Sequence record: MH252123.1
DNA length: 64,000 nt
Direction: 5' to 3' (one strand)
Origin: Klebsiella phage ZCKP1
Shown: one piece after another, positions 1 through 64,000 of the stretch
How the letters are laid out: each line of letters opens with the position of its first letter
Numbering within the stretch: position 1 is the stretch's first letter
Notes under the pieces: model-generated
Seen by the model: the letters and a program-made list of their open reading frames with translations, nothing else
Told to the model about the DNA's origin: nothing
Database searches by the model: none
Translations under genes and position numbers: made by a program

Positions 1-38
1 CAACCAACAACAACGATATCTTTTTTCATAATCCCTCC

Positions 39-365
39 TTAAGCGTTCAGTTCGTTGTTGAGTTCGTAAATCTCTTCTTGAAGAGCATCAATCTCTTCCT
101 CCAAACGGGAGATCTCTTCTTTTAGATATACCATTTCTGATTCTTTCTCTTCTAATTCATTTTCAAATTTTACTTTATTCGCCTCATTTTCATAATGCAG
201 TTCAGCGTAATCCTCACGCATTTGTTCAATAAGATGAATCAGAGATAAGATATAGTTATCCCCAGTTTCATCTCGCCACTCTTCCCCGTGGCGCAAGATT
301 GTGATTCGTCCAGTGTTTTCATCTAAAATTGTCTCATATTTACGATCATCTGTATAAATCTGCAT
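39..365 (-). CDS. hypothetical coiled-coil protein (early region)
   Basis: 108-aa ORF with E/L-rich heptad-like C-terminus; no recognisable catalytic motif. Confidence 0.4.
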   Translation of the reverse strand: MQIYTDDRKYETILDENTGRITILRHGEEWRDETGDNYILSLIHLIEQMREDYAELHYENEANKVKFENELEEKESEMVYLKEEISRLEEEIDALQEEIYELNNELNA

Positions 366-374
366 TATTACTCC

Positions 375-779
375 TTATTGAAGTTTAAGTGAACCACGAA
401 GACGTTTCTCTTGCTGATCACGAATATATTGTGGAACCTCGTGAATTGAATCATTACCGTGCCTATTTTCAACAACTAAAGAGATAACTTGATAACCAAA
501 CTCTTCAGCAAGAGTTAGATAAGGTTTAAGTTCTTTCTCTGTGGTTGAAGTGTTAGAAACAATAATCTTGTTAAGATTAGATGCCATAGCATCACGAACA
601 ATACTCTGACACCATGCGTGTGCTTTACCTACATTTTCTGGCTTCCAATCGTAAACACCACTTTCTGTGTAATGATATTGATCTGCCTCACAGATAGGCC
701 AATAACCTTCAGAAATAATTTCTGCTACCGTAGATTTACCAGCACCTGAAACGCCACGTAAAATGATAAGTTGTTTCAT
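375..779 (-). CDS. P-loop polynucleotide 5'-kinase-like protein (RNA repair)
   Basis: N-terminal Walker A ILRGVSGAGKST resembling the T4 Pnk kinase domain; ends 1 nt from the ligase gene. Confidence 0.6.
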   Translation of the reverse strand: MKQLIILRGVSGAGKSTVAEIISEGYWPICEADQYHYTESGVYDWKPENVGKAHAWCQSIVRDAMASNLNKIIVSNTSTTEKELKPYLTLAEEFGYQVISLVVENRHGNDSIHEVPQYIRDQQEKRLRGSLKLQ

Positions 780-1712
780 TTATCCTCCAAAGAAGTTTTC
801 GATTTTTTCACGTCGCTCCTGCTGATTTAAAGCAGCCCATTGAGTCTTCGTAAAATTATTTCGAATCCATTCTAACAAAGCGTAATATTCTTCGTCAACA
901 ATTTGTTTGGCATTTTTTGGATTATCCCAAATCAGATCCCACTTTTTATCTCCACCACGCATAAGAAACTTCTTAGTAAGATAGTGTGGTGATTTAATTT
1001 TTAAAAGTAAGTTGAACGGATAGTTTGTTTCACGAACTACAAACCCTTCGTGTTTACAATGTTTAGACATTTCAACAACATCTGAAAACTTAACCATTGG
1101 ATGAACTTCAGGACGCTTAAATTTGGTGACAGAAGCAATTCCATCAAGAGCACTTTCAGGTAACATAAAACTTGTCCCATCAGGATTTTGAATTCTGGCA
1201 CCAATTAAGTATGCACCTGGTTCTTCTTCGACAATATGCGGATCAGAAGGATCACAGATTTCAAACAGGAAAGTTGCTTTTGCACTCTCTGCCCATTTGA
1301 TGAAATGTTCTATGTCATCGCACTCTGAAACAATACGATTCTTTGCAATACTTGCAAAATCTGATTCAAGGCTTCCTGTTGTCGATACAATAAGTTGACC
1401 TTTATATACACCTACAGAGGCCATAAAACCATTTACTTTACGAACCACATCTACAAGTTCATCCGCTGGTAGATCTGTGTCATTCTCAAAACGATTAAAA
1501 ATCTTAGTGAAAGGCCAAATAACAACATTGTCATCAGCATCAACAACGATTCCGCGACATTCTAGAAGACGAGAATCAATGTTCCATAGGTTATCCCAGA
1601 AAACTTTGTTCTTATACTTAAGAACAGATAGACCAGAATACTCTCCTTCTTTATATGTTTTCTTATGAACTAAACCTTTTTCAACCAAATCGTCGCAATT
1701 AAATTTAGTCAC
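780..1712 (-). CDS. rnlA: RNA ligase, Rnl1 (T4 RnlA) family
   Basis: LECRGIVVD and KIFNRFEN match T4 RnlA ALECRGIMF and KFFNLNEN; VVRKVNGF fits nucleotidyltransferase motif I Kx(D/N)G. Confidence 0.6.
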   Translation of the reverse strand: MTKFNCDDLVEKGLVHKKTYKEGEYSGLSVLKYKNKVFWDNLWNIDSRLLECRGIVVDADDNVVIWPFTKIFNRFENDTDLPADELVDVVRKVNGFMASVGVYKGQLIVSTTGSLESDFASIAKNRIVSECDDIEHFIKWAESAKATFLFEICDPSDPHIVEEEPGAYLIGARIQNPDGTSFMLPESALDGIASVTKFKRPEVHPMVKFSDVVEMSKHCKHEGFVVRETNYPFNLLLKIKSPHYLTKKFLMRGGDKKWDLIWDNPKNAKQIVDEEYYALLEWIRNNFTKTQWAALNQQERREKIENFFGG

Positions 1713-1713
1713 A

Positions 1714-2265
1714 TTACTCTCCTTTGATTATTTTGTGATGGTCTACAGTTACGATATCTCGTTTACTCATCATAGAAATTATCTCATCAAAATGTAAGAT
1801 TTTTCCGTGTGCATCCCAACCCACATCTAACATTTTACCATAAGCTTCATCAGGGAAAGATCCGTGGGAATGCCCGTGTAGCATGATTGATCCACGACCT
1901 TGTTTATTCCAGGAGGCAATAGGGTAATGGCTTAAGACGAAGAACAGCTTCTGGTATTTCACTTCGTCATAATACACCACTTCGCCATACTCTGCAAGCA
2001 CTTCTCGGTGCTTGCTGTAATCATGGTTCCCAACAAGATAAGTGATATCTCCTTGCAGACGGGAAGCAATCTTACGGGTATCTTCTTCAGTCCCGAAACA
2101 GAAGTCGCCCAAATGCCACATCTTAACACCAGGAGTAGTAGCGCATTTATTCCATGCTTCGATCAGTGCTTCTGTCATGTGGTCCATATCTTCCCACGGT
2201 CGATATTCAGGAGCAAACTCTCGTATACGTTTGTGCATAAAATGCAAATCACTTGTAATAAACAT
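1714..2265 (-). CDS. calcineurin-like metallophosphoesterase (probable RNA-end 2',3'-cyclic phosphodiesterase/phosphatase)
   Basis: MPP motifs SDLHFMH, GDFCFG, GNHDY, HGHSH; tightly packed with the kinase and ligase genes. Confidence 0.65.
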   Translation of the reverse strand: MFITSDLHFMHKRIREFAPEYRPWEDMDHMTEALIEAWNKCATTPGVKMWHLGDFCFGTEEDTRKIASRLQGDITYLVGNHDYSKHREVLAEYGEVVYYDEVKYQKLFFVLSHYPIASWNKQGRGSIMLHGHSHGSFPDEAYGKMLDVGWDAHGKILHFDEIISMMSKRDIVTVDHHKIIKGE

Positions 2266-2621
2266 TAGTATAATCCCTCGCTAAATAGGTCACGATCATG
2301 ACCATTACGTTCGTAGTCAATCTGGTCTGCGTGTTTTGCAATAATGTATGCATCTTCACGACTCCACCAATTGTAGTATTGATCAATAAAACCTTGATTG
2401 TTTGGAAGACAATGCACTTTATCAAGCACACCTGCTTCTTTCAATACATTCAATTGTGCAGATAATACAGGATTTGCATGTCGAACACAAGGAATAATTA
2501 ACTCTTCACCATTATTCAAAATATACTTATTCGCAGCACAGACGATAACACGTTGCGCATAATGGCCCTCACCAATCCAGGTAAGAGGTTGGTAACAAAT
2601 GTTCTGATCAATACTACTCAT
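2265..2621 (-). CDS. hypothetical protein
   Basis: 118-aa ORF, start overlaps the upstream stop; conserved-looking Cys/His positions but no assignable family. Confidence 0.4.
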   Translation of the reverse strand: MSSIDQNICYQPLTWIGEGHYAQRVIVCAANKYILNNGEELIIPCVRHANPVLSAQLNVLKEAGVLDKVHCLPNNQGFIDQYYNWWSREDAYIIAKHADQIDYERNGHDRDLFSEGLY

Positions 2622-2632
2622 TAAGTTTCTCC

Positions 2633-2989
2633 TTAATAGTGCACACGAATCATTTTAATACCATAACGCAGCATGGATTCTTTTGCAAGCATGAATTTAT
2701 CCCCAGCGGCGGGATTAGAAGTATGCACGAAAATGGTAGGTGAACCAAAGCAAGGTTTACCAAACGCCAGAAGTTCTTCCAGGCACAGGAAAACATCATA
2801 CCCATCTTGGTCAGAATCTTCACCCAAATCGTTGTCAAAATGCCACTCATCTACAAAACGATAACCCTTCTGCACCTCATTCATGTAGCGAGAGGCAAGA
2901 AGTTCCTGTGATGTTTTAAACCAGATTGCATCTGGACAACCATAATCTTTTGGATCACGTAAATCGTCAAGCCAAATAATAGTACCCAT
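2633..2989 (-). CDS. receiver (Rec)-like domain protein
   Basis: IIWLDD near the N-terminus, acidic FDNDLGEDSDQDG about 50 aa later, HTSNP, then K: spacing resembles a phosphoacceptor receiver fold. Confidence 0.4.
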   Translation of the reverse strand: MGTIIWLDDLRDPKDYGCPDAIWFKTSQELLASRYMNEVQKGYRFVDEWHFDNDLGEDSDQDGYDVFLCLEELLAFGKPCFGSPTIFVHTSNPAAGDKFMLAKESMLRYGIKMIRVHY

Positions 2990-2999
2990 ATAACCTCCT

Positions 3000-3470
3000 C
3001 TAAGCTGGCATGATTAAAAAAGAACTCTCCACTTCAAAATGCCAATCATCTACAAGCCCTGATTCCCAATCCTTCTCTTCATGGAAAGAGCAAATCCAAC
3101 GGTACATACCTGGCGGTGTATTCTCAACATCTTCTGGCAACCCGTAATCCAAAGCTGTCAAACCGTTCTCTGTAAAACTAGGATGGAGATTAGGAGCTTT
3201 CAATACAGAAACCCTGCCTCCAACATCTACAGCCACAATCCACTCTGTCATGTATGGGCTGTCATATTGAGGTTCATCAGAACCTACCTCAACAGCCTCT
3301 GTGCGTAAGATGATAATAGCCTGCTCTGTGATTGGGGCTTTGACAATATACCCGTGATCCTCAAAAAGATCGATAACCTCAAACTCATCGCCGTTTTCGA
3401 CACCATAACTCTTATTCAAAGAGATAAACTTCGGGTTATCGTCGTAAGCTTTAGTTACTTTAATTCTCAT
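3000..3470 (-). CDS. hypothetical protein
   Basis: 156-aa ORF in the tightly packed minus-strand early operon. Confidence 0.4.
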   Translation of the reverse strand: MRIKVTKAYDDNPKFISLNKSYGVENGDEFEVIDLFEDHGYIVKAPITEQAIIILRTEAVEVGSDEPQYDSPYMTEWIVAVDVGGRVSVLKAPNLHPSFTENGLTALDYGLPEDVENTPPGMYRWICSFHEEKDWESGLVDDWHFEVESSFLIMPA

Positions 3471-3691
3471 TTTTCCTCCTTCACTTTAACCTCAAATTCT
3501 ACAGGCTTACCCTCAATGTAAAAACAATGATACTCTGCCTTATCATCCTCATAACGAGGCCAAGTTACCAAGGAGTTATAGCAATCTTCTGGTGCTTTGA
3601 AGATGGTTTTAGTCTCCACAGTAACATTCCCATTAAGTGTTGCCAATACCACCCACCCAGCTACAGTGATCATAGTGCCTCCACTTTCCAA
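3467..3691 (-). CDS. hypothetical small protein
   Basis: 74-aa ORF, start/stop overlap with neighbours. Confidence 0.3.
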   Translation of the reverse strand: MESGGTMITVAGWVVLATLNGNVTVETKTIFKAPEDCYNSLVTWPRYEDDKAEYHCFYIEGKPVEFEVKVKEEK

Positions 3692-3848
3692 GTTTTACCA
3701 TTATCAACCAAGGTCTTTGCTACAGCATACTCCTTCCCATTAACAAGGAAACAATAAACGATAAAAGATTTCCCTATTGTTACTGTCCTAGTAACCTCTA
3801 CGCGTTTAACACCTTGCATGTATTTTGCCTTACCGGAATAGAGTAAAA

Positions 3849-4130
3849 TCATTTTGCATTCCTCTTGTTGTTGATAACATCCATAGCAGTATATGGTTTA
3901 TTAGTGCCATGATACTCCAGAATCATTGGAGAGCCTTCTTGCACTACTTCAAAGATACCATAAACAGAACTTTCAGCAAATACCATTTGCTTCGTGCCTT
4001 CATCGTTTACAACGAGAGAAAACTTCTTGCCTGTCCCGTTGAGGATCTCGTATTTCTTGCCAGCAGTGAATAATCCAGAGTACCACTCATTATCTGTTGC
4101 TTTTACACACTTCAGGAAAGTCTTGATCAT
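3849..4130 (-). CDS. hypothetical protein
   Basis: 93-aa ORF, overlapping start/stop with neighbours. Confidence 0.35.
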   Translation of the reverse strand: MIKTFLKCVKATDNEWYSGLFTAGKKYEILNGTGKKFSLVVNDEGTKQMVFAESSVYGIFEVVQEGSPMILEYHGTNKPYTAMDVINNKRNAK

Positions 4131-4480
4131 TTCTTTTTGCTCCTCTTTTTAGATTTCTCATACAAACCTAACACAGCCGCTTCTTTTGCACAAGTAGGAA
4201 CTGAAGTCATTCCTCTTCTTTTTGCTTCTGGAAGATTGAGTGTCCACCATCCGAACCAATAAATTTGGTCTGCCGTGAGTGGTTCAGCCATTGGATCTGC
4301 CTCCTGCTCCTCAAGACGTTGCAACGCTTCTTCAATCTTCTCGATTGGTGTGTCAAAGACGAATGCCTCCGTATCAAATTTATCTTTCTTAGGAACTGAT
4401 TTGGCTACTTTGAGAACCTCGTTTTTCGGTTTCTTAGTAACGTTCTTTGGCTTTGATAACTTCTTCGGTGTTTTCGCCAC
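4127..4480 (-). CDS. lysine-rich basic protein (possible nucleic-acid binding)
   Basis: K-rich N- and C-termini (KKPKNEVLKVAKSVPKK ... KSKKRSKKK). Confidence 0.4.
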   Translation of the reverse strand: MAKTPKKLSKPKNVTKKPKNEVLKVAKSVPKKDKFDTEAFVFDTPIEKIEEALQRLEEQEADPMAEPLTADQIYWFGWWTLNLPEAKRRGMTSVPTCAKEAAVLGLYEKSKKRSKKK

Positions 4481-4673
4481 TTACTACCTCCATACGATCT
4501 AAAAAGTCATTCACAAATCTCCAGTAACGTTGACCTGTTCTAAGATCTTCATAGATAACTACAGGATCAAACACTTTAGATATTCCGGCAGGTTTTGGAA
4601 ATTCCACTACCGTATATAAACCACCTTTTGCTACACAAGAATAGGTTACGCCTGTAATTGGATAGTTGCTCAT
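4434..4673 (-). CDS. hypothetical protein
   Basis: 79-aa ORF. Confidence 0.35.
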   Translation of the reverse strand: MSNYPITGVTYSCVAKGGLYTVVEFPKPAGISKVFDPVVIYEDLRTGQRYWRFVNDFLDRMEVVSGENTEEVIKAKERY

Positions 4674-4864
4674 TTCTTTACGTACTCCATGATTGGGGTA
4701 TGGTCGCCAGTAAGCGTAACACGGCTGTAGGACACATCTTGTGTCTTCAGTGTATCAATCCACTCTAAGAAGTGTTCTTTCGCTTCTGTGTAGTTCTGTG
4801 TGCCTTTAACAACGTGTATACCATCTAGAGTTACACGGAATACCATTTGAATAACGTCTTTCAT
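4670..4864 (-). CDS. hypothetical protein
   Basis: 64-aa ORF. Confidence 0.35.
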   Translation of the reverse strand: MKDVIQMVFRVTLDGIHVVKGTQNYTEAKEHFLEWIDTLKTQDVSYSRVTLTGDHTPIMEYVKK

Positions 4865-4960
4865 TTCTTACCTCCTTTGTTGTCAAAATAACTTACCAGA
4901 ACATCATGAACCACACACATGGCAAAAATCAGAACAATTGTTGTCAGGACTGGATTCTCA

Positions 4961-5284
4961 CTAATTAGTGCTATCATCTTTAACCACCTCCAATTGCCTT
5001 TCGAGTTTGACTTTGTTTGAGAACTGATAATGACACAACTTACATTGCATGTCAACAATCTGATCGTGATTTAACCCTACAATTTTAACTTCCTTTGCAC
5101 CATCCCATTCCAAATACTCAAAGCCATCCAAATGATTACTCTTGTCCAACAAGAATGCTATCTGCTGCCATTCAATCTGAATGTCATTTAAATGATATGC
5201 TGCACAGAAGATATCCTCGTAGTAAAAGACGATCATTGTCATTGCTTCGTCCAGCACAACTACCTCTTGTCTTGTAAATCTCAT
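4961..5284 (-). CDS. hypothetical protein (first gene of the leftward early operon)
   Basis: 107-aa ORF immediately downstream (minus strand) of the divergent control region. Confidence 0.35.
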   Translation of the reverse strand: MRFTRQEVVVLDEAMTMIVFYYEDIFCAAYHLNDIQIEWQQIAFLLDKSNHLDGFEYLEWDGAKEVKIVGLNHDQIVDMQCKLCHYQFSNKVKLERQLEVVKDDSTN

Positions 5285-5499
5285 TCTAGCCTCCTAAACG
5301 CGTCTCTGACGCACTTTTTATATATAAGATGATAAATCACCTTACCTAGTAAGTGAACTTGCTCTACGAGCCTCTTATGAAGCTTATGTTATAGGCTATA
5401 CTATTGCTACCTGTTTAAGCAAGGTTTTTGCACACAGAAAATAATTTTAATAAAACTCTTGACTTTTGTGTTCGAAGTATGCTACCCTAGAAATCTATT

Positions 5500-5760
5500 A
5501 ACGAGCGCAGCGAGTTAAGGTTTTAGGTTGTTGATGTAGTACTCTGTACTCAAGTACTGTACTCCGTACTAGATTAATAATTATTAAATATTAATAATAA
5601 ATAATTATTAGATCTAACAAACAGGTACAGTGTATCAGAACTGGTACGTACAGATCAACTTCTATCAATCAAAAATAAAATAATAAATTATTATAAATAA
5701 TACTTGATCTATAGATCAGTATGAAGTACAGTACGGAACATCTTAACAAGAATGGAGGTG
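5500..5760. repeat. AT-rich divergent intergenic region with GTACT/GTACAG repeat array and AT palindromes
   Basis: gtagtactctgtactcaagtactgtactccgtactag (5 GTACT copies), then gtacagtg...ggtacgtacag...gaagtacagtacgg; aataattatt palindromes between. Confidence 0.6.
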
Positions 5761-5764
5761 TGCA

Positions 5765-5950
5765 ATGATTAGTGAGAATCCGTGCAAATGGCATCATGTG
5801 CCTATTAAAGATTGTATGTCTTGTAATCCACGTTCTATTTATAACATTGCATCTTATGATGATGACAATGTGTTAGACGATGATGAAGGATGGGAGGATT
5901 TAGATTGGACTGGTTATGAAACCAAAAAGGATAAAATTATTCCTAGTTGA
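5765..5950 (+). CDS. hypothetical Cys-containing small protein
   Basis: 61-aa ORF with GGAGGTG RBS 5 nt upstream of the ATG; first rightward gene. Confidence 0.4.
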   Translation: MISENPCKWHHVPIKDCMSCNPRSIYNIASYDDDNVLDDDEGWEDLDWTGYETKKDKIIPS

Positions 5951-5987
5951 CTTAAGATATCCTTCGTGCTAAACTAGAAGTGAGGAG

Positions 5988-6239
5988 ATGCCGATCACTC
6001 CCCATTTGGGGTTCGAAGGATATATGCAAAATAGCTTTTATTTTAGGTGCCGTGCTTGTAATAGGCATTTGACAAACCACTCCAGACGTGATAAAAATGG
6101 AGTCATCAAGGAATCAGACCTCTGTTCTATTTGCACAGGTTTGGCTTTTGATGATAGTCCCGAAAGGGTTTATCAGCATCAATGTATAACAGACGTTCTC
6201 GTGTCAAACTTGGTAGAGGACGAACAACTAACAGACTAG
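5988..6239 (+). CDS. hypothetical zinc-finger-like small protein
   Basis: 83-aa ORF with CRACNRH...CSIC Cys pairs; RBS GAGGAG upstream. Confidence 0.3.
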   Translation: MPITPHLGFEGYMQNSFYFRCRACNRHLTNHSRRDKNGVIKESDLCSICTGLAFDDSPERVYQHQCITDVLVSNLVEDEQLTD

Positions 6240-6247
6240 GAGGAACA

Positions 6248-6496
6248 ATGTCTCTATTAGAAAAACACGTGTTTGAAGATGGTAACGGCAATGCAGTTTT
6301 TCTTTTCCATCCAGAAAAATACACATCTGAAAACAATGGTACAACTTCTATTGTAATCACTAAAGATGTTAAAGTTATTGATTTCTTGGCTCTGATGCGA
6401 GAGATGGATCTTGAAATTAACACTTTTAACGCAGAAGCTTTGGTTGTTGCTCTTCTGGAAAAGAAAGATAGTGAAGAAGTAGCAGAATATGCTTAA
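6248..6496 (+). CDS. hypothetical protein
   Basis: ATG at 6248 preceded by AGGAGG (actaggaggaacaATG); the longer track ORF from 6182 lacks an RBS. Confidence 0.4.
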   Translation: MSLLEKHVFEDGNGNAVFLFHPEKYTSENNGTTSIVITKDVKVIDFLALMREMDLEINTFNAEALVVALLEKKDSEEVAEYA

Positions 6497-6504
6497 ATAA
6501 CTAT

Positions 6505-6534
6505 TGACAAACGTATCCTTCATATGTTAGGATA
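6505..6534 (+). promoter_or_regulatory. sigma70-type promoter (aactATTGACAA family)
   Basis: TTGACA 6505-6510, 18-nt spacer, TAGGAT; same upstream aactaTTGACAA context as at 7091 and 8771. Confidence 0.45.
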
Positions 6535-6742
6535 CGTTCATCAAGTGTGGTAACAGGGTCGTTGACTTTTGTTAAGAGGGGCTTGCACTGCGGTAGTGTT
6601 AGAGACTACTTCTTCAGAGGTTAGCTACCAAAGAGGAAAAGGAACAGTCTCGGCTCAAGAACTTTTACGCTGAAAGTTGGGCTTGGTCTTAGAGAATGTA
6701 GCGGTTCTCTACAATCGTCAGCGTCTCTGTTACCACATTTAT

Positions 6743-6817
6743 GGCCCTGTAGCTCAATGGGAGAGCTGTCGGCTCATAACCGATAGGTAGCTGGATCGAA
6801 ACCAGCCAGGGCCACCA
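6743..6817 (+). tRNA. tRNA-Met (CAT); loop CTCATAA, three G/C pairs at base of anticodon stem
   Basis: acceptor GGCCCTG/CAGGGCC, D-arm GCTC...GAGC, T-loop ATCGAAA, CCA encoded. Confidence 0.75.
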
Positions 6818-6819
6818 AC

Positions 6820-6894
6820 GTCTTTATGGTGTAATGGATAGCACAGGAGTCTTCTAAACTCTTAGTCAAGGTTCGATTCCTTGTAAAGACACCA
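6820..6894 (+). tRNA. tRNA-Arg (TCT)
   Basis: acceptor GTCTTTA/TAAAGAC, anticodon loop CTTCTAA, T-loop TTCGATT, CCA encoded. Confidence 0.7.
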
Positions 6895-7090
6895 GAACAT
6901 TTTAACATGAATTAGCTCAAGTGATTTGAACACACTACTGATCATGGTGGTAGAGAATGAGGCAAGTATGTCAGACATTATAAACAAAGGCCACGGTTAT
7001 ATTAGAAGACATAAATGCTCGAAGAGCACCGTTCGTGGAGAACGGGGGTTGGTGGAGTCACCATTCATGGTAAAATGTTTTAAAAAACTA

Positions 7091-7120
7091 TTGACAACTA
7101 ACATTATTTTATGTTAGATT
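7091..7120 (+). promoter_or_regulatory. sigma70-type promoter (aactATTGACAA family)
   Basis: TTGACA 7091-7096, 17-nt spacer, TTAGAT; tRNA-Ser begins 9 nt downstream. Confidence 0.45.
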
Positions 7121-7128
7121 ATAAGTAT

Positions 7129-7219
7129 GGAAGGGCAAATCGACGTGGCGACGAAAACGGTCTTGAAAACCGCCGAGCTTGAAAGAGCCTTGGGAGTTCG
7201 ACTCTCCCTCCTTCCGCCA
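7129..7219 (+). tRNA. tRNA-Ser (TGA), type II
   Basis: acceptor GGAAGGG/TCCTTCC, loop CTTGAAA, long variable arm, T-loop TTCGACT, CCA encoded. Confidence 0.65.
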
Positions 7220-7223
7220 GATT

Positions 7224-7309
7224 GGTAGATTGGTGAAATGGTAGCCACGACAGTTTGCTAAACTGTAGTCGGAAACGGCGTGTAGGTTCGAGTCCTACAT
7301 CTACCGCCA
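7224..7309 (+). tRNA. tRNA-Ser (GCT), type II
   Basis: acceptor GGTAGAT/ATCTACC, anticodon stem ACAGT/ACTGT with loop TTGCTAA, long variable arm, CCA encoded. Confidence 0.65.
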
Positions 7310-7439
7310 AGTTCTTTTTAATATAGCTTACTTTAGCAGAGTAAATCTTCGGCAAGTGGCGGTAACCACTTTACCGATAACTCATAGTTAGTGGTGTGAA
7401 CACTGGCTATTTTAAAAAGAATTTAAATATTAGTATTTA

Positions 7440-7527
7440 GGTGAGTTAATTCCGTAGGGGTAGCGGGGCAGACTGTAAATCTGTTATCATTGCGATTCGG
7501 GTGGTTCGACTCCATCACTCACCACCA
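7440..7527 (+). tRNA. tRNA-Tyr (GTA), type II
   Basis: acceptor GGTGAGT/ACTCACC, loop CTGTAAA, long variable arm, T-loop TTCGACT, CCA encoded. Confidence 0.6.
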
Positions 7528-7533
7528 AATTAA

Positions 7534-7619
7534 GATGAGTTGGCTGAATGGTTTAAGCGGCGGACTGTTAATCCGTGTTCGAAAGAACGATATAGGTTCA
7601 AATCCTATACTCATCGCCA
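7534..7619 (+). tRNA. type II (long variable arm) tRNA with apparent GTT anticodon (identity uncertain)
   Basis: acceptor GATGAGT/ACTCATC, 3-bp D-stem GCT/AGC with large D-loop, anticodon stem GCGGA/TCCGT loop CTGTTAA, variable hairpin GTTC-GAAA-GAAC, T-loop TTCAAAT, CCA. Confidence 0.5.
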
Positions 7620-7626
7620 GAATTAT

Positions 7627-7704
7627 GGACTTGTAGAGTTAAGGTAAACCCCCCAGTCGCCAAGAGGCTTCTGAAATTGCAGGTATCGAATCCTGCCGAG
7701 TCCC
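7627..7704 (+). tRNA. irregular tRNA-like element (possible pseudo-tRNA; anticodon unassigned)
   Basis: acceptor GGACTTG/CGAGTCC and T-arm GCAGG-TATCGAAT-CCTGC (8-nt loop, canonical GGTTCGAATCC plus an extra A); no clean D or anticodon arm; no CCA. Confidence 0.3.
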
Positions 7705-7710
7705 AGCTTT

Positions 7711-7785
7711 GCTCCTATAGTATAATGGCTATTACAACGGTTTTGTAATCCGTGGATCTCTGTTCGATTCAGAGTGGGAGCACCA
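7711..7785 (+). tRNA. tRNA-Thr (TGT)
   Basis: acceptor GCTCCTA/TGGGAGC, loop TTTGTAA, T-loop TTCGATT, CCA encoded. Confidence 0.6.
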
Positions 7786-8138
7786 ACACAACATTAAGGG
7801 CACTGTGATTGATCGTCGTATCCTGTGCACAAGGTCTGTTCGAAAGACAGTGTTCTTAGTATTGTGTTGATCACAAAAAGAGTCACCTGAAACTTGACCG
7901 GAGTAGGGTTGGATGGGGCAAAAGAAGAAGCGGCTCTCCCATCGACAGCAACGAAGAATAATATTTGACTTTGGTTTTGTATTATTTTAAGTTAGCTTAC
8001 CGAACGTAGGGCTAGTCACCCAACGGGATACTCGTCACTGTCCCACTCAAAGAAAAGAAGAACCAAACTGTTAACGTTAAGAAAAAATTACCCTTAACTA
8101 ATCCATTTTATCACAAATGGATTTCATATGTCAATATG

Positions 8139-8163
8139 TTTGCGCGTTGCACAGCGCGCAAAA
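8139..8163. promoter_or_regulatory. perfect inverted repeat upstream of the HigA-like gene (candidate operator)
   Basis: TTGCGCG-ttgcacag-CGCGCAA about 25 nt upstream of the RBS of the 8186 ORF. Confidence 0.45.
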
Positions 8164-8185
8164 TCAGAGTATTTAGGAGGTTACA

Positions 8186-8526
8186 TGGTCACATTGCACA
8201 AACCTATGCACCCCGGCGAGTTTATCCGCGAAGTATATTTAGAGCCGTTAGAGCTTCAAATAGGAACGTTTGCAGAAAAGCTTGGTGTTGATACATCAAC
8301 CGTTAGCCGGTTAGTAAACCAAAAAGCTGACCTTTCTTATGAAATGGCATTACGCCTATCAAAAGCCTTAGGGCGTTCTGCTGACTCTTGGATGAAAATG
8401 CAAATAGCATATGGTTTATATCGTGCTCAAGATAAAGTAAATCTTGAAGAAGTTGAGGTGGTTTACTGCCCACGGAACTTGGATGCTCCTGAAAAACAGG
8501 TCCATGAATTTTATGAAAATATCTAA
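8186..8526 (+). CDS. HigA-like antitoxin / XRE-family HTH protein
   Basis: ATG at 8186 after GGAGG; HPGEFIREVYLEPL...TFAEKLGVDTSTVSRLVNQK...MALRLSKALG matches HigA/VapI signature; no toxin partner adjacent. Confidence 0.6.
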
Positions 8527-8702
8527 AAACGATATTTCATTTAGGTAAAGAAAAGCTACTAACCATAGGGGCTTTTTGTCTCTACACCTGTGTATTTATG
8601 TGAAGACCTAAGGCAGCATCGTTATTCCTGAAGATGCTTAAACAGCGGTCTTGTACACCCTGTTACCACGGTTCAGAAGTTCCCCAACTTACTGAACATT
8701 CG

Positions 8703-8731
8703 AAAAACCACCCCCCAGGTGGTTTTTCGTT
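8703..8731 (+). terminator. rho-independent terminator
   Basis: ACCACCCCCCAGGTGGT hairpin followed by TTTTTCGTTT. Confidence 0.6.
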
Positions 8732-8770
8732 TCAGGATTAAAGATACTCTGCGTCCCACTCAATAAAACT

Positions 8771-8800
8771 ATTGACAACCAATAGTAAAATGTAGTATAG
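8771..8800 (+). promoter_or_regulatory. sigma70-type promoter (aactATTGACAA family)
   Basis: TTGACA 8771-8776, 18-nt spacer, TATAGT 8795-8800; tRNA-Gly starts at 8813. Confidence 0.55.
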
Positions 8801-8812
8801 TAAAGATATAGG

Positions 8813-8886
8813 GCGTTCTTGGTGTAGCGGTAGCATTCCGTCCTTCCAAGTCGGCGGCACGAGTTCGATCCTCGTAGAACGCTCCA
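8813..8886 (+). tRNA. tRNA-Gly (TCC)
   Basis: acceptor GCGTTCT/AGAACGC, discriminator T, loop CTTCCAA, T-arm ACGAG-TTCGATC-CTCGT, CCA encoded; one T.T mismatch in anticodon stem. Confidence 0.5.
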
Positions 8887-8964
8887 AATTATTTAATAAA
8901 GGGTTGCCAGAAAACTTTCTCTTTTACTCATGGTTTTCTCCTTCTCTCACACCTCTTCTGGTTG

Positions 8965-9040
8965 CCCTTCATTAAATGATTTATTGGTTTGTAGTGTAGT
9001 CAGGTAGCACACGACACTTTGACTGTCGTAGGTTTGGTTC
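8965..9040 (+). tRNA. tRNA-Gln (TTG), U1:A72
   Basis: acceptor TGGTTTG/CAGACCA, anticodon stem CGACA/TGTCG loop CTTTGAC, T-loop TTCAAAT, CCA encoded. Confidence 0.6.
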
Positions 9041-9154
9041 AAATCCAGACAGACCAGCCATATAACAAAGGTGAGTCACTACCTCAAGTGTGAAGTTAAA
9101 AAACGAGGAGCCGCCGAACACTTTCTTTTGCGGTGTACCTTTAGAATGTTATGA

Positions 9155-9231
9155 CGGAATTTAGCTCAGTTTGGTAGAGTGTACGCTTTGGGAGCGTATT
9201 GTCGCAGGTTCGAATCCTGCAATTCCGACCA
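9155..9231 (+). tRNA. tRNA-Pro (TGG)
   Basis: acceptor CGGAATT/AATTCCG, D-arm GCTC-AGTTTGGTA-GAGT, anticodon stem TACGC/GCGTA loop TTTGGGA, T-loop TTCGAAT, CCA. Confidence 0.7.
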
Positions 9232-9237
9232 ATTAAA

Positions 9238-9311
9238 TGTTTCGTAGTTCAATGGTAGAACCCACGACTGATAATCGTGAGATACAAGTTCGATTCTTGT
9301 CGAAACAACCA
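9238..9311 (+). tRNA. tRNA-Ile (GAT)
   Basis: acceptor TGTTTCG/CGAAACA, D-arm GTTC-AATGGTA-GAAC, anticodon stem CACGA/TCGTG loop CTGATAA, CCA encoded. Confidence 0.7.
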
Positions 9312-9312
9312 G

Positions 9313-9389
9313 TTTCCCGTTAGACTTACAGGATAAGAGTTCCACAGCTTATTGTGATGCTGGTTCGAATCCAGCACGGGATACCTAAT
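9313..9389 (+). tRNA. tRNA-like element with canonical T-arm but unresolved anticodon arm
   Basis: T-arm GCTGG-TTCGAAT-CCAGC and acceptor 3' ACGGGAT vs 5' TTCCCGT (1-72 mismatch); no clean 5/7/5 anticodon arm; no CCA. Confidence 0.3.
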
Positions 9390-9468
9390 AGCGGGATAGA
9401 GGAGTCTGGTCGTCCTCGCCAGTTTCATATGCTGGAGATCATCGGTTCAAATCCGATTCCCGCCTCCA
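9390..9468 (+). tRNA. tRNA-Met (CAT), second copy, A1.C72 mismatch
   Basis: acceptor AGCGGGA/TCCCGCC, D-arm GAGG...CCTC, anticodon stem CCAGT/GCTGG loop TTCATAT, T-loop TTCAAAT, disc T, CCA. Confidence 0.6.
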
Positions 9469-9584
9469 AATATCGCTTGCCAGCGGTATCTTTGAAGACC
9501 TTGCCTGGTTCCTTCTAAGATGGAGGGGTGCGACTCCTTAACGCACAATTATAATAAAGCATTTCAACTTAACAGTATTTATTA

Positions 9585-9607
9585 GCCTCCTTATTGGAGG
9601 CTTTTTG
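9585..9607 (+). terminator. rho-independent terminator ending the tRNA array
   Basis: GCCTCCttattGGAGGC hairpin followed by TTTTT. Confidence 0.65.
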
Positions 9608-9625
9608 CTATCTATTGAATAAAAC

Positions 9626-9654
9626 TTGACTTATTATTTTTTATATGTTAAGAT
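9626..9654 (+). promoter_or_regulatory. sigma70-type promoter
   Basis: TTGACT, 17-nt AT-rich spacer, TAAGAT; 22 nt upstream of the 9676 ORF. Confidence 0.4.
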
Positions 9655-9675
9655 AAAGTTTAGGAGGATTTTATT

Positions 9676-9972
9676 ATGCCTAAACTAAAACGTGGTCGTG
9701 GAAGACCAACAGCCGAAATGCAACAGATTTACGCAATGGATGCGGCGCAAGCAAGTGTAAAAGAATTATTTGCAGAGCATTATTTAGAAGCTATGCGGTA
9801 TATTGTTGAACTTGTTAATGATAAGGATGCAGCAAAACCTCTCCGCTTCCAAGCAGCTAAAGCTATTAAAGAGCAAGTAGAAGAATGGTTAGAAGAACAT
9901 TATGAAGCTATGGAAGAAGAAACCCCTGCCGTGCAGAATACAGATGACGTTCCTAAAAAGATCGTAATCTAA
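9676..9972 (+). CDS. AT-hook DNA-binding small protein (possible small terminase subunit)
   Basis: N-terminal PKLKRGRGRPT AT-hook; acidic helical C-terminus; RBS AGGAGG; about 1 kb upstream of the large terminase. Confidence 0.35.
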   Translation: MPKLKRGRGRPTAEMQQIYAMDAAQASVKELFAEHYLEAMRYIVELVNDKDAAKPLRFQAAKAIKEQVEEWLEEHYEAMEEETPAVQNTDDVPKKIVI

Positions 9973-10022
9973 TCCCTCTCCTCTCTTGGGGCTTTGCCCC
10001 TCCTCCTTGTTATTTTTAACAC

Positions 10023-10049
10023 CCCTCTCCGAAAGGTTAGGGGTTTTTT
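10023..10049 (+). terminator. rho-independent terminator
   Basis: CCCCTctccgaaaggttAGGGG followed by TTTTTTA. Confidence 0.55.
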
Positions 10050-10060
10050 ATTTTTAATAC

Positions 10061-10090
10061 TTGCAATTGTATATACTTTTGTGATAAGAT
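10061..10090 (+). promoter_or_regulatory. sigma70-type promoter
   Basis: TTGCAA, 18-nt spacer, TAAGAT, upstream of the lysis/terminase operon. Confidence 0.4.
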
Positions 10091-10111
10091 CAGATATGAG
10101 GAGGATAAAAT

Positions 10112-10283
10112 ATGCGCAATTTTGTAGTTAAAAATGATTTTAACCGTTCTTCTTATCATAAAGATAAAAAGAATGATTACACACGGGCTTGGAACTTGGA
10201 GGAAGAACTTTATGATGACAGAGAAGACGTGGGAAGAGATCCTAGCGGAGGCTCAACCGATGGAAGTGAAGAAGATAGTTAAT
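10112..10283 (+). CDS. small acidic ORF with strong RBS (not in the supplied track)
   Basis: GAGGAGGataaaatATG; 57 codons; overlaps the alternative-frame 10212..10349 ORF, so only one is likely real. Confidence 0.3.
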
Positions 10284-10332
10284 AATGCCCCTTCTCTTCC
10301 TAAAATAAAATTTTACGAGGAAGTAGAAGATA

Positions 10333-10725
10333 ATGAATCTAAAGACTAAAACTGTATTAGGTTTTGTTTTAATTGTTGTTCTTATTCTTGCCGGAATGTT
10401 TGCTTATAACAAGATACATGAGTCTGGCTACAAAGATGGTGTTGCCTATCAAACGCAATTATATCAAGCAGCCCAAGCAAAAGCAAAACAGGATTTTGAT
10501 GTTCTTCAAAAAAGAGCAGATGAAGAAAGAGCATTATTAAATACCCAAATAAACAACTTGTCTAAAAACAATGCACAATTAAAAGCAGATTTAGAGAAGA
10601 AGAAACAAACGATCAATGAGGATACAACGAATTATGCAAAAACTAATTCTGGCAGTATGTCTTGCTTTGCCCCTAATGATGACGGGTTGTTCATCATCAA
10701 CAAAAGCTTCCCCAGTTCTTATTGA
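10333..10725 (+). CDS. i-spanin (Rz-like)
   Basis: N-terminal TM segment VLGFVLIVVLILAGMFAY then long coiled-coil periplasmic domain; contains the o-spanin gene in another frame. Confidence 0.55.
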   Translation: MNLKTKTVLGFVLIVVLILAGMFAYNKIHESGYKDGVAYQTQLYQAAQAKAKQDFDVLQKRADEERALLNTQINNLSKNNAQLKADLEKKKQTINEDTTNYAKTNSGSMSCFAPNDDGLFIINKSFPSSY

Positions 10726-10960
10726 TGAGTGTAAGGTTGTAGCCATAGAAAAGGTTAAAGGTCCAGATTCGGATTTGATGGATAAAGTATCGACACCTGT
10801 GCCATACACTAAAAATCAAATTGCAAAAGGGGTTAGTAGATCTGAAGTTGTTAACAACCAAACTCAAAACAACGCTCTTTGGGAGCAAGATAGACGAAAG
10901 GTTTTAGGTTTACAAACATATATTAAAACACTGCAAGAAAAAGGTATTATTGCTGAATAA
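10616..10960 (+). CDS. o-spanin (Rz1-like lipoprotein), overlapping the i-spanin gene
   Basis: signal peptide plus lipobox LMMTGC followed by SSS; starts inside the 3' third of the i-spanin gene in the +1 frame. Confidence 0.55.
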   Translation: MRIQRIMQKLILAVCLALPLMMTGCSSSTKASPVLIDECKVVAIEKVKGPDSDLMDKVSTPVPYTKNQIAKGVSRSEVVNNQTQNNALWEQDRRKVLGLQTYIKTLQEKGIIAE

Positions 10961-10969
10961 GGAGGGAAT

Positions 10970-13045
10970 GTGGCAAAGAAAAAGGCAGCAGGTAGTTTAG
11001 CTGGAGTAGATATTGAAGTAAAGGCTCAACCAGGTAAACAGACTCTTGCAATGGATTTAATGCCAGAAGTTATGATTTATGGTGGTGCCGCTGGATGTGT
11101 TTCTGCTGAAACGGAATATCTTACAAAAGATGGTTGGAAACAGATTAGTGAATATTCGGGAGAGGATATTTACCAATACAACCCTAAGAATAAGCGTTTA
11201 GAATTGGTAACACCTTACTTTGTAGAATACGATTTAAATGGAGATAATCTATACAGAATAACAAATGGTGTAGGATTGTTCCAAGAACTTAGTATGGAAC
11301 ACCGTTTTGTATTCTATAAGAAAAAGAAATCAAAGAAACATTTCGAGATTCTTGTAGGAGATCTTATTGCATTACAGCAAATAGGAAAACCCCTGCAAGG
11401 TTATGTAGAAAATCCATTCGGTAAACGTGTTCCTTTTAACATACCTGGTAAAAAGAGCACTTACTTAAAAATACACGAGGTTATTTCAACAGATGATAAG
11501 AAATATTGTTTTGAGACTCCAAGCAGCTATATTGTCTTTAGACGTGGCGATCACTGCTTCGTTACTGGGAATAGCGGCAAGTCTCGTCTGCTATTGCTGA
11601 AAGCTTTAAAATACGCCTACAAAGACCCTTTGTTTGGTGGAATACTTTTCCGTAAGAACACCACTGCTCACCGTAAACCAGGTGGTCTGTTTACAGAAGC
11701 AAAACGTTTGTATCTTCCTTTACAACCGCACGTAAAAGAAAGTACAATGGATATCATTTTTGAAGCCACTGGTGGTGGAACCCTCAAATTTGACCATTTG
11801 GAAAATGATAACGTAACAGCAGAAACAAACCATCAGGGTACACAGTATTCAATGGTAGGTTTTGATGAGTTAACCCACTTCACGCAATATGAAATGCTCT
11901 ATCTTCTGGGACGTATGCGTTCAGAATCAGAAACAAGCTTCATGTTGTGCACATGTAACCCCGATGCAGATAGTTGGGTTTTGAATTGGGTATTACCTTA
12001 TCTCGATGAGGGCGGTTATCCTAGAGAAGATATGTGTGGTAAACAAAAATATTTCATCATTGTTAACGATGAACCTGTTTTTGCTGACACACCTGAAGAA
12101 CTGAAAGAAAAATATCCAGAAAACTGTTTCATGGAAAACCCTAATACAGGGGAGACAGTTGTTATTGAACCACAAACTTTCGTATTTATCGGTGGGACAA
12201 TATTTGATAACCCAGAATTGATTAGGCTTAACCCTAATTATTTAGCACAGCTTAAATCACAAACAGCAATCAAAAGAGCACAACTCTTGGACGGCTGTTG
12301 GTTTGCACGTATACAGAAAGAGTCTTTCTTCCAACGTGAATGGTTGCATAAGATATCTTATAAAGATGTTCCTAATAATCTTAAACTAATGCGAGCATGG
12401 GATAAAGCTGTTTCAGTTCCTACAGAAACTTATCGTTATCCAGACTATACAACATCTGTCAAAATGGGTAAAGACCAAGATGGTAATATCTACATCTTTG
12501 GTGACTATGATTATGATGCTGTGGATGAGAAAAGTAAAATTTTCGGAAGGTTTCGAAGATTACCTGGGGAAAGGGATAACCTGATTCTAAATCAATGTAA
12601 GATTGATGGACCAGAAGTTACAGTAGTGCTTCCTAAAGACCCATCTGGTGCTGGGACAATAGAATATACAGAATCTGCAAAGAAACTTATTCTAGAGGGT
12701 TTTGTTGTTAAACCAGATGCTATGCCAGGTAACAAGAAAAAGCTTCAGCGTTTTATGCCTTTTAGTAGTGCGTGTCAAAACGGTTTTGTTTATATTGTTG
12801 AAGATTCTTTCCCTAATGTGGAAACTCTAACCCACTTTTATAAAGAATTGGAATCTTTCAATGGTGAAAGATCTACAGCCACTATTAAAGATGACATTCC
12901 CGATGCTGCTGCTTCTTGTTTTAATACTCTGTCAAAAGAGAATACTTTCAAGGCAGTAGCTATCCCTACAACAACAAATGCTCCTACAGGATACAGTAGA
13001 ATGAACAGCGGATTTCACCAACCGTATAGTGTCCGTAAAAGATAA
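10970..13045 (+). CDS. terL: terminase large subunit (intein-containing precursor)
   Basis: extein sequence MIYGGAAG|SGKSRLLL reconstitutes Walker A; Walker B MVGFDELTHF; sits upstream of the portal gene. Confidence 0.85.
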   Translation: MAKKKAAGSLAGVDIEVKAQPGKQTLAMDLMPEVMIYGGAAGCVSAETEYLTKDGWKQISEYSGEDIYQYNPKNKRLELVTPYFVEYDLNGDNLYRITNGVGLFQELSMEHRFVFYKKKKSKKHFEILVGDLIALQQIGKPLQGYVENPFGKRVPFNIPGKKSTYLKIHEVISTDDKKYCFETPSSYIVFRRGDHCFVTGNSGKSRLLLLKALKYAYKDPLFGGILFRKNTTAHRKPGGLFTEAKRLYLPLQPHVKESTMDIIFEATGGGTLKFDHLENDNVTAETNHQGTQYSMVGFDELTHFTQYEMLYLLGRMRSESETSFMLCTCNPDADSWVLNWVLPYLDEGGYPREDMCGKQKYFIIVNDEPVFADTPEELKEKYPENCFMENPNTGETVVIEPQTFVFIGGTIFDNPELIRLNPNYLAQLKSQTAIKRAQLLDGCWFARIQKESFFQREWLHKISYKDVPNNLKLMRAWDKAVSVPTETYRYPDYTTSVKMGKDQDGNIYIFGDYDYDAVDEKSKIFGRFRRLPGERDNLILNQCKIDGPEVTVVLPKDPSGAGTIEYTESAKKLILEGFVVKPDAMPGNKKKLQRFMPFSSACQNGFVYIVEDSFPNVETLTHFYKELESFNGERSTATIKDDIPDAAASCFNTLSKENTFKAVAIPTTTNAPTGYSRMNSGFHQPYSVRKR
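11096..11572 (+). other. mini-intein (about 159 aa) inserted in the terminase Walker-A loop
   Basis: starts CVSAETEYLTKDGWKQI (Hint block A), ends DHCFVTGN with +1 Ser; no endonuclease domain. Confidence 0.6.
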
Positions 13046-13048
13046 TTG

Positions 13049-13077
13049 TTGACAAAAGTCACTTTAAAGTGTATTAT
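13049..13077 (+). promoter_or_regulatory. sigma70-type promoter
   Basis: TTGACA 13049-13054, 17-nt spacer, TATTAT 13072-13077. Confidence 0.5.
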
Positions 13078-13146
13078 AACTAGATAGGTGAGGTTGTATA
13101 TAATACAGCCTTGCCTTAACGATTTTATACCTGACTGGAGGAACAA

Positions 13147-14712
13147 GTGTCAACAGGAAAAAGAACGTACACTAAAAAGTCAGAATACTGGGACAAAGGT
13201 GCTGCAAATAAAGCTGCTCTCTCTCCAACAAAAGAGGCAGAGAAAGAGAAAACGTTACTCCTGTCACCTGAAATAGGAACGATCGGATTAAACTCAATCA
13301 AAGCATTTACGAATTTCATGCAACCTTATGAGACTCGTTTCCCAGAATGTATTCGCACTTTTAAAGAGATGGGTGAAGACCCTGATGTAGCTACTGCTCT
13401 TGACGCTACATATATCTTTGTAGATAGAGCATTCTTTGATTTCAAGATAAAATATAATGTAAACTCGGCAAAGTCAAGAAAAGCTGCTAAGTTTATTGAT
13501 TACATGTTACGCAATATGCAAGCCCCTCTACGTCAATATGTTAGATCACTTTTGACATATAAGCAATATGGTTTTGCATTTGCAGAGAAAGTTTATGAGT
13601 TGGATGAAGATCCTAAAAGTCCTTATTTTGGGTATTGGCGATTAACCAAACTGGCTTTTAGACCACAAGACACTCTTCACATGGCTCAACCTTTTACATA
13701 TTCGGCAGACGGACGTTCTATTCTATCTGTTAACCAGAATATCACCAATACAATGTTAGCTCCAGGCAATACAACTTTAGAAACTGGTATTAAAGAAATT
13801 CCTTTCAGTAAAGTTTTATTTGTTGGTAGCAACATTACAGAGAATAACCCACTAGGAGTTAGTCCGCTTTTAGCTGTATATCGTAGCTGGCGTGAAAAAT
13901 CTCTTATTCAGGAATTTGAGGTTATTGGGGTATCTAAAGATTTAGGTGGTATGCCAGTTCTTAAGGTTCCAAGTGACATTCTAAACAGGGCATCTTTAGA
14001 TCCTGCTGGGGATGAAGCACAATCTCTTCGAGTTCTCCAAGCCAACATCGCTAACCTGCACTCTGGTGAGCAAGCCTACATGGTATTGCCTTCAGACGTT
14101 TATGAAGGCACAGTGATGCGTCAATACGATCTTGTATTCCAAGGTGTTGATGGCACGGGTAAACAGTTTGACACTCAAGCACTAATCAAACAACGCAAGC
14201 TGGATATTTATAACCGCTTTGGTGCGGGTGTGTTGATTATGGGTGATGGTGATGCAGGAAGTTTTGCGCTTTCTGACAACAAACAAACACTATTGTCTCA
14301 TTTTATTGAGCGAGATGTAGATATTGTTGTAGAAGCTATAAACTCTCAACTGATCCCTCAAACACTACGACTAAACAATATCTTCCTTTCTGATGAAGAT
14401 ATGCCTAAGTTTGTCAGTGGTGAAATGGGTGATCCTGATATTGAAGTAAATGCTAAAGCTATTCAGCAGTTGGTAGCCTCTGGTGCAATACCTTTAACCC
14501 CAGAAGTTATTAACGAGTTCCTTGAAAAAATTGGTTTTGAATATCGCATCCCTGACGATATTGTTGCCAATAAAGAGAAATTCTTTGAATTCATGGATAA
14601 CTATATGCCTGACAAAACTTCACGATCAGGAGATGGTTTAGCTACAGCGGGAACTGGAACATCTGATACTGTTTCTGCTTTAGATCCTTCAGCACAAAAC
14701 CTGTCGAATTAA
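13147..14712 (+). CDS. portal protein (probable)
   Basis: 521-aa ORF immediately downstream of terL, GTG start after GGAGG; size and position typical of portals. Confidence 0.5.
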   Translation: MSTGKRTYTKKSEYWDKGAANKAALSPTKEAEKEKTLLLSPEIGTIGLNSIKAFTNFMQPYETRFPECIRTFKEMGEDPDVATALDATYIFVDRAFFDFKIKYNVNSAKSRKAAKFIDYMLRNMQAPLRQYVRSLLTYKQYGFAFAEKVYELDEDPKSPYFGYWRLTKLAFRPQDTLHMAQPFTYSADGRSILSVNQNITNTMLAPGNTTLETGIKEIPFSKVLFVGSNITENNPLGVSPLLAVYRSWREKSLIQEFEVIGVSKDLGGMPVLKVPSDILNRASLDPAGDEAQSLRVLQANIANLHSGEQAYMVLPSDVYEGTVMRQYDLVFQGVDGTGKQFDTQALIKQRKLDIYNRFGAGVLIMGDGDAGSFALSDNKQTLLSHFIERDVDIVVEAINSQLIPQTLRLNNIFLSDEDMPKFVSGEMGDPDIEVNAKAIQQLVASGAIPLTPEVINEFLEKIGFEYRIPDDIVANKEKFFEFMDNYMPDKTSRSGDGLATAGTGTSDTVSALDPSAQNLSN

Positions 14713-14740
14713 AAATATTTAATATTTTTTAATTTTTCTA

Positions 14741-14769
14741 TTGACAAAACAACAAATATCCTGTAGACT
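14741..14769 (+). promoter_or_regulatory. sigma70-type promoter
   Basis: TTGACA 14741-14746, 17-nt spacer, TAGACT. Confidence 0.45.
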
Positions 14770-14805
14770 AAGATTTATGGGATATCTGTTTTTAAGAGGT
14801 TTCAA

Positions 14806-15285
14806 ATGGAACTCAATAAAGATACACTGTGGGAACTCTTCAAAACCTTCGCTGGTTTTAAAGAGAATTCTGAATCCCAACAAGATTCTATACCATCTCA
14901 AAAACCTGAAACTCTAGTCAAACAAAATAAATTTGATGAAGAAAAGATGCAGGTTATTGAGGTCTTGTATTGTCCACCTGAAGAAGACGATCTCCACGGA
15001 GAGCGCATGTCTGATTTGGAAATCAGGAAGATGGTTGACAACTTCAATGAGAATATTACCAATATTAGTGGTAATCTTGGTCACATGAAGAACACCGATA
15101 AGTTTTCTCCAATTAAAGCTTGGGTAAATGAAGTCGATTGTTACATTGGTGACGAACTCGTTGTGGAAGGAACTCCCCTCGTTAAAATCCAATTCAACGA
15201 CCCTGAATTATATCAAGCTCGTAAAGACGGCGTTCTTAAAGGTTTGAGTATAGGCGCAATGGGCGTTAAAGTCAAGAAGGACTAA
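14806..15285 (+). CDS. head morphogenesis protein (possible prohead protease or minor head protein)
   Basis: 159-aa ORF between portal and scaffold genes. Confidence 0.3.
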   Translation: MELNKDTLWELFKTFAGFKENSESQQDSIPSQKPETLVKQNKFDEEKMQVIEVLYCPPEEDDLHGERMSDLEIRKMVDNFNENITNISGNLGHMKNTDKFSPIKAWVNEVDCYIGDELVVEGTPLVKIQFNDPELYQARKDGVLKGLSIGAMGVKVKKD

Positions 15286-15287
15286 TC

Positions 15288-16403
15288 GTGGCAAATACAT
15301 ATTTAACTAACGTAGACTTTTCTGGAAAAGCTACGGAAGAGTCACTAGGTGCTCATATTGCTTACACTTTTGATTTTCAAGGTGGAGCGGCATCTGGTTA
15401 TAATACCCCCCTTTTATTTAAGTCAGACGGATCTCCAGACATAACTTTTGAAAAGTTAGAAGCTCTCACTAAGATGGGAGAAGATGTTACAGAGTTACGT
15501 AAAAGCTATATTCAACAAGTAATGGATCGCATTTCTGAAAAAGTGCGTGAAAAATTTGAAGCTGGTTGGGATTGGGTTTACGTTATTGATGCTGACTTCG
15601 ATGCGAACGTTGCAATTTTCTGTTCAGATAACGGTATGTTCTCTGTTGGCTTTAAAGTTGACGGACTGAATGTTGAAGTTGAAGAGGTTGCTAAACCTGT
15701 TGTTCGTGTTACTGATTATCAAGTTGTTGATGGTGATGTAATGATCTCCATTGATTTCTTTGAGGACGTTTTAGACGATGCTTTGAGTAATCTCGTTAAG
15801 AGTTCCTTGAAACAAAGTCAAGTTAAAGATTATTTAGTGAAAGCTCACGCTAAAGCTAATACAAACTCTGTGGATGCAGAGGCTAACCCCGCAGGTGATA
15901 AATCTGCAAACACAACTGGAATCAATAAAGGAGAAACCCCTTTGGAAAATATCAACAAAGAAGAATTCCTGAAATCTGCTGAATTCCAAGAACTGATGAA
16001 AGCACAGATCGCTGAAGCTGTAGAAAAAGCAGCCGCAGATGCACGTGCAGCCGCAGAACTTGAAGCACAGGAAAAAATCGCTAAGGCAGAACAGGAAGCA
16101 GAAGAACTTCGTAAAGCTGAACAAGCTCGTATCGAAGAAGAATATACAACTGTTGTTAAATCCTATTCTTTCGTAGAAGAAGACAAAGTTGAAGCTCTCG
16201 TTAAATATCTGGTAGACAATAAAGATATCGCTGAAACTATCGTCAAAGCATTCGAAAAAGCACGTGCAGAAGTGGACGCAGTTAAGAAAGAATTTGGAAC
16301 AGAACGTGGTGTTGATGTGATCAATACTCAACCTGTAGCTAAATCTTCTTCTGAACTGATTAGTCAGAAAGCTGCTGAACTTAAAAAAGCCCAGAAACAA
16401 TAA
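15288..16403 (+). CDS. scaffolding-like protein
   Basis: C-terminal A/E/K-rich coiled coil (AEAVEKAAADARAAAELEAQEKIAKAEQEAEELRKAEQ); sits before decoration/capsid genes. Confidence 0.4.
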   Translation: MANTYLTNVDFSGKATEESLGAHIAYTFDFQGGAASGYNTPLLFKSDGSPDITFEKLEALTKMGEDVTELRKSYIQQVMDRISEKVREKFEAGWDWVYVIDADFDANVAIFCSDNGMFSVGFKVDGLNVEVEEVAKPVVRVTDYQVVDGDVMISIDFFEDVLDDALSNLVKSSLKQSQVKDYLVKAHAKANTNSVDAEANPAGDKSANTTGINKGETPLENINKEEFLKSAEFQELMKAQIAEAVEKAAADARAAAELEAQEKIAKAEQEAEELRKAEQARIEEEYTTVVKSYSFVEEDKVEALVKYLVDNKDIAETIVKAFEKARAEVDAVKKEFGTERGVDVINTQPVAKSSSELISQKAAELKKAQKQ

Positions 16404-16422
16404 TCTTAGGAGATTAAATTAA

Positions 16423-16821
16423 ATGGCTAAAGGAATTACTTTATCTAACTCTCGCCAGGAATTCGGACACCTGGTTCTGGGTGGAGTGTTTAGCTCTGAC
16501 CTTGGACACTGTGTACGTGAAGTTAACCTGGTTAAAACAGCAACCATGAAAATTGGTTCTATCCTGAAAGCTGACAACACTGAAGCTGCTAAAGCTGAAG
16601 CTGCCGATGCTGCTAAAGTTCTGATTTGGACTGATGCTCTGTTCGGTATTGACGATGTAGCAGTAGGTGACACTTTCACCGCAGTTGTTGGCGTACGTGA
16701 TCTTACTCTGAACCGCTTTGCAGTATACTACAAAGATGGCTCCCTGGTAGATGACGCTGGCGTAGCAGCACTGGAAACACATGATCTGAAACTGACCGAA
16801 AAAGTCGTTTTCACTTCTTAA
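16423..16821 (+). CDS. head decoration protein (lambda gpD-like)
   Basis: 132 aa, strong RBS AGGAGAttaaattaaATG, highly expressed codon usage; directly precedes an E-like capsid gene. Confidence 0.5.
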   Translation: MAKGITLSNSRQEFGHLVLGGVFSSDLGHCVREVNLVKTATMKIGSILKADNTEAAKAEAADAAKVLIWTDALFGIDDVAVGDTFTAVVGVRDLTLNRFAVYYKDGSLVDDAGVAALETHDLKLTEKVVFTS

Positions 16822-16842
16822 TTTTAATAGGAGATTAATATA

Positions 16843-17844
16843 ATGCCAGCAGTAATTTTAGATCAGGTTGTAGATTTCAGCCCTATGATCGAACTTCAGG
16901 ATTCCCCTGATACACTGATTGCCAGCCTGAATCTGTTCAGTGTTGACTATCATTCAACTACCGCTATTGAAATCGGTAAAGAAAAAGCTGAAGATGCTCT
17001 GATCTCCGCTCGTGAGCGTGGTGGTGAGCGTAACTTCCTGACCATGAAAAATCCAGAACTGAAAGCGTTCCGCATTCCGTTCTTCCCTCTGGATAAAAAC
17101 ATCAAAGCTCAAGATATTCAATCTTTCCGTAGCTTTGCAATGGCAGGAATCAATGACTCTCTGCGCACAGACGCTGAAGTTGTTAACCGCTATATGTCCC
17201 AGATTCTGCGTGACGTAGCAAAAACCAAAGAGAAAATCTTTGCAGAAGCAGTTATGGGTCGTGCCTATAACGGCGTAGGTGGTGCAGCTAACTCTGCATA
17301 TAACTGGTATACCGAATGGGGTGCTACCCAGAAATCTGTTGCTGTAGACTTTGCTTCTACCACTGTTTCTCCAGCAGCCACTATCGAACAAGAAGCTCGT
17401 GCTTACATCATCGATACTAAACAAGATGGCTCTACCGCTACCCGTATCGTAGCTCTGTGTTCTCGTGAATTTTTCGCATCTCTGGTTAACTCTCCATTTG
17501 TTCGCCAGGCGTATCAGTATTTCCAGGGAACTCCTAACCTTCTGCGTGACCGCCTTAGCGGTAACATGGATGTTCAGGTGTTCGAATGGAACGGTGTAAC
17601 TTACATTGAAGATATCCACGGTAACATCCCTGCTGGTGAAGCATATGTTCTGCCTATGGGTATCGAAGGTATGTTCCAGGCGCACTATGCTCCTGCGGAT
17701 ACTCCAGAACTGGCTAACACCCAGGCTCGTGAACTGTATACCTTCATGATCAGCCAGCACCGCACTATTCAGCTTCAATCTGAATTCTCGCTGCTCGCAG
17801 TTAACACCCGTCCAGAACTGGTAGTTAAACTGACTACGGCTTAA
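16843..17844 (+). CDS. major capsid protein (lambda gpE-like family)
   Basis: 333 aa; strong RBS; C-terminal ...NTQAR... as in lambda E; D-then-E gene order. Confidence 0.7.
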   Translation: MPAVILDQVVDFSPMIELQDSPDTLIASLNLFSVDYHSTTAIEIGKEKAEDALISARERGGERNFLTMKNPELKAFRIPFFPLDKNIKAQDIQSFRSFAMAGINDSLRTDAEVVNRYMSQILRDVAKTKEKIFAEAVMGRAYNGVGGAANSAYNWYTEWGATQKSVAVDFASTTVSPAATIEQEARAYIIDTKQDGSTATRIVALCSREFFASLVNSPFVRQAYQYFQGTPNLLRDRLSGNMDVQVFEWNGVTYIEDIHGNIPAGEAYVLPMGIEGMFQAHYAPADTPELANTQARELYTFMISQHRTIQLQSEFSLLAVNTRPELVVKLTTA

Positions 17845-17928
17845 TAGAACTCTGTTAAGATTAGAGGCTCGTCCGTGATGGGCGAGCCTTTTCTGTTTAC
17901 AATAAGAGTTTACAACGAGGAGATTGAT

Positions 17929-18273
17929 ATGTCAAACCCAGAATTGAAACGTTACTTTAGTTATCACGAAATGATTCGTGATTTCGAATCGCTTTCACCA
18001 CTGATCGATGCTGATAAAACATTAGTATCTGCGCCACCAATGTCTTTCTATCTGAAAGATGGTCGTATTGCATTAGGTGGAAACTTCATTCACTTCCTCA
18101 CGCGTTTGAGAGAAGAAACAGGTATTCTTGTGCATCCTTTTGCAAGTGAAGAACACATGGGTTACTATCTTGTAAGTTATGAAGACTATGCACCTGTAAA
18201 AATCAAAGAAGAAGTTTTAAAAGTAGAAGCGGTAGACACTCCAGCTAAAAAACGTTCCCTTCGTAAAAAATAA
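17929..18273 (+). CDS. hypothetical head/neck protein
   Basis: ATG at 17929 after GAGGAG; K-rich C-terminus. Confidence 0.4.
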   Translation: MSNPELKRYFSYHEMIRDFESLSPLIDADKTLVSAPPMSFYLKDGRIALGGNFIHFLTRLREETGILVHPFASEEHMGYYLVSYEDYAPVKIKEEVLKVEAVDTPAKKRSLRKK

Positions 18274-18282
18274 GGTGGGCTT

Positions 18283-18831
18283 ATGCTGAATGCGGTAGAG
18301 TTGGCACCACTGATCCGAATTCTTGTTTATAACCCTTCTCAAGAAGTATTGCCAGATGCAATGCTGATTCAGATCATCCAAACTTGGATTGATATTATAG
18401 GGAATGAAGATAAGGATAAGTGTGCAGTATTGTGGAACAGCTTGATTTCTGTTTTAGAGTATCTATGGAACAACGATGTTCTTAACAACAGTACTCAAAC
18501 AGGAGGAGCTATGTCCCGCAGAGAAAAGATGGGTGAAGTCGAAGTTGAAGTTAAATTTAACAACGGTCAAGTAACTTATAAGTCTCCGTGGGAAGATATC
18601 TATCATAACTATTTAAATGGTCTTATGGTCATTCCTGGATGCACGGCAGGACGAGGAGCAACCAGTAAAGTTCTTATTGGCGGTGTGGATGCTCGTGAAA
18701 TTGATCGAGTAAACAGCGATCCTAACTCTGTGAATGGTCTTGGTAATGTTGCAAGTGTTGATCGTAATACCCGCAACGTTAATTATTTGCGAAATTACGG
18801 ACCTGTTTCTTTTTATCGTAGGGACAAATAA
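18283..18831 (+). CDS. hypothetical head-tail joining protein
   Basis: 182-aa ORF, overlapping stop/start with next gene. Confidence 0.4.
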   Translation: MLNAVELAPLIRILVYNPSQEVLPDAMLIQIIQTWIDIIGNEDKDKCAVLWNSLISVLEYLWNNDVLNNSTQTGGAMSRREKMGEVEVEVKFNNGQVTYKSPWEDIYHNYLNGLMVIPGCTAGRGATSKVLIGGVDAREIDRVNSDPNSVNGLGNVASVDRNTRNVNYLRNYGPVSFYRRDK

Positions 18832-19319
18832 TGGAAAGTGAGATCTTACCAGGTGACGATACAGATTGGGAAACCATTATCAAAAAGATGATGGACCTTG
18901 AACAAGTTCAAATCGAAGCTGGTTTTTTAACAAACAAAAGGCATCCTGAATCAGATCTCACTATTCCTGCAATAGCAGCTATTCAACAATATGGTAATGA
19001 AACAAACAACATACCTGCTCGCCCTTTTATAACAGATGGTGCTGTTATCTCACAGAACAATATCGCTAAAAAGATGAAGCAGGTTTTTGCAAATTACCTA
19101 ATGAACAATGTTGGGTTGGCTGTTTTTGAGCCTATAGCGAGAGCCTCTAGAGAAGGAATAGCTCAAGCGATTGCAATGCAACGTTATCGTCCTTTATCTC
19201 CTGTGACAATTAAGATACGACAAGATAAAGGCAACTATTCTAATCATATCTTAATAGATACGGCATATATGATAAATGCAATCGAAACAAAAATCACAAA
19301 AAGCAAGTCTAAAAAATAA
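18831..19319 (+). CDS. hypothetical neck/head completion protein
   Basis: 162-aa ORF in the structural operon. Confidence 0.4.
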   Translation: MESEILPGDDTDWETIIKKMMDLEQVQIEAGFLTNKRHPESDLTIPAIAAIQQYGNETNNIPARPFITDGAVISQNNIAKKMKQVFANYLMNNVGLAVFEPIARASREGIAQAIAMQRYRPLSPVTIKIRQDKGNYSNHILIDTAYMINAIETKITKSKSKK

Positions 19320-19320
19320 C

Positions 19321-19349
19321 TTGCATAAACTTTGTTTTTGATGTATACT
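19321..19349 (+). promoter_or_regulatory. sigma70 promoter (near consensus)
   Basis: TTGCAT, 17 nt, TATACT, then AAAGGAG RBS. Confidence 0.55.
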
Positions 19350-19363
19350 AAAAAGGAGATACA

Positions 19364-19781
19364 AGTGTTACTAGATCAATTTACTCTCCTTGATCTAACT
19401 GAATACCAAGGTCGTAGACGAGTCTACAAAGAGGCAGTTGGTTCAGTTATTGCTAACTTAGAAAGTAGTGTAGAATATGAACCATTTACTATTGAAGCGG
19501 CAAGCTTACAACCGATATCTGGTAAAACACTGAATGCACTACCTGAAGGTTACAGATCTAAGGCTCAATATAGTTTCTGGACTAAAACAGAAATGAAGGG
19601 GTTACAACAAGGAACAGAACAGTTATCAGATCAGATATTGATAGATGGTAAATGGTATTCTGTTTATTCCCTTAAAGATTGGACCAGAACATCTTTCTTA
19701 GTCCATCATCACTGTGTTGCAATATTAGACGATCAAAACAACTCCTGGTCTTATGGAACAGAAGGAGGAAATTTTGGCTAA
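19364..19781 (+). CDS. hypothetical structural protein
   Basis: GTG start 19364 after AAAGGAG; the track ORF from 19332 lacks an RBS. Confidence 0.4.
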
Positions 19782-20412
19782 TATTTACCAACAAATAGAA
19801 GCATACGAAAATGCCATCTACTTAAATATAGGTGGCTTCCTTCAAGAATTAGTGGGGTTGCCAGTCTATGTTATGGATAAGCCATTCATTAAACCGGATA
19901 CTCCTTACCTAGCACTACGTATTATCACTTCCAGCGATTCTGGAGGTTGGTCTTACCGAAGCTCTATTCAAAATGATATGTATTCCTACGAGATGGATAA
20001 TACCTACGAGATTGAACTTGTAGCCTATCGTGGAAGACCTACCACTTTGATGAGCTATGTTCTGGCTGCTCTCCGTGGTGCAGAGGAATTAAAATACAAA
20101 CATCTCTATTCTAAAGGTCTTGGTTTTTTAGGAGCCTCCAATATAGCTCAAGCCAATACAATTGTAGACGGAGATAAGACTGAATTAAGAGCGCGTATGG
20201 TTATGACGTTCAACACTCGTATGAGTATTGAAGATATTGCTACTACACCAATAGAAGCAATCAACATGCACATCCGTTCATTCAGAGATAGTTACAATGA
20301 TCCTATCCCTTTAGATTTAATTCTAAACAGGGTTTATGCAATTACTTTGGTTCCAGGCGAATACTCGTCAGTCAATCAAAATGGATCATTATTTAACAAC
20401 CCTACCGAATAA
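19753..20412 (+). CDS. hypothetical tail completion protein
   Basis: 219-aa ORF directly upstream of sheath gene. Confidence 0.4.
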   Translation: MEQKEEILANIYQQIEAYENAIYLNIGGFLQELVGLPVYVMDKPFIKPDTPYLALRIITSSDSGGWSYRSSIQNDMYSYEMDNTYEIELVAYRGRPTTLMSYVLAALRGAEELKYKHLYSKGLGFLGASNIAQANTIVDGDKTELRARMVMTFNTRMSIEDIATTPIEAINMHIRSFRDSYNDPIPLDLILNRVYAITLVPGEYSSVNQNGSLFNNPTE

Positions 20413-20446
20413 ACTCATTGGAATTAAGTTTCTAACAGGAGCATAA

Positions 20447-21820
20447 ATGGCAACTTTTCGTGAAAAGGTAGCAACCGTAACTTTACTGTATGGTGCTACA
20501 TCAATTCGTGAAACCCAGTTCGATATTCCCCTGATCCTTACAGGTCAGAACGTAACTGGCGAAGCGATTCAATATTACTCTTCTTCCGATGCACTTTTGG
20601 AAGCAGGTTATGGATTAAATGATCCAGCGTATATTATGGCAGTCAAACTGTTTAACGGTTTGTTCCCACCAGATCAAGTCATGGTTGGTAAGCGTGAAGT
20701 TACAAACTTTACTCTAACTCCAATCGTAGAAGATAGTGCAACTTACACAATTACCATCAAAAATGGTACCAAGAAAAAAGAATTTAAATTCATTGCTGAT
20801 GACACTGCAACTGCACAAGAGATTGTAGTTGGTCTGACTGAAATGATCAATGCAGATCTTGTTTATGGCCCACTGTTTACAGTAGCTAACAACGGCGCTG
20901 CAATGACTTTCACTCCAGTAGAAGGTAAGTTTGGTTCTATTGACAGCACAGGTTTCACTCAAGAAACTGTCTATGCTAATGCTATTACGGAAGATATTGC
21001 TGCTCTGCATGATATTGATAGTAGCTGGTTCTGGACCCTTTCAGATTCCCATGAAACAGAAGATGTTCTAGCTTTGGCTGCATGGGTAGAAGAGAACGAT
21101 AAAGTTTACTTCTTCTCTAGCTCTGAACCTGGAATTAAAACGAAAGCAGAAGACAACGTTCTGGAACGACTGAATGACCTCGGTTATAATAACACTTGCT
21201 TTGCTTTGTGGATGACCGATGCAGATTCTGTATTCCCAGAAGCAGCAGTTGTTGGTGCAATCTGTTCTCGTCAACCTGGTTTAACTACCCTTCACGGTAA
21301 AACACTGGTAGGAGTAGAGATCGAGAAACTGGATCAGACTTCGGAAAACAATATTGTTCAACAGAACGGTAACATCTATCGTAAAGAGCATGGAACTCTG
21401 TTCTATCGTGATGGATTGATGGTTAGCGGTTTCTTTGTTGACTATGTTGTTCATGCTTTGTGGTTTAAAGCTCGCACAGAAGAATCACTGTTTACACTGT
21501 TTAAACAACAGTCTATGTTGGGTGGTGGTGTTCGTGCTACTTCAAACGGTCTGGCTTTGATTCGACAAGCTGTTCTGGCTAACCCGATCCAAGTAGGTAT
21601 CCTCAACGGTTCCATCGCTAATGAAGTTGTTACTTCTGAAGAGACTGGTTTGCGTGTCGATCTGAAACCTATTGTTTATATTCCTTCTCGTGCCGATATG
21701 ACCGATGCGCAAATCAATGCTCGTCTGGTTGATGGGATGAAGATTGAATATGTTTACGCTGGCTTCTTCCATTACGTTAAAGTTCAGGTCAACGTCCTGA
21801 CTAACCGTACTGCAAACTAA
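20447..21820 (+). CDS. tail sheath protein
   Basis: 457 aa, followed by a tube-sized gene, chaperone and tape measure: canonical myovirus order. Confidence 0.6.
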   Translation: MATFREKVATVTLLYGATSIRETQFDIPLILTGQNVTGEAIQYYSSSDALLEAGYGLNDPAYIMAVKLFNGLFPPDQVMVGKREVTNFTLTPIVEDSATYTITIKNGTKKKEFKFIADDTATAQEIVVGLTEMINADLVYGPLFTVANNGAAMTFTPVEGKFGSIDSTGFTQETVYANAITEDIAALHDIDSSWFWTLSDSHETEDVLALAAWVEENDKVYFFSSSEPGIKTKAEDNVLERLNDLGYNNTCFALWMTDADSVFPEAAVVGAICSRQPGLTTLHGKTLVGVEIEKLDQTSENNIVQQNGNIYRKEHGTLFYRDGLMVSGFFVDYVVHALWFKARTEESLFTLFKQQSMLGGGVRATSNGLALIRQAVLANPIQVGILNGSIANEVVTSEETGLRVDLKPIVYIPSRADMTDAQINARLVDGMKIEYVYAGFFHYVKVQVNVLTNRTAN

Positions 21821-21823
21821 TAC

Positions 21824-21846
21824 GGCGGGGGTTAAGCCCCCGTTAT
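21824..21846 (+). terminator. hairpin terminator/attenuator after sheath gene
   Basis: CGGGGGttaaGCCCCCG followed by TTAT. Confidence 0.45.
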
Positions 21847-21866
21847 CAAAATAAAGAGGATCTATA

Positions 21867-22346
21867 ATGGATAAAATGCTTACTGGCGTAATGGCCTACG
21901 ACCCATCTCAAGTTATCCTTTCATTAGGTGGTTGGGAACCGTGGGGTTTTGCGGCTGATACTAAAATCGTTATTGCTAAATCTAACGATATTATCAACCC
22001 TTATTCAGGGACTGATGGGGATGTTTCATTAGCTTTGAGTCGTAACCGTTTGGGAACACTCACAATGTCTTTGCAACGCACATCTCCAGCTAACGAAGTA
22101 CTTGCAACATATGCACAAACAATGTATTCTACTCGTCAAGTAGCATTCAGTGTTTACTTGGAAGACCCACGTGGCTATTACATTAGCACGATTGGATGGA
22201 TTCAAAGTCAGCCTGAAGATACTATTGGCGAAATGATTACAGAGAACCAATGGGTTATTGGTCTTAAAGATGCAAGCCTTCTGCGTAATGAAGTTGGTGT
22301 AGGTTTGAGCACCCTTAACTCAATCTCTGCTCTGACAATTCAATAA
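21867..22346 (+). CDS. tail tube protein
   Basis: 159 aa immediately after sheath. Confidence 0.55.
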   Translation: MDKMLTGVMAYDPSQVILSLGGWEPWGFAADTKIVIAKSNDIINPYSGTDGDVSLALSRNRLGTLTMSLQRTSPANEVLATYAQTMYSTRQVAFSVYLEDPRGYYISTIGWIQSQPEDTIGEMITENQWVIGLKDASLLRNEVGVGLSTLNSISALTIQ

Positions 22347-22351
22347 TAAAT

Positions 22352-22375
22352 AAAGGGCAGAAATGCCCTTTTTAT
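22352..22375 (+). terminator. rho-independent terminator
   Basis: AGGGCAgaaaTGCCCT followed by TTTTAT. Confidence 0.55.
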
Positions 22376-22391
22376 CATTAGAGAGGAAAAT

Positions 22392-22874
22392 ATGTCACAA
22401 GAACAAGATAACACAATTCAAAAATATGCTCGACCAGAAGAAGTAGTTGAGATTCCGTTAGATGGAAACAGATCTGTTACTTTCCGTATTATGAAGTGGA
22501 GTCCATCTAAAGTGTTTGACAGGATTCCAGAATTGGGTAGTGTTCTGGTTGTTCCTATGACTATGTACAGCACAGCAACAATGTCCGCAGACGAAGACCT
22601 TGAGTCACGTATTGCTATGGCACTGATCCAACTTTTTGCAGGTTTGGAAGAAAAGAATTTAACTGTCTTTTTGCGTAAAATTTTAGATGAGGTTTATACT
22701 CAAGACGGTTATAACGTTGCAGAAAATTTTGATGAATTATTTATGGCTCACCCAGAACTAGTGTTAGATCTTACTGCTAAAGTTCTGGAGGTAAACTACG
22801 GCCCTTTTTTCAAACGAGGTTTCGGAAAACTGTTCACACAGCTTCAGGCGATGACGAGTTTAGCAGCAAATTAA
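22392..22874 (+). CDS. tail assembly chaperone (probable)
   Basis: 160-aa acidic protein between tube and tape-measure genes. Confidence 0.4.
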   Translation: MSQEQDNTIQKYARPEEVVEIPLDGNRSVTFRIMKWSPSKVFDRIPELGSVLVVPMTMYSTATMSADEDLESRIAMALIQLFAGLEEKNLTVFLRKILDEVYTQDGYNVAENFDELFMAHPELVLDLTAKVLEVNYGPFFKRGFGKLFTQLQAMTSLAAN

Positions 22875-22921
22875 CACCTGCGATTGAACATGCTATCGAC
22901 ACAGCAACGAAAACCCTTACT

Positions 22922-23140
22922 TTGAAGTGGTATGAGGTTATTCTTTGCAAAGTCGTTAAAGATACCTCGGAAACACTGAAAACATTGGATAACTACGGTG
23001 TAGATTATCTTTTAAAACTATATGAGTATTTAACATACGAAGAGTATGTTGAAGCCATGTATGTTAAAGACACTTCAATAAAGAGAAAACATCAAAACCA
23101 GACAAATAAAATGTCAGATTTGTTTAAGAAACTTGTTTAA
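22922..23140 (+). CDS. small protein upstream of tape measure (possible chaperone partner)
   Basis: 72-aa ORF. Confidence 0.3.
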   Translation: MKWYEVILCKVVKDTSETLKTLDNYGVDYLLKLYEYLTYEEYVEAMYVKDTSIKRKHQNQTNKMSDLFKKLV

Positions 23141-23160
23141 TCCAACACGAGGAACATACT

Positions 23161-25149
23161 TTGTTAGAAATTAACGCCTCCAAAATTAGTAACGTGGTTA
23201 CGTTTAAGGTGGACAAGAACAGTCTCAAGGAAGCAAAAGATGCCGTGTTGAGTGTTCAGAAGTTTGCAAATAAAATGCAACCCACTATGAACATGACCAA
23301 GTTTAGACAACAAATGAAAGAGATTGAGCGTGAACTTAAGAAAGCTCAAACTCAAAGTCAAAAACCTATGCGAGCACCTACTCCCGCTGGAGCGGGTGCT
23401 CCTGTAGGTGGATCTGGCAGACCTAGAACTCCTAAAACCCCGCAAGGAAGAGAAGAAGAAAAAGCTCGTAAAGCGGCTGAACGCGAAGCTAAAGCAGCAG
23501 CACGTAGGGAAGATTTAGGTAATCTTCGTTTGCAGAACTTTAACTACAGAGCAAAAGCATTTAGTAAAGCCAGTCCTGGTGCTATGCAAGAAGCTAGAGA
23601 CGTTATGGGTAAAGCTGTAGAGCAATACAAAAAGGGTGAAATAACTCTTCAACGTATGAACCAAGCTCTTGCTCACCAGTTGGATGCTTTACGCAGATCT
23701 CATCGTGAAAAGAATGCTGAAATAGAAGACGAGGTTCGCGGTCGTCGCCGTATTCGTAGAGAGCTAGAAGCAGAAGCTAAAATGCGTATACGTATGCGAA
23801 ATCGTGAACTTAGAGATATAGAACGCAATCGTAAGCGTGAATTAGCTCAACAAAGACGTGACCGTGATCGTCGATATGGACAATTAAAAGAAGGTGCGGC
23901 AGGTCTTAATCCACGCATGATTGCATCCTCTCTGATTGGTGCTGGGCTGTTTGCAGGTGGTTCTGTAGTTGGTAACACGTTGATGAATACTAACGAAAGA
24001 ATTAAAATGGTTAGTCGCGGTGCTGAAAACGTCCAAACGAATGCTAACTCTATTTTAACAATGACCGCATGGGGTGAACAAAACGGTGTAGACTCGGCAA
24101 ATATTATTAAAGCAATAGATAACATTAAAGACGTTCGTGAACGTCTAGGTAATACCATGATGAACACCAAGTGGAACGCAAAAGAAGGGAAATGGAAAGG
24201 TGGTGATAACGGTATTACTGATATTATGAATGCTTTTGGTTGGAACCCCGATCAAATAAAACATTTGCAAAATGACCCGTTAGCTTTTATCCAAGCCACT
24301 GTTAATGAAGGTGAACGTCGAGGTATGAACTCTGCTCAAATCGGGCGACTTCTTGAAAACCTTGGTGATGACCTTATGCACTACCAACGCATGTTTAGTA
24401 AAAATGGCGAAGGCTACAATGAAACATTGAAAATGCTTCAAAGAACAGGTGCAACATTAACTCAAGAACAAATAGATGCTTCTAAGGAGTTTACTCGTTT
24501 TGCTGCAACAGTTCAGCTTGTAGGTCAAGGTATGCAGAACCATTTCTTAGAGGGTTTTGTGAAAGCCTTACCTAAAGATGATTCTTGGTTGGATAACGTT
24601 AAAGTGCTAGATCAGTTTGCCAAAGATTTAGGTGAAGAACTTGGTAAAACAACAGTTCAACTTGGTGGTTTTGCTAAAGAATTGGGGGATGGTTTCGGAT
24701 CTTTTACCAATTGGCTTAAAGAAACATTCCCAGATACCTTCGGAGACAACACAGATCCTAATAAATCTATGGCACAAAAAGCATACGAGGCAACGCAAAG
24801 TGGAGACAGCAATCCTGTAGCAGATTGGTTGTACAATTTAACAGGTATTGATACACAAGATATTGGTCGTATGTGGAGAGGAGAGCAAACAAGGACACGT
24901 GCTTTTGGATTTGGTAATCCTCTTGAAGATTTACGTGAATCAGCCTATACACCTAACGTAAGTTTGGCTCGTAATCAACCTGTTGTTGAGAATACGGTAG
25001 CAATACCAAGTGATCTTATCAAAGTTACGATCAGCCCTTCTTCCGAGTTTGGAAATATTCTTGATGCAAGAATTCAAAATAGCGGAAATAGCATTTTCCA
25101 ACGTTTATCTCTTTCAACTCTAAGTGGACAATCTAACACTGGTGGTTAA
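23161..25149 (+). CDS. tail tape measure protein
   Basis: 662 aa, R/E-rich coiled-coil centre (REAKAAARRED...RRRIRRELEAEAKMRIRMRNRELRDIERNRKRE), Gly-rich segment; TTG start. Confidence 0.65.
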   Translation: MLEINASKISNVVTFKVDKNSLKEAKDAVLSVQKFANKMQPTMNMTKFRQQMKEIERELKKAQTQSQKPMRAPTPAGAGAPVGGSGRPRTPKTPQGREEEKARKAAEREAKAAARREDLGNLRLQNFNYRAKAFSKASPGAMQEARDVMGKAVEQYKKGEITLQRMNQALAHQLDALRRSHREKNAEIEDEVRGRRRIRRELEAEAKMRIRMRNRELRDIERNRKRELAQQRRDRDRRYGQLKEGAAGLNPRMIASSLIGAGLFAGGSVVGNTLMNTNERIKMVSRGAENVQTNANSILTMTAWGEQNGVDSANIIKAIDNIKDVRERLGNTMMNTKWNAKEGKWKGGDNGITDIMNAFGWNPDQIKHLQNDPLAFIQATVNEGERRGMNSAQIGRLLENLGDDLMHYQRMFSKNGEGYNETLKMLQRTGATLTQEQIDASKEFTRFAATVQLVGQGMQNHFLEGFVKALPKDDSWLDNVKVLDQFAKDLGEELGKTTVQLGGFAKELGDGFGSFTNWLKETFPDTFGDNTDPNKSMAQKAYEATQSGDSNPVADWLYNLTGIDTQDIGRMWRGEQTRTRAFGFGNPLEDLRESAYTPNVSLARNQPVVENTVAIPSDLIKVTISPSSEFGNILDARIQNSGNSIFQRLSLSTLSGQSNTGG

Positions 25150-25159
25150 TAAAATACCT

Positions 25160-25187
25160 CGCTTCGGCGGGGTTTTTTCGTTTCCCT
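25160..25187 (+). terminator. rho-independent terminator
   Basis: CCTCGCttcgGCGGGG followed by TTTTTTCG. Confidence 0.6.
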
Positions 25188-25216
25188 TGACACGAAGTTT
25201 CTATATGTGTTACAAT
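25187..25216 (+). promoter_or_regulatory. sigma70-type promoter
   Basis: TTGACA 25187-25192, 18-nt spacer, TACAAT. Confidence 0.45.
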
Positions 25217-25275
25217 AATCAATATGGGAAGATCTTGCATCTTCCTTTTGGCATTATCATTACTACGAGGTTATC

Positions 25276-25983
25276 ATGGCAGCAATGACTCCACAACAGT
25301 CGGTGAGAGCCGTCTATAAGGCAGAACAGGAAATCAACTCTACCGAGAATAAAAATACCTCGGCATCTACCGTAAAGGGTGATAATGGTTTCTGTATTTT
25401 AGCAAGTGTTTATAATAGTTCAAGCGATCAATACATTCAAAACTTTAAAGCAATTACTTTCGATTCAGTCCCTGAAATAGGTGTAACTCGTGAAGCAGAT
25501 GTTACAAGTTTTCCTGTGGAATCAGGATCGGATGTAAGTGACCACGTTCAAATAAAAAACAACAGATTTAAACTTTCAGGTATAATTACCGAAACACCAA
25601 TTCGGCTTATGCGAGATCAATTATACAGTGCAGGTGTAAATGGGGCAAGGATTTCTCAAGCAATAGAATATCTAGATCAAATATTTGAGTCAAGACAACC
25701 AATAGTTCTTTTGACAGAACACAGAACTTTTGAAAATGTTATTCTCAAAGGTTATTCGTATGATTATAAATCTGAATTTGCTATGCAATTTGATTTAGAG
25801 TTTGAACAAATCCGTCTCGTTTCTAAGGCCACTACTAACGCTATTGCTGTAAAAACAGCACCAAATAAGTCAACTGGTGGTGATGTGAAAGGTCAAGTTC
25901 CATCTGGCGGTCCTAAAGTGGATAACCCAATTACAAAAAACACTGCTTCATCCACTGGAACACCAACTAATACGGGGAATTAA
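25276..25983 (+). CDS. tail/baseplate protein (position equivalent to Mu gp43)
   Basis: 235-aa ORF after TMP. Confidence 0.4.
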   Translation: MAAMTPQQSVRAVYKAEQEINSTENKNTSASTVKGDNGFCILASVYNSSSDQYIQNFKAITFDSVPEIGVTREADVTSFPVESGSDVSDHVQIKNNRFKLSGIITETPIRLMRDQLYSAGVNGARISQAIEYLDQIFESRQPIVLLTEHRTFENVILKGYSYDYKSEFAMQFDLEFEQIRLVSKATTNAIAVKTAPNKSTGGDVKGQVPSGGPKVDNPITKNTASSTGTPTNTGN

Positions 25984-25985
25984 TA

Positions 25986-26399
25986 ATGGCGACATATTCT
26001 AAGACAACCCGATCTACAAGCAATTCTGGTTATAGTGCAGTATATTTAGAAGATCATTCAACATACTTTGCGTGGTATTTGAAAACAGATGAATATCCAG
26101 ATCAAACTTATACGGTAACTTTAGATGGAGTTGATTATGACATTCGTTTAAGGTGGAACACTAGGGACGAGTCTTGGCAATGTCAAATAGGGCTATCTGG
26201 AGACGATCCAAGTATTACTTTTAAAGTTACAAATGGTTTAGATCTTCTTAAACCTTATAAATATCTTGAAAGTGTGCCAGATGGTCAATTGTATATAGTA
26301 GACACAGTTAAGATTAATGGTCGTCCTGGGTATACAACTACAGGTCGAGATAAACGTTTTGTATTGGTTTATATTGATAATAAACCTAATCAGGCGTAA
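25986..26399 (+). CDS. hypothetical tail protein
   Basis: 137-aa ORF. Confidence 0.4.
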   Translation: MATYSKTTRSTSNSGYSAVYLEDHSTYFAWYLKTDEYPDQTYTVTLDGVDYDIRLRWNTRDESWQCQIGLSGDDPSITFKVTNGLDLLKPYKYLESVPDGQLYIVDTVKINGRPGYTTTGRDKRFVLVYIDNKPNQA

Positions 26400-26408
26400 G
26401 GAGATAAT

Positions 26409-27419
26409 ATGGCAGAAAGAGAGTATACAAAAGCTCCTGCCCCTAATTTAAACAGGGCATACAAATTATTAATTGGTTCTGCCACAAATACAATACAGAA
26501 GAGAACTAAGAACTCGGCATTTAAATCTACAGTAGATTTGGATACCAAGTTAGGGACAACAGAAAAATCCTCTTCTAATTTGTATTTGTTGCAAGACCAT
26601 CAAATAACCTTCAGTATTAAGAAAGATAATAACAAAGATCCTAACCAAGCAGAGATTGTAGTTTATAACCTTTCGGATGATACTGTTAACTATATAAACC
26701 GTGGTATCCGAAATAACTTGGCTGTTGCTTTAGCGGTAGGATACGAAGGTGAAGAGTTGGTTATGATCTTCAAAGGAACTATCCAGTGGGTTAGTGATAC
26801 CTTTGACTCTGTAGACAGGAAAACTACTTTACACTGTTTGGATGGTGGTATTAACATTGCAGAAGCAAGAACAAGCCGCAGTTATCCAAAAGGAACTAAA
26901 ATCAAACGTGTTGTGACAGATTTGGTAAAGGATTTAGGGACTACAGAAGGTAATATACATGTAGACAATGACCAAACCCTGTCTTCAGCAACAGCTATGT
27001 GTGGGAACACTTCACATTACCTAGAACATATTTGTAAGAGTATTGATCACAATGTGTCAATACAAGACGGATCTGTTTATGTTACTCCACGTTCCCAAAT
27101 GTCTAGTGCACGTAGCGCCTACATTAGTCCTGAAACTGGTTTAATAGGAAGCCCAGAACCATTCCACAATGATATTAAACCTACTACAAAAGTTACCAAA
27201 TCCTCTAAGAAGGCAAAGAAACCTACAGATGGTGTTAAATTCAAATGCCAAATGAATGGTGCAATATTACCAGAAAAAACAATCTGGTTAAAAAGCCGAG
27301 ATTATGATGGTCCATTTAAAGTTGTTTCTGTTTCTCACAATGGTGATAAAGAGGGTAAAGAGTGGGTTACTGAAGTGGAGTGTGTATCCGTGTCTGAAAT
27401 AATGACTAAGGAGAAATAA
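26409..27419 (+). CDS. baseplate hub protein (P2 gpD / Mu gp44 position)
   Basis: 336 aa directly before V-like spike gene. Confidence 0.45.
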   Translation: MAEREYTKAPAPNLNRAYKLLIGSATNTIQKRTKNSAFKSTVDLDTKLGTTEKSSSNLYLLQDHQITFSIKKDNNKDPNQAEIVVYNLSDDTVNYINRGIRNNLAVALAVGYEGEELVMIFKGTIQWVSDTFDSVDRKTTLHCLDGGINIAEARTSRSYPKGTKIKRVVTDLVKDLGTTEGNIHVDNDQTLSSATAMCGNTSHYLEHICKSIDHNVSIQDGSVYVTPRSQMSSARSAYISPETGLIGSPEPFHNDIKPTTKVTKSSKKAKKPTDGVKFKCQMNGAILPEKTIWLKSRDYDGPFKVVSVSHNGDKEGKEWVTEVECVSVSEIMTKEK

Positions 27420-28153
27420 TGGATGCATTAAATTTTGTCACAGCAATGCGTGGCTTAATGACAGAACAATTAGCAGAAGTCCATACAGCCCTGCCAGTCC
27501 GTGTGACTGGCGTTAATTATGGTGCTAAAACTGTCACTTTAGAATCTATTGTTAAAAACACACGATCTAGTGAAGATGAAATAGATTACCCTACTTTTGA
27601 AGATGTTCCTTTTATGGTTAATGGGGGTGGGACAGGAAGAATCTCATTCCCTATTAAAGCTGGCGATTTAGGAACTGTTATATTTTCTGAAAGAGATCCT
27701 TCTAATGCACTGCAAACTAGTGGAGAAACCTCTTCATCATCCACTTTTATGCAGCCTTGTGGATTATACCCTATTTGTTTTATTCCCAAAATAGCTACAG
27801 GAACAGATTCAACAGAAGCTGTAGATTCTGAAAAGGTAGTTATTTCTAATAACAAAAACACGTACGCTTCTTTCGACCCTACAGGTAATATCTCAATATG
27901 GAATAGTCAAGGGATGAAAATAGATATTACTACCTCCGGTATTACTATTACAGATGGCACAGGGACTTTGGATCTAAAAGGTGGTAATTTAACTTTCAAA
28001 GGCGGCGTGGCAGATATCAATGGTCTTAAAATAGATCAGAACGGTTTGATGACAGATGGTAATGGCATCGGATTCCATACTCACACGCACACGGTTCGTA
28101 ACATTCAGAGCGGTAGCTCAAGTGCCGAGTCCTTAAAACCAACAGGAGCCTAA
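27419..28153 (+). CDS. baseplate spike (gpV-like)
   Basis: N-terminal ...VHTALPVRVTGVNYGAKTVTLE... OB-like gpV signature; C-terminal GIGFHTHTHTV. Confidence 0.55.
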   Translation: MDALNFVTAMRGLMTEQLAEVHTALPVRVTGVNYGAKTVTLESIVKNTRSSEDEIDYPTFEDVPFMVNGGGTGRISFPIKAGDLGTVIFSERDPSNALQTSGETSSSSTFMQPCGLYPICFIPKIATGTDSTEAVDSEKVVISNNKNTYASFDPTGNISIWNSQGMKIDITTSGITITDGTGTLDLKGGNLTFKGGVADINGLKIDQNGLMTDGNGIGFHTHTHTVRNIQSGSSSAESLKPTGA

Positions 28154-28154
28154 C

Positions 28155-28781
28155 ATGGGAATCCCTTTTGACTTAAAACTTGGGCCAAACAACGACCTCA
28201 TCATGGATGATGGGGATTTGGTCCTCACTACAACCAGAACAGAAATTGCAGCACAAACTCTTGGGATAACTCTGAACACGTATCGTGGGGAGTGGTTTTT
28301 AAATACTAACTTCGGTGTTCCTTACTTACAAGAGATTATTGGTGTTGCTAGAAAGAAAGATATTGTAGACAGAATATTTTTAGCAGAGATTGCCAAAAAC
28401 GTTTACATAGATACAATAAACAGTTATAAATCTGCTTATGACATGGACCAACGTTATTACTCAATGACAATTATGGTGACAGTTGGAGCAGATACAGTAA
28501 CATCTATATTCAATACTCAACCTTCTGAAGAGTTTATTTACCCTGAAGCTGGTGAAGACAATGCAGCGATCATTTGTGAAGCTTACAGTATTGTTGAGAA
28601 TTCGAATAGACTTTATCGCTTTATCAACTTTGTTGGTTTGCCACGTGATACCTACTCTACTTGGTGGAATGAATGGTCTACAGAGTCAGCAGTGGAAAGA
28701 ATCATGGTTAACGAAAAAGGTGATGCATTAGCTACAAACAATGACTTCGGTATAACAGCTATGACAGGAGTAGAAGAGTAA
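28155..28781 (+). CDS. baseplate wedge protein (gpW/gp25-like)
   Basis: DLKLGPNNDLIMDDGDLVLTT...AAQTLGITLNTYRGEWFLNTNFGVPY resembles GPW_gp25 signature. Confidence 0.5.
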   Translation: MGIPFDLKLGPNNDLIMDDGDLVLTTTRTEIAAQTLGITLNTYRGEWFLNTNFGVPYLQEIIGVARKKDIVDRIFLAEIAKNVYIDTINSYKSAYDMDQRYYSMTIMVTVGADTVTSIFNTQPSEEFIYPEAGEDNAAIICEAYSIVENSNRLYRFINFVGLPRDTYSTWWNEWSTESAVERIMVNEKGDALATNNDFGITAMTGVEE

Positions 28782-29254
28782 TGGCAGATTTAACTACGAT
28801 CAAAATTTCTGATCTTACACAAACAACCTCTGTATCTGATACAGATTTCTTTGTAACAGATCAGGCTGGAATAACAAAGAAAACTTCTTTGAAAGTACTG
28901 TTGAGTGGTGCAGGGGTAACTAGAAACCGTCTGAATGCACGGGGAACAGTAACTAGCACATTGGCATTAGACATTAGTTCAGCAGAATATTTTTCAGCAA
29001 CTTTATCTTCTGCAACGTGCACAATTAGTTTTACTAATATTCCAGTAGCAACAAATGCAGTTTTAAACTTTACTTTAGCTTTGCGTCAAGGAAGTGGTGC
29101 AAATAAAGTCGTATGGCCTTCTTCTGTAAAATGGAGTTTTGGTCGTTCCCCAGTTTTGAGTTATCGTCAAGGTGCAACAGACACTTTTGAGTTTATCAGT
29201 TATGATAATGGTGCAACTTGGACAGGTAGCTTAGTTTTAGCAGGAGTTATTTAA
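28781..29254 (+). CDS. hypothetical tail protein
   Basis: 157-aa ORF, start overlaps upstream stop. Confidence 0.4.
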   Translation: MADLTTIKISDLTQTTSVSDTDFFVTDQAGITKKTSLKVLLSGAGVTRNRLNARGTVTSTLALDISSAEYFSATLSSATCTISFTNIPVATNAVLNFTLALRQGSGANKVVWPSSVKWSFGRSPVLSYRQGATDTFEFISYDNGATWTGSLVLAGVI

Positions 29255-32130
29255 TGTCAAGAGTTAAGCACAATATTGACAACACGTTTCAGTTGATTGA
29301 AGGGTTGGTTCAGTTTTTGGAAAGAAATACTGGGCTTACCATAGATCCTACGGTTCAGCATTACATTATCAACCCACAAAACGTATTGGCGAACAACAGA
29401 CACTTTATTAACTGGACAGCGCAGGAAGGGCAACCAAACGGTGACGCTACTACCGAAGGTCAATCTGTGCTTATCACTGGTTTTGCTTATGCATATTTGG
29501 CTACAGGGGATAAAAAATATCTTGAATCTGCCGAGAAGTATTGGCAAGCCTATATAGATCACTTCTTCGGGGGCCAACCTATTCCTGATCCTCCGGCTAA
29601 ATATCGTCCCAACTGGATCATCAATGGTAAAGAACCACGTTTAGCACATTACCCTCTCACAGATGATGGGTATCCTACGCACGGTGGGTTCAAAGGTAGC
29701 ATGATGACTTGGATTAACGGAAGGACTGTTATTCCTAAAGGTGCACCACATTGGGGGGAATACTTAGATAAAGCTTGGTTTGCTTTCAATGGTAATCTTG
29801 GTTGGAACTCCGTTAACGCAACAGTTTATGCAATTAACCCAGACGGTTCAACCAACTGGAAAGAATATGGAGATCAGTGGGACGTTGAATGGATTATAGA
29901 TCGTCTAGGACGTAAAGTTGATTGGGATGGTAACATTTTATCTACAGGTCACAGCTTTGCAGAATATGGAACAGTGCAACTTAAAAATGCTTCTGTGAAC
30001 GGGGATTATAAATTCAACTATGCTACATGCAACCCTGTAGAACACGGTGGGTATCTACTTAAGCGTAATGAGATGTGGCATAACCGTCCTGTAAACGTTC
30101 CGGTAGAGTTAGGTTATCAAGATAATGCTTCCGATGCTGAAACGTGGTGGTGTGATGCAAACTACTTGATGTATCAGATTACAGGAGAGAGAAAATACTG
30201 GCTTTGCTGGCAATCTTCTTTATTGTTGTGTCAAGACTACTCAAACATCGATATGTTTGATAAATTCTTCCGTAGATCTACGTCAGCAATAATTCCTTTT
30301 ACAGATGGTATCTCTTATGATTACTCATACCCATCTACAGCAATACCTAAATATTCTCGTGACGAATTAGGATACACAGTAATTCGCCAAGATGTTTCAG
30401 CACAAACAACTCTAGAACAACAGGCAGTTTGGTTCAGAGTGGATCAGAATTCAAAACTGCGTATCGAGTTTCAAGGTGTAGATGATGCAGGGGAAGGTGT
30501 TCTTTTCCGTCCAGAGTTAGAATTAAGCAAGACTAAGAGTGAAACAGACACAGTGACATATCGTTGTGGCTTACCTCTTGGTGCAGCTAATATGACTAAG
30601 ATGGATATACCTTTATCTAGTTTTATGCGCACCGAACCTCCTGGAGGTGGTGTATATATTATTGCTGAACCTAGAATTATTGTTGACTGGGGAAGCAATA
30701 CTGTGATACAATATAAATATGCAACTGGTATTGCTGGGACAAATAGTGATCAGATAGTTTCTGCTAATATGGATTCAGATGGTGGTTTTACTGTTGGGTT
30801 TTGGTTAACACCGACTAAAACAGCCAATTTAAAATCTATTACGTATCGTTCATACGCAGATGATTTTAACATCACTATTACGGATTCCGCAGGTTGGAGA
30901 TGGTGGGCCATGTTAGAAAAAACAAATTCTGCATGGGTTACTAAAGCTTTAAGTCCTGCCGATTTCAAATTAAGCACTTGGCAACCTAATCACAATGACA
31001 CAGAGGCAAAACCTTCGTCAATAAACCTGACTGCTATTGATCAGATCAATATTGCATTGGATTCTGAACCTGCAAATGGCTTGACAGGGGCAATCGACTT
31101 TTATTGCGTTAACGATATCCCATCTTTGTATTCTTCAGCCACTGGTGATGATTACACAATGTATTTCAGGGTTACAGTTTCATCTGAAAATCCTTATACA
31201 GCAAAACTTGGAGATTGTACAATACTGGACTACAAACTTAACAGTTTGAATTATACTCCAGGAATCATTCCATTTTCCAATATCAGTGATCCTAACACAG
31301 CCTTATATGACGGTTGGCGTGGTATTCCTTACCCAGGTTATCAATACCCATCCTTATATTGTTTTAAAGGGAGAGATATTGATTGGGTTCGTATGAACAA
31401 CAGTATAGACTTTTTATATGATTCACAAATGTGGTTTTATAATAAGTTTGCCCCTGTAATGCCTGGGCCAATGGCACAAGCTTATGTTTGGGATCGTTGG
31501 GATGCTCATAAATATGGAAACAAAAATGAGTTCACAATGTATCATTGGAACGATAAAGCTTGGGATGGTTATGAAGCACGAGCATTCTTCTGTGCGTGTC
31601 ATACGGTATACGAACTAAAGCGACGAGGAGCCGAAGTTCCTGAAAAACTTTTAACAGTTTGTAAAAACTGGATCAACTACCTGAAGTGGTTCCAAGATAA
31701 CAACGAAGGAAGAACACCAACAATATTTTATCCCAACGGAGAAGTGGCTGCGCCTGTAGATGACTTTACAAGTCACATGTCTGCGCTCTTTATGGCGGGA
31801 TGTGCTATAATGGGGATGGCTGGATATGATTCAGAAATTCCTAACATTAAAATAGTAGCAGACCGCTGTTTTGAACTTATTCAGGAAAACTATATTGTTC
31901 TTGGTCCTAATCACGTTATGAATGGTTGTTGGAGTGCTGCCCCTAGACCAGACAGTGATAACGGAGTCTTCTTTGGCTTCCACGCCGGAGAGTTGTTACG
32001 TGGTTTTGGGTTGTATGCCTTATACAAAAAACTTAATCCCCAAAATGCATTACCTGTTTTGGATTCGAGCAATATTCCTGCACTTACTGTTTTGACAATG
32101 GCAAACATTAGTGTGGACGTTACCGAGTAA
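29254..32130 (+). CDS. large Trp-rich tail-associated protein (possible carbohydrate-active/depolymerase)
   Basis: 958 aa, many W/Y/N; placed between baseplate W-like and J-like genes. Confidence 0.4.
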   Translation: MSRVKHNIDNTFQLIEGLVQFLERNTGLTIDPTVQHYIINPQNVLANNRHFINWTAQEGQPNGDATTEGQSVLITGFAYAYLATGDKKYLESAEKYWQAYIDHFFGGQPIPDPPAKYRPNWIINGKEPRLAHYPLTDDGYPTHGGFKGSMMTWINGRTVIPKGAPHWGEYLDKAWFAFNGNLGWNSVNATVYAINPDGSTNWKEYGDQWDVEWIIDRLGRKVDWDGNILSTGHSFAEYGTVQLKNASVNGDYKFNYATCNPVEHGGYLLKRNEMWHNRPVNVPVELGYQDNASDAETWWCDANYLMYQITGERKYWLCWQSSLLLCQDYSNIDMFDKFFRRSTSAIIPFTDGISYDYSYPSTAIPKYSRDELGYTVIRQDVSAQTTLEQQAVWFRVDQNSKLRIEFQGVDDAGEGVLFRPELELSKTKSETDTVTYRCGLPLGAANMTKMDIPLSSFMRTEPPGGGVYIIAEPRIIVDWGSNTVIQYKYATGIAGTNSDQIVSANMDSDGGFTVGFWLTPTKTANLKSITYRSYADDFNITITDSAGWRWWAMLEKTNSAWVTKALSPADFKLSTWQPNHNDTEAKPSSINLTAIDQINIALDSEPANGLTGAIDFYCVNDIPSLYSSATGDDYTMYFRVTVSSENPYTAKLGDCTILDYKLNSLNYTPGIIPFSNISDPNTALYDGWRGIPYPGYQYPSLYCFKGRDIDWVRMNNSIDFLYDSQMWFYNKFAPVMPGPMAQAYVWDRWDAHKYGNKNEFTMYHWNDKAWDGYEARAFFCACHTVYELKRRGAEVPEKLLTVCKNWINYLKWFQDNNEGRTPTIFYPNGEVAAPVDDFTSHMSALFMAGCAIMGMAGYDSEIPNIKIVADRCFELIQENYIVLGPNHVMNGCWSAAPRPDSDNGVFFGFHAGELLRGFGLYALYKKLNPQNALPVLDSSNIPALTVLTMANISVDVTE

Positions 32131-32138
32131 GGGGTAAA

Positions 32139-34292
32139 ATGAAACAAGCTATATTTACTGTCACGCGAGACAAGAGAGTAAATGCGAGTTCATTTAACTA
32201 CACGACTGTTGATGGAACAGCAGTCGCTGGTAGAGATTATATTGCAAAATCGGGAACACTTGTGTTCCCTGATGATGCTGATTCTGCTACTATTGTGGTT
32301 GAAGTATTTGAACGACCAAAGAACTCAATAGATCTTAACTTCTCCCTCCAAGTTTCAGGGATTAGTCAAAATAACATGATGGTTGAAACAACCATCAATT
32401 GTATTATAACTACTATCCAAGAAAATACTACTCCAATAACTTGGACTACAAAAGACGTTAAAATGTTCTCTCCTATGTATTGGACAATAGATTCTCAAGC
32501 AACGGAAAGTTGTTCTATTGTATCTCATGGAGACTCTTTTACTGCAAGATTTGTAAACAGAACAACAGCAGGTTTGGCAGGGGTTATCTGGAGCACAGTT
32601 GACAAATATGACCATAAAGGTGTTGGGTATTTGCCTCACACAGATTTAAGTTCAGAGAAACTTTGGTTTAAAATGGAAATTAGTCAAAACATGCCAGGTT
32701 TTAAAGAAGAACCTTTGGTGCCGACTTTGACTGTAACTCTCCTGGATAAAAGTGTTCATTATGTCAGTTTAGGATTCTACGCTTCAGATATTTCAGAAGA
32801 TGGTAAAACAGCTACAATCAAGTTAGATTTTGGTAATATCTTTTCTGGCCCTAATAATGATATTCCTTTGGATATGAGTGCTGTAGATAATATTTTCTTC
32901 TCTTTGATTACAGCAAGGTATGAAGAAATAGAAGAGGTTGTACCTATTGACAGTCAAGAGGCTTGGTTTACTTTCACTCTTCTTGAACCTACCTCTGGTT
33001 ACAGTATGATGAAAGTCAGCAACCTTGTCCAGCCTGAACATGATATTCGCATGTGCACATCTTATGATGATATGTATAACCTGACTCCAGAGAGAGTTAT
33101 TTATAATACATATGCACTAGGTTATCGTGGGATGATTAACCATTACAATGGAATGTCTCACTATTATGAGTTCTCATGGAACGGAACATCTTGGGCTTTA
33201 AATAGATCTGTCTTCCTGAATCCAGCTACAGAAGCTTGGCTTAACAGTTTCCATTCTATAGCTAATGAAAATGGCTACACAATAATGAACTCTTTGAGTT
33301 TTGAGTTGATGAGCACAGTTTGTCCTGTAGAATGGGTCCAGCATGATTGGAACGATGCTCTTGCAGCAACAGGGTATGAACCTCCTAGTTATGTGTTGTC
33401 TCCAACTATTGACGAAGGTATGGAATATTTGCAAAATGTTATTAATAAAATAGCATCTATTTCGCAAGCTAATAATATTCCAGTTGTCATTCAAATTGGT
33501 GAGCCTTGGTGGTGGTATAATACAGCAAGTAAAATGCCTTGCATATATGATTACACTACCAAACTGGCATTCAACACAGAAACAGGTTTATTTGCACAAG
33601 ATGCAGGAACAATAGATAATTATAAAACAGGAACGCCGTTTGACGAATACTATGCATTTTTGTCTCGTAAACTAGGATTAAGAGTTACAAAGTTTGCAAC
33701 AGATACTAGAGCAACTTACCCAGGAGCCAAGGTAACATTGCTTCCGTTCTTACCGTCAATTATTGGCAACGGTTTGATGGAGAAAGTTAACTTTCCGTCT
33801 GATTACTACATTCCTGAAACTTTTGATTTTTACTGTTCAGAGTGTTACGACTGGCTTCTGGAAGGTAAAATGATGAAAGCATTCGATGCAATTACCATAC
33901 CACATGAAAAATTAGGTTTTGAATATTCTAATATTCACTATCTTTCGGGTTTTGTTCCAGATGCTACTCTTGCACCTTTGTATGGCTTCAGTCCTGAATC
34001 AAACTACCGCACGTATCTTTGGAAAATGATTATAGGTAATATAGTGTTGAACGCCAATAAGTTCAATGGGCTTACACAATATATATGGGCCTATCCTCAA
34101 ATAATGCATGATTCCATCACGGTAGTTAATTCTCAATCCCAAGTTTTCTATATGGGTAATGTGCCTTTGAATTGTTATTTACAGGATATCACTCTTAAAC
34201 AGGTAAATGTTGAGATTGCCACCATAAGTGGAATTACATTAGCCACTAAATCTGGAGAAGATTTAGTAACAACACAAAAATTTTATATATAG
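32139..34292 (+). CDS. large tail protein
   Basis: 717 aa ORF. Confidence 0.4.
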   Translation: MKQAIFTVTRDKRVNASSFNYTTVDGTAVAGRDYIAKSGTLVFPDDADSATIVVEVFERPKNSIDLNFSLQVSGISQNNMMVETTINCIITTIQENTTPITWTTKDVKMFSPMYWTIDSQATESCSIVSHGDSFTARFVNRTTAGLAGVIWSTVDKYDHKGVGYLPHTDLSSEKLWFKMEISQNMPGFKEEPLVPTLTVTLLDKSVHYVSLGFYASDISEDGKTATIKLDFGNIFSGPNNDIPLDMSAVDNIFFSLITARYEEIEEVVPIDSQEAWFTFTLLEPTSGYSMMKVSNLVQPEHDIRMCTSYDDMYNLTPERVIYNTYALGYRGMINHYNGMSHYYEFSWNGTSWALNRSVFLNPATEAWLNSFHSIANENGYTIMNSLSFELMSTVCPVEWVQHDWNDALAATGYEPPSYVLSPTIDEGMEYLQNVINKIASISQANNIPVVIQIGEPWWWYNTASKMPCIYDYTTKLAFNTETGLFAQDAGTIDNYKTGTPFDEYYAFLSRKLGLRVTKFATDTRATYPGAKVTLLPFLPSIIGNGLMEKVNFPSDYYIPETFDFYCSECYDWLLEGKMMKAFDAITIPHEKLGFEYSNIHYLSGFVPDATLAPLYGFSPESNYRTYLWKMIIGNIVLNANKFNGLTQYIWAYPQIMHDSITVVNSQSQVFYMGNVPLNCYLQDITLKQVNVEIATISGITLATKSGEDLVTTQKFYI

Positions 34293-34300
34293 GAGTAAAA

Positions 34301-36538
34301 ATGTCAACTACAATTACTAATTTACCCGAAACATCAAAAGTTAATGGTTCAGATTACCTGGTTTTAGATCAACCTGATAAAACTGTTAAAAGCACAGTTT
34401 CCAACTTTCTTACTGACACTGGGGTGGTTTTAGCCACCCAGTTGAAAGATACAGATGGAGCAGATTTAATACAATCCTCAAATGGTAATACTGTTCAGGA
34501 AGAGTTGAATAACAATCTTCTTAATGATCGTGAACAGTGGCGTCGTAGTCTTGCTGAAGCGGGGTTAACACTTGTTGATGGTAGCTTTGAGGATGGTGCT
34601 ACATTAAATAATAATACTGATGCTGTTTGGTATATTGCAGGTGGACAGTGCTATACATGGGGTGGTGCTTTCCCTAAAGCTGTTCCCGCTGACTCAACCC
34701 CTACATCAACCGGTGGTATTGGTCTGGGTGCGTGGGTTAGCGTTGGAGATGCAACGCTTAGGCGGGAGTTAGCGTCAATTACTGGTCAGTTACTCGTAGG
34801 TTCTGCACGCCATCTGGACGACCTGCGCGGTATATTTCCTGGGGTCAGCAGCAGAATAAAAACGCTGGGGGCACTGGCTGCATATGATGGCGGAGGAGAC
34901 ACTTGGGTATTTGACCCGTCAGATATGAGCAGTCTGGTATCCCTCTACCCTAAAATATTTATCGCACCAACAACAGACCCATCAGGGGCTTCTGGGGCAT
35001 GGAAACTAGCATGGAATATGAAAGGCATTAATGCCTCTGCATACGGGATAGGGTTGAGCAAATCTTACTCACATGACACTGAAGCCCTACAGCAACTTGG
35101 TGACTGGAATAAAGCGATTCAGTGGATAAACCTTCCATCAGAGATGTATATCACTGAACTTAACTATACAGAAAACCCAAAATTTTATGGAATTGCTGGC
35201 GCAAATAGCGACCTGTCAGATACGCGCGGGATGGGATCCCGTGAGCATGGTTCTATTATTTATGCCAGAGATGCTGATTCTTCTAATCCAGTTATACACA
35301 TACATGGCAACCCTGGAACTGATAGACTTGGTGGTGTAGATATTTGCTATGTTTCTGTAGTAAGTGTCGATTTGATAGAAAACAGAAATTTAACCATTAA
35401 ACCGGAATTAAACCAAAGAAGCACAAGAACAGCTGTATTCCTGGAATATATAGCCTCAAAAACAAACATACAAGGTCTTGGAATTTTCGGCTTTAAAAAG
35501 TGCCTGTATGGGAATGAGGTTTGGGATGGTTCAATCCGCGATTTGGCTATAAGCATCGGGTCTGATGAAAATGGAACCGAACCAGCCGTGTTTTTTGGTT
35601 CATATGGTTCAGACAATTCTAACAACTTGACTATAGACACATTCCGTATTGAGCACTGCCCATACTCCCTTGAGGTTGATTTTGTAGACCACGTAAGATT
35701 TGTTAATGGCAAGATTGAAACGTATAGAAAACCGGATGCTACACATCATGTTGTTAAAGTTGGCAGCAAGGCAGAGAGGTATCTATTCTCAGGTGTGATG
35801 TTTGTAACCAACCCAACTACAGAAACCCCTTATCTGTATGAGCAAGGCAAGCAGGGTACTTATTCATCTTGCTGGATGACAGTAGGGGGAATCGCTGGCA
35901 ATTATCCAGGTGTTCGTTGGATTTACAGGGACCCAACCGGAACATCAGTAGTCAAGTTTATGGGCATGACAATAAACGGCCCAATGCAAGCTGATGGTAC
36001 GGATCCTACTGCATATCCTATCTACCTTGCCAGTTATGACGAGTTTGGTGGAACCATTAACTGCTACGATTCTTTTACCGTTAATGGCTCGGTAGTTAAC
36101 CCATCATATCAGGGGTTGATTTGCATGAACACCGGGACAAAGATGGGTAAACTGCACATAAACACCAACAACATAACAAAAACAGCGGGGACTGTATTTT
36201 ATGCAAGAGGGGGTGATTATGACATTGGCAAGCCAACACTAGCCGGTGCACCACATAGTCTGCTTGCTGGCGTTAAGAATGATATCAGAAAAATGATAAC
36301 CTCTGCGTCTGATATAGAAATATACCGACGCGAGACTATTTTATTAAGTCCAGGGACAACATTGAACTCAATGACGGGATTTGAGGGGCAGGTTATCCGC
36401 GTTATGACATTTGGCACCGGATGCATAATAAAACATTCAGGTCGGATAAATAACTCATCAGGCACTGATATTTCAATGACAGCAAATACGGTTTACACAT
36501 ATATGATGCTGACCGGCACAACTGCAAAACAAATTTAA
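34301..36538 (+). CDS. tailspike protein (beta-helix type)
   Basis: N-terminal MSTTITNLPETSKVNGSDYLVLDQ; Gly/Asn-rich beta-helix-like body; C-terminal two thirds on higher-GC DNA. Confidence 0.5.
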   Translation: MSTTITNLPETSKVNGSDYLVLDQPDKTVKSTVSNFLTDTGVVLATQLKDTDGADLIQSSNGNTVQEELNNNLLNDREQWRRSLAEAGLTLVDGSFEDGATLNNNTDAVWYIAGGQCYTWGGAFPKAVPADSTPTSTGGIGLGAWVSVGDATLRRELASITGQLLVGSARHLDDLRGIFPGVSSRIKTLGALAAYDGGGDTWVFDPSDMSSLVSLYPKIFIAPTTDPSGASGAWKLAWNMKGINASAYGIGLSKSYSHDTEALQQLGDWNKAIQWINLPSEMYITELNYTENPKFYGIAGANSDLSDTRGMGSREHGSIIYARDADSSNPVIHIHGNPGTDRLGGVDICYVSVVSVDLIENRNLTIKPELNQRSTRTAVFLEYIASKTNIQGLGIFGFKKCLYGNEVWDGSIRDLAISIGSDENGTEPAVFFGSYGSDNSNNLTIDTFRIEHCPYSLEVDFVDHVRFVNGKIETYRKPDATHHVVKVGSKAERYLFSGVMFVTNPTTETPYLYEQGKQGTYSSCWMTVGGIAGNYPGVRWIYRDPTGTSVVKFMGMTINGPMQADGTDPTAYPIYLASYDEFGGTINCYDSFTVNGSVVNPSYQGLICMNTGTKMGKLHINTNNITKTAGTVFYARGGDYDIGKPTLAGAPHSLLAGVKNDIRKMITSASDIEIYRRETILLSPGTTLNSMTGFEGQVIRVMTFGTGCIIKHSGRINNSSGTDISMTANTVYTYMMLTGTTAKQI

Positions 36539-36549
36539 TGAGGTGAACT

Positions 36550-36840
36550 ATGTCATTTAAATTAGCAAAAACATTCACGGCCAATCTGACAACAGATACG
36601 GGTATGAATCTTGGACAAGAGCAGGTTACGGTAGATGTAACCTGTACCATCGCCATGATTACCATTACCCCTGACGGTACAGCCAGGGCTACTATTACGT
36701 CATCGGTAGGTGACGGCACGCCTGTCCAGACAGATATTTTTGAGTTCAGCTACTCAATGTCATCTGGTGTCGGTATATATGAACAAGCATTGGCAGAGAT
36801 ACTGGCGAGTGAGAAGTATACAGGGGCTGTTGCTGGATAA
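36550..36840 (+). CDS. hypothetical protein
   Basis: 96-aa ORF with RBS GAGGTG. Confidence 0.35.
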   Translation: MSFKLAKTFTANLTTDTGMNLGQEQVTVDVTCTIAMITITPDGTARATITSSVGDGTPVQTDIFEFSYSMSSGVGIYEQALAEILASEKYTGAVAG

Positions 36841-36857
36841 AAAAGGTGAGCGAGTCT

Positions 36858-37016
36858 ATGGGCGACCTTAGTACCCGACTTAAACGGGTAGAGGAGAGCA
36901 TCACTAAGTCTGAACCTACCATCGAAGAGTTCATTACCATTAAACATAAAGTTGCTGGTGCTGGAATTTTTGGCAAGTGGGCATGGGCTGTAGCAGGTGC
37001 AAATGGGCTTCATTAA
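36858..37016 (+). CDS. small hydrophobic-tailed ORF (not in the supplied track)
   Basis: AAGGTGA RBS 8 nt before ATG; 52 codons ending GAGIFGKWAWAVAGANGLH. Confidence 0.2.
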   Translation: MGDLSTRLKRVEESITKSEPTIEEFITIKHKVAGAGIFGKWAWAVAGANGLH

Positions 37017-37193
37017 GGTTCACACAAGCTATGTCCTGCAAGCGCATGTCATCGCCATGTGATAAAATGATGAAAACATATCGTAGCAGGGTTAATCTTG
37101 TCTTTAGTTACTATCGTACTAACTCAAAGTGTTGTCACTACCACTGCAAGCCCCTCCAAAGAGGGGCTTACTTAGAAAAACAAAGAGGTTGTT

Positions 37194-37502
37194 ATGAACG
37201 AAATGTTCTCCCAAGGTGGTAAAGGTTCAACCGGAATCTTAACCAATAAACAAGCAGTAGCCCGTCACTTTGGAGTTAAACAATCTGAGGTTGTTTACTT
37301 CTCAGTTGGTGTGGATTTGGGTGGGTATAAGGTTATCTATGACAAGGAGACGCAAAGGGCGTATTCCCTACCTGCTGATATTGCCCCAGGTACTACTGCC
37401 ATTAGTCTTAGTGCTGCTGTACTTGTGCATTCAGCGGGTTCTGTAGACCTTGGGGAATTAGCTGTATATCGTGATTTAAAAAGTAATGAGAACGCACCAT
37501 GA
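37194..37502 (+). CDS. hypothetical protein
   Basis: 102-aa ORF, RBS AGAGG. Confidence 0.4.
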   Translation: MNEMFSQGGKGSTGILTNKQAVARHFGVKQSEVVYFSVGVDLGGYKVIYDKETQRAYSLPADIAPGTTAISLSAAVLVHSAGSVDLGELAVYRDLKSNENAP

Positions 37503-37741
37503 GAAAGTTTTTAATCGGAATGTTTTGTACTTATCCAAACAACAAAATCAGTTCTACTAAAGTGTGGAACGCACTGGGAATGCTAACCATGACAGGCATG
37601 TTTATCTTTTTAGGAATAGAAAAAGAAATTCCTGAATGGATGGGTTGGGCTTTTGTTTTCATGATAACTCCTTCTCGCCTCATGAAAAATCTTATTGATT
37701 TACGCTGGGGCAGATCACAATCTACCAAAGAGGATGACTAA
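37499..37741 (+). CDS. small two-TM membrane protein
   Basis: hydrophobic segments LTMTGMFIFLGI and WMGWAFVFMITP; overlapping start/stop with neighbours. Confidence 0.4.
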   Translation: MRKFLIGMFCTYPNNKISSTKVWNALGMLTMTGMFIFLGIEKEIPEWMGWAFVFMITPSRLMKNLIDLRWGRSQSTKEDD

Positions 37742-39228
37742 TGGACGAATATGGTTTGACAGATGCGGGATTTGTAATCCCGACTTTTGATGATGTTTTA
37801 AACAACTACATGACAGCAGTAAAAAACACATTTGGTGCAGATGCAGCCACTTCGGAAGATACTGTGATCGGACAACTGTTTAGAATAATTGCATACACAG
37901 ATTACACATTGTGGGAAGGTATGCAAGGGGTTTATAATACTCAAACACTGGATGGTGCAGAAGGTATTTATCTTGATGAAATCTTTTCTAAACGTGGTTT
38001 CTATCGAGCAGGGGCGGCAGCAAGTACAGGTTATGCATATGTTAAAAGTAATAACAAAGCAGCTTGGACTTACGAGTTAGGCACAGATATTTACTTCAAC
38101 TCTGATAGCGATATGAACTACTATGTTAGCACACCAACTATGTTGAATGCTAAGATTGCAGCTTATCAAATTTCTCGTGCTAATGCAACTGCTACAGGTG
38201 TTCCAAATATTACCTTTTATGCACAAAGTGCGATAGATGGAGGACTAAACAGTAAAACACTTGCACCTGGTTCTTCTACATTTATAGCCGATCTTGAAAC
38301 TTTTATCAAGGCAAACTTAACAGAGGCTGATCGTAGTCTTGTATTTTCTGATTCTGGTAACTTGTCAATTGGTTTTACTTCTTTAACCAGTGATACTCCA
38401 GTGGGACTAGTAACTCCTATCAAATTTTATGCTAGTGTTCCAGTTGGAACCAAATGGAGTGAAATTCCGGTAGTTGCAGCAGAGAAAGGATACAATCCGG
38501 TGGGTGTGGAGTCTATTACAGGGATATCTTCTACCTTTACAGGTTATCTTGATAGTGGTAACTTCTATTCGTTTTCTCCTGGTCGAGATGTTGAGACAGA
38601 TGCAGAATTCCGCTCTCGTTTCAATGACAACGTTGATGAAGCTAACGCAGGGACACGAGCAGCTATTGTGAAAGCACTGTTGCTTACCGATGGTGTTACC
38701 AAGGTGAAGATTTATGATAACCCTACGTTACATGATCAAGAACACGCTCCAGCTATGACTTTCCAGACTATAGTTTATGGAGGGAGTGCTGAAGAAGTTG
38801 CTGAAGTTATTTACAAAACTAAACCAATCAACAGTTTGACACATGGAACAACCAACATAACTGTTACAACAGAAGACGGAGGACAAGAAATTATTCGTTT
38901 TTCTCCTGGTGCTTCTGCTACGTATTCCGTAAAACTTGTTTATCAAACTGTCAACGGAACAACTTTAAGTGGAACAGAAAAACAAAACATTGTAGAAGCT
39001 TTACAAAACCTGCAAGCTTACTTTGAATTAGGTTCTTCAGTAACGAACGATCAAATCAAAGGTGTTATTTATGCAGCACTTGCTTTTGGACGCTTGACTT
39101 CTCTTCGTGTTTATGTTAAACTTAATACTGAGGATGACAGTAAATATACAGAGAATAATATAGTTCCTGCTTATAATGTTGTCCCTTCTTTTGACCTTGA
39201 TAATATTTCTTACGAGTATGGAGTGTAA
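37741..39228 (+). CDS. baseplate protein J-like
   Basis: 495 aa; followed directly by I-like gene and fiber. Confidence 0.5.
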   Translation: MDEYGLTDAGFVIPTFDDVLNNYMTAVKNTFGADAATSEDTVIGQLFRIIAYTDYTLWEGMQGVYNTQTLDGAEGIYLDEIFSKRGFYRAGAAASTGYAYVKSNNKAAWTYELGTDIYFNSDSDMNYYVSTPTMLNAKIAAYQISRANATATGVPNITFYAQSAIDGGLNSKTLAPGSSTFIADLETFIKANLTEADRSLVFSDSGNLSIGFTSLTSDTPVGLVTPIKFYASVPVGTKWSEIPVVAAEKGYNPVGVESITGISSTFTGYLDSGNFYSFSPGRDVETDAEFRSRFNDNVDEANAGTRAAIVKALLLTDGVTKVKIYDNPTLHDQEHAPAMTFQTIVYGGSAEEVAEVIYKTKPINSLTHGTTNITVTTEDGGQEIIRFSPGASATYSVKLVYQTVNGTTLSGTEKQNIVEALQNLQAYFELGSSVTNDQIKGVIYAALAFGRLTSLRVYVKLNTEDDSKYTENNIVPAYNVVPSFDLDNISYEYGV

Positions 39229-39230
39229 AA

Positions 39231-39860
39231 ATGGCAGTGAGTGTTGACCATGTAACAACTTGGGCCAGTATCAATGAAGATGTTAAAAACCTTCTGATTG
39301 AAGATTTTAAATCTTCTCCTAACATTGTCAAGCTCCTCTACATCGTATCCAGTGAAAAGCAAAAGATAGATCAGGCAATGATCTATCTTGCTAAACACCG
39401 CTTGATCTCTACAGCCACAGGCAAATACCTAGATATTCTAGGGGAAGAAATGGGGATCGAACGTAATGGCTCTGATGATGAAGAGTATAGAACAATATTA
39501 AAAATCAGGGCTTACCGCGTAGCCTCCTCTGGGACTCGTGGTGACATAATTGATATCTTCGCCCGTTTCACAGGAACAGAGCGTGAAACGCTTAATACTT
39601 ACGTAGGTTTGAATAAAACCTTTGATGTGTTTTTCTACAACCTGTGTCTTCAATCTGATCAAGCTTTAGAGCAGTTGCTAAGTGTTTTCCCTATTATTAG
39701 TAGCTACCGTCTTGGAGCAAAAGCAGGATCAGCTTTTGGTTTTAGTTCTTATTATGCTACCAAACCGCCTCATGGTATTGGTGGTTTAGGTTCCCTGTAC
39801 ATGGAATCTACTGGGGATGAAACAGGACGCATGTGTACGCTTCTCAAGCAAATAGATTAA
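39231..39860 (+). CDS. tail protein I-like (DUF2313 type)
   Basis: 209 aa; position after J-like gene. Confidence 0.5.
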   Translation: MAVSVDHVTTWASINEDVKNLLIEDFKSSPNIVKLLYIVSSEKQKIDQAMIYLAKHRLISTATGKYLDILGEEMGIERNGSDDEEYRTILKIRAYRVASSGTRGDIIDIFARFTGTERETLNTYVGLNKTFDVFFYNLCLQSDQALEQLLSVFPIISSYRLGAKAGSAFGFSSYYATKPPHGIGGLGSLYMESTGDETGRMCTLLKQID

Positions 39861-39869
39861 GGAGTTTAA

Positions 39870-40931
39870 ATGGCGAAGCCAATATATTATCCTGACTGGG
39901 CTACACAAACTGTAACGCTCCCAGGAACTTTAAACACAAACAAAATTAGACCTAAAGAAACCATCCGCACAGTTGGTATGGATTATGGTCAAATCATGAC
40001 TTGCGAAGAAATGAACTGGATTCTTAATAATATCGGTTTATGGATTCGCTATTTGGTGGATGACTTTCTTCCAACTTTACCTGATACTTACTTGCCTTTA
40101 GTTGGAACTAAGATTACAATGGCAGGTGATGCTACTGGTGAGGCTACTTGGAACGGTGATAAAGAAGTTATTTTATCTATCCAAGTTCAAGATAATAGTC
40201 ATAATCACTTGTCGGCAAACATTACAGATGCTACTAGTTCAATAGTAACACCAAATGTGTTGGTAAAACGTGATGCAGGTGGTGCTATTTATGGTGGTGA
40301 TGTTTATGTTAATGGTACTTCCACAACAGATCCTGCAACCCTGTTTTTCAAGAACTTTGCAGGACAGACTAATGGTGAGATTTCTGCCGAATACCAAAGT
40401 GGAGGTCAGCTTTATATTTATCGTAGAAATCCTAGCACAGGTAGTGTAGCCGCAGGTGTTCGTTTATATGATGCAGGTTATGTTCTAATAGACAATCCAA
40501 GATCAAACAATGGACAAGACACTTCTAACGGAAATGCCTTGGTTCGCTTAGATTATCTGAATTCTCGTTTGACTTCTCTTCAGAACACATTGCAAACGAA
40601 TATTAATACTGTTCAAAACAACCTGAATAGTGTTAACAGCAACCTCTCTTCCCGTATAAACAATGTAGAAAGTAATCATCAAAGTCAGATTACAAATAAC
40701 TACAACTATGCTAATGGAACCTTTGTAAGAGATATTCGTTACACTAGCCAAGGTGTGTATTATCCACCAGGGAACGAAGTTTCTTGGACTTATATCTGTT
40801 CTTCTGGTTATGTTCTTTCTGGTATTATTGTTCAGGAAACAGGTCGTAGTTCTGCGGATAACATTGGTGGGGTTTACTTCAAACGCCTCCAGCGCAACGT
40901 TAACGGAAACTGGTACGATATTGGAGGCTAA
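39870..40931 (+). CDS. tail fiber protein
   Basis: 353 aa, Asn/Ser/Gln-rich repeats LNSVNSNLSSRINNVESN; follows J/I genes. Confidence 0.5.
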   Translation: MAKPIYYPDWATQTVTLPGTLNTNKIRPKETIRTVGMDYGQIMTCEEMNWILNNIGLWIRYLVDDFLPTLPDTYLPLVGTKITMAGDATGEATWNGDKEVILSIQVQDNSHNHLSANITDATSSIVTPNVLVKRDAGGAIYGGDVYVNGTSTTDPATLFFKNFAGQTNGEISAEYQSGGQLYIYRRNPSTGSVAAGVRLYDAGYVLIDNPRSNNGQDTSNGNALVRLDYLNSRLTSLQNTLQTNINTVQNNLNSVNSNLSSRINNVESNHQSQITNNYNYANGTFVRDIRYTSQGVYYPPGNEVSWTYICSSGYVLSGIIVQETGRSSADNIGGVYFKRLQRNVNGNWYDIGG

Positions 40932-41477
40932 ATGATATTTACAAATTTTAAAAAGTATATTCCTGAAGACCCTGAACTAAAAGAATTGGTAGAAGTAGAG
41001 AACATTCTTTTCCTTCGTTGTGATCAAGGTTACGATTGGTATGATTTACGTAGCACAGAATTCAATAACGATAAAATGAAAGTCGTTTTTGATGATCAAA
41101 ATCGTATTGTGTTTTGGAATACTGATCCTACACTACTTTGCCCTGAAGATCTTTCTATAGCACAAGTAGACTTTAATATAGATACTTTTGAGGATATTAG
41201 GAACAAGGTTTTGGATTTAGAAACCTTAACTCTTAAGGATAAAGAGTATTCCCGTGAAGAGTTGATGACACAAGCTAGTGCAAAGATTCGCTCTTTACAA
41301 GAGACAGCGGTAGCACTTATAACACCTTTACAATATGCTAAAGATTTAGAAATGGCTACTGAAGATGAATTAGCTTATCTTAAAAATCTTCAAGTTTATG
41401 TGGTTAAACTAAACCGTGTTCCGCTTCAAAAAAACTATCCTTACACTATAGATTGGCCTACATTACCGACGGAATAA
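40932..41477 (+). CDS. tail fiber assembly protein (Tfa-like)
   Basis: 181 aa directly after fiber gene. Confidence 0.45.
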   Translation: MIFTNFKKYIPEDPELKELVEVENILFLRCDQGYDWYDLRSTEFNNDKMKVVFDDQNRIVFWNTDPTLLCPEDLSIAQVDFNIDTFEDIRNKVLDLETLTLKDKEYSREELMTQASAKIRSLQETAVALITPLQYAKDLEMATEDELAYLKNLQVYVVKLNRVPLQKNYPYTIDWPTLPTE

Positions 41478-41486
41478 GGGATCACT

Positions 41487-41822
41487 ATGGAATTTCAAGA
41501 AGCATGGGGACTTGCAAAGGATGCAATCATCCCTTTAATCGGAGTCATCTGGTTCTTTTTCAAACAAAAAATGGATAAATTCGGCTCTGATCTTGAGGAA
41601 ATGGAGGAGAAAAGTCGAGAGCTAGAGAAGAAGTTGGTCTTTGTTGAATCAACTTATGCAACTAAAGCCGAACTTACCCAGATGCTAAATCAAATTAACT
41701 CTACATTAATGGCAAATAATAACACTCTTGAGCAAAAGATTGAAAAGATTATGGACCTCAAGAATGCTACTATTCAAATGATGCTAGATGACATAGTTAA
41801 ACGTACACAGAATAAGGGGTAA
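41487..41822 (+). CDS. single-TM coiled-coil membrane protein (possible T4 t-like holin)
   Basis: N-terminal TM AIIPLIGVIWFFF followed by coiled coil; located after tail fiber/Tfa genes as T4 t is. Confidence 0.35.
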   Translation: MEFQEAWGLAKDAIIPLIGVIWFFFKQKMDKFGSDLEEMEEKSRELEKKLVFVESTYATKAELTQMLNQINSTLMANNNTLEQKIEKIMDLKNATIQMMLDDIVKRTQNKG

Positions 41823-41825
41823 TTA

Positions 41826-44800
41826 ATGGCAACATTCCCAACGTATCCAGCAACGTCTCTTGAACAGGGCGTAGATCTGGTTATTTTCTCGTCCAATCAA
41901 CTTCATGATGTTATTAATGGAAGTGCGACAGAAAGTATTGAGACAGAATCAGGGTTGATACCAACCCTGAGAAAAGCCCTTGTTGATAACTTTTTCTTTA
42001 AAAGCCCATTGGATTGGGCGCAAGGCACAAATGAAACGGTTTTTAACCAACTACGTTATTTTCAGAATGGGGTATTGAGCGGTTATTATTATGCTCCTAA
42101 TGCTACATTGGTAAACCCAATCCCTATGCAAGGTACTCCAGTAGGAGATAACAACTGGGTATTGTGGGGACTGAAGACAGAACAATTGGCAACAGAAGTC
42201 ACACCTTGGGTATATTCTGGTGCAACTGGTTATGAAACAGTAATCAGTCCTCCTTACATCTTTGATAGTGCTATTGTTACAATCAATGGTGTTATTCAGG
42301 TTCTGGGAGAAGCTTTCCGCATAGAAGATAGTAAAATCATTTTATCTGAACCTTTGGGACATGATCCTGCAACAGGACTGCCAAACAAGCTTTTTGCCTA
42401 TATTGGTAAAATCGTAGCTTCCGCAGATACAGATCCTAACTTAGAAAACCGTCTTGTCAGTTTAGAAACAAAAACTGAAGAACTGACAGAAAGCATGGAT
42501 AAAGTACCTTTACAAACTATTGCTCGTAAATACGGTTTGTTGGATGATGAAGTAGCTTACGCAACAGCGGGTCAATCATTAACAGGGATTAAAGCTCTGT
42601 ATGATCCGGTAGCACAATCTTCCTACACATTGCCTCCTAACATCACAGGGACTTTAACATCTTTGTCTGTTTCTGGAGTAATGACTTATTCTGGCGGATC
42701 TGTAGACCTTTCTGCATTAGCTGTTGAACGTGGACAGTTTGTTCATTTGCCTACAAGCTTTGGTAATAACGTAACTCTGACAGCTAAAAATCAGACGATT
42801 GGGCGTGGTGCTGGTCGCTATCGTTGGGCGGGGAGTTTACCAAAAAGTATTTTAGCTTCTGATACATTGGAAACAAGTGGTGGATTAGGTCCAAATGCAT
42901 GGGTTCTAACTAATACAGAAGGACTGTTAACCCCTCGTGGTGGAACATACAACGATTTATTCGATGTTGTCTACTTGTCAGAATTTGCTAACAATACAAC
43001 TACCTATGCCACACCAGAAGCAGCTTTCCAGGCGGCACTGTTAGCAGCAAAAGCTTCGAAAAGTAAGATTCTCGACGCTTACGGTTGTGATATGACTTTC
43101 ACGACAAGCTCTTTTGATATTCAAGATATCACTTTGCGTGGGGGTGTGTTCCGTGGTCAACGCGACTATCGTGTGCAAAATGCTACAGTAGAAGGCACAA
43201 CTTTCCGTAACTCTCGTGTTATGTATTGGGGTGGTGCTGTGCGCATGTTCGATTGTTTGTGGGACGGTGCTCCTCGCGCAGGTCAAGTTGGTAGCTTGGT
43301 ATTCCAAGGCAACCCAATATCAGGTACTTTTGAAATTGATAATTGTACTTTTAAAAATGGGTTATATGGCATCCTTCAACAAGGAACAGGGGAACCAGTA
43401 ACACGCGGTGTCTTCCGTAACCTTACCTTCATGGACATGCAAGGTGATGCAATAGAACTGAACGTCATCAATAAACATTACGATGATGGTTGTGTGATTG
43501 AGAATATTTACCTGTCTAATATCGATGGGACTAACGCTCCTATTCCTCTGTCCAACTGGGGTATCGGTATCGGTGTAGCTGGTAAAGGACCGTATGGTTA
43601 CGGAATCCCTGATGATCAATATTGCAAGAATATTACAATTCGTAACGTTTTTGCAAAACGTTGTCGTCAGATTGTCCACGTAGAAGTTGGTCGTAATATT
43701 TCTATCGAAAACATTCATGGCGATCCAGATCAAACTGTATCTGTTGGGACAGGTTTGGCAACTGGCGCAGTTGTAATGTATGGAAGTAAAGATTTTACGA
43801 TTGATGGTGTTTACGGAGAGCCTAAAACAGACGGTAGCACACTTGCAAGTAATATCCGTATGATTTATTTGGAGTGGGGAACTAACGCAGTTCTGGACGA
43901 AGAGGGCAATCCGGTAGTTCCGGCACAGGGCAGACCTTCAAACCCATGCTTTAACTATTCTGTTCGTAACATTCACACCAAAACTGGGCGTGTTTTTGCA
44001 GGAGTTTCCGCTGGGCCAGGTTATGAAAACAGAGTCAGCTTTGAGAATATCCGTTGTGCTGCGTTGCAGTTGTTCGGTGTAGCTTCTTGGCTTTCAATGT
44101 CTAACATCACCTGTAATATCTTTGATTGTGTTGGTCAACCTGAATCTGGTCCAGGGACATTTTATGATGGATTCTTCCGTAGAGAAAAATCTGTTCTTGA
44201 GATGGTTAACGTAAACTGTTACCCAGATGGCAAGACTATGGTTACTGGTCGCCCACAGTGGAGCCGTTGCCGTTACTCTGATATTCATCGTGTCAACTGT
44301 AATGTTGAAGCTAATATGTATACCAATATCGCAGGTGGTATTGGAGCTATTGTAGGGACAACTGGCAAAGTTTATTACTTAGAGCCTAACCCTAGCCGAA
44401 ACATTGATGGGATGCATTTCCCAACAGGGAAGGAGTTTGACAAAGGGGATATGATAGTCAAAGCGGATAATACGTTCTTCCTTGTAACAACAAGTGGGGC
44501 ATACATTCCAGATATCCCAGCTTTCGGTATTCGAGCTACACAAGCAGGAGATACCTTCCTGACACAGAACTTGACTCCTAATGGGACAGCAACAAACGCT
44601 TCTTGGTTGTATCACTATCCTCTGTCAGCAGGAACACGTATTCGTATTCCTGGTGCTGGTGTAGGTGGAGCAGATTTGGACACAGTTATTACTCGTGCAC
44701 CTTATCAAGATAATGATACGTGGACTAACCCAGTTAAAATAGACATTGCAGATCCAATTGTAACGCCTACGAGTGCTGGAGTTAGAATCAAAACCATACC

Positions 44801-44879
44801 TAACGATTCTAGTAATGTTTCTGTAGGTAATACTGCGGTTATTCGCCCAACACCAGTGGTAGATGTGCCAACAACCTAA
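41826..44879 (+). CDS. large tail fiber/tailspike with parallel beta-helix
   Basis: 1017 aa; repetitive N(I/V)x(I/F) rungs (NITIRNVFAKRCRQIVHVEVGRNISIENIHG) typical of pectate-lyase-like beta-helix. Confidence 0.55.
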   Translation: MATFPTYPATSLEQGVDLVIFSSNQLHDVINGSATESIETESGLIPTLRKALVDNFFFKSPLDWAQGTNETVFNQLRYFQNGVLSGYYYAPNATLVNPIPMQGTPVGDNNWVLWGLKTEQLATEVTPWVYSGATGYETVISPPYIFDSAIVTINGVIQVLGEAFRIEDSKIILSEPLGHDPATGLPNKLFAYIGKIVASADTDPNLENRLVSLETKTEELTESMDKVPLQTIARKYGLLDDEVAYATAGQSLTGIKALYDPVAQSSYTLPPNITGTLTSLSVSGVMTYSGGSVDLSALAVERGQFVHLPTSFGNNVTLTAKNQTIGRGAGRYRWAGSLPKSILASDTLETSGGLGPNAWVLTNTEGLLTPRGGTYNDLFDVVYLSEFANNTTTYATPEAAFQAALLAAKASKSKILDAYGCDMTFTTSSFDIQDITLRGGVFRGQRDYRVQNATVEGTTFRNSRVMYWGGAVRMFDCLWDGAPRAGQVGSLVFQGNPISGTFEIDNCTFKNGLYGILQQGTGEPVTRGVFRNLTFMDMQGDAIELNVINKHYDDGCVIENIYLSNIDGTNAPIPLSNWGIGIGVAGKGPYGYGIPDDQYCKNITIRNVFAKRCRQIVHVEVGRNISIENIHGDPDQTVSVGTGLATGAVVMYGSKDFTIDGVYGEPKTDGSTLASNIRMIYLEWGTNAVLDEEGNPVVPAQGRPSNPCFNYSVRNIHTKTGRVFAGVSAGPGYENRVSFENIRCAALQLFGVASWLSMSNITCNIFDCVGQPESGPGTFYDGFFRREKSVLEMVNVNCYPDGKTMVTGRPQWSRCRYSDIHRVNCNVEANMYTNIAGGIGAIVGTTGKVYYLEPNPSRNIDGMHFPTGKEFDKGDMIVKADNTFFLVTTSGAYIPDIPAFGIRATQAGDTFLTQNLTPNGTATNASWLYHYPLSAGTRIRIPGAGVGGADLDTVITRAPYQDNDTWTNPVKIDIADPIVTPTSAGVRIKTIPNDSSNVSVGNTAVIRPTPVVDVPTT

Positions 44880-44887
44880 TGGAAATA

Positions 44888-44915
44888 GAGAGGGGGAATC
44901 CCCCTCTTTTTCCAA
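44888..44915 (+). terminator. rho-independent terminator
   Basis: AGAGGGGGaatCCCCCTCT followed by TTTTTCC. Confidence 0.65.
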
Positions 44916-44943
44916 TAGAATGGTCTAATAATAGGAGAGATAA

Positions 44944-46968
44944 ATGAATTTAACAAGACCTAATAGTGCGATAGCCGATCTAGTAGAAGCTACTTATCGA
45001 AAACGTCGCAGTTTTGAGGCAGGTTTTACATTACGTAATTCCCGTGAAGTTTTGCTGTTAGCGGCAGAAGGGAATTATTACCAATGGAAAGGAACTTTTC
45101 CTAAAGTAGTTCCAGCAAACTCTACGCCAGCCACCACAGGTGGTATTTCTTCCCTTGCATGGCAAAGTGTTGGGACCGCTGATGATATAGCAATTATCAA
45201 TGCCAAGTTTACGGCAATGCAGCAACAGATTGATGATCTGTCGGAAACAATACCTGAAGCTGGTAAATCGGCTTATCAGATCGCACTTGATAATGGTTTT
45301 GTTGGAACAGAAGCACAATGGCTTGCTTCTTTGAAAGGGGATACTGGTGCTCAACTTAATATTAAAGGATCATTAGCAAGCACTAGTGAACTACCATCCA
45401 CAGGTAACGTTGCAGGGGATGGTTATATCGTAGGTGATGTAATCTACGCTTGGGATGGTTCTGTTTGGAAACTTATTTCTTCTCTTGGACCAGAAGGGAA
45501 ATCAGCTTATGAGTTATGGTTGGCAGATGGTAATACAGGATCTGTTTATGATTTTCTTACCTCTATAAAAGGTGATAAAGGTGATGTTGGTCCTACAGGG
45601 CCACAGGGAGCACCTGGTGTTAACGCCAACGGTTTTGATTATCGTGGGGATTTGCCTTCTACAAGTAACTTACCACAACCTAACTCTGAAAACGTAAGCC
45701 AAGCTTATTCTATCAATGGTAATCTTTATGTCTCTAACGGGACAGCTTGGGTCAACATGGGTAATATTGTTGGTCCTCAAGGTCCACAAGGTGAGGCAGG
45801 TAAAGACGGTCTTGATGGAACAGATGGAGATGAAGGGAAATCTGCATATCAAAGTTGGCTGGATGCTGGTAATGAAGGGACAGAAGTAGATTTTATTGCC
45901 TCACTTAAAGGTCCAAAAGGAGACAAGGGTGATCAAGGAGAGCGAGGTCCACAAGGTGAACTAGGTCCACAAGGACCAGTGGGTGCAACAGGATCAGGCT
46001 TAGAGGTTATCGGGGTTCTGAACAGTGAAGCTGAACTTCCTCCTACTGGAGAAGTAGGCGATGCATATAAAATTAATAATGATTTGTATGTTTGGGTTCA
46101 AGATGCTACAGAATGGATGAATGTTGGCAGTCTTGGAGGAACATCAATTACAGCCAAAGGTCATGTTCCGAACAGCGAGGCTCTCCCTGTTTATAATAAC
46201 TATGGTGATGCCTACTTAACTGAGGACACTAGTAATCTTTACATCTATACCTACGATCAAGACACCAACTCCGCATCTTTTGTTGACATGGGAAGTATTA
46301 AAGGTGACAAAGGTGAAAAAGGGGATAAAGGAGATAAGGGCGATCCTGGAACAAACGGAACCAACGGTACTGATGGAACCAACGGCAAGGACGGCGCACA
46401 GTGGTTTGTAGCAACAACTAATCCAGTCACAGGGGATGGTGTTATCAATGATTACGCCTTCAATACTACCACTGGGGCAGTGTTTAAGAAAACAGATTCT
46501 TCTACGTGGACACTTATAGGAACTCTTCCTAGTATACCAGAAGCCCCTCAAGACGGCTTGACGTATGGTCGTTCTGATGGAAACTGGATCGAAATATCAG
46601 GATCAGATCCTACGGAAGCTATAACACCAACTAGAGTTACAGCAGGTTTCATGGAACTTGAAACAACCACTGCCAACTCTGGAGCATCTTGGACTCCTTC
46701 TGGAACTTCCAATATGTATGTTGTTACAGTAACTGATGCTTTGACAGTTGGAGCATGGCCTGGTGTTACTGGCTCTACAAAACCTAAAGCGTTTTCAGCA
46801 ATGATTTATTTGATTCAAGATACAACGGGACACACGGTTACACTAGATGCGTCTTATGGAGCACTAAATGATACAGAAATAGCAACTACTGCTAACGCAG
46901 TAACAATTTTGCAATTAACGTATCCTGGTGTGGGTGATATCGTGGACATGGTTGTTGTAACACGATAA
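44944..46968 (+). CDS. tail fiber with collagen-like G-X-Y repeats and repeated fiber modules
   Basis: GPQGAPG, GPQGPQGEAGKDGLDGTDGDEG, GPKGDKGDQGERGPQGELGPQGPVGATG, KGDKGEKGDKGDKGDPGTNGTNGTDGTNGKDG; four copies of GKSAY(Q/E)xxLxxG...(D/E)(F/W)xxSLKG. Confidence 0.6.
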   Translation: MNLTRPNSAIADLVEATYRKRRSFEAGFTLRNSREVLLLAAEGNYYQWKGTFPKVVPANSTPATTGGISSLAWQSVGTADDIAIINAKFTAMQQQIDDLSETIPEAGKSAYQIALDNGFVGTEAQWLASLKGDTGAQLNIKGSLASTSELPSTGNVAGDGYIVGDVIYAWDGSVWKLISSLGPEGKSAYELWLADGNTGSVYDFLTSIKGDKGDVGPTGPQGAPGVNANGFDYRGDLPSTSNLPQPNSENVSQAYSINGNLYVSNGTAWVNMGNIVGPQGPQGEAGKDGLDGTDGDEGKSAYQSWLDAGNEGTEVDFIASLKGPKGDKGDQGERGPQGELGPQGPVGATGSGLEVIGVLNSEAELPPTGEVGDAYKINNDLYVWVQDATEWMNVGSLGGTSITAKGHVPNSEALPVYNNYGDAYLTEDTSNLYIYTYDQDTNSASFVDMGSIKGDKGEKGDKGDKGDPGTNGTNGTDGTNGKDGAQWFVATTNPVTGDGVINDYAFNTTTGAVFKKTDSSTWTLIGTLPSIPEAPQDGLTYGRSDGNWIEISGSDPTEAITPTRVTAGFMELETTTANSGASWTPSGTSNMYVVTVTDALTVGAWPGVTGSTKPKAFSAMIYLIQDTTGHTVTLDASYGALNDTEIATTANAVTILQLTYPGVGDIVDMVVVTR

Positions 46969-46969
46969 C

Positions 46970-46996
46970 AGAAGCCCCGAAAGGGGCTTTCTTTTT
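46970..46996 (+). terminator. rho-independent terminator
   Basis: AGCCCCgaaaGGGGCT followed by TTCTTTTTAT. Confidence 0.65.
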
Positions 46997-47009
46997 ATGG
47001 AGGGTTTAA

Positions 47010-49676
47010 ATGTTTCCAATTCCAATATTTACTATTATGACCAGCACTGGTGTCGTTCCTCTGCCAGCAGGTATTGTTAAAAAAGTAATCACTTTAGATT
47101 ACCCAGATAATGCTGGTAATTCTAACAGCAGTTTAGCAATTTTGCTTAATGATGGTAGATTGTTTACTCAAGGCACAAACCTTTTTGGTGAGATTGCAGA
47201 TGGAACTCGTAGTGCACGATTCAATAATTTCTACTTAGCTTCTACTGTAGTAGCGGATGTGTTTACCGCAGATCGTTGTTTTGTTATTAAAACTAACAGT
47301 GGAGGATGGCAATATTCAGGATTGACAGCAGGGTTGGTAGGATCTATAGCAGCAGGTGGTACGGATGCATGTGTAACTACTTGGACCAGCTTTCCATCTG
47401 TAATAACGGGGACTATCTCTTTAGCTAATCTTAAAGAGGTTAAGGGAGGATATAACAACACTCTCTGGTTAATGAATAGTGGTGTTCTTTATGGATCGGG
47501 TCAAAACACAGTAGGCAGTTTAGGTGCAAGTACTACTAACGAAGTTTCTACTCCTCGTCAAATAACGAGTGCAGCAGTTGCTTTTGATGCAGGTTACAAC
47601 CAATGCTCTTATGTCAACAATGTGGGAACCTTGCGTGTTTGTGGAGCCAGCAAAGGTTTAGCAGGTAATAATAACACAACAAAAGCTTTTATAAATGCTA
47701 CGATATCCACTACTGAAACAGTGTATGTCAAAGATTACATCAATACCGTTTCCCAGACAATAGTTGTAGGGGATACCTCCGGTGGAACTGGTACAACAAA
47801 CTACCTTTATGTTAGATCTAATACAGAAACAACCTACACTAAACTGGATACCTTTGCAGCAGGTTTCTCAACATGGAAGTTTCCACCGAGCCGCCACTCT
47901 TTTTTCGTTGGGATTAATAATTCCTTGTGGGCTATTGGTAAGAACTATACGGCAAACTTAGGTCTGGGGTATGATTCTGCGAGCGGAGATCCGCTCCAAG
48001 TGGGAAAACCAGTTAAACCTGAAGGAGTGGGTTCCTGGGATATAAACAAGCTCACAAGCGTTCATACGCTGAATATGGATGTTACTAACCAATTAGGTTA
48101 TCAAGGAACATTTTTCGTTTATAATGGAAATATGTATTATTCCGGTATTTGGAAAGACGGGAAAGCGTCATATCTGTTCAATAGTGGTCTAAACTATAAT
48201 AAATTCACACCGATAGCAAGCTCCGTGATTACGGGTGATATTCTGGCAACTGGCTTAACTACAGATTCTTTAGGAATTTGTATTGTAGGCGGAACTAAAC
48301 AGTTGACACATTCTGTTAGCCCAGAAGGAGGTAAACTTTTCAATATTAAATACACTTCTTCTGCCCCTGCAAACATGACAATATCATCTGCTGGTTTAAT
48401 GACTTTCCATGCAGAAGGTGGTTTTGATGCAGGTATGACAGCCTTAAACGCTGAAGGAACAACTTTATCAGATACCTCTGGAGGATATGCTTCAACATTG
48501 AGCGTTTACACCCCTAGCTTATCTGCGATGGATGTAGGAACAACACAAACAATGGTAGCAGAAATAACGCCAACAGGAGCAGCAAGCTTACCTGGTATGG
48601 TTGTTGAGTATTTCTCTAATGACCCTACGGTAGCAACAGTTGACCCCGTTACAGGCGTTATTACAGCGATTGCTGATGGGGATTGTCGTATCGGTTGTAG
48701 AGCAACTTATCAAGGTGTGGTAACTGCCGAAGATAGTTCTTATCTCGCAGTGAATGCTGTGGTGATTGTGATGGATTATGATTTGACGCAAGAAACTCTT
48801 CCATCGGGTGTTCAGGCTAATGGTGGGAACTCTTTTGCTCGTGCTTCTGGAGATATACTTGTAGCCACTAACACCTTGGTTGCTCCGTTGGAGTATGTTG
48901 GTACTACCCCTGCAGGTAGACGTGTAACAGCTAACACAGCTTCACAAATTTTTGTCAACAATGCCTTAACAAGTGCAAGCCCGTGGGTAAAGACCAACTT
49001 AACTGTTGCAGCTTCATCTGATAACTCTCCGGCTGGAACTACTGCCAATGTATTCAAATTAACTCCGACTACAACCTCTGGTAGTCATATCTTAACTGCA
49101 ACATATACTAACGCGTACAACATATATGCCGGACGTAACTGGTCTGCCTCTGTTTTCTTGAAAGCGAACGGGATTACTAAGGCCAAACTTAGACTAACAG
49201 CAGGAACAGAAATTAATGAGGGTACTTTTGATTTAGCAGCAGGCACATTCACAGGAAGTGAAGCTAATATTATATCTATGGGCAACGGTTGGTATCGTGC
49301 TATTCTGCATAAAACAGGGATAGCCAAACAGTCCTTCATAAGTTTTGAAATAATTGCCTTGGATGCAACTGGTGCGGAGATTTTCGCTGGAGATGGTACT
49401 AGTAACCTTGCAGTTTGGTTGCCACAGCTTGAAGGTGCTCCTACAGGAGAAACATCAAAAGCTGGATCGCCTTATGTCTGCACATATCCTGGAAATTTAG
49501 GAGCAGTATCCTTCACTATACCAAGGAACGGACATACTGGTGTAGATGTTTACTATTCCAACGGGGATGTTGTTCGTGATGTATTCTCTGGCACAGCATC
49601 TACTTGGACAATAGACTACTCCAGCTTGTACGATTGGGGATCAGTCTTTATTACAGGTTTGAAATATTACGACTAA
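47010..49676 (+). CDS. RCC1-like repeat / Big_2 domain structural protein (side fiber or receptor-binding)
   Basis: repeated G(S/T)(N/G)xxGxLGxG motifs (GTNLFGEIADGT, GSGQNTVGSLGAST, GKNYTANLGLGYDS); Ig-like segment MVVEYFSNDPTVATVDPVTGVITAIADGDCRI. Confidence 0.5.
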   Translation: MFPIPIFTIMTSTGVVPLPAGIVKKVITLDYPDNAGNSNSSLAILLNDGRLFTQGTNLFGEIADGTRSARFNNFYLASTVVADVFTADRCFVIKTNSGGWQYSGLTAGLVGSIAAGGTDACVTTWTSFPSVITGTISLANLKEVKGGYNNTLWLMNSGVLYGSGQNTVGSLGASTTNEVSTPRQITSAAVAFDAGYNQCSYVNNVGTLRVCGASKGLAGNNNTTKAFINATISTTETVYVKDYINTVSQTIVVGDTSGGTGTTNYLYVRSNTETTYTKLDTFAAGFSTWKFPPSRHSFFVGINNSLWAIGKNYTANLGLGYDSASGDPLQVGKPVKPEGVGSWDINKLTSVHTLNMDVTNQLGYQGTFFVYNGNMYYSGIWKDGKASYLFNSGLNYNKFTPIASSVITGDILATGLTTDSLGICIVGGTKQLTHSVSPEGGKLFNIKYTSSAPANMTISSAGLMTFHAEGGFDAGMTALNAEGTTLSDTSGGYASTLSVYTPSLSAMDVGTTQTMVAEITPTGAASLPGMVVEYFSNDPTVATVDPVTGVITAIADGDCRIGCRATYQGVVTAEDSSYLAVNAVVIVMDYDLTQETLPSGVQANGGNSFARASGDILVATNTLVAPLEYVGTTPAGRRVTANTASQIFVNNALTSASPWVKTNLTVAASSDNSPAGTTANVFKLTPTTTSGSHILTATYTNAYNIYAGRNWSASVFLKANGITKAKLRLTAGTEINEGTFDLAAGTFTGSEANIISMGNGWYRAILHKTGIAKQSFISFEIIALDATGAEIFAGDGTSNLAVWLPQLEGAPTGETSKAGSPYVCTYPGNLGAVSFTIPRNGHTGVDVYYSNGDVVRDVFSGTASTWTIDYSSLYDWGSVFITGLKYYD

Positions 49677-49679
49677 TAA

Positions 49680-49712
49680 AAAAGGAGCCATTAGGCTCCT
49701 TTTCTTTTATTC
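49680..49712. terminator. bidirectional terminator between convergent operons
   Basis: AAAAAAGGAGCCattaGGCTCCTTTTCTTTT, T/A runs on both sides. Confidence 0.65.
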
Positions 49713-50201
49713 AGCGTTCAATCCTTCACCATGTTCTTGATGCCAAGCCTCATGGTGTAGAGGACACAGCCATAGAACATCTAACGGTTTATCATAATCA
49801 CAATGATGAGCATGAACATCAACAGACCCACACACTTGGCAAGGTTGTTTTATTAACTTTCCATCTCGTAGTGCGTTACCTACAGCTATATGAGCAGAAC
49901 GTTTTTTCGGATTCTTTTCGATGTAACGTTTCTTAGCTTCATTAGCCTTATCTTTACCTTTCCCTTTTGCGTAAGCCTCTTTCAAAGCTTTGCGCTCTGG
50001 GGTCTGATCTCTGTTTTTATCATACTCTTTGTAATATTCAGATTTATCTTTACGATTCTGTTTAACATCTTTCTTATTACATTCTTTGCATTTATTGACG
50101 TGACCGTCAGCCATAGCTTTATGTTTGTAAAATTCAGTGAGGGGCTTTAACACCCCACACTTGAAACAAACCTTAGAAGCAATGCAGGAAGTTTCGACCA
50201 T
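49707..50201 (-). CDS. HNH homing endonuclease
   Basis: zinc finger CFKCG...CKECNKK and HNH core CQVCG...HAHHCDYDKPLDVLWLCPLHHEAWH; probable start at internal M (MVETSC); longer ORF would overlap ssb. Confidence 0.6.
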   Translation of the reverse strand: MVETSCIASKVCFKCGVLKPLTEFYKHKAMADGHVNKCKECNKKDVKQNRKDKSEYYKEYDKNRDQTPERKALKEAYAKGKGKDKANEAKKRYIEKNPKKRSAHIAVGNALRDGKLIKQPCQVCGSVDVHAHHCDYDKPLDVLWLCPLHHEAWHQEHGEGLNAE

Positions 50202-51105
50202 ATTGCAGTCCAATAGGGGCAAATGGAATATCATCGTCGAAGTCCATTGGAGGTTCTTCTTGATTACTTGGGGTTGGTTCTGGTTGTGGTTCAGGTTTCT
50301 TAACTTCTTTCTTCTCTTCTTTCTTAGGTTGTTCTGCGGAACCACGAATGGCAGCAGCAACTTTATCAGACAGAGCCAGAACTTTACGAGCAGAATCAAT
50401 CAGATCTTCTACAGAGACAGTCTTAATGGTATGGTCTTTACAAGCATTGAGAATAGCGTGACCAACAGATGCCCCAAGATCATAATCATTAATATCAACA
50501 CCACGAGATTCAGCAATTTCCGATTTCAGCGTGACAGTTGCAGATTGAACAACCCCAGCGATATCGAAAGCATCGCCTTTAACACCATTACGAATCAGTT
50601 CCAGTGCACCATTTACTGCGTGACCAGTTTCCAGACCTACAGTATCACGTTTTTTATAGGACTGCTTAGGAGCAGCATCGTTGGAACCCTTATTGCCAGA
50701 AGATTTGTTAGACTTCTGAACACCATCGGTAGACAATACTGTAATACGAGATTTTTTAGTATTGTAGTAAGTTTTACCGCCTTTATTGTCAACGCGATCA
50801 ATATCAATACTTACTTCTACACCTTTTTCAATAGTGATCCAGTTATCACCTTCTTTGACTTGCAGGTTTTCATAACCTTCTTTCAGTTCAATGTCACCAA
50901 GAGAAATCCAAACACCTTTCTCCTCTGGTTTAGCACCTTTCTCTTTCAGAACAAGAGAAGCTCGGTGAGTTGAAACAATCGTTTTTCCTTCCCAATGAAA
51001 AGTTTTAGGTTCAGCGAATTTATCCAGTTTAACGTAGTCTACGATACCAGTTGCATAAGTTACGGTTTTGCCTTTACGATCAGTTTCAGTATTAATTACG
51101 GACAT
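50173..51105 (-). CDS. ssb: single-stranded DNA-binding protein
   Basis: Gly/Pro/Glu-rich linker and C-terminal acidic tail EEPPMDFDDDIPF (as in E. coli SSB DDDIPF). Confidence 0.6.
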   Translation of the reverse strand: MSVINTETDRKGKTVTYATGIVDYVKLDKFAEPKTFHWEGKTIVSTHRASLVLKEKGAKPEEKGVWISLGDIELKEGYENLQVKEGDNWITIEKGVEVSIDIDRVDNKGGKTYYNTKKSRITVLSTDGVQKSNKSSGNKGSNDAAPKQSYKKRDTVGLETGHAVNGALELIRNGVKGDAFDIAGVVQSATVTLKSEIAESRGVDINDYDLGASVGHAILNACKDHTIKTVSVEDLIDSARKVLALSDKVAAAIRGSAEQPKKEEKKEVKKPEPQPEPTPSNQEEPPMDFDDDIPFAPIGLQYGRNFLHCF

Positions 51106-51121
51106 TATTATCTCCTCTATA

Positions 51122-51514
51122 TTACATTAATTTTGCACAGAAAAAGCGGAGTCTTTCCATATCATCTTGCTCTAACAGGTATTTACCTTTACCTATTCCA
51201 ACTCCAATTTCACCGTTAGGGAAATGAACTATTTGCACTGGAAAACCTCCGAGTTTAATTGTGGCAGCTTTGCCTTCTTCGTCTATAACGTTTCGGATTG
51301 TATCTTGCAGTGAAATGAATTCTTTGTTTGTAACAGTGGTTTCAATTATTTCAGATGTTTCAACACGAGCAGTTAGCTTCTTGTTTCCACCTTGAATAAC
51401 CAAAATTTGAAAATAAAAAGAGTTGTCAAGACCTACAACATTTTTCTCAACTAGTGTTAAACTGGTATAATTTCCATAAACAGTTTCAACAGCTATCTTA
51501 GAACGTTCAGTCAT
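51122..51514 (-). CDS. hypothetical protein
   Basis: 130-aa ORF. Confidence 0.4.
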   Translation of the reverse strand: MTERSKIAVETVYGNYTSLTLVEKNVVGLDNSFYFQILVIQGGNKKLTARVETSEIIETTVTNKEFISLQDTIRNVIDEEGKAATIKLGGFPVQIVHFPNGEIGVGIGKGKYLLEQDDMERLRFFCAKLM

Positions 51515-51559
51515 TGAATGCTATCCTATCATAAAATGTTTAATATTGTCAAGCTTTAA

Positions 51560-52153
51560 TTACCAAGGAATATCATCTTCTTCCAATCTGGTATCTACTT
51601 GAGGAGGACGTGGAACCTTAACCTCTTTCACAAAACGAAGATATGGGAAACGTGTAGCAATTTTAATAACATGTTTGGCATCTTCTCTAACATCTTTGTG
51701 CAAGAAGCAGATCCCTGTTTCCAAGGTTGTTTCAAAATCTTTAGAATAATAACAGTCCTTCCCATCAAATGCAGCCTGGCAGATGGACAGATCGAACTCA
51801 TTTAGAAAGGTTGTCATTACGCTTGGTTCCATAATCATAAGGTTGCAAAGCTGACCATCACGTTCAAACTCAAAAACGTGTTTAAGACCAGTAACACCCT
51901 CGTAGTTATCCGAAGCTTCTTTGTTTCCTAATTTACGAACATTAGTTCCCATCAAAGCAGATGCAATCAATTCTTGTATTTGCTCTTCTGATCGATGTGC
52001 AGGAAGAGACGTGTAAAAATCCAGATCACGTCCAGCAATATCAAGAATACGCCAATCACGAACAGCGCCGCCAGCCAAGACAGAATTAGGATCAGCAATC
52101 TTTAATACGGTAAGAATTTCTTTGGCAATATTGATTTGTTTTGATTTAGTCAT
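51560..52153 (-). CDS. minimal Pol-beta-superfamily nucleotidyltransferase (CCA-adding/poly(A) polymerase head-like)
   Basis: LAGGAVRDWRILDIAGRDLDFY matches class-II CCA-enzyme head motif GGxVRD...DxD; C-terminus RLEEDDIPW resembles SSB tail. Confidence 0.5.
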   Translation of the reverse strand: MTKSKQINIAKEILTVLKIADPNSVLAGGAVRDWRILDIAGRDLDFYTSLPAHRSEEQIQELIASALMGTNVRKLGNKEASDNYEGVTGLKHVFEFERDGQLCNLMIMEPSVMTTFLNEFDLSICQAAFDGKDCYYSKDFETTLETGICFLHKDVREDAKHVIKIATRFPYLRFVKEVKVPRPPQVDTRLEEDDIPW

Positions 52154-52364
52154 GGATACGCTCCACAGTTACTTTTACAACATCGTCCATATTAATCTCA
52201 TCCCCCAAGACCTCAATAACACCTTCCTCATAAAGTCGAGCACATTCTTCCCACACTTCAGCTTCCGTCATTCCACCTGCAATCTTATTTGCAAGACCTT
52301 TAATAACATCTTCATTTTGTTCATCAACAAGAATTGAAACATTAAAGCTCACTAATTTACGCAT
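52146..52364 (-). CDS. hypothetical small acidic protein
   Basis: 72-aa ORF overlapping stop/start with neighbours. Confidence 0.35.
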   Translation of the reverse strand: MRKLVSFNVSILVDEQNEDVIKGLANKIAGGMTEAEVWEECARLYEEGVIEVLGDEINMDDVVKVTVERIHD

Positions 52365-52541
52365 TGTTTTCTCCTTATACTTCTAAACGGAAAGTTTCTT
52401 TAGATACAAAATCGTATCCACCTTTTTCAAGCCAGTCATTGTAAACCTCATCGGCTTGAGACTCTATCATAAAATACCGAGTGATAACTTCGTCTCAGAC
52501 AATACGCACAATTTTATAGCAAATCATGATACCATTTCCCA

Positions 52542-52733
52542 TTAATCTTCCTCCAGATCAATTTCATTATAACAATGTATGCAGAAACCATCATTGTGCA
52601 TATGTTGTTCATAGGACATATCTTTACCACAAGACCAACAACGGATATCCCCATCGTCCCATTCACGTTCTTCTTCACCTTCAAATTCATCTGGTAGGTA
52701 AGGCATACCAAGACAATCTAAATCGTAATGCAT
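52542..52733 (-). CDS. zinc-ribbon small protein
   Basis: CWSCG...CIHC pairs, acidic flanks. Confidence 0.35.
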   Translation of the reverse strand: MHYDLDCLGMPYLPDEFEGEEEREWDDGDIRCWSCGKDMSYEQHMHNDGFCIHCYNEIDLEED

Positions 52734-52781
52734 ATCTCCTCCTATAAAGGGGCAGAAGCCCCTTATAAAACAATGAGTTAA

Positions 52782-55700
52782 CTAGTGACAGGACGCCCAG
52801 GAGTTACCCACATCATATCCGGCAGTAAGCTGAACATTAAGATTGTAAAATTCTCCAGCCTTAGTAACAGCTAAAGCAGCAAGTTCACCTGCCCGACTAT
52901 AGGCTGTAAACCATCCACCTTTGGGAGATTCATGAATGTTAGCCCAAATTTGCCCTGTCTCTTTTTCCTTATTATGCTTCCATTCTTCAACTTTAGCAAG
53001 GCATTCTTTATCAATTTTCTTTTGTTCTTCAGGATCGTCTACTTTCTTCCAACCTAATGATTCAGGTGAAAACCATTTAAATTCTACAAGGTTACGAGAA
53101 ACTTCAAGCTGGGCTTCATCGTGATATGCAATCATTTGTTGCACGAAGTCTTTATTCTTCCAGTCATCTTTAAAGAAGTCAACACTTAGCCCTTCTTCTT
53201 CGATCATGTCATCATAAATAACCATTGCACGTTTGGCACAGATAACCCCACCACTTTGGAACAGAGAGTTAAGAATCGCGTGAGCAGAACGAGTAGGAAC
53301 CTTACGACCGTCAATACCCAAAACATACTGTTTACCAGTCTTAACCCAGAAATCGTTTAAACGTTCTTTAAGACGCGCCAGTGGGAATGCAGCTTCCCAG
53401 AAAGCATCGAACACCAGTTGCCCTGTGTATTTATCGCTACCAATTGTTTTAGCAACCTTGTCTGCTTGTGCACCATAAGTGATCCCGTATTTAACAGATT
53501 TCGCCGGACTACGTTCAAATTTACGTCCAATAGTTTCAGTGATACGTTTTGCCATCATTGTGTGAACATCATTAGGTTTCTCTAACAACAGAGCGTTACA
53601 ATATTCGTGTGGCTCCGGCTCGTACCGCCAACAGTTTCCTGTGATGGTAATGCAGTCTTTCTGACGCATGACCCACGTACCAAGTTCTGTTTGTGGACAC
53701 CAAACATCCTCTACACCCCACTCTTCAATAGTCAAACTTTGAACAGGAATGTGAGAGCGGTTAGTCAATGTTGCCACTTTTACTTTCTGCTCTTTTGTAT
53801 TGAAAGCTACAGAGATATTGCCTCCATGCACCAGGTACGAGGCAGTTAAAGCTGCTTCAAAAAGTTCACCTGGGTTCTGCGCCCAACGCCAAACAGGTTT
53901 TTGTTTATGTTCATGCCAGTAACCATCTGCAATCAAGAAACCTTCCAAGAAAGCTACACGCTCGGCATGAGACATATTAACTACACGCTCTACCCACGGA
54001 ACATCCCATTTACCTTGTTGAACATAAGTTAAACTATTTACCTGATCTTGTTCCATGTTAAATGGAGCATTACAAATAATATTATCTCCTGTGCAAAGCT
54101 CGGCAGTTGTTCTGACTTTAGGCACATAAGTATTCCCTTTACTACGGGTATTAACATACCAACGGTGATCTGCTGTTGCACGGTAAGTGTGTGATTTCCC
54201 TTTAATCTCAAACGTCTTACTATTTTTATAGAAGACCTTACCTTTTACTTTAGTCCATTCTTTCAGACCTGTTTCAGCATTGTACCCTAAAATCTCATCC
54301 CCTTCCTTCAGGTCGTGATATCCTACCCAACCTTTACGAGTCAAAGCTTGAGCATCCATCGGCACACAGTAATGTGACTCAATCTTTGCTTCCAAAGAGT
54401 CGAAGTCATAACCAATCTGGAAGTATTTAGGAACTTCTACACCAAACAAGTTACGCATCTCCCATCCAAACAAAGATGTGACACGAGGGATATTGGCTAC
54501 AGATCTATGCTTCATACGAGAGGTGGCAGCATCACATGTAGCGGCTGGGGTAGGAATACGCCCATCCGCCCTTACTGCGGCTAAGAAACCTTTATCGTAT
54601 TCTTGATCTTCTTCATCTTCTTCCCAATCAGCACCGCCACCTAAAATAGAGTTCCTACGATGCTTATACGTTAAGTATTCTACAATCTGTGTAGCATACG
54701 GGAATTTCTCACCCAAAGCTTGCAGGTTAGGACAGATTTCTTTTTCCTGACCTTTGGTAAAGCATGGGTTAGTCAATACTTTAAGACCGCGACCTTTACC
54801 TTTTGCTATACGCTCTTGAATCTTCCTTTCCAAAGTTTCCGGTGTGCACTCCAGATGATCACAACGATCCTGACAAAAATTAGAAGATAGAGTTTGCTCA
54901 ACGTAAGCTCGAATACCTTTCTGAAGTTCTTCCTCGCTCTTTTTAATCTTGGTGCCAGATTTAAGAGTCAAATCTTTATCTTTATATTCAGATGGTACCC
55001 AACCTAATCCTACAAGCCAGTTTTTAATATGGGTAGTATCGTTCAATGTTGCAGGGATATTAGGATCACACAAAGGCTCATCTGCTGCAACTGGCAGTTT
55101 CCACTCTTTCCCCAACATCACTAACCACCAATCTCCATCCCTCTCTTCCAAATGACCATCATGTTTCTTAGCAAAATTGATCATATGGTTAGTTGGCTCT
55201 AAGTTCTTTTTAATTTGCAACTTAGGTGGAATAAAAGCCTTAAGATAACCTTTTGTTGCTGGTTTAGGTGGCAAAATAGGCTCAACGAGTAAACGAAGAC
55301 GCTCCATTTCTGCATCCAAAAAAGCAAGGTTCTCTTCTGCTTGCTTCATGTTAAAAGCAAACCCACGGTGTTCCTGGCGTGTAATAATGTCTGCTACACG
55401 TTGTTCAAGTTCAAATGGACCTTCCCATTTATCATAATCACCCCATTCTTCCATAAGGTAATTATATACACTTGTGTTGGCTTTGTTATCATAGATACAG
55501 TAATAAAGCATATCCGCAGCAAAAGTCTTAAATCGATCTTCTTCTGGAATCTCTTTACGGAAATCTATTTTTACATCACCGCCTGCTTTTCGAGAAAGTG
55601 CTGCCAAGCTATGTCCTGATTTGCCCTCAATCTTTCGATCTGGGTTTAACACTTTACTCAAAATCAAAGAGTCAATAAGTTTTACCTTATTTTTGCCCCA

Positions 55701-56114
55701 CGTGTTATATTTAACACTGTAATCTAATCCATAAAACAGTTTTGTAGCCAACCAGTCATAGTTGATACCGTTGTGTGCCACAGCCATTTCAACCAAATAT
55801 TCAGGCTTGTCTTTAAAATAACCTTCATGATTAATAAAGTCTGGGAAATCTTTTAGTTGAAAATGTGTGTAATCTTGCGCCACATATTCTTTAAGAACAT
55901 ACGTGTATTTACCATCTGATTCTTCATAAGGACGCCCGTCAAAAATATACTTAGGGCCATCGTGGAAAGCTACTATTTCTCCTGTTTCATGGTTCTCTAA
56001 GACAATACAGTGCATTTGAAATGTGTCTTTGAGACGATAAGGACTAGCTAAATAATCGATAGTGTCATTATTCAACAATCCGTTTGCTTCAATATCCCAT
56101 GTAAACTTACTCAC
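52782..56114 (-). CDS. family A DNA polymerase with 3'-5' exonuclease domain (intein-containing precursor)
   Basis: Exo I DIEANGL; motif A IGYDFDSLEAKIESHY; motif B RSPAKSVKYGITYG; motif C MIAYHDEAQLEV; GTG start after AAGGAGG. Confidence 0.85.
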   Translation of the reverse strand: MSKFTWDIEANGLLNNDTIDYLASPYRLKDTFQMHCIVLENHETGEIVAFHDGPKYIFDGRPYEESDGKYTYVLKEYVAQDYTHFQLKDFPDFINHEGYFKDKPEYLVEMAVAHNGINYDWLATKLFYGLDYSVKYNTWGKNKVKLIDSLILSKVLNPDRKIEGKSGHSLAALSRKAGGDVKIDFRKEIPEEDRFKTFAADMLYYCIYDNKANTSVYNYLMEEWGDYDKWEGPFELEQRVADIITRQEHRGFAFNMKQAEENLAFLDAEMERLRLLVEPILPPKPATKGYLKAFIPPKLQIKKNLEPTNHMINFAKKHDGHLEERDGDWWLVMLGKEWKLPVAADEPLCDPNIPATLNDTTHIKNWLVGLGWVPSEYKDKDLTLKSGTKIKKSEEELQKGIRAYVEQTLSSNFCQDRCDHLECTPETLERKIQERIAKGKGRGLKVLTNPCFTKGQEKEICPNLQALGEKFPYATQIVEYLTYKHRRNSILGGGADWEEDEEDQEYDKGFLAAVRADGRIPTPAATCDAATSRMKHRSVANIPRVTSLFGWEMRNLFGVEVPKYFQIGYDFDSLEAKIESHYCVPMDAQALTRKGWVGYHDLKEGDEILGYNAETGLKEWTKVKGKVFYKNSKTFEIKGKSHTYRATADHRWYVNTRSKGNTYVPKVRTTAELCTGDNIICNAPFNMEQDQVNSLTYVQQGKWDVPWVERVVNMSHAERVAFLEGFLIADGYWHEHKQKPVWRWAQNPGELFEAALTASYLVHGGNISVAFNTKEQKVKVATLTNRSHIPVQSLTIEEWGVEDVWCPQTELGTWVMRQKDCITITGNCWRYEPEPHEYCNALLLEKPNDVHTMMAKRITETIGRKFERSPAKSVKYGITYGAQADKVAKTIGSDKYTGQLVFDAFWEAAFPLARLKERLNDFWVKTGKQYVLGIDGRKVPTRSAHAILNSLFQSGGVICAKRAMVIYDDMIEEEGLSVDFFKDDWKNKDFVQQMIAYHDEAQLEVSRNLVEFKWFSPESLGWKKVDDPEEQKKIDKECLAKVEEWKHNKEKETGQIWANIHESPKGGWFTAYSRAGELAALAVTKAGEFYNLNVQLTAGYDVGNSWASCH
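53634..54368 (-). other. intein (about 245 aa) with LAGLIDADG homing-endonuclease motif, inserted after Pol motif A
   Basis: begins CVPMDAQALTRKGWVGYHDLKEGDEILGY (Hint block A), contains ERVAFLEGFLIADGYW, ends DCITITGN with +1 Cys; extein junction ...ESHY|CWRY. Confidence 0.65.
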
Positions 56115-56908
56115 TATTCCTCCTTTCTAATGTTCTCCAGAACCCACTGAAGCTCTTTTAAACTTAAACTTCTTACTCCCGCAGTTTTACTAGCTTCGGC
56201 TTTAAGTAACGGGTAAGCCTCAATGATACGCGTTTTAAGATCAGAAGTCAAGGCTTTTAAAAAATAGGTAGATGCTTCAGATAAAGAATCTTCTTCTGAT
56301 AACACTTTACCTGCACTTGCTCCCGCTCTCCTAACGGCTATGTCGTAGTCTTTACTGTTGCCTAATACGAATAGTCGATTTTCTCCTAAAACAACGGGAG
56401 AACGCTTCTCGTTGCGTTTAATCCATACCTGGAATACACAAGGAACATCCCAAGGTTCTCCATGAAGAATAAAAGATCCTTTTGGACATTCTTCTTCGTA
56501 AAGAAGATGCATGTGGGGATTTAGTTTGTGTGCAAAAAAGATTTTTTGAAATGTGCGAGGCAAGATAAAACAAATACCACCTTCGTTATCCAGCATTTCA
56601 GCACAATGGTTAAAGAACTTAATGGCAAGACTAGCATTTTTTCCAAATGGAGGATTACCGACAAAAGCAGTTACACTACCAACAGATTCAACAGATTGAG
56701 CTAAAAAATCTGCCTCAATACAATCTTCAAACTTAGGGTCAATATCAAAAGAAGTTATGTTTTTAAAACAAGAAGAGAAAGCTCCTTCTCCCGCAGATGG
56801 TTCTACGTAGTTAGCTTCCTCTCCAAAAATTTCTTTGATCTTATCACATAAGAACCCCGCATAAGCGGGGTTAGTGTAATATTGATCAAGTGTGTTCAAC
56901 TTGCTCAA
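56114..56908 (-). CDS. N6-adenine DNA methyltransferase (orphan)
   Basis: motif I YVEPSAGEGAF and motif IV VGNPPFGKN (gamma-class order); stop TAG overlaps polymerase GTG start (TAGTG). Confidence 0.7.
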   Translation of the reverse strand: MSKLNTLDQYYTNPAYAGFLCDKIKEIFGEEANYVEPSAGEGAFSSCFKNITSFDIDPKFEDCIEADFLAQSVESVGSVTAFVGNPPFGKNASLAIKFFNHCAEMLDNEGGICFILPRTFQKIFFAHKLNPHMHLLYEEECPKGSFILHGEPWDVPCVFQVWIKRNEKRSPVVLGENRLFVLGNSKDYDIAVRRAGASAGKVLSEEDSLSEASTYFLKALTSDLKTRIIEAYPLLKAEASKTAGVRSLSLKELQWVLENIRKEE

Positions 56909-56917
56909 TAGTCCTCC

Positions 56918-57349
56918 TTAGTTGTTAGCGAACTCAATAGTGAGGTCAACTTTACCATCATCAGAAATAACCATGTTTTTGGTATTTTTAAAGATGATAT
57001 CTACTTTACCTTCACTTACACGACAGAATGCAACACCATCTGCAACTTTATCAATATAATATTTGTAAGAAAGAATACCTACTTTACTACGACCAGCACC
57101 TTTTGTGAAAGAAGGGCTTACATCGAAACGGAAACCTTTAGAAGAAACAACACGGTAAGAACGTCCAGTTGGAAGATGTTCAATAACAGAGACATTGTTC
57201 TCAACAACTTTTACAGCAAACTCTTCAGGATGATCCTCAACAATCATGTGTGGGATGGCAAATGCCAACGCTTGTTTGTGTTTAATAACACCAGCACCCA
57301 GAGCACCAGCAGCTTTAACTTTTGCATTCAGATCGATTGTCATACGCAT
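56918..57349 (-). CDS. hypothetical protein
   Basis: 143-aa ORF between primase-helicase and methyltransferase. Confidence 0.4.
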   Translation of the reverse strand: MRMTIDLNAKVKAAGALGAGVIKHKQALAFAIPHMIVEDHPEEFAVKVVENNVSVIEHLPTGRSYRVVSSKGFRFDVSPSFTKGAGRSKVGILSYKYYIDKVADGVAFCRVSEGKVDIIFKNTKNMVISDDGKVDLTIEFANN

Positions 57350-57427
57350 TTTTACTTCTCCTCTTGTTTGGTTGATGAGACAAGTATAAGTCCCTTCCGC
57401 AAAGTTGTCAACAGGTATTTTTAATAA

Positions 57428-57448
57428 AAGGGCCGAAGCCCTTAGTAG
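57428..57448 (-). terminator. hairpin terminator after primase-helicase gene
   Basis: minus strand reads GGGCTTCGGCCC followed by TTTTATTAAAAAT. Confidence 0.5.
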
Positions 57449-59220
57449 TTGCTATCCGTAGGCAAATTAGCAGGATTGTTGAAATACTGCTCTTTGTCAT
57501 GCAGAGTTGCAGTTCTAATATCATAGTAAAACTGCCCTGCCGGACCCGTTTCCGAGAACTCACGGTTTTTTAGGATAAAGCAATGAGTCGTATTGCGTTC
57601 TACAGGGTCTTCAGCGGCTTTATCTCGTTCCAAAGCCAAGGTAATACCAGCACCTTTAGCCAAGAAACTACTACCCATTGCATCGTCCTCTGTTAAGTGT
57701 TCATTGCCACCATTAGCCGACTTCTTAACGTGTGAGATGACGATAATGGTTATAGCATACTCTTTCATGATGCGCTTCAACCATGTTGCTAACTCTTCCT
57801 GGGCTTGAACATCCATACCAGAAAGCAAATCAGAATAAGGGTCGATAACAAGAATTGTTACTCCAAAATAGATGATCATCTCCAAAACTTTTTCTTTGAT
57901 AGACTCCACATCTGCTCCACGATCATCACACACATAAAAACGTGGTGATCCATCTTCTCTTTCGTAAAAATCTAGGATTTTTTCTTTATTCTCTTCCAAG
58001 ATTTGAAATTTCTCTTCCGGTGTTTTCCTGTGTAGAGGAATATGCAAGAAAGAGGACAACAGGTTACGAGAATATTTCTTATAAGTTGCTTCCAAGGACA
58101 GAATACCTAGGGTATGTTCTGGGTGTGCAACGATAATATGTTTGGTGATCTCGTTCACCATCAAAGTTTTACCGATACTGGTCTTTGCCAGGATGACTGT
58201 AATCTCTTCCTCTACTAAACCACCACCCAGCATATTTGCAGCAACACGCATAAAAGGAGGCAAGGTAATCATCTTGGATTCCAAGCATTCTAGTGCAGCT
58301 TCATACAAGACATTAGAAGCATAAACACCTGCGGGAGTGTATAGACGAGCACTCCAAAAAGCTTTTACGAAATCCTTTGCACGACCTTCTTCCAGATACT
58401 GATTGGCATCCTTGAGATCCATCTGCATACGGTAGACTTTGTTACGAGGCAGCACCTTAACAATATTTTCAAATGCCTCATTACCTGCTTTGTCGTTATC
58501 CATGCAAACAATAATCTTCTTAAATTTTTCAAAGAAAGGATATTGTGCCTGGACTTGTTTATACATACTGGTTTCACCAGTTGTGCCACTTACTACAGCT
58601 GGAAGCTCATATTTACTGTCCAAGTTTTCAGATAGCATTTGATAAGCTGCCAGAGCATCGTGTTCACCACCTGTAATCACAACAGTATGAGAACGGTCTG
58701 CAAAACGAATTTGTCCAAAAAGATCTACATCTTTACCTACTTGACCAATAGGTTTACTGAAATCTTTAGGATGAATACGACGCTTAAAACCAACCAATTC
58801 TTTACCGATGGTAGTCGGATATAAACAACTTTCTACTACCATCTGATCCCCTTCCTGACGGTATTCATAACGAACACCATAGAAAGATGAAACTTTTTCT
58901 TTAATGCCTCGATAACCACGTGGGTTGGTTGATGTTTCTTGAACAATTTTACGATGAATCTGTTTATTAAATTCCGAACCCACAATCTCCTCCTCTTCTT
59001 CTAAAACTTCACCATTTTCTCGTAACCATTCTACGCTAGGAATAGTGTATTCACACGCAAAGCACTTAGCACCTTTATGCTCTCCATTAGAATCTAATCC
59101 ATAAACCATCAGGTTATTACGAGAGCGATCCTTGCCATTTTTCATGCAGCGCGGACAACCTGTATGTCCTTCCTTGCTAAGATCAACATCAAATCCATAT
59201 TTAGTTATAATGTGCGACAC
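57442..59220 (-). CDS. bifunctional DNA primase-helicase (T7 gp4-like)
   Basis: N-terminal zinc finger CPRC...CFAC, TOPRIM VVITGGEHDALAAY, helicase Walker A ILAKTSIGKT and Walker B ILVIDPYSDL. Confidence 0.8.
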   Translation of the reverse strand: MSHIITKYGFDVDLSKEGHTGCPRCMKNGKDRSRNNLMVYGLDSNGEHKGAKCFACEYTIPSVEWLRENGEVLEEEEEIVGSEFNKQIHRKIVQETSTNPRGYRGIKEKVSSFYGVRYEYRQEGDQMVVESCLYPTTIGKELVGFKRRIHPKDFSKPIGQVGKDVDLFGQIRFADRSHTVVITGGEHDALAAYQMLSENLDSKYELPAVVSGTTGETSMYKQVQAQYPFFEKFKKIIVCMDNDKAGNEAFENIVKVLPRNKVYRMQMDLKDANQYLEEGRAKDFVKAFWSARLYTPAGVYASNVLYEAALECLESKMITLPPFMRVAANMLGGGLVEEEITVILAKTSIGKTLMVNEITKHIIVAHPEHTLGILSLEATYKKYSRNLLSSFLHIPLHRKTPEEKFQILEENKEKILDFYEREDGSPRFYVCDDRGADVESIKEKVLEMIIYFGVTILVIDPYSDLLSGMDVQAQEELATWLKRIMKEYAITIIVISHVKKSANGGNEHLTEDDAMGSSFLAKGAGITLALERDKAAEDPVERNTTHCFILKNREFSETGPAGQFYYDIRTATLHDKEQYFNNPANLPTDSNY

Positions 59221-59232
59221 TTTGTTCTCCTG

Positions 59233-59511
59233 TTAAAATGGTTCGTTAGTCTCCATCATATATTCTGCTTCTAGTTCTTCCATGTGCTTTCTAAATTGGA
59301 AAGCAATTTCTGCTACAGTTACATTTAAATCTTTTTCAAAAACTTCTGTAGATCCTTCATAAAAACGAATACCGTCAATTAAAAGCCCTCCGTGGTAATC
59401 CCAATCGCTTTCACGAGAAAGTGGATTAGGTTCTTCATAATAGTAATCCACCTCCACGACCAAGGCTTTCCCGTTACGAGTGGTGTATTCAAAATCAAAA
59501 GTGTTAATCAT
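59233..59511 (-). CDS. hypothetical protein
   Basis: 92-aa ORF. Confidence 0.4.
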   Translation of the reverse strand: MINTFDFEYTTRNGKALVVEVDYYYEEPNPLSRESDWDYHGGLLIDGIRFYEGSTEVFEKDLNVTVAEIAFQFRKHMEELEAEYMMETNEPF

Positions 59512-60455
59512 TATAGCTCCTCAAATAAAAGTCTACGACGCTCATTCAACACATCAATGTGATAATGAGTCCTGACATACTTAGCTAATGCTAATCCTTT
59601 CTCCATGCAAACATCGGGAGCACTTAATAAGTATTCCGTAATATCTTTCCACTCGGAAGGTGTTTCAGCAAAGAATAACAAATCTTTAAACTCTTGTGTA
59701 TGATAATTCTCACGAGGAGAGCAGATTAAAGGTAAACCCTTAGCACCTGCCTCAAGAATTTTAAGATTGCTTTTTGCATTATTAAACACGTTATCGATCA
59801 ATGGTGCAAGACTGATTTGATGACCATCGTAAGATTCCATGTAGTTGGCATATGGTCTTACACCTTCATAAACACAAGTTGGTGCTACATTTTCTCTGAT
59901 TACAGACCATTCACGACTACTTAAAACTTCGGAATCCCTACGAAAACCACATATTGTAAGATCTTTACCAAAATCGGGCAAGATAGCCAAATCTTGTTTA
60001 TGTGTTTCACTTCCAGCCCAGACTAATGGAGTTTTGGAGTAGCGATCACGGGTCAACACAAATTGACCTTCATCGTAAGGAAGTCCATTAGGGATTATGT
60101 GCACATTATCATTGTATTGTGAAAGTTCAACTTGCAAGGCAGGTGTCGTAGTTGTAACAAGATCACTGTGCTCTAAAAACCATTTTAAATGTTCACGAAT
60201 ACCTGATTCAAAAATACCTTCTAACATGTGTCCTTTTGGAATAACTAAAGAGTCATCCAAATCCATAACCATTTTAAAGCCCAGGTTTTTAAGGGCTAAA
60301 AAGCCCTCTTTACCTTTTGTTGGCACTCCGTTAAAAACGAAAACGTTGTGTTTAGGTTGTGAAGAGAACTGCCTTGAGTAAGGCAGCACTACCCTATGGA
60401 AATCGCAGACACTATAATTGATTCCGTTACGATTGTCAAGAATTATTTGTCCCAT
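59511..60455 (-). CDS. glycosyltransferase (GT-B fold, GT1/GT4-like), paralog A
   Basis: C-terminal KSNLKILEAGAKGLPLICSP (E-x7-E-like sugar-donor motif); RBS AGGTGA; paralogous to next gene. Confidence 0.6.
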   Translation of the reverse strand: MGQIILDNRNGINYSVCDFHRVVLPYSRQFSSQPKHNVFVFNGVPTKGKEGFLALKNLGFKMVMDLDDSLVIPKGHMLEGIFESGIREHLKWFLEHSDLVTTTTPALQVELSQYNDNVHIIPNGLPYDEGQFVLTRDRYSKTPLVWAGSETHKQDLAILPDFGKDLTICGFRRDSEVLSSREWSVIRENVAPTCVYEGVRPYANYMESYDGHQISLAPLIDNVFNNAKSNLKILEAGAKGLPLICSPRENYHTQEFKDLLFFAETPSEWKDITEYLLSAPDVCMEKGLALAKYVRTHYHIDVLNERRRLLFEEL

Positions 60456-60462
60456 ACTTCAC

Positions 60463-61410
60463 CTACAAACTTTCAATGACCTGGCGTCGCAATTCGTTTG
60501 CATCTGCCAGATTATAATGTGTTCGAACATGTTCCGCTAAGAACAAGCCGCGATCTTCCCGATAGTTCGGATTGCGAAGAAGCTTAACAATTTCGTAATG
60601 CCATTCTGCTTTATTCTCTGCATAAGCAACAGCGCGAGCATCTACAGGGTTAAAATAAGGTAATACCTTAGAACAAACAATCGGAATACCTTTTGCCCCA
60701 GCTTCAAGGATTTTGAGATTACTTTTACAATTATTAAAATCATTATCTACCAAAGGAGCTATAGCAATAGCATGACTTTCGTAAACACTCATGTAATTAT
60801 CTAAATCTTTTACAGCAGCTTTATATTTGGCATTTGGTAAATTTCTGCGAATCTTAATCCACTCTTGTCCTGTGATGCTTTGTGATGCTTCATATCCCGC
60901 AATAGTAAGAAGTTCATCATCGAAAGTATTAGAGACTAGTCGTAAGTCGGGTTCGTGACTAGCACCGCCAGCCCATACAACAGGGGTACCGGATGAACGA
61001 TCATTTGACAAAGTGAATTGTCCACTATCAAAAGGAAGTGCATTTCGGATCACAACAACATTCCTATTTAAGTGACGGATCTTATATGCCAAATATTCCG
61101 TAGTCACAATGACCACATCAGCAAGCTTAATCATAGCCACAATAGCGTGAGTGTTTGACTCATATAAACTTGCTAAATAATGTTCTGGATTAAGTTGGTA
61201 GAAATCATCTAAATCTACAACAATTTTAACACCTTGACGTTTCAGGGACAGAACATATTCTGCACCTTTAGAATGAATACGGTTAAACACGACAACATCT
61301 TTCTTAGGCTGAAAATTATTGTTGTTAAATGGTATAACAATACGATGATAATCACAACCGCTGTGAGGTTTTGCATCAATTTTCAGTTTAGTCCATTTTT
61401 TATTTGACAT
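60463..61410 (-). CDS. glycosyltransferase (GT-B fold), paralog B
   Basis: KSNLKILEAGAKGIPIVCSK and CDYHRIVIPF vs paralog A CDFHRVVLPY; start at internal ATG (MSNKKW) after GGAGG; track ORF extends to 61449. Confidence 0.55.
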   Translation of the reverse strand: MSNKKWTKLKIDAKPHSGCDYHRIVIPFNNNNFQPKKDVVVFNRIHSKGAEYVLSLKRQGVKIVVDLDDFYQLNPEHYLASLYESNTHAIVAMIKLADVVIVTTEYLAYKIRHLNRNVVVIRNALPFDSGQFTLSNDRSSGTPVVWAGGASHEPDLRLVSNTFDDELLTIAGYEASQSITGQEWIKIRRNLPNAKYKAAVKDLDNYMSVYESHAIAIAPLVDNDFNNCKSNLKILEAGAKGIPIVCSKVLPYFNPVDARAVAYAENKAEWHYEIVKLLRNPNYREDRGLFLAEHVRTHYNLADANELRRQVIESL

Positions 61411-62083
61411 GTGCCAGTGCCTCCTCATAAGAAATTCGGATTTTCCCATTTTTAATATCTTCTAAAGACGCTTTATATTCTTCCCAGTTAATGCCAATAG
61501 CAGCTTCTTTCTCTTCTTTTGTCAGGTTAGCAAAAGGCATAGGATTGTTTCCAAAAACATCGTCTGGGTGGATATAAGCCATGATACGAAGTGGACAAGG
61601 TATTGCCTGAATACCCTGATTCAAACCAGCAGCTTTCAAACGGTGTACCCATTCAGCATCTTCAAAACCATAGCCGTGAGTGTAAGGGCGGAAATAACCC
61701 ATCTTCTCAACAACGGCACGAGAATACATTGCAAATTGACACATTGCAAGCTCCCAGAGAATAACTTCTCCTTTACTCCCAACAACTTTATCTTTGAAAT
61801 ACTCCGGCATACCAAAGAAATCCCATCCTCCAGAGACAGCTTGATCTACAAAATATGTTTCCCATCCCTCTATGATTGGGTAGCAATCGTCGTCAAAAAT
61901 AAACCAATAATCATAACCTTCTTCATAAAACTGGTGCATAAGTTCATTCCTGGCATAAGCTACACCTTTACGATCTGGATCGTTGAATACTCGAAAATCT
62001 GCACGTGGATCTGTTACAAGGTAGTCTTTAAGTGGACGGACACCGACAGTGATAACACCCACTCCGATTTTAATATTTTCCAT
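61400..62083 (-). CDS. glycosyltransferase-like protein (DxD type)
   Basis: WFIFDDDCYP acidic DxD-like motif, N-terminal Rossmann-like beta strand. Confidence 0.45.
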   Translation of the reverse strand: MENIKIGVGVITVGVRPLKDYLVTDPRADFRVFNDPDRKGVAYARNELMHQFYEEGYDYWFIFDDDCYPIIEGWETYFVDQAVSGGWDFFGMPEYFKDKVVGSKGEVILWELAMCQFAMYSRAVVEKMGYFRPYTHGYGFEDAEWVHRLKAAGLNQGIQAIPCPLRIMAYIHPDDVFGNNPMPFANLTKEEKEAAIGINWEEYKASLEDIKNGKIRISYEEALAHVK

Positions 62084-62091
62084 TTTCTCTC

Positions 62092-62655
62092 CTAAATAGT
62101 TTTACTGTGATCGTGACAGTGTAATAAATGATGTATAGACCGTTGAGGATTTGTTTGACCTAACCTGTAAATGTGAAACAGATACATTCCCCGCATCAAT
62201 CCTAACCTCTTTCCTTTTTCATGTAAAGTGCGAGAGAAAATTAAGTCGAATTGGATAGATTTTTCTTCGAAAGGAATTTCATTCCACAATGATTTTCTAA
62301 AAAGCAAAAAGAAACCTGCCAGAGGTGTTCCGAAAGGAACTTCTTCAACACTCACTTTATGATATTCTCTTGCAATCTTAGCATATTCTATATGGTTTAG
62401 AATATCTGGATCATCGTTAATTTGGTTAGAGAAAAGCTGATAACCACTGCCTAACCTGTTACAAGTTGCACCTATTACATCAAAAGGCGGGTTTGACATA
62501 ACAAGCTCTTCAAGCATAGATGGTTGATCAGGTAGGAGGAACATTGTATCGGTATCTCTTAAACACACCCAACTATCATCTGGAAGAACGGCAATGGCTT
62601 CATTGATAGCCTTGCCGATATTTCCTGTCAGATAGGGAGTAATATAATAAATCAT
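62092..62655 (-). CDS. GT-A-like glycosyltransferase
   Basis: LRDTDTMFL DxD-like motif; RBS GGAGGGGAGA before ATG. Confidence 0.45.
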   Translation of the reverse strand: MIYYITPYLTGNIGKAINEAIAVLPDDSWVCLRDTDTMFLLPDQPSMLEELVMSNPPFDVIGATCNRLGSGYQLFSNQINDDPDILNHIEYAKIAREYHKVSVEEVPFGTPLAGFFLLFRKSLWNEIPFEEKSIQFDLIFSRTLHEKGKRLGLMRGMYLFHIYRLGQTNPQRSIHHLLHCHDHSKTI

Positions 62656-62671
62656 TCTCCCCTCCGTTATA

Positions 62672-62863
62672 TTAACTGTCGGCTACAATCCCACGTTTAA
62701 TCATTTCTTGTTGAATCTGGATGACACGATCTCGTGCTTCCATATATTCTTTAAAAGATTCTTGGAGATGGTCACGGGCTACGTCCCGTAGTTTAATAAG
62801 TTTGTCGTTTGTCACTTCTTGAAGAGAGATCTCGCCAGTTTCATTGGTCCCAAGCGTTTTCAT
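62672..62863 (-). CDS. hypothetical small protein
   Basis: 63-aa ORF. Confidence 0.3.
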   Translation of the reverse strand: MKTLGTNETGEISLQEVTNDKLIKLRDVARDHLQESFKEYMEARDRVIQIQQEMIKRGIVADS

Positions 62864-63119
62864 TTACAACCTCCTTAATAGCTACTGCACAGTTCTTACA
62901 AATACATTGACCTTTGTTTTTAGAAATTTCAATGTAAGGTTCATTTTCGTTTTCTCCGCGTCGTGAATCGTATATTACTGTATTGAAGCAGACAACGCAA
63001 ATGTTTTTAATAACGACATATTTTTGCACTTTCTGTTTAGTGCGAAAATTGACTTCAATGACTTCTCCCATCAGTGAATCTCCCCTAAAATGTTGTTTTG
63101 AGACATTACTGCGGAGCAT
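62841..63119 (-). CDS. zinc-ribbon small protein
   Basis: CVVCF...CICKNC. Confidence 0.3.
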   Translation of the reverse strand: MLRSNVSKQHFRGDSLMGEVIEVNFRTKQKVQKYVVIKNICVVCFNTVIYDSRRGENENEPYIEISKNKGQCICKNCAVAIKEVVNENAWDQ

Positions 63120-63418
63120 TCTACAGCATCATGAGTCCTTGCAAAACGCTCCCACAACACAGCATCTACTTTAAGAACCATACAAGGATAAATACTGTCG
63201 TTGATCATGTCAATGCTATATTTATCTACATCCTTTTCATCTTCCATAAACAAAGTAGCGTATGCTTCCAAATGTTTACGGGTGTAGTATACGTCTTCTT
63301 CGGTAAGACCGACAACCAGGTAACTTGCTACAACAACAGTATTATCTTCTTGCATTTTAACTCCCCTTTGGTAGATAGAAACCATGCACTTTATCTCGAT
63401 AAACAAGACGCATATCAC
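63071..63418 (-). CDS. hypothetical protein
   Basis: 115-aa ORF. Confidence 0.35.
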   Translation of the reverse strand: MICVLFIEIKCMVSIYQRGVKMQEDNTVVVASYLVVGLTEEDVYYTRKHLEAYATLFMEDEKDVDKYSIDMINDSIYPCMVLKVDAVLWERFARTHDAVECSAVMSQNNILGEIH

Positions 63419-63878
63419 GTTCCCAGTGTGTCCTTATATTCCGTTTCTTGAAGTATAGAGCACCTTTAGTAACATCTAAAACAGACCGCAATTCAGGAAA
63501 ATGTTTCTCTAAATAAAGTAAACGCTCCGCTATTGCTTTTGCTTCCTGCCACTTATCTTTCTCTGTTACGTTAAAAGTTTTCGCATATGAGAATTGCCCT
63601 TTCTGGAACAAGACTTCTCTGACTGTGTTAGGGAAGTAGGTATCATTTCTTCTGTTGATTACCACATTCCCAACGGCATTCATTCCTTTTTTACCCAGAC
63701 CGCGACCTTCTGCGTAAATTGCACAAGCTAATAGAATTTTATCATTATATTGCTTTGTACATTTGTGAACTACTTTAGCGGTTTTTACGTTTGCAGCTTC
63801 GGCTTTCGCCACAACAGGTGTAAATGTAAAAGCAGTTAAGGATAGTAACGCAACTGTTACAAAGTTTTTTATCAGCAA
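63357..63878 (-). CDS. secreted SleB/CwlJ-family cell-wall hydrolase (candidate endolysin)
   Basis: signal peptide MLIKNFVTVALLSLTAFTFTPVVAKA; hydrolase_2 signature LACAIYAEGRGLG...NVVINR; TTG start after AGGAGG. Confidence 0.6.
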   Translation of the reverse strand: MLIKNFVTVALLSLTAFTFTPVVAKAEAANVKTAKVVHKCTKQYNDKILLACAIYAEGRGLGKKGMNAVGNVVINRRNDTYFPNTVREVLFQKGQFSYAKTFNVTEKDKWQEAKAIAERLLYLEKHFPELRSVLDVTKGALYFKKRNIRTHWERDMRLVYRDKVHGFYLPKGS

Positions 63879-63917
63879 ATTTTGCCTCCTTTTTAAGTTA
63901 ACGAATTTCTAGTATAA

Positions 63918-63946
63918 CACGATAGAGGCTTTATTGCAAGAGGGGG
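63918..63946 (-). promoter_or_regulatory. sigma70 promoter for the leftward DNA-metabolism operon
   Basis: minus strand reads TTGCAA, 17 nt, TATACT about 35 nt upstream of the hydrolase start. Confidence 0.5.
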
Positions 63947-64000
63947 ATTTCTCCCCCTCAAAATCATTTGTTAATTATTATGGACATTCATACCATTCTT

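Follow-up and report, generated by a model that had tools for sequence, protein, structure and literature searches.

A probable split RNA heal-and-seal cassette of kinase, Rnl1-type ligase, and metallophosphoesterase genes in a Phapecoctavirus genome

Defenses that cleave tRNAs are increasingly recognized and include PrrC, RloC, PARIS, retron-associated nucleases, Schlafen-type enzymes, and Cas-associated tRNases. To the best of our knowledge, the Pnkp (PseT) and Rnl1 (gp63) pair with which phage T4 counters PrrC is the only phage repair response to such cleavage that has been established by experiment. Bacterial Pnkp is a single polypeptide that contains its own ligase domain and has Hen1 as its partner. 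In vitro, the enzyme of C. thermocellum (CthPnkp), with a P-loop kinase and a calcineurin-type phosphoesterase, heals the ends of broken tRNA so that T4 Rnl1 can join them (PMC1920235). Phage neighborhoods comparable to the one described here have already been predicted computationally by Iyer et al. in 2021 and 2022 and in a 2025 Pakpunavirus paper (PMC7824862, PMC9503650, PMC12846349). They include a sirtuin-linked phage RNA-repair neighborhood (type 2) of Escherichia phage V5 and Proteus phage Mydo (Iyer et al. 2022; PMC9503650) as well as PaAdele_025 and PaAdele_026 of Pakpunavirus phage Adele, a putative polynucleotide 5'-kinase and an RNA ligase for which tRNA repair was proposed and of which the kinase was noted by the authors to be without a 3'-phosphatase domain (PMC12846349).

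The window, by which we mean the whole 64-kb stretch of DNA analyzed here, is a Phapecoctavirus genome with ca. 98% identity to many GenBank records. Between positions 375 and 2989 it carries five tightly packed minus-strand genes with spacings of -1 to 11 nt (Table 1). An earlier note had described adjacent minus-strand genes for a kinase, a ligase, a phosphoesterase, and a receiver-like protein in exactly this interval; all motifs that it quoted are found in minus-strand ORFs and the four genes are indeed present, but the gene count has to be corrected because a fifth gene, ORF4, is part of the row. No minus-strand terminator-like sites were found between ca. 5300 and 1, so this stretch fits one long leftward transcription unit. 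The proximity to a tRNA array was also noted correctly, though the array (10 ARAGORN tRNAs and 1 additional Rfam-only tRNA match) begins at 6743 and thus 3.75 kb from the cassette instead of 4 kb. We think, with a probability of about 0.7, that the cassette is a split phage RNA heal-and-seal module.

Table 1. Genes of the cassette in the 64-kb window and the matches on which their assignment is based.
Gene product	Position	Strand	Matches and reading
Stand-alone P-loop kinase, 134 aa	375..779	-	AAA_33, PHROG, and PDB matches; predicted RNA/polynucleotide 5'-OH kinase
Rnl1-family ATP-dependent RNA ligase, 310 aa, short C-terminal module	780..1712	-	RNA_lig_T4_1, PHROG 562
Binuclear metallophosphoesterase (MPE), 183 aa	1714..2265	-	PHROG 547, motifs, PDB 1xm7; predicted 3'-end healing enzyme
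ORF4, T4_Y16D-family protein, 118 aa	2265..2621	-	Pfam PF26092
cREC protein, 118 aa, divergent receiver-fold domain	2633..2989	-	PF20274 (cREC_REC)

The HMM searches proposed in the earlier note returned profile matches to the families of all three presumed core enzymes, well above what chance would give. The kinase, recognized there by GAGKST within what we read as the P-loop GVSGAGKST, matches AAA_33 (E 4.1e-10, 40.5 bits at a cut-off of 27), PHROG 2071 (2.6e-56), and PHROG 505 "polynucleotide kinase" (1.7e-8). When the profile of its family is compared with the PDB, the kinase domain of CthPnkp is the best full-length structural relative (4gp7; 1.1e-6, profile positions 4-131), and the further matches that span the profile are PSTK, Pnkp1, and T4 Pnk (1ltq; 2.6e-5, positions 2-100). 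Mammalian PNKP matches at positions 44-105, RazKIN (9d8a), a fungal RNA 5'-OH kinase that also stands alone, ranks among the best hits, and the similarity to adenylate, gluconate, and NR kinases is confined to the P-loop region. Residues R8, G9, G12, G14, K15, and D33 are invariant in the family alignment, with D33 aligning to the catalytic Asp ("SSDF") of CthPnkp. The window kinase also has a candidate lid arginine, R106 ("ENRHG"), which is substituted in many family members, so no lid arginine is universally conserved; the invariant H113 ("SIHxVP") may stand in for it. On sequence grounds, the protein belongs to the polynucleotide-kinase clade of P-loop kinases and is predicted to phosphorylate 5'-OH ends of RNA or DNA, a prediction indirectly supported by the RNA ligase fusions of its relatives described below.

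The ligase, with the motifs LLECRGIVV and RKVNGF, matches RNA_lig_T4_1 (1.1e-15, 58.5 bits at a cut-off of 28.3) and PHROG 562 (1.9e-70), and T4 Rnl1 entries are its sole PDB relatives (2c5u; 2.9e-11 across the whole nucleotidyltransferase domain). Because it lies above the RNA_lig_T4_1 cut-off and below that of the NCBIfam equivalog TIGR02308 for T4 RnlA (27 vs 242 bits), its sequence identifies it as a member of the Rnl1 family and not as a T4 RnlA equivalog, and its earlier assignment to this family from ECRGI and KxNG is borne out. Across four divergent aligned sequences that are 37-49% identical to the window protein (by tblastn or alignment), R53 (ECRG), K92 (KxNGF, motif I), E151 (FEIC, motif III), E222-G223 (EGY/F, motif IV), and K238/K240/Y244 (KIKSPHY, motif V) are invariant, and within LLECRGI (residues 49-55) so are E51 and G54, with the arginine of this motif being the Rnl1-specific N-terminal one (T4 Arg54). 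The residues K92, E151, E222-G223, and K238/K240 align with K99, E159, E227-G228, and K240/K242 of T4 Rnl1, which means that the motif I lysine, whose loss would have counted against the earlier assignment, is in place. The all-helical C-terminal domain of T4 Rnl1 (ca. residues 255-374), which confers tRNA specificity, is mostly absent, and the alignment with 2c5u ends at T4 residue 270 of 374. Beyond the T4-aligned part, the window ligase has ca. 55 residues with an invariant D273-E274-E275 and R300-R301 of its own.

The MPE displays SDLHF, GNHD, and HGHSHG, in agreement with the earlier description of a calcineurin-type enzyme, and matches PHROG 547 "phosphoesterase" (1.2e-55) and, under the Pfam cut-off of 27, Metallophos_2 (E 1.2e-4, 22.6 bits). 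In the PDB its family profile finds 1xm7 (the uncharacterized aq_1665; 2e-23), followed by GpdQ (2e-4) and by 6unc and 3ck2 as the remaining matches; at E<=0.1, it finds neither lambda-phosphatase structures nor those of the Pnkp phosphatase. The motifs, PHROG 547, and the solved homolog 1xm7 place it in the calcineurin-like superfamily and, as far as sequence relationships tell, in the aq_1665 clade and not the lambda-phosphatase clade of Pnkp; the earlier comparison of this separate enzyme to bacterial Pnkp therefore holds for the superfamily but fails for the clade. In 33 diverse homologs, all five metal-binding motifs (DxH, GD, GNH(D/E), H, and GHxH) show no or hardly any variation (H8, H11, R22, G53-D54, G79-N80-H81, H113, and G131-H132-x-H134 invariant, D6 nearly so). 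We predict that the MPE is a 3'-end healing enzyme with 2',3'-cyclic phosphodiesterase and/or 3'-phosphatase activity. Its substrate may be broader, since phage records with this family outnumber those with the ligase by about two to one, and one such locus, in a Kayvirus, has no annotated RNA ligase nearby. In Listeria phage LP-064, the homolog adjoins other RNA ligases, one annotated simply as RNA ligase and one RtcB-like.

The ligases of 85 related phage loci fall into 20 clusters when grouped at 50% identity. Every cluster has the kinase together with the ligase, at a median distance of 11 bp, and 18 have the MPE nearby, while control genes are much rarer (DNA ligase in 7/20 clusters, MazG in 2/20). 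At least four gene orders exist among these loci and the order is shuffled between lineages; in 13 loci of one clade, kinase and ligase are fused, and the resulting single protein has AAA_33 ahead of RNA_lig_T4_1. That the genes are kept together in 20 divergent clusters despite this shuffling, together with the fusions, supports a functional link between kinase, ligase, and MPE. Among 50,697 phage records, the ligase is present in 698 and the kinase in 620, and their genus profiles are nearly identical.

The two remaining genes are lineage-specific extras, each present in 2/20 ligase clusters. What the earlier note called a receiver-like protein belongs to a named family, with a match to cREC_REC (PF20274) of 1.6e-13 and 51.6 bits at a cut-off of 27. 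It has a receiver (CheY-like) fold with an invariant acidic pocket (D8 and D9 after strand 1, D52 after strand 3) and invariant H89, S91, N92, and P93, and it stands alone in this phage RNA-ligase neighborhood without a histidine-kinase partner. The linkage of cREC genes to RNA ligases has been reported before (PMC7824862), and cREC, often fused to Nudix, is predicted to process cyclic phosphates but experimentally uncharacterized (PMC9503650). ORF4, a member of the T4_Y16D family, gives a confident predicted model with no solved structural relative. It is a lineage-specific passenger or accessory of the cassette and not a core part.

Based on these families, their intact catalytic motifs, and their linkage, we infer the following order of steps. 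The P-loop kinase would phosphorylate the 5'-OH end of a broken RNA, and the MPE would strip a 2',3'-cyclic or 3'-phosphate to leave a 3'-OH. The ligase would then be adenylylated at K92, pass the AMP to the 5'-phosphate, and seal the nick. As a lineage-specific helper, cREC may open the cyclic phosphate ahead of the MPE. The substrates are most likely tRNAs, of the host or phage-encoded, whose anticodon loops have been cleaved by abortive-infection nucleases, in which case the module would be a counter-defense. Several points weigh against this reading: The searched literature contains no biochemically characterized member of the kinase family, the aq_1665-like MPE clade, or cREC; the MPE is outside the Pnkp clade and more widespread than the ligase; the kinases share no universal lid arginine; and most of the T4 C-terminal domain is absent from the ligase. 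A more far-reaching proposal, which we regard as tentative and on balance rather doubtful, is that the triad constitutes a third and widespread route of RNA end healing and sealing in which a new clade of small MPEs heals 3' ends, assisted by cREC in phAPEC8- and rV5-like lineages. If this were true, cREC would be the first receiver-fold enzyme shown to hydrolyze RNA 2',3'-cyclic phosphates, and the conserved ORF4 protein might likewise act on RNA ends or tRNAs.

The neighborhood alone is not specific, since in relatives the cassette is part of a region devoted to nucleic-acid metabolism in general, beside an ATP-dependent DNA ligase and MazG, and NAD+-reconstitution-like genes lie within 8 kb in about half of the related loci (Adps-like in 39/85, Namat-like in 44/85). 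These NARP1-type genes, found in PaoP5 and Ceto among others, fit the model of the Aravind group, according to which the locus would be a system centered on NAD+ and ADP-ribose with RNA ligation as only one arm. The cREC protein, MPE, and kinase would then mainly act on ADP-ribose-derived or cyclic-nucleotide small molecules such as ADPr>p from sirtuin or KptA-like 2'-phosphate removal, or on host immune signals. Sir2 and MazG do directly adjoin the ligase, cREC, and kinase genes in rV5-like phages and in Klebsiella and Salmonella phage relatives, a Sir2/MazG-containing locus has been called an NAD+-utilizing RNA-repair neighborhood, and the frequent cREC-Nudix fusions point the same way (PMC9503650), as does a weak match of the kinase profile to nicotinamide riboside kinase (2qg6; 3.6e-4, confined to the P-loop region). 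We nevertheless consider this model improbable: The 64-kb window contains no Sir2, Adps, or Namat homolog, at least 30 kb separate Sir2 and the cassette in each of the three phAPEC8-like genomes with both positions listed, and Sir2, like cREC, accompanies the ligase in just 2/20 clusters, whereas the kinase does so in all 20 and the MPE in 18. Furthermore, the kinase is fused to the ligase and not to NAD enzymes, and its full-length structural relatives are polynucleotide kinases.

The DNA ligase gene itself, ca. 0.75 kb past the kinase in relatives and within 8 kb of the RNA ligase in 48/85 loci, suggests a still less probable scenario in which kinase and MPE clean 5'-OH and 3'-phosphate DNA ends for this enzyme, as mammalian PNKP or the bacterial ligase-associated PdeM do, and the RNA ligase is incidental. 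PNK-clade kinases including T4 Pnk and MciKIN phosphorylate DNA too (PMC11571804), and the MPE has a match to the NCBIfam family "ligase-associated DNA damage response endonuclease PdeM", but at E 0.003 and 17 bits it is far under the cut-off of 150. The DNA ligase moreover is a neighbor in just 7/20 clusters, with a median distance of 1.8 kb compared to the 11 bp of the kinase, whose fusion partner is the RNA ligase. Very unlikely, in our view, is a main role of the ligase in virion assembly like that of T4 gp63, with the flanking kinase and MPE as unrelated nucleotide-salvage enzymes. PHROG 562 and many GenBank records do bear the T4 gp63-derived name "RNA ligase and tail fiber protein attachment catalyst", yet this name is transferred from T4, and the invariance of the catalytic residues in the four divergent sequences argues for selection on ligase chemistry. 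The ligase family also spans phages with very different tails, from myoviruses of several families to T5-like siphoviruses such as Vibrio phage Ceto, and an assembly role would not explain why the ligase gene lies so close to that of the kinase or is fused to it.

As an RNA repair module, the cassette would be a different, modular solution from that of T4. Ca. 700 sequenced phages encode the ligase, several of them therapeutic candidates, and their hosts include Escherichia, Pseudomonas, Vibrio, Klebsiella, and Acinetobacter. If the cassette works as predicted, this would account in part for which hosts these phages infect, give the aq_1665-type MPE clade and cREC a function, and make compact stand-alone enzymes for RNA end healing available as tools. 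Its value lies in a well-defined experimental target, a module flagged earlier by comparative genomics, and not in the discovery of a new kind of system.

Among the known systems, Iyer type 2 contains the same families, i.e., a T4-like tRNA ligase, cREC, a "nucleotide kinase", a nearby MazG, and a calcineurin-like phosphoesterase, and an rV5-like locus has clear homologs of all four corresponding window proteins. Unlike this type, phAPEC8-like phages including the window have Sir2 outside the cassette and a T4_Y16D gene between MPE and cREC; in addition, the phosphoesterase is described there as "occasional", whereas in our survey the MPE is near-constant (18/20) and cREC and Sir2 are occasional. 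In the Pakpunaviruses, the locus contains neither cREC nor T4_Y16D and is flanked by NARP1 genes. In PaoP5, of the same genus as Adele, a ligase 37% identical to that of the window adjoins a 138-aa kinase homolog with the MPE 1 kb upstream. The Adele kinase and ligase occupy the same position, though the nearby phosphoesterase was left unconnected to the proposed pathway (PMC12846349). Fungal Trl1 and the split tRNA-splicing enzymes of Mucorales follow the same heal-and-seal logic with an Rnl1-clade ligase, and the stand-alone ligase and RNA 5'-OH kinase of Mucorales (RazKIN, PMC11571804) are a precedent for splitting the three activities. The fungal pathway, however, employs a 2H cyclic phosphodiesterase and leaves a 2'-PO4 for removal by Tpt1, whereas the cassette has neither a 2H domain nor Tpt1, and Trl1 LIG structures in the PDB do not match the window ligase at E<=0.1.

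With T4 tRNA repair, the cassette shares the same three chemistries (predicted here), the ligase family, the P-loop clade of the kinase, and its phage-encoded nature, and it lies near phage tRNA genes. The T4 kinase is fused to a HAD-family 3'-phosphatase, whereas the cassette has a stand-alone kinase and a separate binuclear MPE predicted to heal 3' ends. Its ligase is 64 aa shorter than T4 Rnl1, is without most of the C-terminal domain, and falls far under the RnlA equivalog cut-off, and the T4 pathway has nothing that corresponds to cREC or T4_Y16D. With bacterial Pnkp (CthPnkp), it shares the pairing of a P-loop 5'-kinase with a calcineurin-superfamily phosphoesterase for end healing, but the cassette consists of three separate ORFs with an Rnl1-type ligase and an aq_1665-clade MPE, and the only fusions among relatives join kinase and ligase. 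No methyltransferase family, and so no evident Hen1 partner, was found in the seven ORFs at 39-3470 or among the annotated neighbors in relatives. Altogether, these comparisons support a cassette that works like T4 Pnkp and Rnl1 or bacterial Pnkp, yet is a member of neither system.

Computation supports, as far as it can go, a reading of the minus-strand cassette at 375-2989 as a split heal-and-seal pathway, in agreement with the repair cassette that the earlier note had proposed, and it does so through the protein families, intact active sites, gene linkage, and gene fusion established in this analysis. The kinase would convert 5'-OH to 5'-PO4 ends and the metallophosphoesterase (MPE) 2',3'-cyclic phosphate or 3'-phosphate to 3'-OH ends, the Rnl1-type ligase would seal the break after end healing, and the cREC protein, where a lineage has one, may open the cyclic phosphate. 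Direct biochemical precedent for such a pathway comes from CthPnkp, a P-loop kinase joined with a calcineurin-type phosphoesterase, which heals the ends of tRNA for subsequent sealing by T4 Rnl1 (PMC1920235). All of the enzyme activities, tRNA cut by anticodon nucleases as the substrate, and a role in counter-defense are inferred.

The four genes previously described at this locus are all there and carry every motif quoted for them, but the tightly packed ORFs number five, with spacings of -1 to 11 nt (see table). From ca. 5300 to 1 the minus strand has no terminator-like site, and the number of promoter-like sites does not exceed shuffled expectation (23 versus 19.4 ± 4.2). We therefore rejected a dedicated promoter or terminator and regard the cassette as a segment of a long leftward gene array. 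By megablast, positions 1-3500 match 120 phage records, 55 of them at full length, with Phapecoctavirus coliphages (phAPEC8-like, Stephanstirmvirinae; ca. 150 kb) as the best matches at 96% to 98% identity, and GenBank already holds more than 100 near-identical cassettes. Labels of the cassette genes in the matching records are 'ATPase', 'RNA ligase (and tail fiber attachment catalyst)', 'phosphoesterase', 'hypothetical' or 'anti-restriction nuclease', and 'putative RNA ligase and tail attachment protein', several of them automatic transfers. Between cREC and the T4_Y16D-family gene, many close relatives carry an additional ORF of 144 bp and 47 aa (ca. 2621-2633 here versus 9628-9771 in the compared phage locus L001); it is absent from the window and from DE16, SF1-1, and EF1-1, which explains a 148-bp length difference among the megablast matches.

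Features of the cassette and of the plasmid-like fragment with their profile matches.
Feature	Coordinates	Strand	Length	Matches
Kinase	375-779	-	134 aa	AAA_33 4.1e-10; PHROGs 2.6e-56
Ligase	780-1712	-	310 aa	RNA_lig_T4_1 1.1e-15; PHROGs 1.9e-70
MPE	1714-2265	-	183 aa	Metallophos_2 1.2e-4 (under Pfam cutoff); PHROGs 1.2e-55
ORF4	2265-2621	-	118 aa	PHROGs 5e-47
cREC	2633-2989	-	118 aa	cREC_REC ('cyclic-phosphate processing receiver domain') 1.6e-13; PHROGs 5.4e-29
HigA-family antitoxin gene, intact	8128-8526	within + fragment 8051-8763		HTH_3 2.3e-8
RNAI-like element	8629-8730	within + fragment 8051-8763		Rfam RF00106, 63 bits

Entries of T4 Rnl1 are the sole solved relatives of the ligase in the PDB, matched by the single sequence at E = 0.07 over its N-terminal part and at 2.9e-11 over the entire nucleotidyltransferase domain by a four-sequence profile of the window protein and its rV5-like, Pakpunavirus, and Vibrio T5-like homologs (37% to 49% identity to the window protein; tblastn/alignment). 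The catalytic positions are invariant throughout this alignment, with R53 (ECRG), K92 (KxNGF, motif I), E151 (FEIC), E222-G223, and K238, K240, and Y244 (KIKSPHY) corresponding to T4 R54, K99, E159, E227-G228, and K240, K242, and Y246, respectively. Loss of the motif I lysine had been named beforehand as speaking against the assignment, and it is not seen because K92 is invariant and aligned with T4 K99. Compared with T4 Rnl1, the window ligase is a shorter protein in which most of the C-terminal domain is missing and is replaced by ca. 55 residues that have invariant DEE and RR positions of their own. It also scores far under the NCBI equivalog cutoff for T4 RnlA; it is a member of the Rnl1 family but, in the strict sense, no T4 RnlA ortholog.

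The PDB matches of the kinase as a single sequence are confined to the P-loop, while the matches of a profile from 29 diverse homologs that extend past the P-loop region are polynucleotide and RNA 5'-kinases. These include the kinase domain of C. thermocellum Pnkp (4gp7, 1.1e-6, profile positions 4-131), T4 Pnk (1ltq, 2.6e-5), Capnocytophaga Pnkp1, mammalian PNKP, and L-seryl-tRNA(Sec) kinase. The stand-alone fungal RNA 5'-OH kinase RazKIN (9d8a; PMC11571804) likewise ranks among the best matches of the profile. The P-loop and D33 are among the family invariants, D33 lining up with the CthPnkp catalytic Asp; the assignment is weakest at the lid arginine, whose conservation is not universal in the family.

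All five binuclear-metal motifs of the MPE (D6-x-H8, G53-D54, G79-N80-H81, H113, and G131-H132-x-H134) are kept in 33 homologs, as are the family-specific residues H11, R22, and W119. The nearest solved structure is the uncharacterized Aquifex protein aq_1665 (1xm7; 2.4e-6 with the single sequence and 2e-23 with a profile), followed by GpdQ-type phosphodiesterases. Neither lambda-phosphatase nor Pnkp phosphatase structures are among the PDB matches at E≤0.1, which rules out an MPE of that kind, so the likeness to bacterial Pnkp claimed in the earlier note stands for superfamily and chemistry but not for family. The MPE is distributed more widely than the ligase and kinase (1361 GenBank phage records, Herelleviridae included), and in one Kayvirus locus it does not lie beside RNA ligases. 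In Listeria phage LP-064 (L093, 1-4564), by contrast, its neighbors are RNA ligases of other kinds: an annotated RNA ligase lies 1 kb upstream of the MPE homolog, and the gene row also holds an RtcB-like ligase together with a DUF1768 protein and a 'tRNA amidotransferase'. This locus is an independent tie of the MPE clade to RNA repair genes in Herelleviridae.

Linkage of the triad was surveyed across 85 loci, comprising 80 IMG/VR loci with ligase relatives (37% to 87% identity, ±8 kb) and annotated phage loci, by searching all of their ORFs with iterated profiles of every window protein. Of these loci, 80 have the kinase, 69 the MPE, 14 cREC, and 6 ORF4. When the loci are dereplicated at 50% identity into 20 ligase clusters, these counts become 20, 18, 2, and 2, respectively, and control genes from that region are far less frequent than kinase and MPE (DNA ligase 7/20, MazG 2/20, Sir2 2/20). 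Median distances from the ligase are 11 bp for the kinase and ca. 400 bp for the MPE. Since gene order varies between lineages (MPE-ligase-kinase, kinase-ligase-MPE, ligase-kinase-MPE, and ligase-MPE-kinase), selection, and not just common descent, keeps these genes close together. Thirteen loci forming one clade encode the kinase and the ligase as a single polypeptide (AAA_33 at residues 16-115, RNA_lig_T4_1 at 184-367). Fusions of ca. 430 aa occur in the uncultivated phage loci L041, L043, L045-L052, L054, and L056-L058 (e.g., L046:7536-8834); no aq_1665-type MPE lies within the fetched flanks of the fusion clade, and a scan of the eight remaining large ORFs of L046 detected no other phosphatase family. 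The genus spread among GenBank phages is almost identical for the ligase, with 698 records, and the kinase, with 620 (Escherichia 199/198, Pseudomonas 175/173, Klebsiella 34/34, Acinetobacter 24/24, and Campylobacter 23/23). The constant core is thus ligase, kinase, and aq_1665-type MPE, with cREC and Sir2 as variable parts.

The cREC family was defined by the Aravind group, is linked to RNA ligases, and is predicted to resolve 2',3'-cyclic phosphates or ADPr>p, though it is experimentally uncharacterized (PMC7824862, PMC9503650); a search for related loci from the single cREC sequence returned just one close relative. ORF4 lies outside the triad core. It has no match in NCBIfam, in PDB sequence searches, or in the Pfam copy searched, but the latter is no sign of novelty because that copy apparently lacks PF26092 (T4_Y16D), which ORF4 homologs carry in precomputed annotations and for which ten clear family members also score nothing. 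An exhaustive profile search retrieved 4432 representatives but no informative domain fusion (one member is fused to an RNA polymerase alpha-CTD-like domain), and the surroundings of distant homologs are mixed: one adjoins an Rnl2-type ligase, one sits in a T4-like region, and another has NAMPT, HAD_SAK_2, and a Metallophos gene in its vicinity. As neither fusions nor these contexts gave a functional clue, we rejected ORF4 as a component of the cassette.

A role centered on NAD+ or ADPr would fit the rV5-like and Klebsiella/Salmonella phages, which have Sir2 and MazG next to the ligase, cREC, and kinase genes, as well as the NARP1-like Adps and Namat genes that about half of the loci carry within 8 kb, but these NAD+-linked genes do not track the triad. 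Moreover, neither Adps nor Namat nor any Sir2 homolog is present in the 64-kb window, so Sir2 was rejected as part of the cassette, and the phAPEC8-like Sir2 homolog is at least 30 kb away in the three genomes with both positions listed. Kinase and MPE might alternatively process DNA ends for the nearby DNA ligase, against which speak its weak co-occurrence with the triad and an MPE match to PdeM far under threshold, and a tail fiber role of the ligase like that of T4 gp63 derives only from a transferred name. RNA repair by the triad is the best-supported reading.

In rV5-like phages, exemplified by JES2013 (L004:6271-7032), Sir2 adjoins ligase and cREC, and homologs with 46% to 57% identity occur in T5-like and phAPEC8-like phages; in the phAPEC8-like phage WPEC1, the cassette is at 33-37 kb and Sir2 at 99 kb. 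Homologs of NAD+ reconstitution pathway 1 within 8 kb of the RNA ligase are Adps (ribose-phosphate pyrophosphokinase-like; 39/85 loci) and Namat (NAMPT-like; 44/85), found in PaoP5 (L005), Ceto (L006), L007-L011, L015, and ca. 30 more loci. This suggests a recurring anti-defense island that pairs RNA repair with NAD+ rescue.

Ten tRNA genes (6743-9468) lie 3.75 kb from the cassette on the opposite strand. An eleventh tRNA-like sequence at 7440-7524 (+), in the gap between tRNA-Ser and tRNA-Asn, scores 39 bits in Rfam (gathering score 29), is not called by ARAGORN, and may be a degenerate or unusual long-arm tRNA. Inside the array, between tRNA-Thr (7711-7785) and tRNA-Gly (8813-8886), a stretch of ca. 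712 bp at 8051-8763 (+) shares 97.5% identity with small plasmids of the ColE1 type from E. coli and Citrobacter (e.g., NZ_CP104687.1). The fragment joins plasmid positions 791-1387 and 134-257 at a CAGCGG microhomology, lacks the plasmid's RelE/ParE toxin gene, and is flanked at 8040-8050 and 8753-8763 by GTCCCACTCAA, which is also present in the plasmid. None of 71 matching phage records shares this insert, which could be a captured orphan antitoxin serving counter-defense or an assembly chimera.

Cassettes of this kind have already been predicted computationally: for the ligase, kinase, or MPE family of phAPEC8-like, rV5-like, and PAK_P1-like phages, the literature searched holds computational statements only, and a 2025 study of Pakpunavirus proposed that a kinase and a ligase, located where PaoP5 has its own pair, act in tRNA repair (PMC12846349). 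The cassette would thus not surprise specialists, but it is a good experimental target. It would work like T4 Pnkp with Rnl1 and like bacterial Pnkp while belonging to neither, as it lacks the HAD phosphatase of the former and, unlike the latter, is not one polypeptide, uses an MPE of a different clade and an Rnl1-type instead of a Pnkp-type ligase, and has no evident Hen1. It rather corresponds to the 'type 2' neighborhood of phages V5 and Mydo (Iyer et al. 2022; PMC9503650) minus Sir2, to which our survey adds the core of ligase, kinase, and aq_1665-type MPE as well as the natural kinase-ligase fusions.

Follow-up and report, generated by a model that had tools for sequence, protein, structure and literature searches.

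A HigA-family gene in the tRNA array

The window (the whole stretch of 64,000 nucleotides that was analysed, from Klebsiella phage ZCKP1, sequence record MH252123.1) contains an open reading frame at 8128-8526, which the initial annotation had described as a HigA-like antitoxin gene with its own ribosome-binding site, embedded in the tRNA array. Indeed, the frame is flanked by tRNA-Thr (7711-7785) and tRNA-Gly (8813-8886), and its HigA identity and ribosome-binding site were confirmed, but the start at 8128 was not. The gene itself consists of two features:

8175-8180, plus strand: Shine-Dalgarno sequence AGGAGG of higA, seen in the sequence, 4 nt ahead of ATG 8185
8185-8526, plus strand: higA coding sequence (113 amino acids plus stop), from family-model matches, alignments and the predicted fold

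The true start is likely ATG 8185, since this ATG and the Shine-Dalgarno sequence are conserved across all plasmid homologues and the 19-codon N-terminal extension is not; GGAGG is kept in nearly all aligned higA modules, a metagenome copy (L017) having GTGGG in its place. The 132-aa product of the frame from 8128 was rejected, as Klebsiella and metagenome copies do not even have an ATG at that position. Look-ups of the exact 113-aa and 132-aa proteins gave no record and, therefore, the haplotype of the window is absent from the collections looked up. The product matched antidote_HigA (TIGR02607, NCBIfam) with 96.2 bits (cutoff 47.7) over residues 5-83, which places it in this family, and further HTH_3 of Pfam (1.7e-8, 34.8 bits vs 23) and PHROG 1381, 'plasmid antitoxin with HTH domain' (83 bits). 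The AlphaFold2 model (pLDDT 87) consists of five helices spanning residues 10-84, followed by a C-terminal tail that is disordered. A Foldseek search against the PDB returned HigA, GraA and PA4674 antitoxins as all of the best 41 matches (TMt 0.75-0.92), the next fold class following with an E of about 0.02, and the protein therefore has the five-helix HigA fold. It shares this fold (TM 0.8-0.9) and TIGR02607 with HigA of Rts1/P. vulgaris, PA4674 of P. aeruginosa and GraA of P. putida (PDB 4mct, 6jpi, 6f8h), but carries an additional acidic, disordered tail of ~20 aa. In sum, the gene is a genuine member of the HigA antitoxin family, with a Shine-Dalgarno sequence of its own.

The initial annotation had also placed the gene in a virulent phage and had found no toxin gene next to it. 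Both points held: the relatives are virulent myoviruses (Stephanstirmvirinae), and tblastn with the HigB-like toxin of the plasmids described below gave no homologue in the 64-kb window (best E 1.9), so that a pairing with a HigB/RelE-type toxin gene was not seen in the window and this virulent phage has the antitoxin gene but not the toxin gene. PADLOC models matched neither HigA nor HigB. A candidate intrinsic terminator directly after higA (8551-8576) was discarded because its fold was no better than that of shuffled sequences (z = -0.4).

Plasmid origin and spread of the insert

higA lies in an insert of 0.7 kb (8051-8752) that is missing from all 71 related Phapecoctavirus genomes and was also absent when sought across the whole phage collection. 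As judged by alignment, higA is a foreign insert and not an old phage gene; base composition was uninformative in this respect (39.7% vs 39.6% GC). The insert consists of two plasmid pieces, higA with its upstream region and a 5'-truncated RNAI, and its borders and parts are:

8040-8050: left copy of an 11/12-bp repeat, GTCCCACTCAA, from the three-way junction alignment; a direct repeat
8051-8056, minus strand: AGAAAA, 6 nt left over from the plasmid higB reading frame, from alignment to the long-form cassette (L020) and a plasmid (L002)
8053-8648, plus strand: plasmid segment A, 97.7% identical to NZ_CP104687.1 positions 791-1387 (blastn)
8643-8648: 6-bp microhomology CAGCGG, from blastn and the junction alignment
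8629-8730, plus strand: RNAI (RF00106) remnant, from Rfam; the plasmid-derived RNAI part starts at 8643 (RNAI nt ~13)
8735-8763, minus strand: homologue of the ColE1 RNAII promoter, TTGAGT-17-TAATCC, from its sequence and its position relative to RNAI
8753-8764: right repeat copy GTCCCACTCAAT, from blastn, junction alignment and repeat search
8772-8801, plus strand: phage promoter-like site TTGACA-18-TATAGT ahead of tRNA-Gly, from a promoter scan

The left repeat copy is the phage target site and is present as a single copy in the uninterrupted relatives, whereas the right copy is a 12-bp microhomology common to phage and plasmid (plasmid positions 246-257) and marks the crossover site. Segment A covers higA, some of the sequence between higB and higA, and the 122 bp that follow higA. 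At CAGCGG, plasmid positions 1387 and 134 are joined, and the ~1.39 kb in between, including the replication origin, are deleted. The promoter-like site ahead of tRNA-Gly is identical in the insert-free relatives, the insert sitting just upstream of it.

The donors are small enterobacterial ColE1-type plasmids of 2.6-3.6 kb, among them NZ_CP104687.1 and pRHB37-C16_4 (2.6 kb); the two pieces of the insert have 97.7% and 96.8% identity with NZ_CP104687.1 (blastn). Some part of the query matched 169 E. coli records (176 of the 179 places being on plasmids) and 2,701 plasmid records, mostly with the RNAI piece only; the higA module itself was found in 15 plasmids. There, the partner of higA encodes a HigB-like toxin (PF05015, 58.8 bits; plasmid HigB proteins WP_094544860.1 and WP_032220195.1) that aligns end to end with HigB of Rts1. 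In all five annotated donor plasmids examined higB is divergent to higA, with the promoters face-to-face, unlike in the usual higB-higA operon, and the two genes are also divergent in metagenome modules with no more than 54-57% HigA identity. This architecture is unusual.

The same cassette was found in two other phage haplotypes. An independent gut-metagenome Phapecoctavirus contig (150.7 kb) has the same insert and junctions, with flanks that are 98.7% identical, and a Justusliebigvirus mosaic carries a longer form, seen in five Logan assemblies, that still contains a dead higB remnant. Three haplotypes with the cassette thus stand against more than 70 relatives without it. A search of IMG/VR viral contigs with the left-junction 33-mer gave no match, and nothing relevant was found in the literature on Phapecoctavirus with an antitoxin. 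One or more of the carriers are metagenome assemblies, and small plasmids abound in such samples, but a chimera of plasmid reads and a phage contig is hardly credible: the overlaps at the junctions (4-12 bp) are far below assembler k-mers, independent assemblies of the three phage haplotypes from different samples have identical junctions, and the phage copies carry private sequence changes.

From the alignments, the following steps can be reconstructed. Recombination between the donor plasmid and a Phapecoctavirus genome took place at a microhomology of 10-12 bp, TCCCACTCAA, which occurs twice in the plasmid, next to the RNAII promoter and within higB. The crossover inside higB removed the catalytic C-terminus of the toxin, and the part of the plasmid with the origin was lost via the 6-bp microhomology, a junction common to all three phage haplotypes. 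A later deletion of 355 bp took out the dead higB remnant, leaving higA and the 5'-truncated RNAI; the AAAA at 8053-8056 is the microhomology of this deletion, and the AGAAAA relic that remained corresponds to higB codons within ..RIFFEWD.. (minus strand). Independent captures of the short and the long form were rejected since both share the junction of the two segments (plasmid 1387|134) and the right junction as well as the operator-core substitutions described below and 8183 G>A. By the same comparisons, at least two Phapecoctavirus genomes inherited the cassette, which also moved into Justusliebigvirus via homologous recombination inside tRNA genes. Public data therefore contain three stages: an undamaged plasmid module, phage that carry the antitoxin along with a dead remnant of the toxin, and phage that carry the antitoxin alone.

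The second piece of the insert raises the question of whether the RNA rather than the protein is useful to the phage. The RNAI remnant or an RNAII 5' fragment would then disturb the replication control of ColE1-type plasmids, or the homology would promote plasmid-phage recombination or transduction, as PhiTE escape phages gained the ability to transduce the plasmid (PMC3475682). Stem-loop 2 and the stem-loop 3 terminator of RNAI (8701-8729 plus U run) are intact and well folded (z = -4.9). The complete RNA with three stem-loops and its own promoter was not found in the window: promoter, 5' tail and stem-loop 1 are gone, unrelated sequence stands in place of the first ~12 nt, and Rfam gives 63.2 bits (gathering score 47) as opposed to 104.5 bits in the plasmid. 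Furthermore, the loop of stem-loop 3 is inverted between lineages and the region has several substitutions, as expected without constraint, and effects on plasmid copy number would be slow relative to a lytic cycle. The element at 8735-8763, which given the organisation of ColE1 is taken to be the homologue of the RNAII promoter, is complete, with its -35 inside the right junction repeat, but the origin to be primed is absent. Taken together, a benefit from the RNA is very improbable.

Putative operator and promoters upstream of higA

Upstream of higA, four elements were found:

8071-8080: perfect palindrome TTAACGTTAA, from sequence and alignments; the same as the operator core palindrome for HigA of P. 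aeruginosa (PMC6987408), but not conserved in more distant modules
8100-8123: perfect inverted repeat AATCCATTT-n6-AAATGGATT, from a repeat search; unique in the window
8105-8134, minus strand: strong sigma-70-like promoter TTGACA-18-TAAAAT (11/12, TG-extended), from a promoter scan
8139-8162: 24-bp near-palindrome TTTGCGCGTTG-CA-CAGCGCGCAAA (10 of 11 arm positions paired), from a repeat search and alignments

The inverted repeat TTGCGCG-n8-CGCGCAA, which had been read as a perfect palindromic operator, is present at 8140-8146 and 8155-8161, but it is a mutated derivative in which the central palindrome TTGCGCAA is destroyed. Taken alone, the 7-bp repeat is not beyond chance, and as an RNA hairpin it is not distinctive (z = -1.6). 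The surrounding 24-bp element is real, judged by conservation: a block TTTGCGyN-TTGCGCAA-GrCGCAAA is found at the same place in modules with HigA only 54-57% identical, whereas the flanks diverge. In the plasmid the element reads TTTGCGC-G-TTGCGCAA-G-GCGCAAA, i.e. a central palindrome with two distal half-sites. This layout matches that of the PaHigA and GraA operators (PMC6987408), and the donor plasmid shares it with known HigBA modules, as it shares the PF05015 HigB-like toxin; the phage locus differs from these modules in the missing toxin and the mutated operator core. In the window, three substitutions (8151, 8154, 8155) abolish the central palindrome, TTGCGCAA having become TTGCACAG. 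The core is mutated in all phage copies and the substitutions were found only on phage contigs; the 31-mer of the variant had no match in GTDB genome contigs. Substitutions are clustered non-randomly (9 of 12 within 74 bp, P ~4e-5). The mutated element would probably bind HigA worse, not better, although the substitutions could also stem from an unsampled donor allele.

The minus-strand promoter is directed at higB in the plasmid, and distant modules also have a promoter at the matching position; in the phage it is directed into the antisense of the tRNA array. For higA, no sigma-70-type promoter within the insert passed the promoter scan, and candidates picked by hand were weak. The native promoter was probably left behind in the capture, because the conserved upstream promoter of the plasmid module falls outside the retained segment.

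A role as phage transcription regulator had been suggested, in which HigA would mainly bind DNA and repress the imported minus-strand promoter (8134-8105), which unrepressed would transcribe antisense into the tRNA genes, or other promoters of phage or host. The HTH_3 fold is of a kind that binds palindromic operators, and HigA of P. aeruginosa controls genes beyond its own operon (PMC6987408). Also, three palindromes adjoin or overlap the imported promoter, AATCCATTT-n6-AAATGGATT covering its spacer and -10. Nevertheless, such a role is improbable: neither palindrome recurs beyond chance in the 64-kb window, which does not bear out the suggested regulator, the conserved operator core is lost as described above, and more than 70 relatives manage without this recently imported gene.

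A proposed antitoxin hijack as the best reading

The best reading, to which we give a probability of about one half, is that the captured HigA would neutralise plasmid HigB during infection. This has strong circumstantial support because the gene is a recent copy of a plasmid gene paired with a toxin, the toxin was lost stepwise, and the antitoxin core is unchanged in three haplotypes. Since the probable native promoter was not kept, higA would be transcribed by read-through from phage promoters of the tRNA array, and the transcript would end at the RNAI terminator. HigA made early in infection would bind the mRNA-cleaving toxin HigB of resident plasmids of the donor type. Without it, takeover by the phage would stop replenishment of the labile plasmid HigA, and the freed HigB would shut down translation, i.e. 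cause abortive infection. The mutated operator core would release phage higA from autorepression. As a caveat, antisense transcripts could arise from both the retained RNAII-type promoter and the plasmid toxin promoter.

The changes in the two genes bear on this reading and on its alternative, a neutral relic of accidental recombination between a phage and a high-copy plasmid. Among the three phage haplotypes, HigA codons 6-94 have no changes whereas the other 429 nt of the shared insert have 12 events (P = 0.005, with few events and a post hoc partition). Long-form higB carries H53R, at the position of catalytic His54, as well as a frameshift, and its last 13 codons are missing. The phage copies have five coding changes, all non-synonymous or nonsense and at the protein termini, which could mean relaxed constraint; compared to the plasmid allele, HigA of the window has F2V, Q5H and R95C, and the L020 allele has lost YENI. 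As a neutral relic, the cassette would be passenger DNA that sits in a non-essential spacer within the tRNA array, with a HigA that is useless to the phage, persisting and spreading by linkage to tRNA genes alone and merely not yet deleted. The junctions are typical of accidental microhomology-mediated joining, useless pieces are on board (broken RNAI, orphan RNAII promoter, orphan toxin promoter), the probable higA promoter is missing, the cassette is rare among relatives, and the transfer to Justusliebigvirus could amount to neutral gene conversion of a patch of tRNA genes. On the other hand, the deletions took the origin and the toxin remnant yet halted at higA in every lineage, the higB remnant has three private lesions in 238 nt and the HigA core none in 267 nt, and the cassette survived 1.3% flank divergence and crossed a genus boundary. 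We consider a neutral relic the main alternative, plausible but less likely than the best reading.

The proposed neutralisation has precedents in other toxin-antitoxin systems. In the toxIN escape mutant PhiTE-F of a Pectobacterium phage, likewise a virulent myovirus, the antitoxin half (ToxI) was taken from a plasmid by recombination and the toxin left behind (Blower et al. 2012, PMC3475682). In that case a type III RNA antitoxin was acquired in a laboratory-selected event via partial sequence homology (PMC3475682), whereas the present cassette encodes a type II protein antitoxin of putative function, was joined at microhomologies of 4-12 bp, comes from natural assemblies, and its evolutionary intermediates and spread between genera are visible. 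Lone phage genes that are related to antitoxins or mimic them neutralise abortive host toxins in the case of T4 Dmd against RnlA/LsoA and AdfN/NADAR against DarTG1 (PMC11825919; PMC11869752), the orphan antitoxins against DarTG1 occurring in T4-like phages (PMC11825919). The role proposed here is similar, but those are old domesticated phage genes with proven function and untraceable donor, while the present higA is ~97% identical to its donor in DNA and its function is putative. Among relatives of the plasmid HigB, abortive infection is known only for the HigB of a TAC module (PMC11980606). HigA-family HTH proteins are also encoded by Aeromonas phage Aes012, Vibrio phage ICP1 and Stx phages (PHROG 1381). 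Some of these are virulent phages without a HigB-annotated neighbour, the neighbours in ICP1 all being 'hypothetical', and at least one Stx prophage (GER2) has an annotated adjacent toxin ('killer' protein); these proteins are at most 53% identical to the present HigA and their donor is untraceable.

Tentatively, and with somewhat less confidence than in neutralisation as such, the locus may be a natural, datable theft of a type II protein antitoxin by a virulent phage, which would defeat the HigB-based abortive infection of a plasmid, with operator mutations that would de-repress the gene and tRNA-array recombination that would spread the cassette between genera. The natural anti-phage role of plasmid type II toxin-antitoxin modules is still debated, the evidence coming mostly from over-expression in the laboratory; an antitoxin kept, a toxin dropped and a cassette passed to another genus are the footprint that real selective pressure from such a module would leave. 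The hypothesis is open to simple plating and co-expression tests, since the donor plasmid, the cassette sequence and sister phages lacking it (phAPEC8, ESCO13, anhysbys) have all been identified. If true, tiny 'cryptic' ColE1-type plasmids with divergent higB/higA would be phage-defence elements in gut Enterobacteriaceae. The locus also illustrates that the tRNA arrays of large coliphages are places where accessory genes land and are exchanged and, with respect to phage therapy, that phAPEC8- and phi92-like phages, which are therapeutic candidates, are evidently able to acquire plasmid DNA.

A plasmid-derived insert in the tRNA array

The window belongs to a phAPEC8-like E. coli myovirus in the genus Phapecoctavirus (Stephanstirmvirinae). 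Over its first 25 kb, many isolates share 98.0-98.5% identity with it, with 97% of the length covered. The ORF reported at 8128-8526 by the initial annotation is present and lies in the plus-strand tRNA array between tRNA-Thr (7711-7785) and tRNA-Gly (8813-8886). A 1-kb query around higA was just 30% covered in all related phage genomes (71/71); there, window position ~8050 abuts ~8753 directly with nothing between. The insert DNA was absent from every phage in the phage collection searched and matched ColE1-type plasmids of E. coli, Citrobacter and Klebsiella that are small (2.6-3.6 kb) and non-mobilizable. It has the following parts:

8040-8050: left flanking repeat GTCCCACTCAA, insert border
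8053-8648: plasmid segment A, carrying higA; 97.7% identity to plasmid NZ_CP104687.1 791-1387
8643-8764: plasmid segment B, 96.8% identity to NZ_CP104687.1 134-257; RNAI (Rfam RF00106, 63.2 bits; plasmid copy 104.5 bits)
8753-8764: right flanking repeat GTCCCACTCAAT, insert border

The flanking repeat is single copy in relatives without the insert. The plasmid contains two copies of it: one next to the RNAII promoter (246-257), the other within higB, coding there for ..FFEWD... At CAGCGG (8643-8648) one plasmid piece passes into the other, and ~1.39 kb including the origin is gone. RNAI has no promoter and is without roughly its first 12 nt, therefore stem-loop 1 is lost; stem-loops 2 and 3 including the terminator are intact. 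An effect of this RNA on plasmid replication is unlikely, since RNAI is damaged and drifting.

Elsewhere in the array, Rfam matched an extra tRNA at 7440-7524 (39 bits, gathering score 29), also found in the gut-metagenome contig OBRO01000001.1, and a tRNA-Sec-like sequence at 7129-7215 below threshold (37.4 bits, gathering score 47). ARAGORN called no tRNA at either position; both are possibly atypical or degenerate tRNA genes of the array. A terminator-like hairpin (9584-9602) upstream of ORF 9676-9972, annotated in relatives as small terminase subunit, overlaps a weak RyhB-like match at 9555-9609 (27.6 bits, gathering score 55); this match is probably just a terminator. Several records that are ~98% identical to these coliphages across many kb (MG065650.1, MG065639.1, OP562383.1 and others) are labelled 'Campylobacter phage' and one 'Acinetobacter phage'; these host labels look doubtful.

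Origin and spread of the cassette

Further carriers were traced via protein-cluster look-up. The Phapecoctavirus contig OBRO01000001.1 and the contigs ERZ1741619 and ERZ28589276 are identical (150,704 bp; one at 189x coverage), 98.7% identical to the window across 7.9 kb, and have the insert and junctions as in the window with six differences inside the insert. Five Logan assemblies (L020-L024) carry a longer cassette at the same site, plasmid 416-1387 plus 134-257, and share with the window the junction of segments A and B (plasmid 1387|134) and the right junction. An assembly chimera is excluded, since insert and junctions recur in other phage contigs. The left crossover of the long form lies within higB, and the toxin therefore lacks its last 13 codons. 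The window form corresponds to the long form after loss of 355 bp at an AAAA microhomology, and AGAAAA (8051-8056) is the higB relic after this deletion.

The backbone of L020 is that of a Justusliebigvirus, with 94-99% identity to the comparison phage PD06 outside a Phapecoctavirus-type patch of ~1.67 kb (right flank 99%). This patch (L020 1037-2703 versus PD06) brings in the cassette and displaces the resident gp134 (Phi92_gp112) region. Its crossovers lie in tRNA-Asn and at the tRNA-Gly end; thus, the tRNA array is a recombination bridge between phage genera. The cassette thus arose once, in a Phapecoctavirus, then crossed genera by homologous recombination and was further trimmed in the window lineage. 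This provenance and history is well supported and we regard it as highly probable.

In the window (8038-8039) and OBRO01000001.1 the left repeat is preceded by the dinucleotide TG (phage type), but in the long form by CA (plasmid higB type; L020 1495-1496). This is at odds with the short form being a straightforward linear descendant of the long form sampled; possible explanations are heteroduplex repair or a later recombination with phages that lack the cassette. RNAI stem-loop 3 has its loop flipped between phage lineages (CCCCCCA at window 8712-8718 versus TTGGGGGG at L020 2528-2534), a hairpin-loop inversion typical of template switching.

HigA and its donor module

The ORF product is unambiguously HigA, as had been proposed: it matches TIGR02607 (96.2 bits, cutoff 47.7), Pfam HTH_3 and PHROG 1381, and its PDB sequence matches are YbaQ and several HigA proteins. 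The AlphaFold model (pLDDT 87) has five helices in residues 10-84 and a tail disordered from about residue 95, and its 41 best PDB matches were HigA, GraA or PA4674 throughout. The protein is an ordinary family member; annotated phage HigA-like genes, including those of the virulent phages Aes012 and ICP1, are all at most 53% identical to it. The initial annotation had the correct reading frame but began it at 8128, and this 19-codon extension is not conserved. Since the Shine-Dalgarno sequence AGGAGG (8175-8180) and the ATG at 8185, 4 nt later, are kept in all homologous modules aligned, the true start is almost certainly 8185 (113 aa).

In all donor plasmids examined, higA is divergent to a gene for a 91-aa toxin ~270 bp apart, which belongs to the HigB-like family PF05015 (58.8 bits) and aligns with Rts1 HigB over its full length. 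Metagenome mobilizable plasmids repeat this divergent arrangement with HigA just 54-57% identical, therefore the two genes are a conserved pair. Usual HigBA modules are one operon with the toxin first and the antitoxin second (PMC11980606), whereas the donor genes diverge. Conserved in the intergenic alignment are:

Near higB, plus strand, toward higA: promoter-like site TTGACT-N16-TAGTAT
Minus strand, toward higB: site TTGACA-N17/18-TAAAAT or TACAGT
Immediately upstream of the higA Shine-Dalgarno sequence: 24-bp element TTTGCGyN-TTGCGCAA-GrCGCAAA
The higA Shine-Dalgarno sequence itself

The promoter-like sites stand face to face in the donor modules (NZ_CP104687.1 654-940; modules L011 and L014), and the higB and higA mRNAs would therefore share overlapping antisense 5' UTRs. 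The higB Shine-Dalgarno sequence could be sequestered in a hairpin conserved in the same modules, GAACTTCT / AGAAGTTC. This layout is unusual for a type II toxin-antitoxin module, and a description of it was not found in the literature.

The conserved plasmid promoter upstream of higA lies outside the segment kept in the phage. Because no promoter-like site for higA within the insert passed the promoter scan, the closest plus-strand promoter-like site of the phage lies at 7091-7120 and ahead of the insert no terminator is predicted, higA is likely transcribed by read-through from the tRNA transcript, which likely ends at the RNAI terminator.

Operator change and possible function of the captured antitoxin

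The repeat TTGCGCG-n8-CGCGCAA noticed initially is present at 8140-8161, as part of a larger 24-bp near-palindrome (8139-8162). The layout of the conserved plasmid element, a central palindrome flanked by two distal half-sites, is shared with the operators of P. aeruginosa HigA and P. putida GraA, which are bound by two dimers and in which the central palindrome is essential (PMC6987408), suggesting that the element is the HigA operator. In every phage copy TTGCACAG replaces the invariant TTGCGCAA core and position 8155 carries G>C; 9 of the 12 window-private substitutions lie inside 8126-8199 (P ~4e-5). This variant was found in 0/15 plasmids and in none of the GTDB genomes; among metagenome contigs, it occurred in the phage contig only. 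By analogy to P. aeruginosa HigA the phage operator should be weakened, and autorepression would therefore be relieved; an unsampled donor allele is a possible source of the variant. A role of HigA as regulator of phage genes, also raised by the initial annotation, is unsupported, with no other operator copies in the 64 kb.

The sequence TTAACGTTAA at 8071-8080, with an extra TTAAC nearby (8094-8098), matches exactly the core palindrome that P. aeruginosa HigA binds (PMC6987408). The E. coli and Citrobacter plasmids have this motif; the Klebsiella and metagenome modules do not.

Besides its truncation, the long-form higB remnant shows G49S, H53R and a +1 frameshift, all three private to the phage. 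The counterpart of H53 in Rts1 HigB is His54, and the lost tail contained the equivalents of Asp90 and His92; these residues are all critical for activity (PMC5027501). HigA codons 6-94 had 0 changes across the three phage haplotypes, versus 12 events in the remaining 429 nt of the shared insert (Fisher P = 0.005; P = 0.04 against non-coding sites alone), with small counts and a partition picked post hoc on data already seen. All five amino-acid changes in phage HigA copies (F2V, Q5H, R95C, A101T, Y110stop) are at the termini.

We propose, with a probability of about 0.5, that HigA is a hijacked antitoxin: upon phage takeover, labile plasmid HigA would no longer be replenished and phage HigA would then neutralise plasmid HigB. 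Parallels are ToxI, taken from a plasmid by PhiTE-F (PMC3475682), the orphan antitoxins of T4-like phages (PMC11825919) and the abortive infection that HigB brings about in TAC systems (PMC11980606). The main rival, a neutral relic, appears less probable; it is favoured by obvious junk within the cassette, the missing native higA promoter and the rarity of the cassette.

Orphan or captured antitoxins in phages are already known and HigA-like phage genes have been annotated. New are a traceable, recent plasmid-to-phage capture of a type II antitoxin in wild virulent coliphages, the preserved intermediates of this capture and its spread across genera. Being open to direct tests, the capture of a plasmid antitoxin is of more than average interest.

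Follow-up and report, generated by a model that had tools for sequence, protein, structure and literature searches.

Organization of the adsorption locus

The window analyzed here, a 64,000-nucleotide stretch of Klebsiella phage ZCKP1 (MH252123.1), derives from a Phapecoctavirus, as indicated by genus assignment and gene collinearity. Open reading frames (ORFs) of 157, 958, 717, and 745 aa, along with several small ones, had been placed between W-like and J-like baseplate genes in a first-pass annotation, and all are confirmed at those places:

28155..28781, + strand: W/gp25-like baseplate protein of 208 aa; bounds the block on the left, conserved backbone
28781..29254, + strand: 157-aa small fiber-like protein; conserved backbone, phi92 gp140 counterpart
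29254..32130, + strand: 958-aa tail protein; conserved backbone, phi92 gp141 counterpart
32139..34292, + strand: 717-aa receptor-binding-type protein; conserved backbone, phi92 gp142 counterpart
34301..36538, + strand: 745-aa tailspike gene; variable slot
34301..34752, + strand: conserved 5' portion of the tailspike gene, encoding aa 1-150; putative left homology arm
34753..36538, + strand: exchanged tailspike body (aa 151-745); predicted tailspike-type fold
36550..36840, + strand: 96-aa gene accompanying the tailspike body
36837..37002, + strand: N4-gp63-like gene remnant; scar bounding the exchanged segment on the right
37003..37193, + strand: conserved non-coding stretch; putative right homology arm
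37194..37502, + strand: 102-aa orphan stub; predicted N-terminal docking domain without a body
37499..37741, + strand: 80-aa membrane protein; conserved backbone, phi92 gp144 counterpart
37741..39228, + strand: J-like baseplate wedge protein of 495 aa; bounds the block on the right, phi92 gp145 counterpart

The W-like gene occupies the position of phi92 gp139, assigned as the sheath initiator (PMC13450770), and matches phrog_120 (baseplate wedge subunit, E 4.8e-20) and phrog_4233 (E 4e-79); its homolog in Pseudomonas phage PAK_P1 is only 124 aa long and matches aa 6-108. The J-like protein carries a Baseplate_J domain (PF04865, 34.8 bits; phrog_6, E 2.4e-43) and is equal in size to phi92 gp145, a wedge protein that is the attachment point of fibers I and III (PMC13450770). 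The 80-aa product belongs to a membrane protein family (phrog_1322, E 1.9e-26) and is annotated as a membrane protein in relatives too. The tRNA cluster contains a 0.7-kb ColE1-plasmid fragment with a HigA antitoxin gene and RNAI.

A multivalent adsorption apparatus was reportedly described in phi92 by Schwarzer and colleagues in 2012. The block makes up the first half of a phapecoctavirus locus for a multivalent adsorption apparatus and corresponds gene for gene to phi92 gp139-gp145, part of an apparatus (gp139-gp151) examined by cryo-EM (PMC13450770); "nanosized Swiss army knife" loci are described for Vequintavirinae and relatives (PMC8594841). The order is the same as in phi92 and the sizes are nearly so: proteins of 157, 958, and 717/719 aa, a variable spike, the membrane protein, and wedge proteins of 495 and 209 aa, followed by a fiber, Tfa, a lipoprotein, a colanic-acid spike, and a collagen-like fiber. 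The two differ at the hypervariable slot, which is filled by an endosialidase in phi92 and phAPEC8 but here by the 745-aa gene, whose body is unrelated in sequence to the phi92 endosialidase gp143; the 96-aa gene, the gp63-like remnant, and the 102-aa stub are present here and not in phi92.

The 157-, 958-, and 717-aa proteins are conserved fiber components with glycan-binding or glycosidase-like folds. The smallest (phrog_9017, tail fiber protein, E 2.7e-68) has counterparts alike in size and place in phAPEC8, Ro121c4YLVW, EF1-1, and phi92, and a sequence search found no relative among solved structures. The 958-aa protein (phrog_2871, tail protein, 1562 bits) has no sequence match in the PDB, profile search included; its AlphaFold model (pLDDT 86.8) predicts a split helical barrel similar to those of (alpha/alpha)6 glycoside hydrolases, as well as CBM-like beta-sandwiches at the center, and Foldseek returned partial matches to GH48, GH105, GH8-like, GH116, GH144, and CBM11/CBM22 structures (E 1e-3 to 1e-5, with low whole-chain TM-scores). 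A homolog from an SU10-like podophage, P0120, carries fused NCTSP domains. The 717-aa protein combines a Calx-beta domain with NCTSP_N and TIM-barrel domains like those of N4 gp65/gp64 (PF23845, 265 bits against a cut-off of 27; PF23844, 59.7 bits; PF03160, 42.4 bits) and matches N4 gp64 (9lc0_M, E 3.9e-30) and the N4 non-contractile tail sheath (9lc0_I, E 5.6e-12). The domains shared with these receptor-binding and tail sheath proteins score well above Pfam cut-offs, but the protein is half the length of gp65, has its Calx-beta domain at the N-terminus, and comes from a contractile-tailed phage; it is part of the conserved locus, not of the exchanged portion.

Extent and composition of the replaced segment

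Only about 2.25 kb of the block, the tailspike body and its small partner gene, is replaced. Sixty-four phage records span 80% or more of the 21.8 kb around it. None of them matches positions 34753-37002 at the DNA level, whereas the flanks are 96.5-98% identical to these relatives; the horizontally exchanged host-range cassette proposed under the local GC rise thus holds for this segment. It takes in the C-terminal four fifths of the tailspike (aa 151-745) rather than the two thirds first suggested. On the left, the breakpoint falls where the conserved N-terminal adaptor domain (PF18668, aa 93-150, 71.4 bits) ends: in the 5' part of the gene, relatives share 88-93% DNA identity as far as 34744-34758, and tblastn alignments with other Stephanstirmvirinae stop at aa 152-185. 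Breakpoint pairs against individual relatives are 34752/37021, 34744/37036, and 34461/37516, and those on the right are staggered among relatives (36877, 36995, 37003, 37021, 37036, 37245, 37379, and 37516).

GC content is 43.9% for 34700-37200 and likewise for the replaced segment, against 39.6% for the window and 38.8% for 28781-34752. The rise noted at 34.7-37.2 kb does mark the GC peak of the window at that segment length, but its magnitude had been put too high, at 50-55%: values near 51% occur only at 34600-35049 (300-nt windows), and 60-nt windows inside the segment average 43.7%, with 20% of them at or above 50% GC versus 5.7% outside. Among all 2250-nt windows the segment falls in the top 0.5% (z = 2.26), a rank that by itself is weak evidence, as there are only about 28 independent stretches this long; the maximum, 44.4%, is reached at starts 34401-34801, and 43.4-43.6% is reached at 16.4 kb and 42.5-44.5 kb. 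The stronger signal is GC at third codon positions (GC3), which is 0.384 in the tailspike body and 0.412 in the 96-aa ORF, versus 0.253 in the conserved 5' portion of the tailspike gene, 0.26-0.31 in other spike and fiber genes, and 0.20-0.35 in most neighbors; two small ORFs (80 and 111 aa) also have values of 0.38-0.39. The GC step coincides with the recombination breakpoints, and raised GC runs on into the conserved backbone at 37003-37500.

These data bear on whether all of 28781-37740 could be a host-range island recently inserted between the W and J genes, as the annotation of a 9-kb cassette implied. Fiber genes were intercalated there at some past point, since W is followed directly by J in simpler, more distant relatives such as PAK_P1. 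Recent insertion of the whole is nevertheless an idea to which we attach almost no credence: comparison of related phages shows the 157-, 958-, and 717-aa genes to be common to them, alike in order and size, with 28781-34752 being 97-98% identical to other phapecoctaviruses, collinear with phi92 gp140-gp142, and of backbone composition (36.6-40.3% GC for the three genes), and only 34753-37002 differs. Vequintaviruses also carry about 12.7 kb of fiber genes at this site, and possession of such genes between W and J is an old trait of the rV5/phAPEC8/phi92 group. The GC rise itself might reflect which amino acids a beta-strand-rich tailspike uses, or chance, instead of foreign origin; it amounts to only about 4 points, the colanic-acid spike (42.6%) and collagen-like fiber (43.1%) exceed the average through high GC1 and GC2, and with so few independent windows a maximum is not rare. 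We consider this highly improbable, because the rise stems from third codon positions, its position matches the breakpoints, and the same module holds 43-45% GC in backbones of 52% and 42% GC.

Relatives and possible source of the module

The two backbones in question belong to unrelated phages, in which the module (window 34784-36844) has 82-84% DNA identity and keeps its own GC of about 44%; these closest copies are from metagenomic phages of unknown host. In both, a copy of the 96-aa gene (80-84% identical) lies directly downstream of the homologous tailspike. The module also occurs in Klebsiella and Raoultella chromosomes, beside siphovirus-type tail genes at sites that are putative prophages, with the small gene (77-86% identical) about 12 nt past the tailspike homolog. 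The body has 51-59% protein identity there. The 96-aa gene (phrog_7836, unknown function) has homologs in 26 clusters, all 71-88% identical, and its dN/dS of 0.09-0.14 indicates purifying selection; its product is a candidate trans-acting partner such as an assembly factor. Body and small gene do not always occur together: the 45% identical body of Raoultella phage VB_ZK_P1 lacks the small ORF, and in Drulisvirus SKP1 the small ORF follows a tail fiber gene that has no detectable match to the body.

Downstream lies a gp63-like remnant, about aa 39-88 of 111, lacking the start and the C-terminal 27 aa and 94% identical to Gamaleyavirus PhAPEC5, where the gene comes immediately after the two tail spike genes. 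The junction with the backbone is sharp (37002/37003). The adjoining 37003-37193, which has a ribosome-binding site and, at 37149-37170, a GC-rich hairpin of 9 bp, shares 95-99% identity with phapecoctaviruses and 95.7% with Gamaleyavirus U1G. The 102-aa stub matches phrog_18484 positions 1-95 (E 5.5e-46) and, judged by sequence, is an orphan N-terminal docking domain of the kind that opens full-length tailspikes in other phages: it has 43% identity to residues 230-302 of the colanic-acid spike that the window itself encodes and is up to 92% identical to annotated tailspike N-termini in phages of about 157 kb and about 72 kb. One cluster holds 66 intact 102-aa variants, and the stub occurs in many phapecoctaviruses but not in phAPEC8 or phi92.

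We infer that recombination brought in the tailspike body and the 96-aa gene, with the left crossover at the end of the adaptor domain, the sequence for aa 1-150 acting as homology arm, and the right end marked by the remnant and the conserved sequence upstream of the stub. A possible, though tentative, immediate donor is an N4-like (Gamaleyavirus-type) podophage carrying body, 96-aa gene, and gp63 in that order, the Klebsiella and Raoultella copies being more distant cousins. The remnant directly 3' of the 96-aa gene, in the order seen in Gamaleyaviruses, would fit such a source, as would a 90.7% identical copy of window 37003-37346 in U1G and the N-terminus of the 712-aa PhAPEC5 gp68, of which aa 1-95 are 79% identical to the stub. 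However, phage DNA and protein searches found no Gamaleyavirus with this body; phapecoctavirus vB_Ec-G1 has a gp63-like piece at 86%, so the scar may predate the present body; and the two closest module copies lie in contigs that are not N4-like (one with tape measure and DUF1833 genes, the other with a baseplate wedge gene).

Predicted function and host range

The tailspike is identical to the annotated ZCKP1 tail spike (YP_009803404.1). Its aa 1-150 would form a conserved particle-binding anchor and an adaptor through which the spike is seated in the baseplate fiber, and PDB sequence matches (CBA120 TSP1/3/4 and other tailspike or tail fiber chains) are confined to aa 75-168. No DNA relative of 34850-36836 was found in 50,697 phage records or E. 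coli genomes, and the body has no Pfam or PDB sequence match; 22 relatives were found among 5.8 billion proteins, the best deposited phage proteins being 45% (Raoultella phage) and 30% (Klebsiella phage) identical. Its dN/dS is 0.08-0.10. The model (pLDDT mostly 85-95 from aa ~320) predicts a beta-strand-rich module of tailspike fold, closest in Foldseek to CBA120 TSP3/1/2/4 (E 5e-7 to 1e-5) and then to Acinetobacter and Klebsiella capsule depolymerases (E 2.5e-4 to 1e-3); with whole-chain TM-scores of 0.2-0.4 and identities of 10-13%, substrate and catalytic mechanism are not readable from the model.

The branched tailspike systems of CBA120 (TSP1-4, Ackermannviridae) and G7C (gp63.1/gp66, Gamaleyavirus) share with this locus the PF18668 adaptor, the tailspike fold of the body, and a docking region, the stub matching the first ~95 positions of tailspike families; body exchange at conserved 5' ends is documented for them (PMC11414711). 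Unlike those systems, the backbone here is that of a different phage subfamily, the docking domain is an orphan 102-aa ORF, and the body is only 10-13% identical to solved spikes. Capsule depolymerases (Depo32 7vz3, K2-2 TSP 8iq5, AS12 gp42 6eu4, and Fri1 gp49 6c72) resemble the body in predicted fold but not in sequence, and the relatives of the body itself are mostly from Klebsiella and Raoultella.

Residues 151-745 would bind, and probably cleave, a surface polysaccharide, presumably as a trimer. Some beta-helix tailspikes bind without cleaving, and the exchanged module could likewise be a non-enzymatic adhesin, with a protein or glycan as receptor: none of the body's residues was identified as catalytic, and sequence searches of Pfam and PDB place it in no family. 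We regard this as unlikely, though less so than the compositional alternative above, in view of the best fold matches to tailspikes and capsule depolymerases and of the invariant acidic residues E406, D409, D438, E451, and E473 within the strand-rich body. Haloes around ZCKP1 plaques (PMC6141743) point to a depolymerase, but the colanic-acid spike could also cause them.

ZCKP1 was isolated on K. pneumoniae, produced lysis zones on 15 of 21 K. pneumoniae isolates, and also lysed some E. coli and Proteus isolates (PMC6141743). The block is the already described multi-fiber host-recognition locus of phAPEC8/phi92-like phages, and both the locus and its mode of exchange, guided by N-terminal domains, have a published framework (PMC8594841, PMC13450770, PMC11414711); what is new is one uncharacterized tailspike of a known kind. 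Taken as a whole, a phapecoctavirus adsorption locus with a swapped tailspike body and 96-aa gene, and a Klebsiella range likely linked to it, is very probably the right account. Because relatives of the module come mainly from chromosomes and phages of Klebsiella and Raoultella, the swap probably gives an otherwise E. coli-type phage its Klebsiella host range, part of which could be accounted for by the phage's other glycan-directed fibers.

The fibre locus between the W-like and J-like genes

In Klebsiella phage ZCKP1, the first-pass annotation had described some 9 kb of putative receptor-binding genes inserted between the W-like gene (ending at 28781) and the J-like gene (starting at 37741), comprising ORFs of 157, 958, 717, and 745 aa and several small genes. 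All of the ORFs named there were confirmed at their coordinates; the small ORFs that come after the four larger ones have 96, 102, and 80 aa.

28155-28781: W/gp25-like gene
28781-29254: 157-aa protein
29254-32130: 958-aa protein
32139-34292: 717-aa protein
34301-36538: 745-aa tailspike
36550-36840: 96-aa protein
36837-37002: N4-gp63-like remnant, about aa 39-88 of a 111-aa protein, 94% identical to gp69 of Gamaleyavirus PhAPEC5
37194-37502: 102-aa stub
37499-37741: 80-aa membrane protein
37741-39228: J-like gene

The proposed insertion was not borne out, because the block is conserved backbone, 96.5-98% identical and collinear in relatives; within it only 34753-37002 has been replaced. A megablast search with 25200-47000 returned 64 phage records with at least 80% coverage and 96-98% identity; those inspected are classified as Phapecoctavirus (Justusliebigvirus for the remoter matches). 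Outside the variable slot, BLAST alignments to other members of the genus are 96.5-98% identical over 25200-34752 and 37021-47000, and gene content and order are the same in all three phapecoctaviruses annotated for this comparison (Ro121c4YLVW, phAPEC8, and EF1-1). The idea of a horizontally acquired host-range cassette holds for the exchanged segment, which underlies a local rise in GC content, but not for the rest of the block.

From the W-like gene through the collagen-like fibre gene, the region is collinear with the gp139-gp151-type locus of phi92, a locus type published as a "multivalent adsorption apparatus" or "nanosized Swiss army knife" (PMC8594841, PMC11984140, PMC13450770). The phi92 genes correspond one to one: gp139 (W-like), gp140 (157 aa), gp141 (958 aa), gp142 (719 aa), gp143 (endosialidase), gp144 (membrane protein), gp145 and gp146 (wedge), gp147 (fibre), gp148 (Tfa), gp149 (lipoprotein), gp150 (colanidase), and gp151 (fibre). 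Cryo-EM of phi92 identified gp139 as the sheath initiator and gp145/gp146 as the wedge, with gp143 inferred to form the distal part of fibre I; several co-expressed fibre and spike types on one virion have been shown for phi92 only (PMC13450770).

Between W and J, a Vequintavirus has lateral fibre genes spanning about 12.7 kb, whereas in Pseudomonas phage PAK_P1 J directly follows W; this comparison of gene orders indicates that fibre genes at this position are an old trait shared by the group and not an event in ZCKP1. The W/gp25-like protein has 208 aa here, 211 in phi92, 238 in a Vequintavirus, and about 123-124 in PAK_P1, and its extra C-terminal segment of about 100 aa could be a docking site for the added fibres.

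The 717-aa protein combines a Calx-beta domain with the NCTSP_N and NCTSP TIM-barrel domains of phage N4 gp65/gp64 (PF23845, 265 bits; PF23844, 59.7 bits) and matches PDB entry 9lc0_M (E 3.9e-30). The 958-aa protein has no Pfam match, and sequence and profile searches of solved structures gave nothing meaningful; its model (pLDDT 86.8) yields partial, domain-level matches to (alpha/alpha)6-barrel glycoside hydrolases (GH48, GH105, and GH8-like; TMt 0.24-0.44), to the CBM11 beta-sandwich (TMt 0.54-0.56), and to CBM22, making a glycan-directed role plausible. In P0120, a 1557-aa protein of an SU10-like podophage contig (locus L015, 6001-10674), a 958-like region is fused to NCTSP_N and TIM-barrel domains, a hint that the 958-aa protein and the 717-aa protein act together in a single fibre. 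For the 157-aa protein there are matches to tail-fibre PHROGs, whereas a sequence search of solved structures gave nothing meaningful.

The exchanged tailspike module

The 745-aa protein is identical to YP_009803404.1, annotated as "tail spike protein" of Klebsiella phage ZCKP1 and encoded on a contig of 150,925 bp. Its conserved anchor ends in an adaptor of the TSP1/Gp66 type (PF18668, aa 93-150; 71.4 bits against a cut-off of 25) with sequence matches in the PDB to 4oj5, 5w6f, and 5w6h. Tailspike N-terminal adaptor-like regions are also found, as PHROG matches, in the colanic-acid-degrading spike (1017 aa) and the collagen-like fibre (674 aa) of the same window. The left breakpoint falls sharply at the end of the adaptor (34744-34758 in most relatives, 34461 in phAPEC8), and tblastn alignments with other Stephanstirmvirinae spikes stop at aa 152-185. 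The right breakpoints are staggered from 36877 to 37516, a pattern that fits repeated, independent exchanges. In Ackermannviridae, experiments have documented that spike bodies are swapped at conserved 5' ends (PMC11414711).

Beyond the adaptor lies an exchanged body (aa 151-745) with a predicted tailspike fold of the beta-helix type. The monomer model is confident from about aa 320 (pLDDT 85-95 over aa ~320-745), and Foldseek matches the body to CBA120 TSP1-4 with probability 1.0 and E values of 5e-7 to 1e-5, although whole-chain TM is only 0.2-0.4. The fold also matches capsule depolymerases of Acinetobacter and Klebsiella phages, the structural matches being 10-13% identical. Five invariant acidic residues (E406, D409, D438, E451, and E473) are candidates for the predicted activity on surface polysaccharide. 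Neither a solved structure nor a Pfam model exists for the body family. The body shows no sequence similarity to the bodies of the endosialidases phi92 gp143 and phAPEC8 gp095; phi92 gp143 has an annotated chaperone domain, whereas no cleaved C-terminal intramolecular chaperone domain was found in the 745-aa protein, for which Pfam (E <= 0.01) gives only PF18668.

Base composition had been taken as the mark of the foreign segment, at 50-55% GC. The rise over 34700-37200 is real relative to its surroundings but smaller, at 43.9% against 39.6% for the window and 38.8% for the rest of the block. Windows of 60 nt with at least 50% GC make up 20% of this segment and 5.7% of the DNA outside it; the sole stretch near 51% is 34600-35049. 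The segment is the GC maximum among windows of its size (z = 2.26, top 0.5%), but this rank by itself proves little, since there are only about 28 independent windows of such size and other regions reach 43.4-43.6%. GC at third codon positions is a better signal: it is 0.384 in the tailspike body and 0.412 in the 96-aa ORF, whereas the conserved 5' portion of the tailspike gene has 0.253 and most neighbours have 0.20-0.35; values of 0.38-0.39 also occur in two small ORFs (80 and 111 aa). The colanic-acid spike and the collagen-like fibre (41826-46968) are likewise above average in GC (42.6-43.1%), but their third-position GC is low (0.26-0.31), in contrast to the exchanged module. A promoter and terminator scan of 34000-38000 found no more sites than in shuffled sequence.

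Among deposited phages and complete E. coli genomes, no DNA similar to 34850-36836 was found. An origin from an E. coli prophage is not supported, since the complete E. coli genomes lack DNA like 34750-37025 even in distant search mode. Only 22 clusters of the body family occur among 5.8 billion proteins, and the copies carry different N-termini. The two closest copies of the module (tailspike body plus 96-aa gene) extend over window 34784-36844, with 82-84% DNA identity. A contig of about 45 kb that also has genes for a tape measure, DUF1833, and DNA polymerase A carries one of them, and a pig-gut contig with a baseplate-wedge gene carries the other; in both, the body is directly followed by a 97-98-aa ORF that is 80-84% identical to the 96-aa protein. 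In the chromosomes of Klebsiella and Raoultella, remoter copies stand at the end of siphovirus-type tail modules (body 51-59% identical; small ORF 77-86% identical and about 12 nt downstream). The module has 43-45% GC in backbones of 52%, 42%, and 39% GC (chromosomal versions, 49-50%), which explains the local GC rise in ZCKP1 and supports a mobile module with a composition of its own. This module is present in unrelated backbones, and its relatives are mostly from Klebsiella and Raoultella.

The 96-aa gene and the downstream junctions

The 96-aa gene starts 11 nt downstream of the tailspike stop codon. Copies lie at 36550-36840 in the window and, in other loci compared, at 8168-8461 (L006), 5254-5550 (L008), and 7001-7291 (L016-L019). 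Its dN/dS of 0.09-0.14, like that of the tailspike body (0.08-0.10), marks it as a real gene. The family (26 clusters, 71-88% identical) is more conserved than the spike body; its sole match is phrog_7836, of unknown function, with no Pfam match. The gene is often, but not always, paired with the body: in Raoultella phage VB_ZK_P1 a body at 45% identity stands without the small ORF, and Drulisvirus SKP1 has a small ORF at 45% after a tail fibre gene with no detectable match to the body.

The N4-gp63-like remnant follows, and its junction with the phapecoctavirus backbone is sharp at 37002/37003. In PhAPEC5 the gp63-like gene likewise comes after the tailspike genes. The remnant records an exchange between Schitoviridae and Stephanstirmvirinae. 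The scar points to an N4-like intermediate in the transfer of the module, but the same scar is present at 86% in another phapecoctavirus and may be older than this tailspike body.

The adjoining 102-aa stub, an orphan tailspike docking domain, is 79% identical to the first 95 aa of the 712-aa tail protein gp68 of PhAPEC5 and 81% identical to a similar 107-aa stub of Gamaleyavirus U1G (L004, 5001-5515), which carries a 90.7% copy of window 37003-37346. Its identity is 43% against aa 230-302 of the colanic-acid spike in the same window, and up to 92% against annotated tailspike N-termini in phages of about 157 kb and 72 kb. At least 66 sequence variants keep the stub whole, and it is intact in many phapecoctaviruses; it has about 100 aa in iGC_PHA_EC001, Ro121c4YLVW, and EF1-1, is a 49-aa ORF in ECGD1, and is absent from phAPEC8 and phi92. 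That the ORF heads a full-length second tailspike was ruled out in the inspected Stephanstirmvirinae relatives. A dN/dS of 0.22 against a diverged stub is no more than suggestive, since the divergence may predate truncation; near-identical copies (4-5 differences) are uninformative. A 9-bp GC-rich hairpin without a T-run (AAGCCCCTC-caaa-GAGGGGCTT, 37149-37170) lies 24 nt upstream of the stub start codon, within non-coding DNA whose conservation across phapecoctaviruses, and in U1G, is 95-99%.

A broader account of these elements, which we regard as rather unlikely when taken as a whole, would have the 96-aa gene act in trans as a partner devoted to this tailspike family, perhaps as a separate folding or trimerisation factor that takes the part played in endosialidase spikes by the cleaved C-terminal chaperone domain. 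Gene and body would move together as a pair between contigs that differ in their tail genes (myovirus baseplate, siphovirus-type tail) and possibly podophages, and the 102-aa stub and the adaptor domain would serve as standing landing pads on which phapecoctaviruses capture spike modules from other phage families.

Elsewhere in the window, about 0.7 kb inside the tRNA cluster (8053-8764) is not in phAPEC8 and is 97% identical to two non-adjacent pieces of pYLMB57c, a 2.6-kb ColE1-type E. coli plasmid. It contains:

8128-8526: HigA-family antitoxin gene (132 aa), with the RelE/ParE toxin gene missing
8629-8730: RNAI region (Rfam RF00106, 63.2 bits)

Salmonella phage SE2 is the sole deposited phage with a comparable piece (88%). 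The segment could be a real capture, acting as an anti-toxin/anti-plasmid element, or it may be an assembly chimera. Rfam also places an eleventh tRNA at 7440-7524 (39 bits) where ARAGORN reports none; phAPEC8 has an annotated tRNA-Tyr at the same relative position, between tRNA-Ser and tRNA-Asn, and the window's version may be a degraded or atypical tRNA.

Host range

ZCKP1 is a phAPEC8-like myovirus, and its published descriptions contain no tailspike analysis (PMC6141743, PMC6563267). It was isolated on K. pneumoniae, makes haloes, and gave lysis zones on 15 of 21 K. pneumoniae, five of 18 Proteus mirabilis, and nine of 30 E. coli isolates (PMC6141743). The spike would trimerise on its conserved N-terminus at the position of phi92 gp143 and would bind, and probably cleave, capsule or O-antigen, thereby giving Klebsiella tropism to a phage that is related to phages of E. 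coli.

The 9-kb block itself is nothing new, being the published multi-fibre locus of phi92/phAPEC8-like phages; the architecture of the locus and the exchange mechanism had been described before, and the annotated genome is public. The new part is modest: an uncharacterised tailspike body family and a linked small gene at exact breakpoints, with a plausible account of the host of ZCKP1. The 96-aa gene, tightly linked to the body, is a candidate accessory factor open to testing, and the exact breakpoints and natural homology arms are facts for host-range engineering in a phage group used therapeutically. The retargeting of a 150-kb myovirus of the E. coli type to Klebsiella is most likely due to a single 2.25-kb module.
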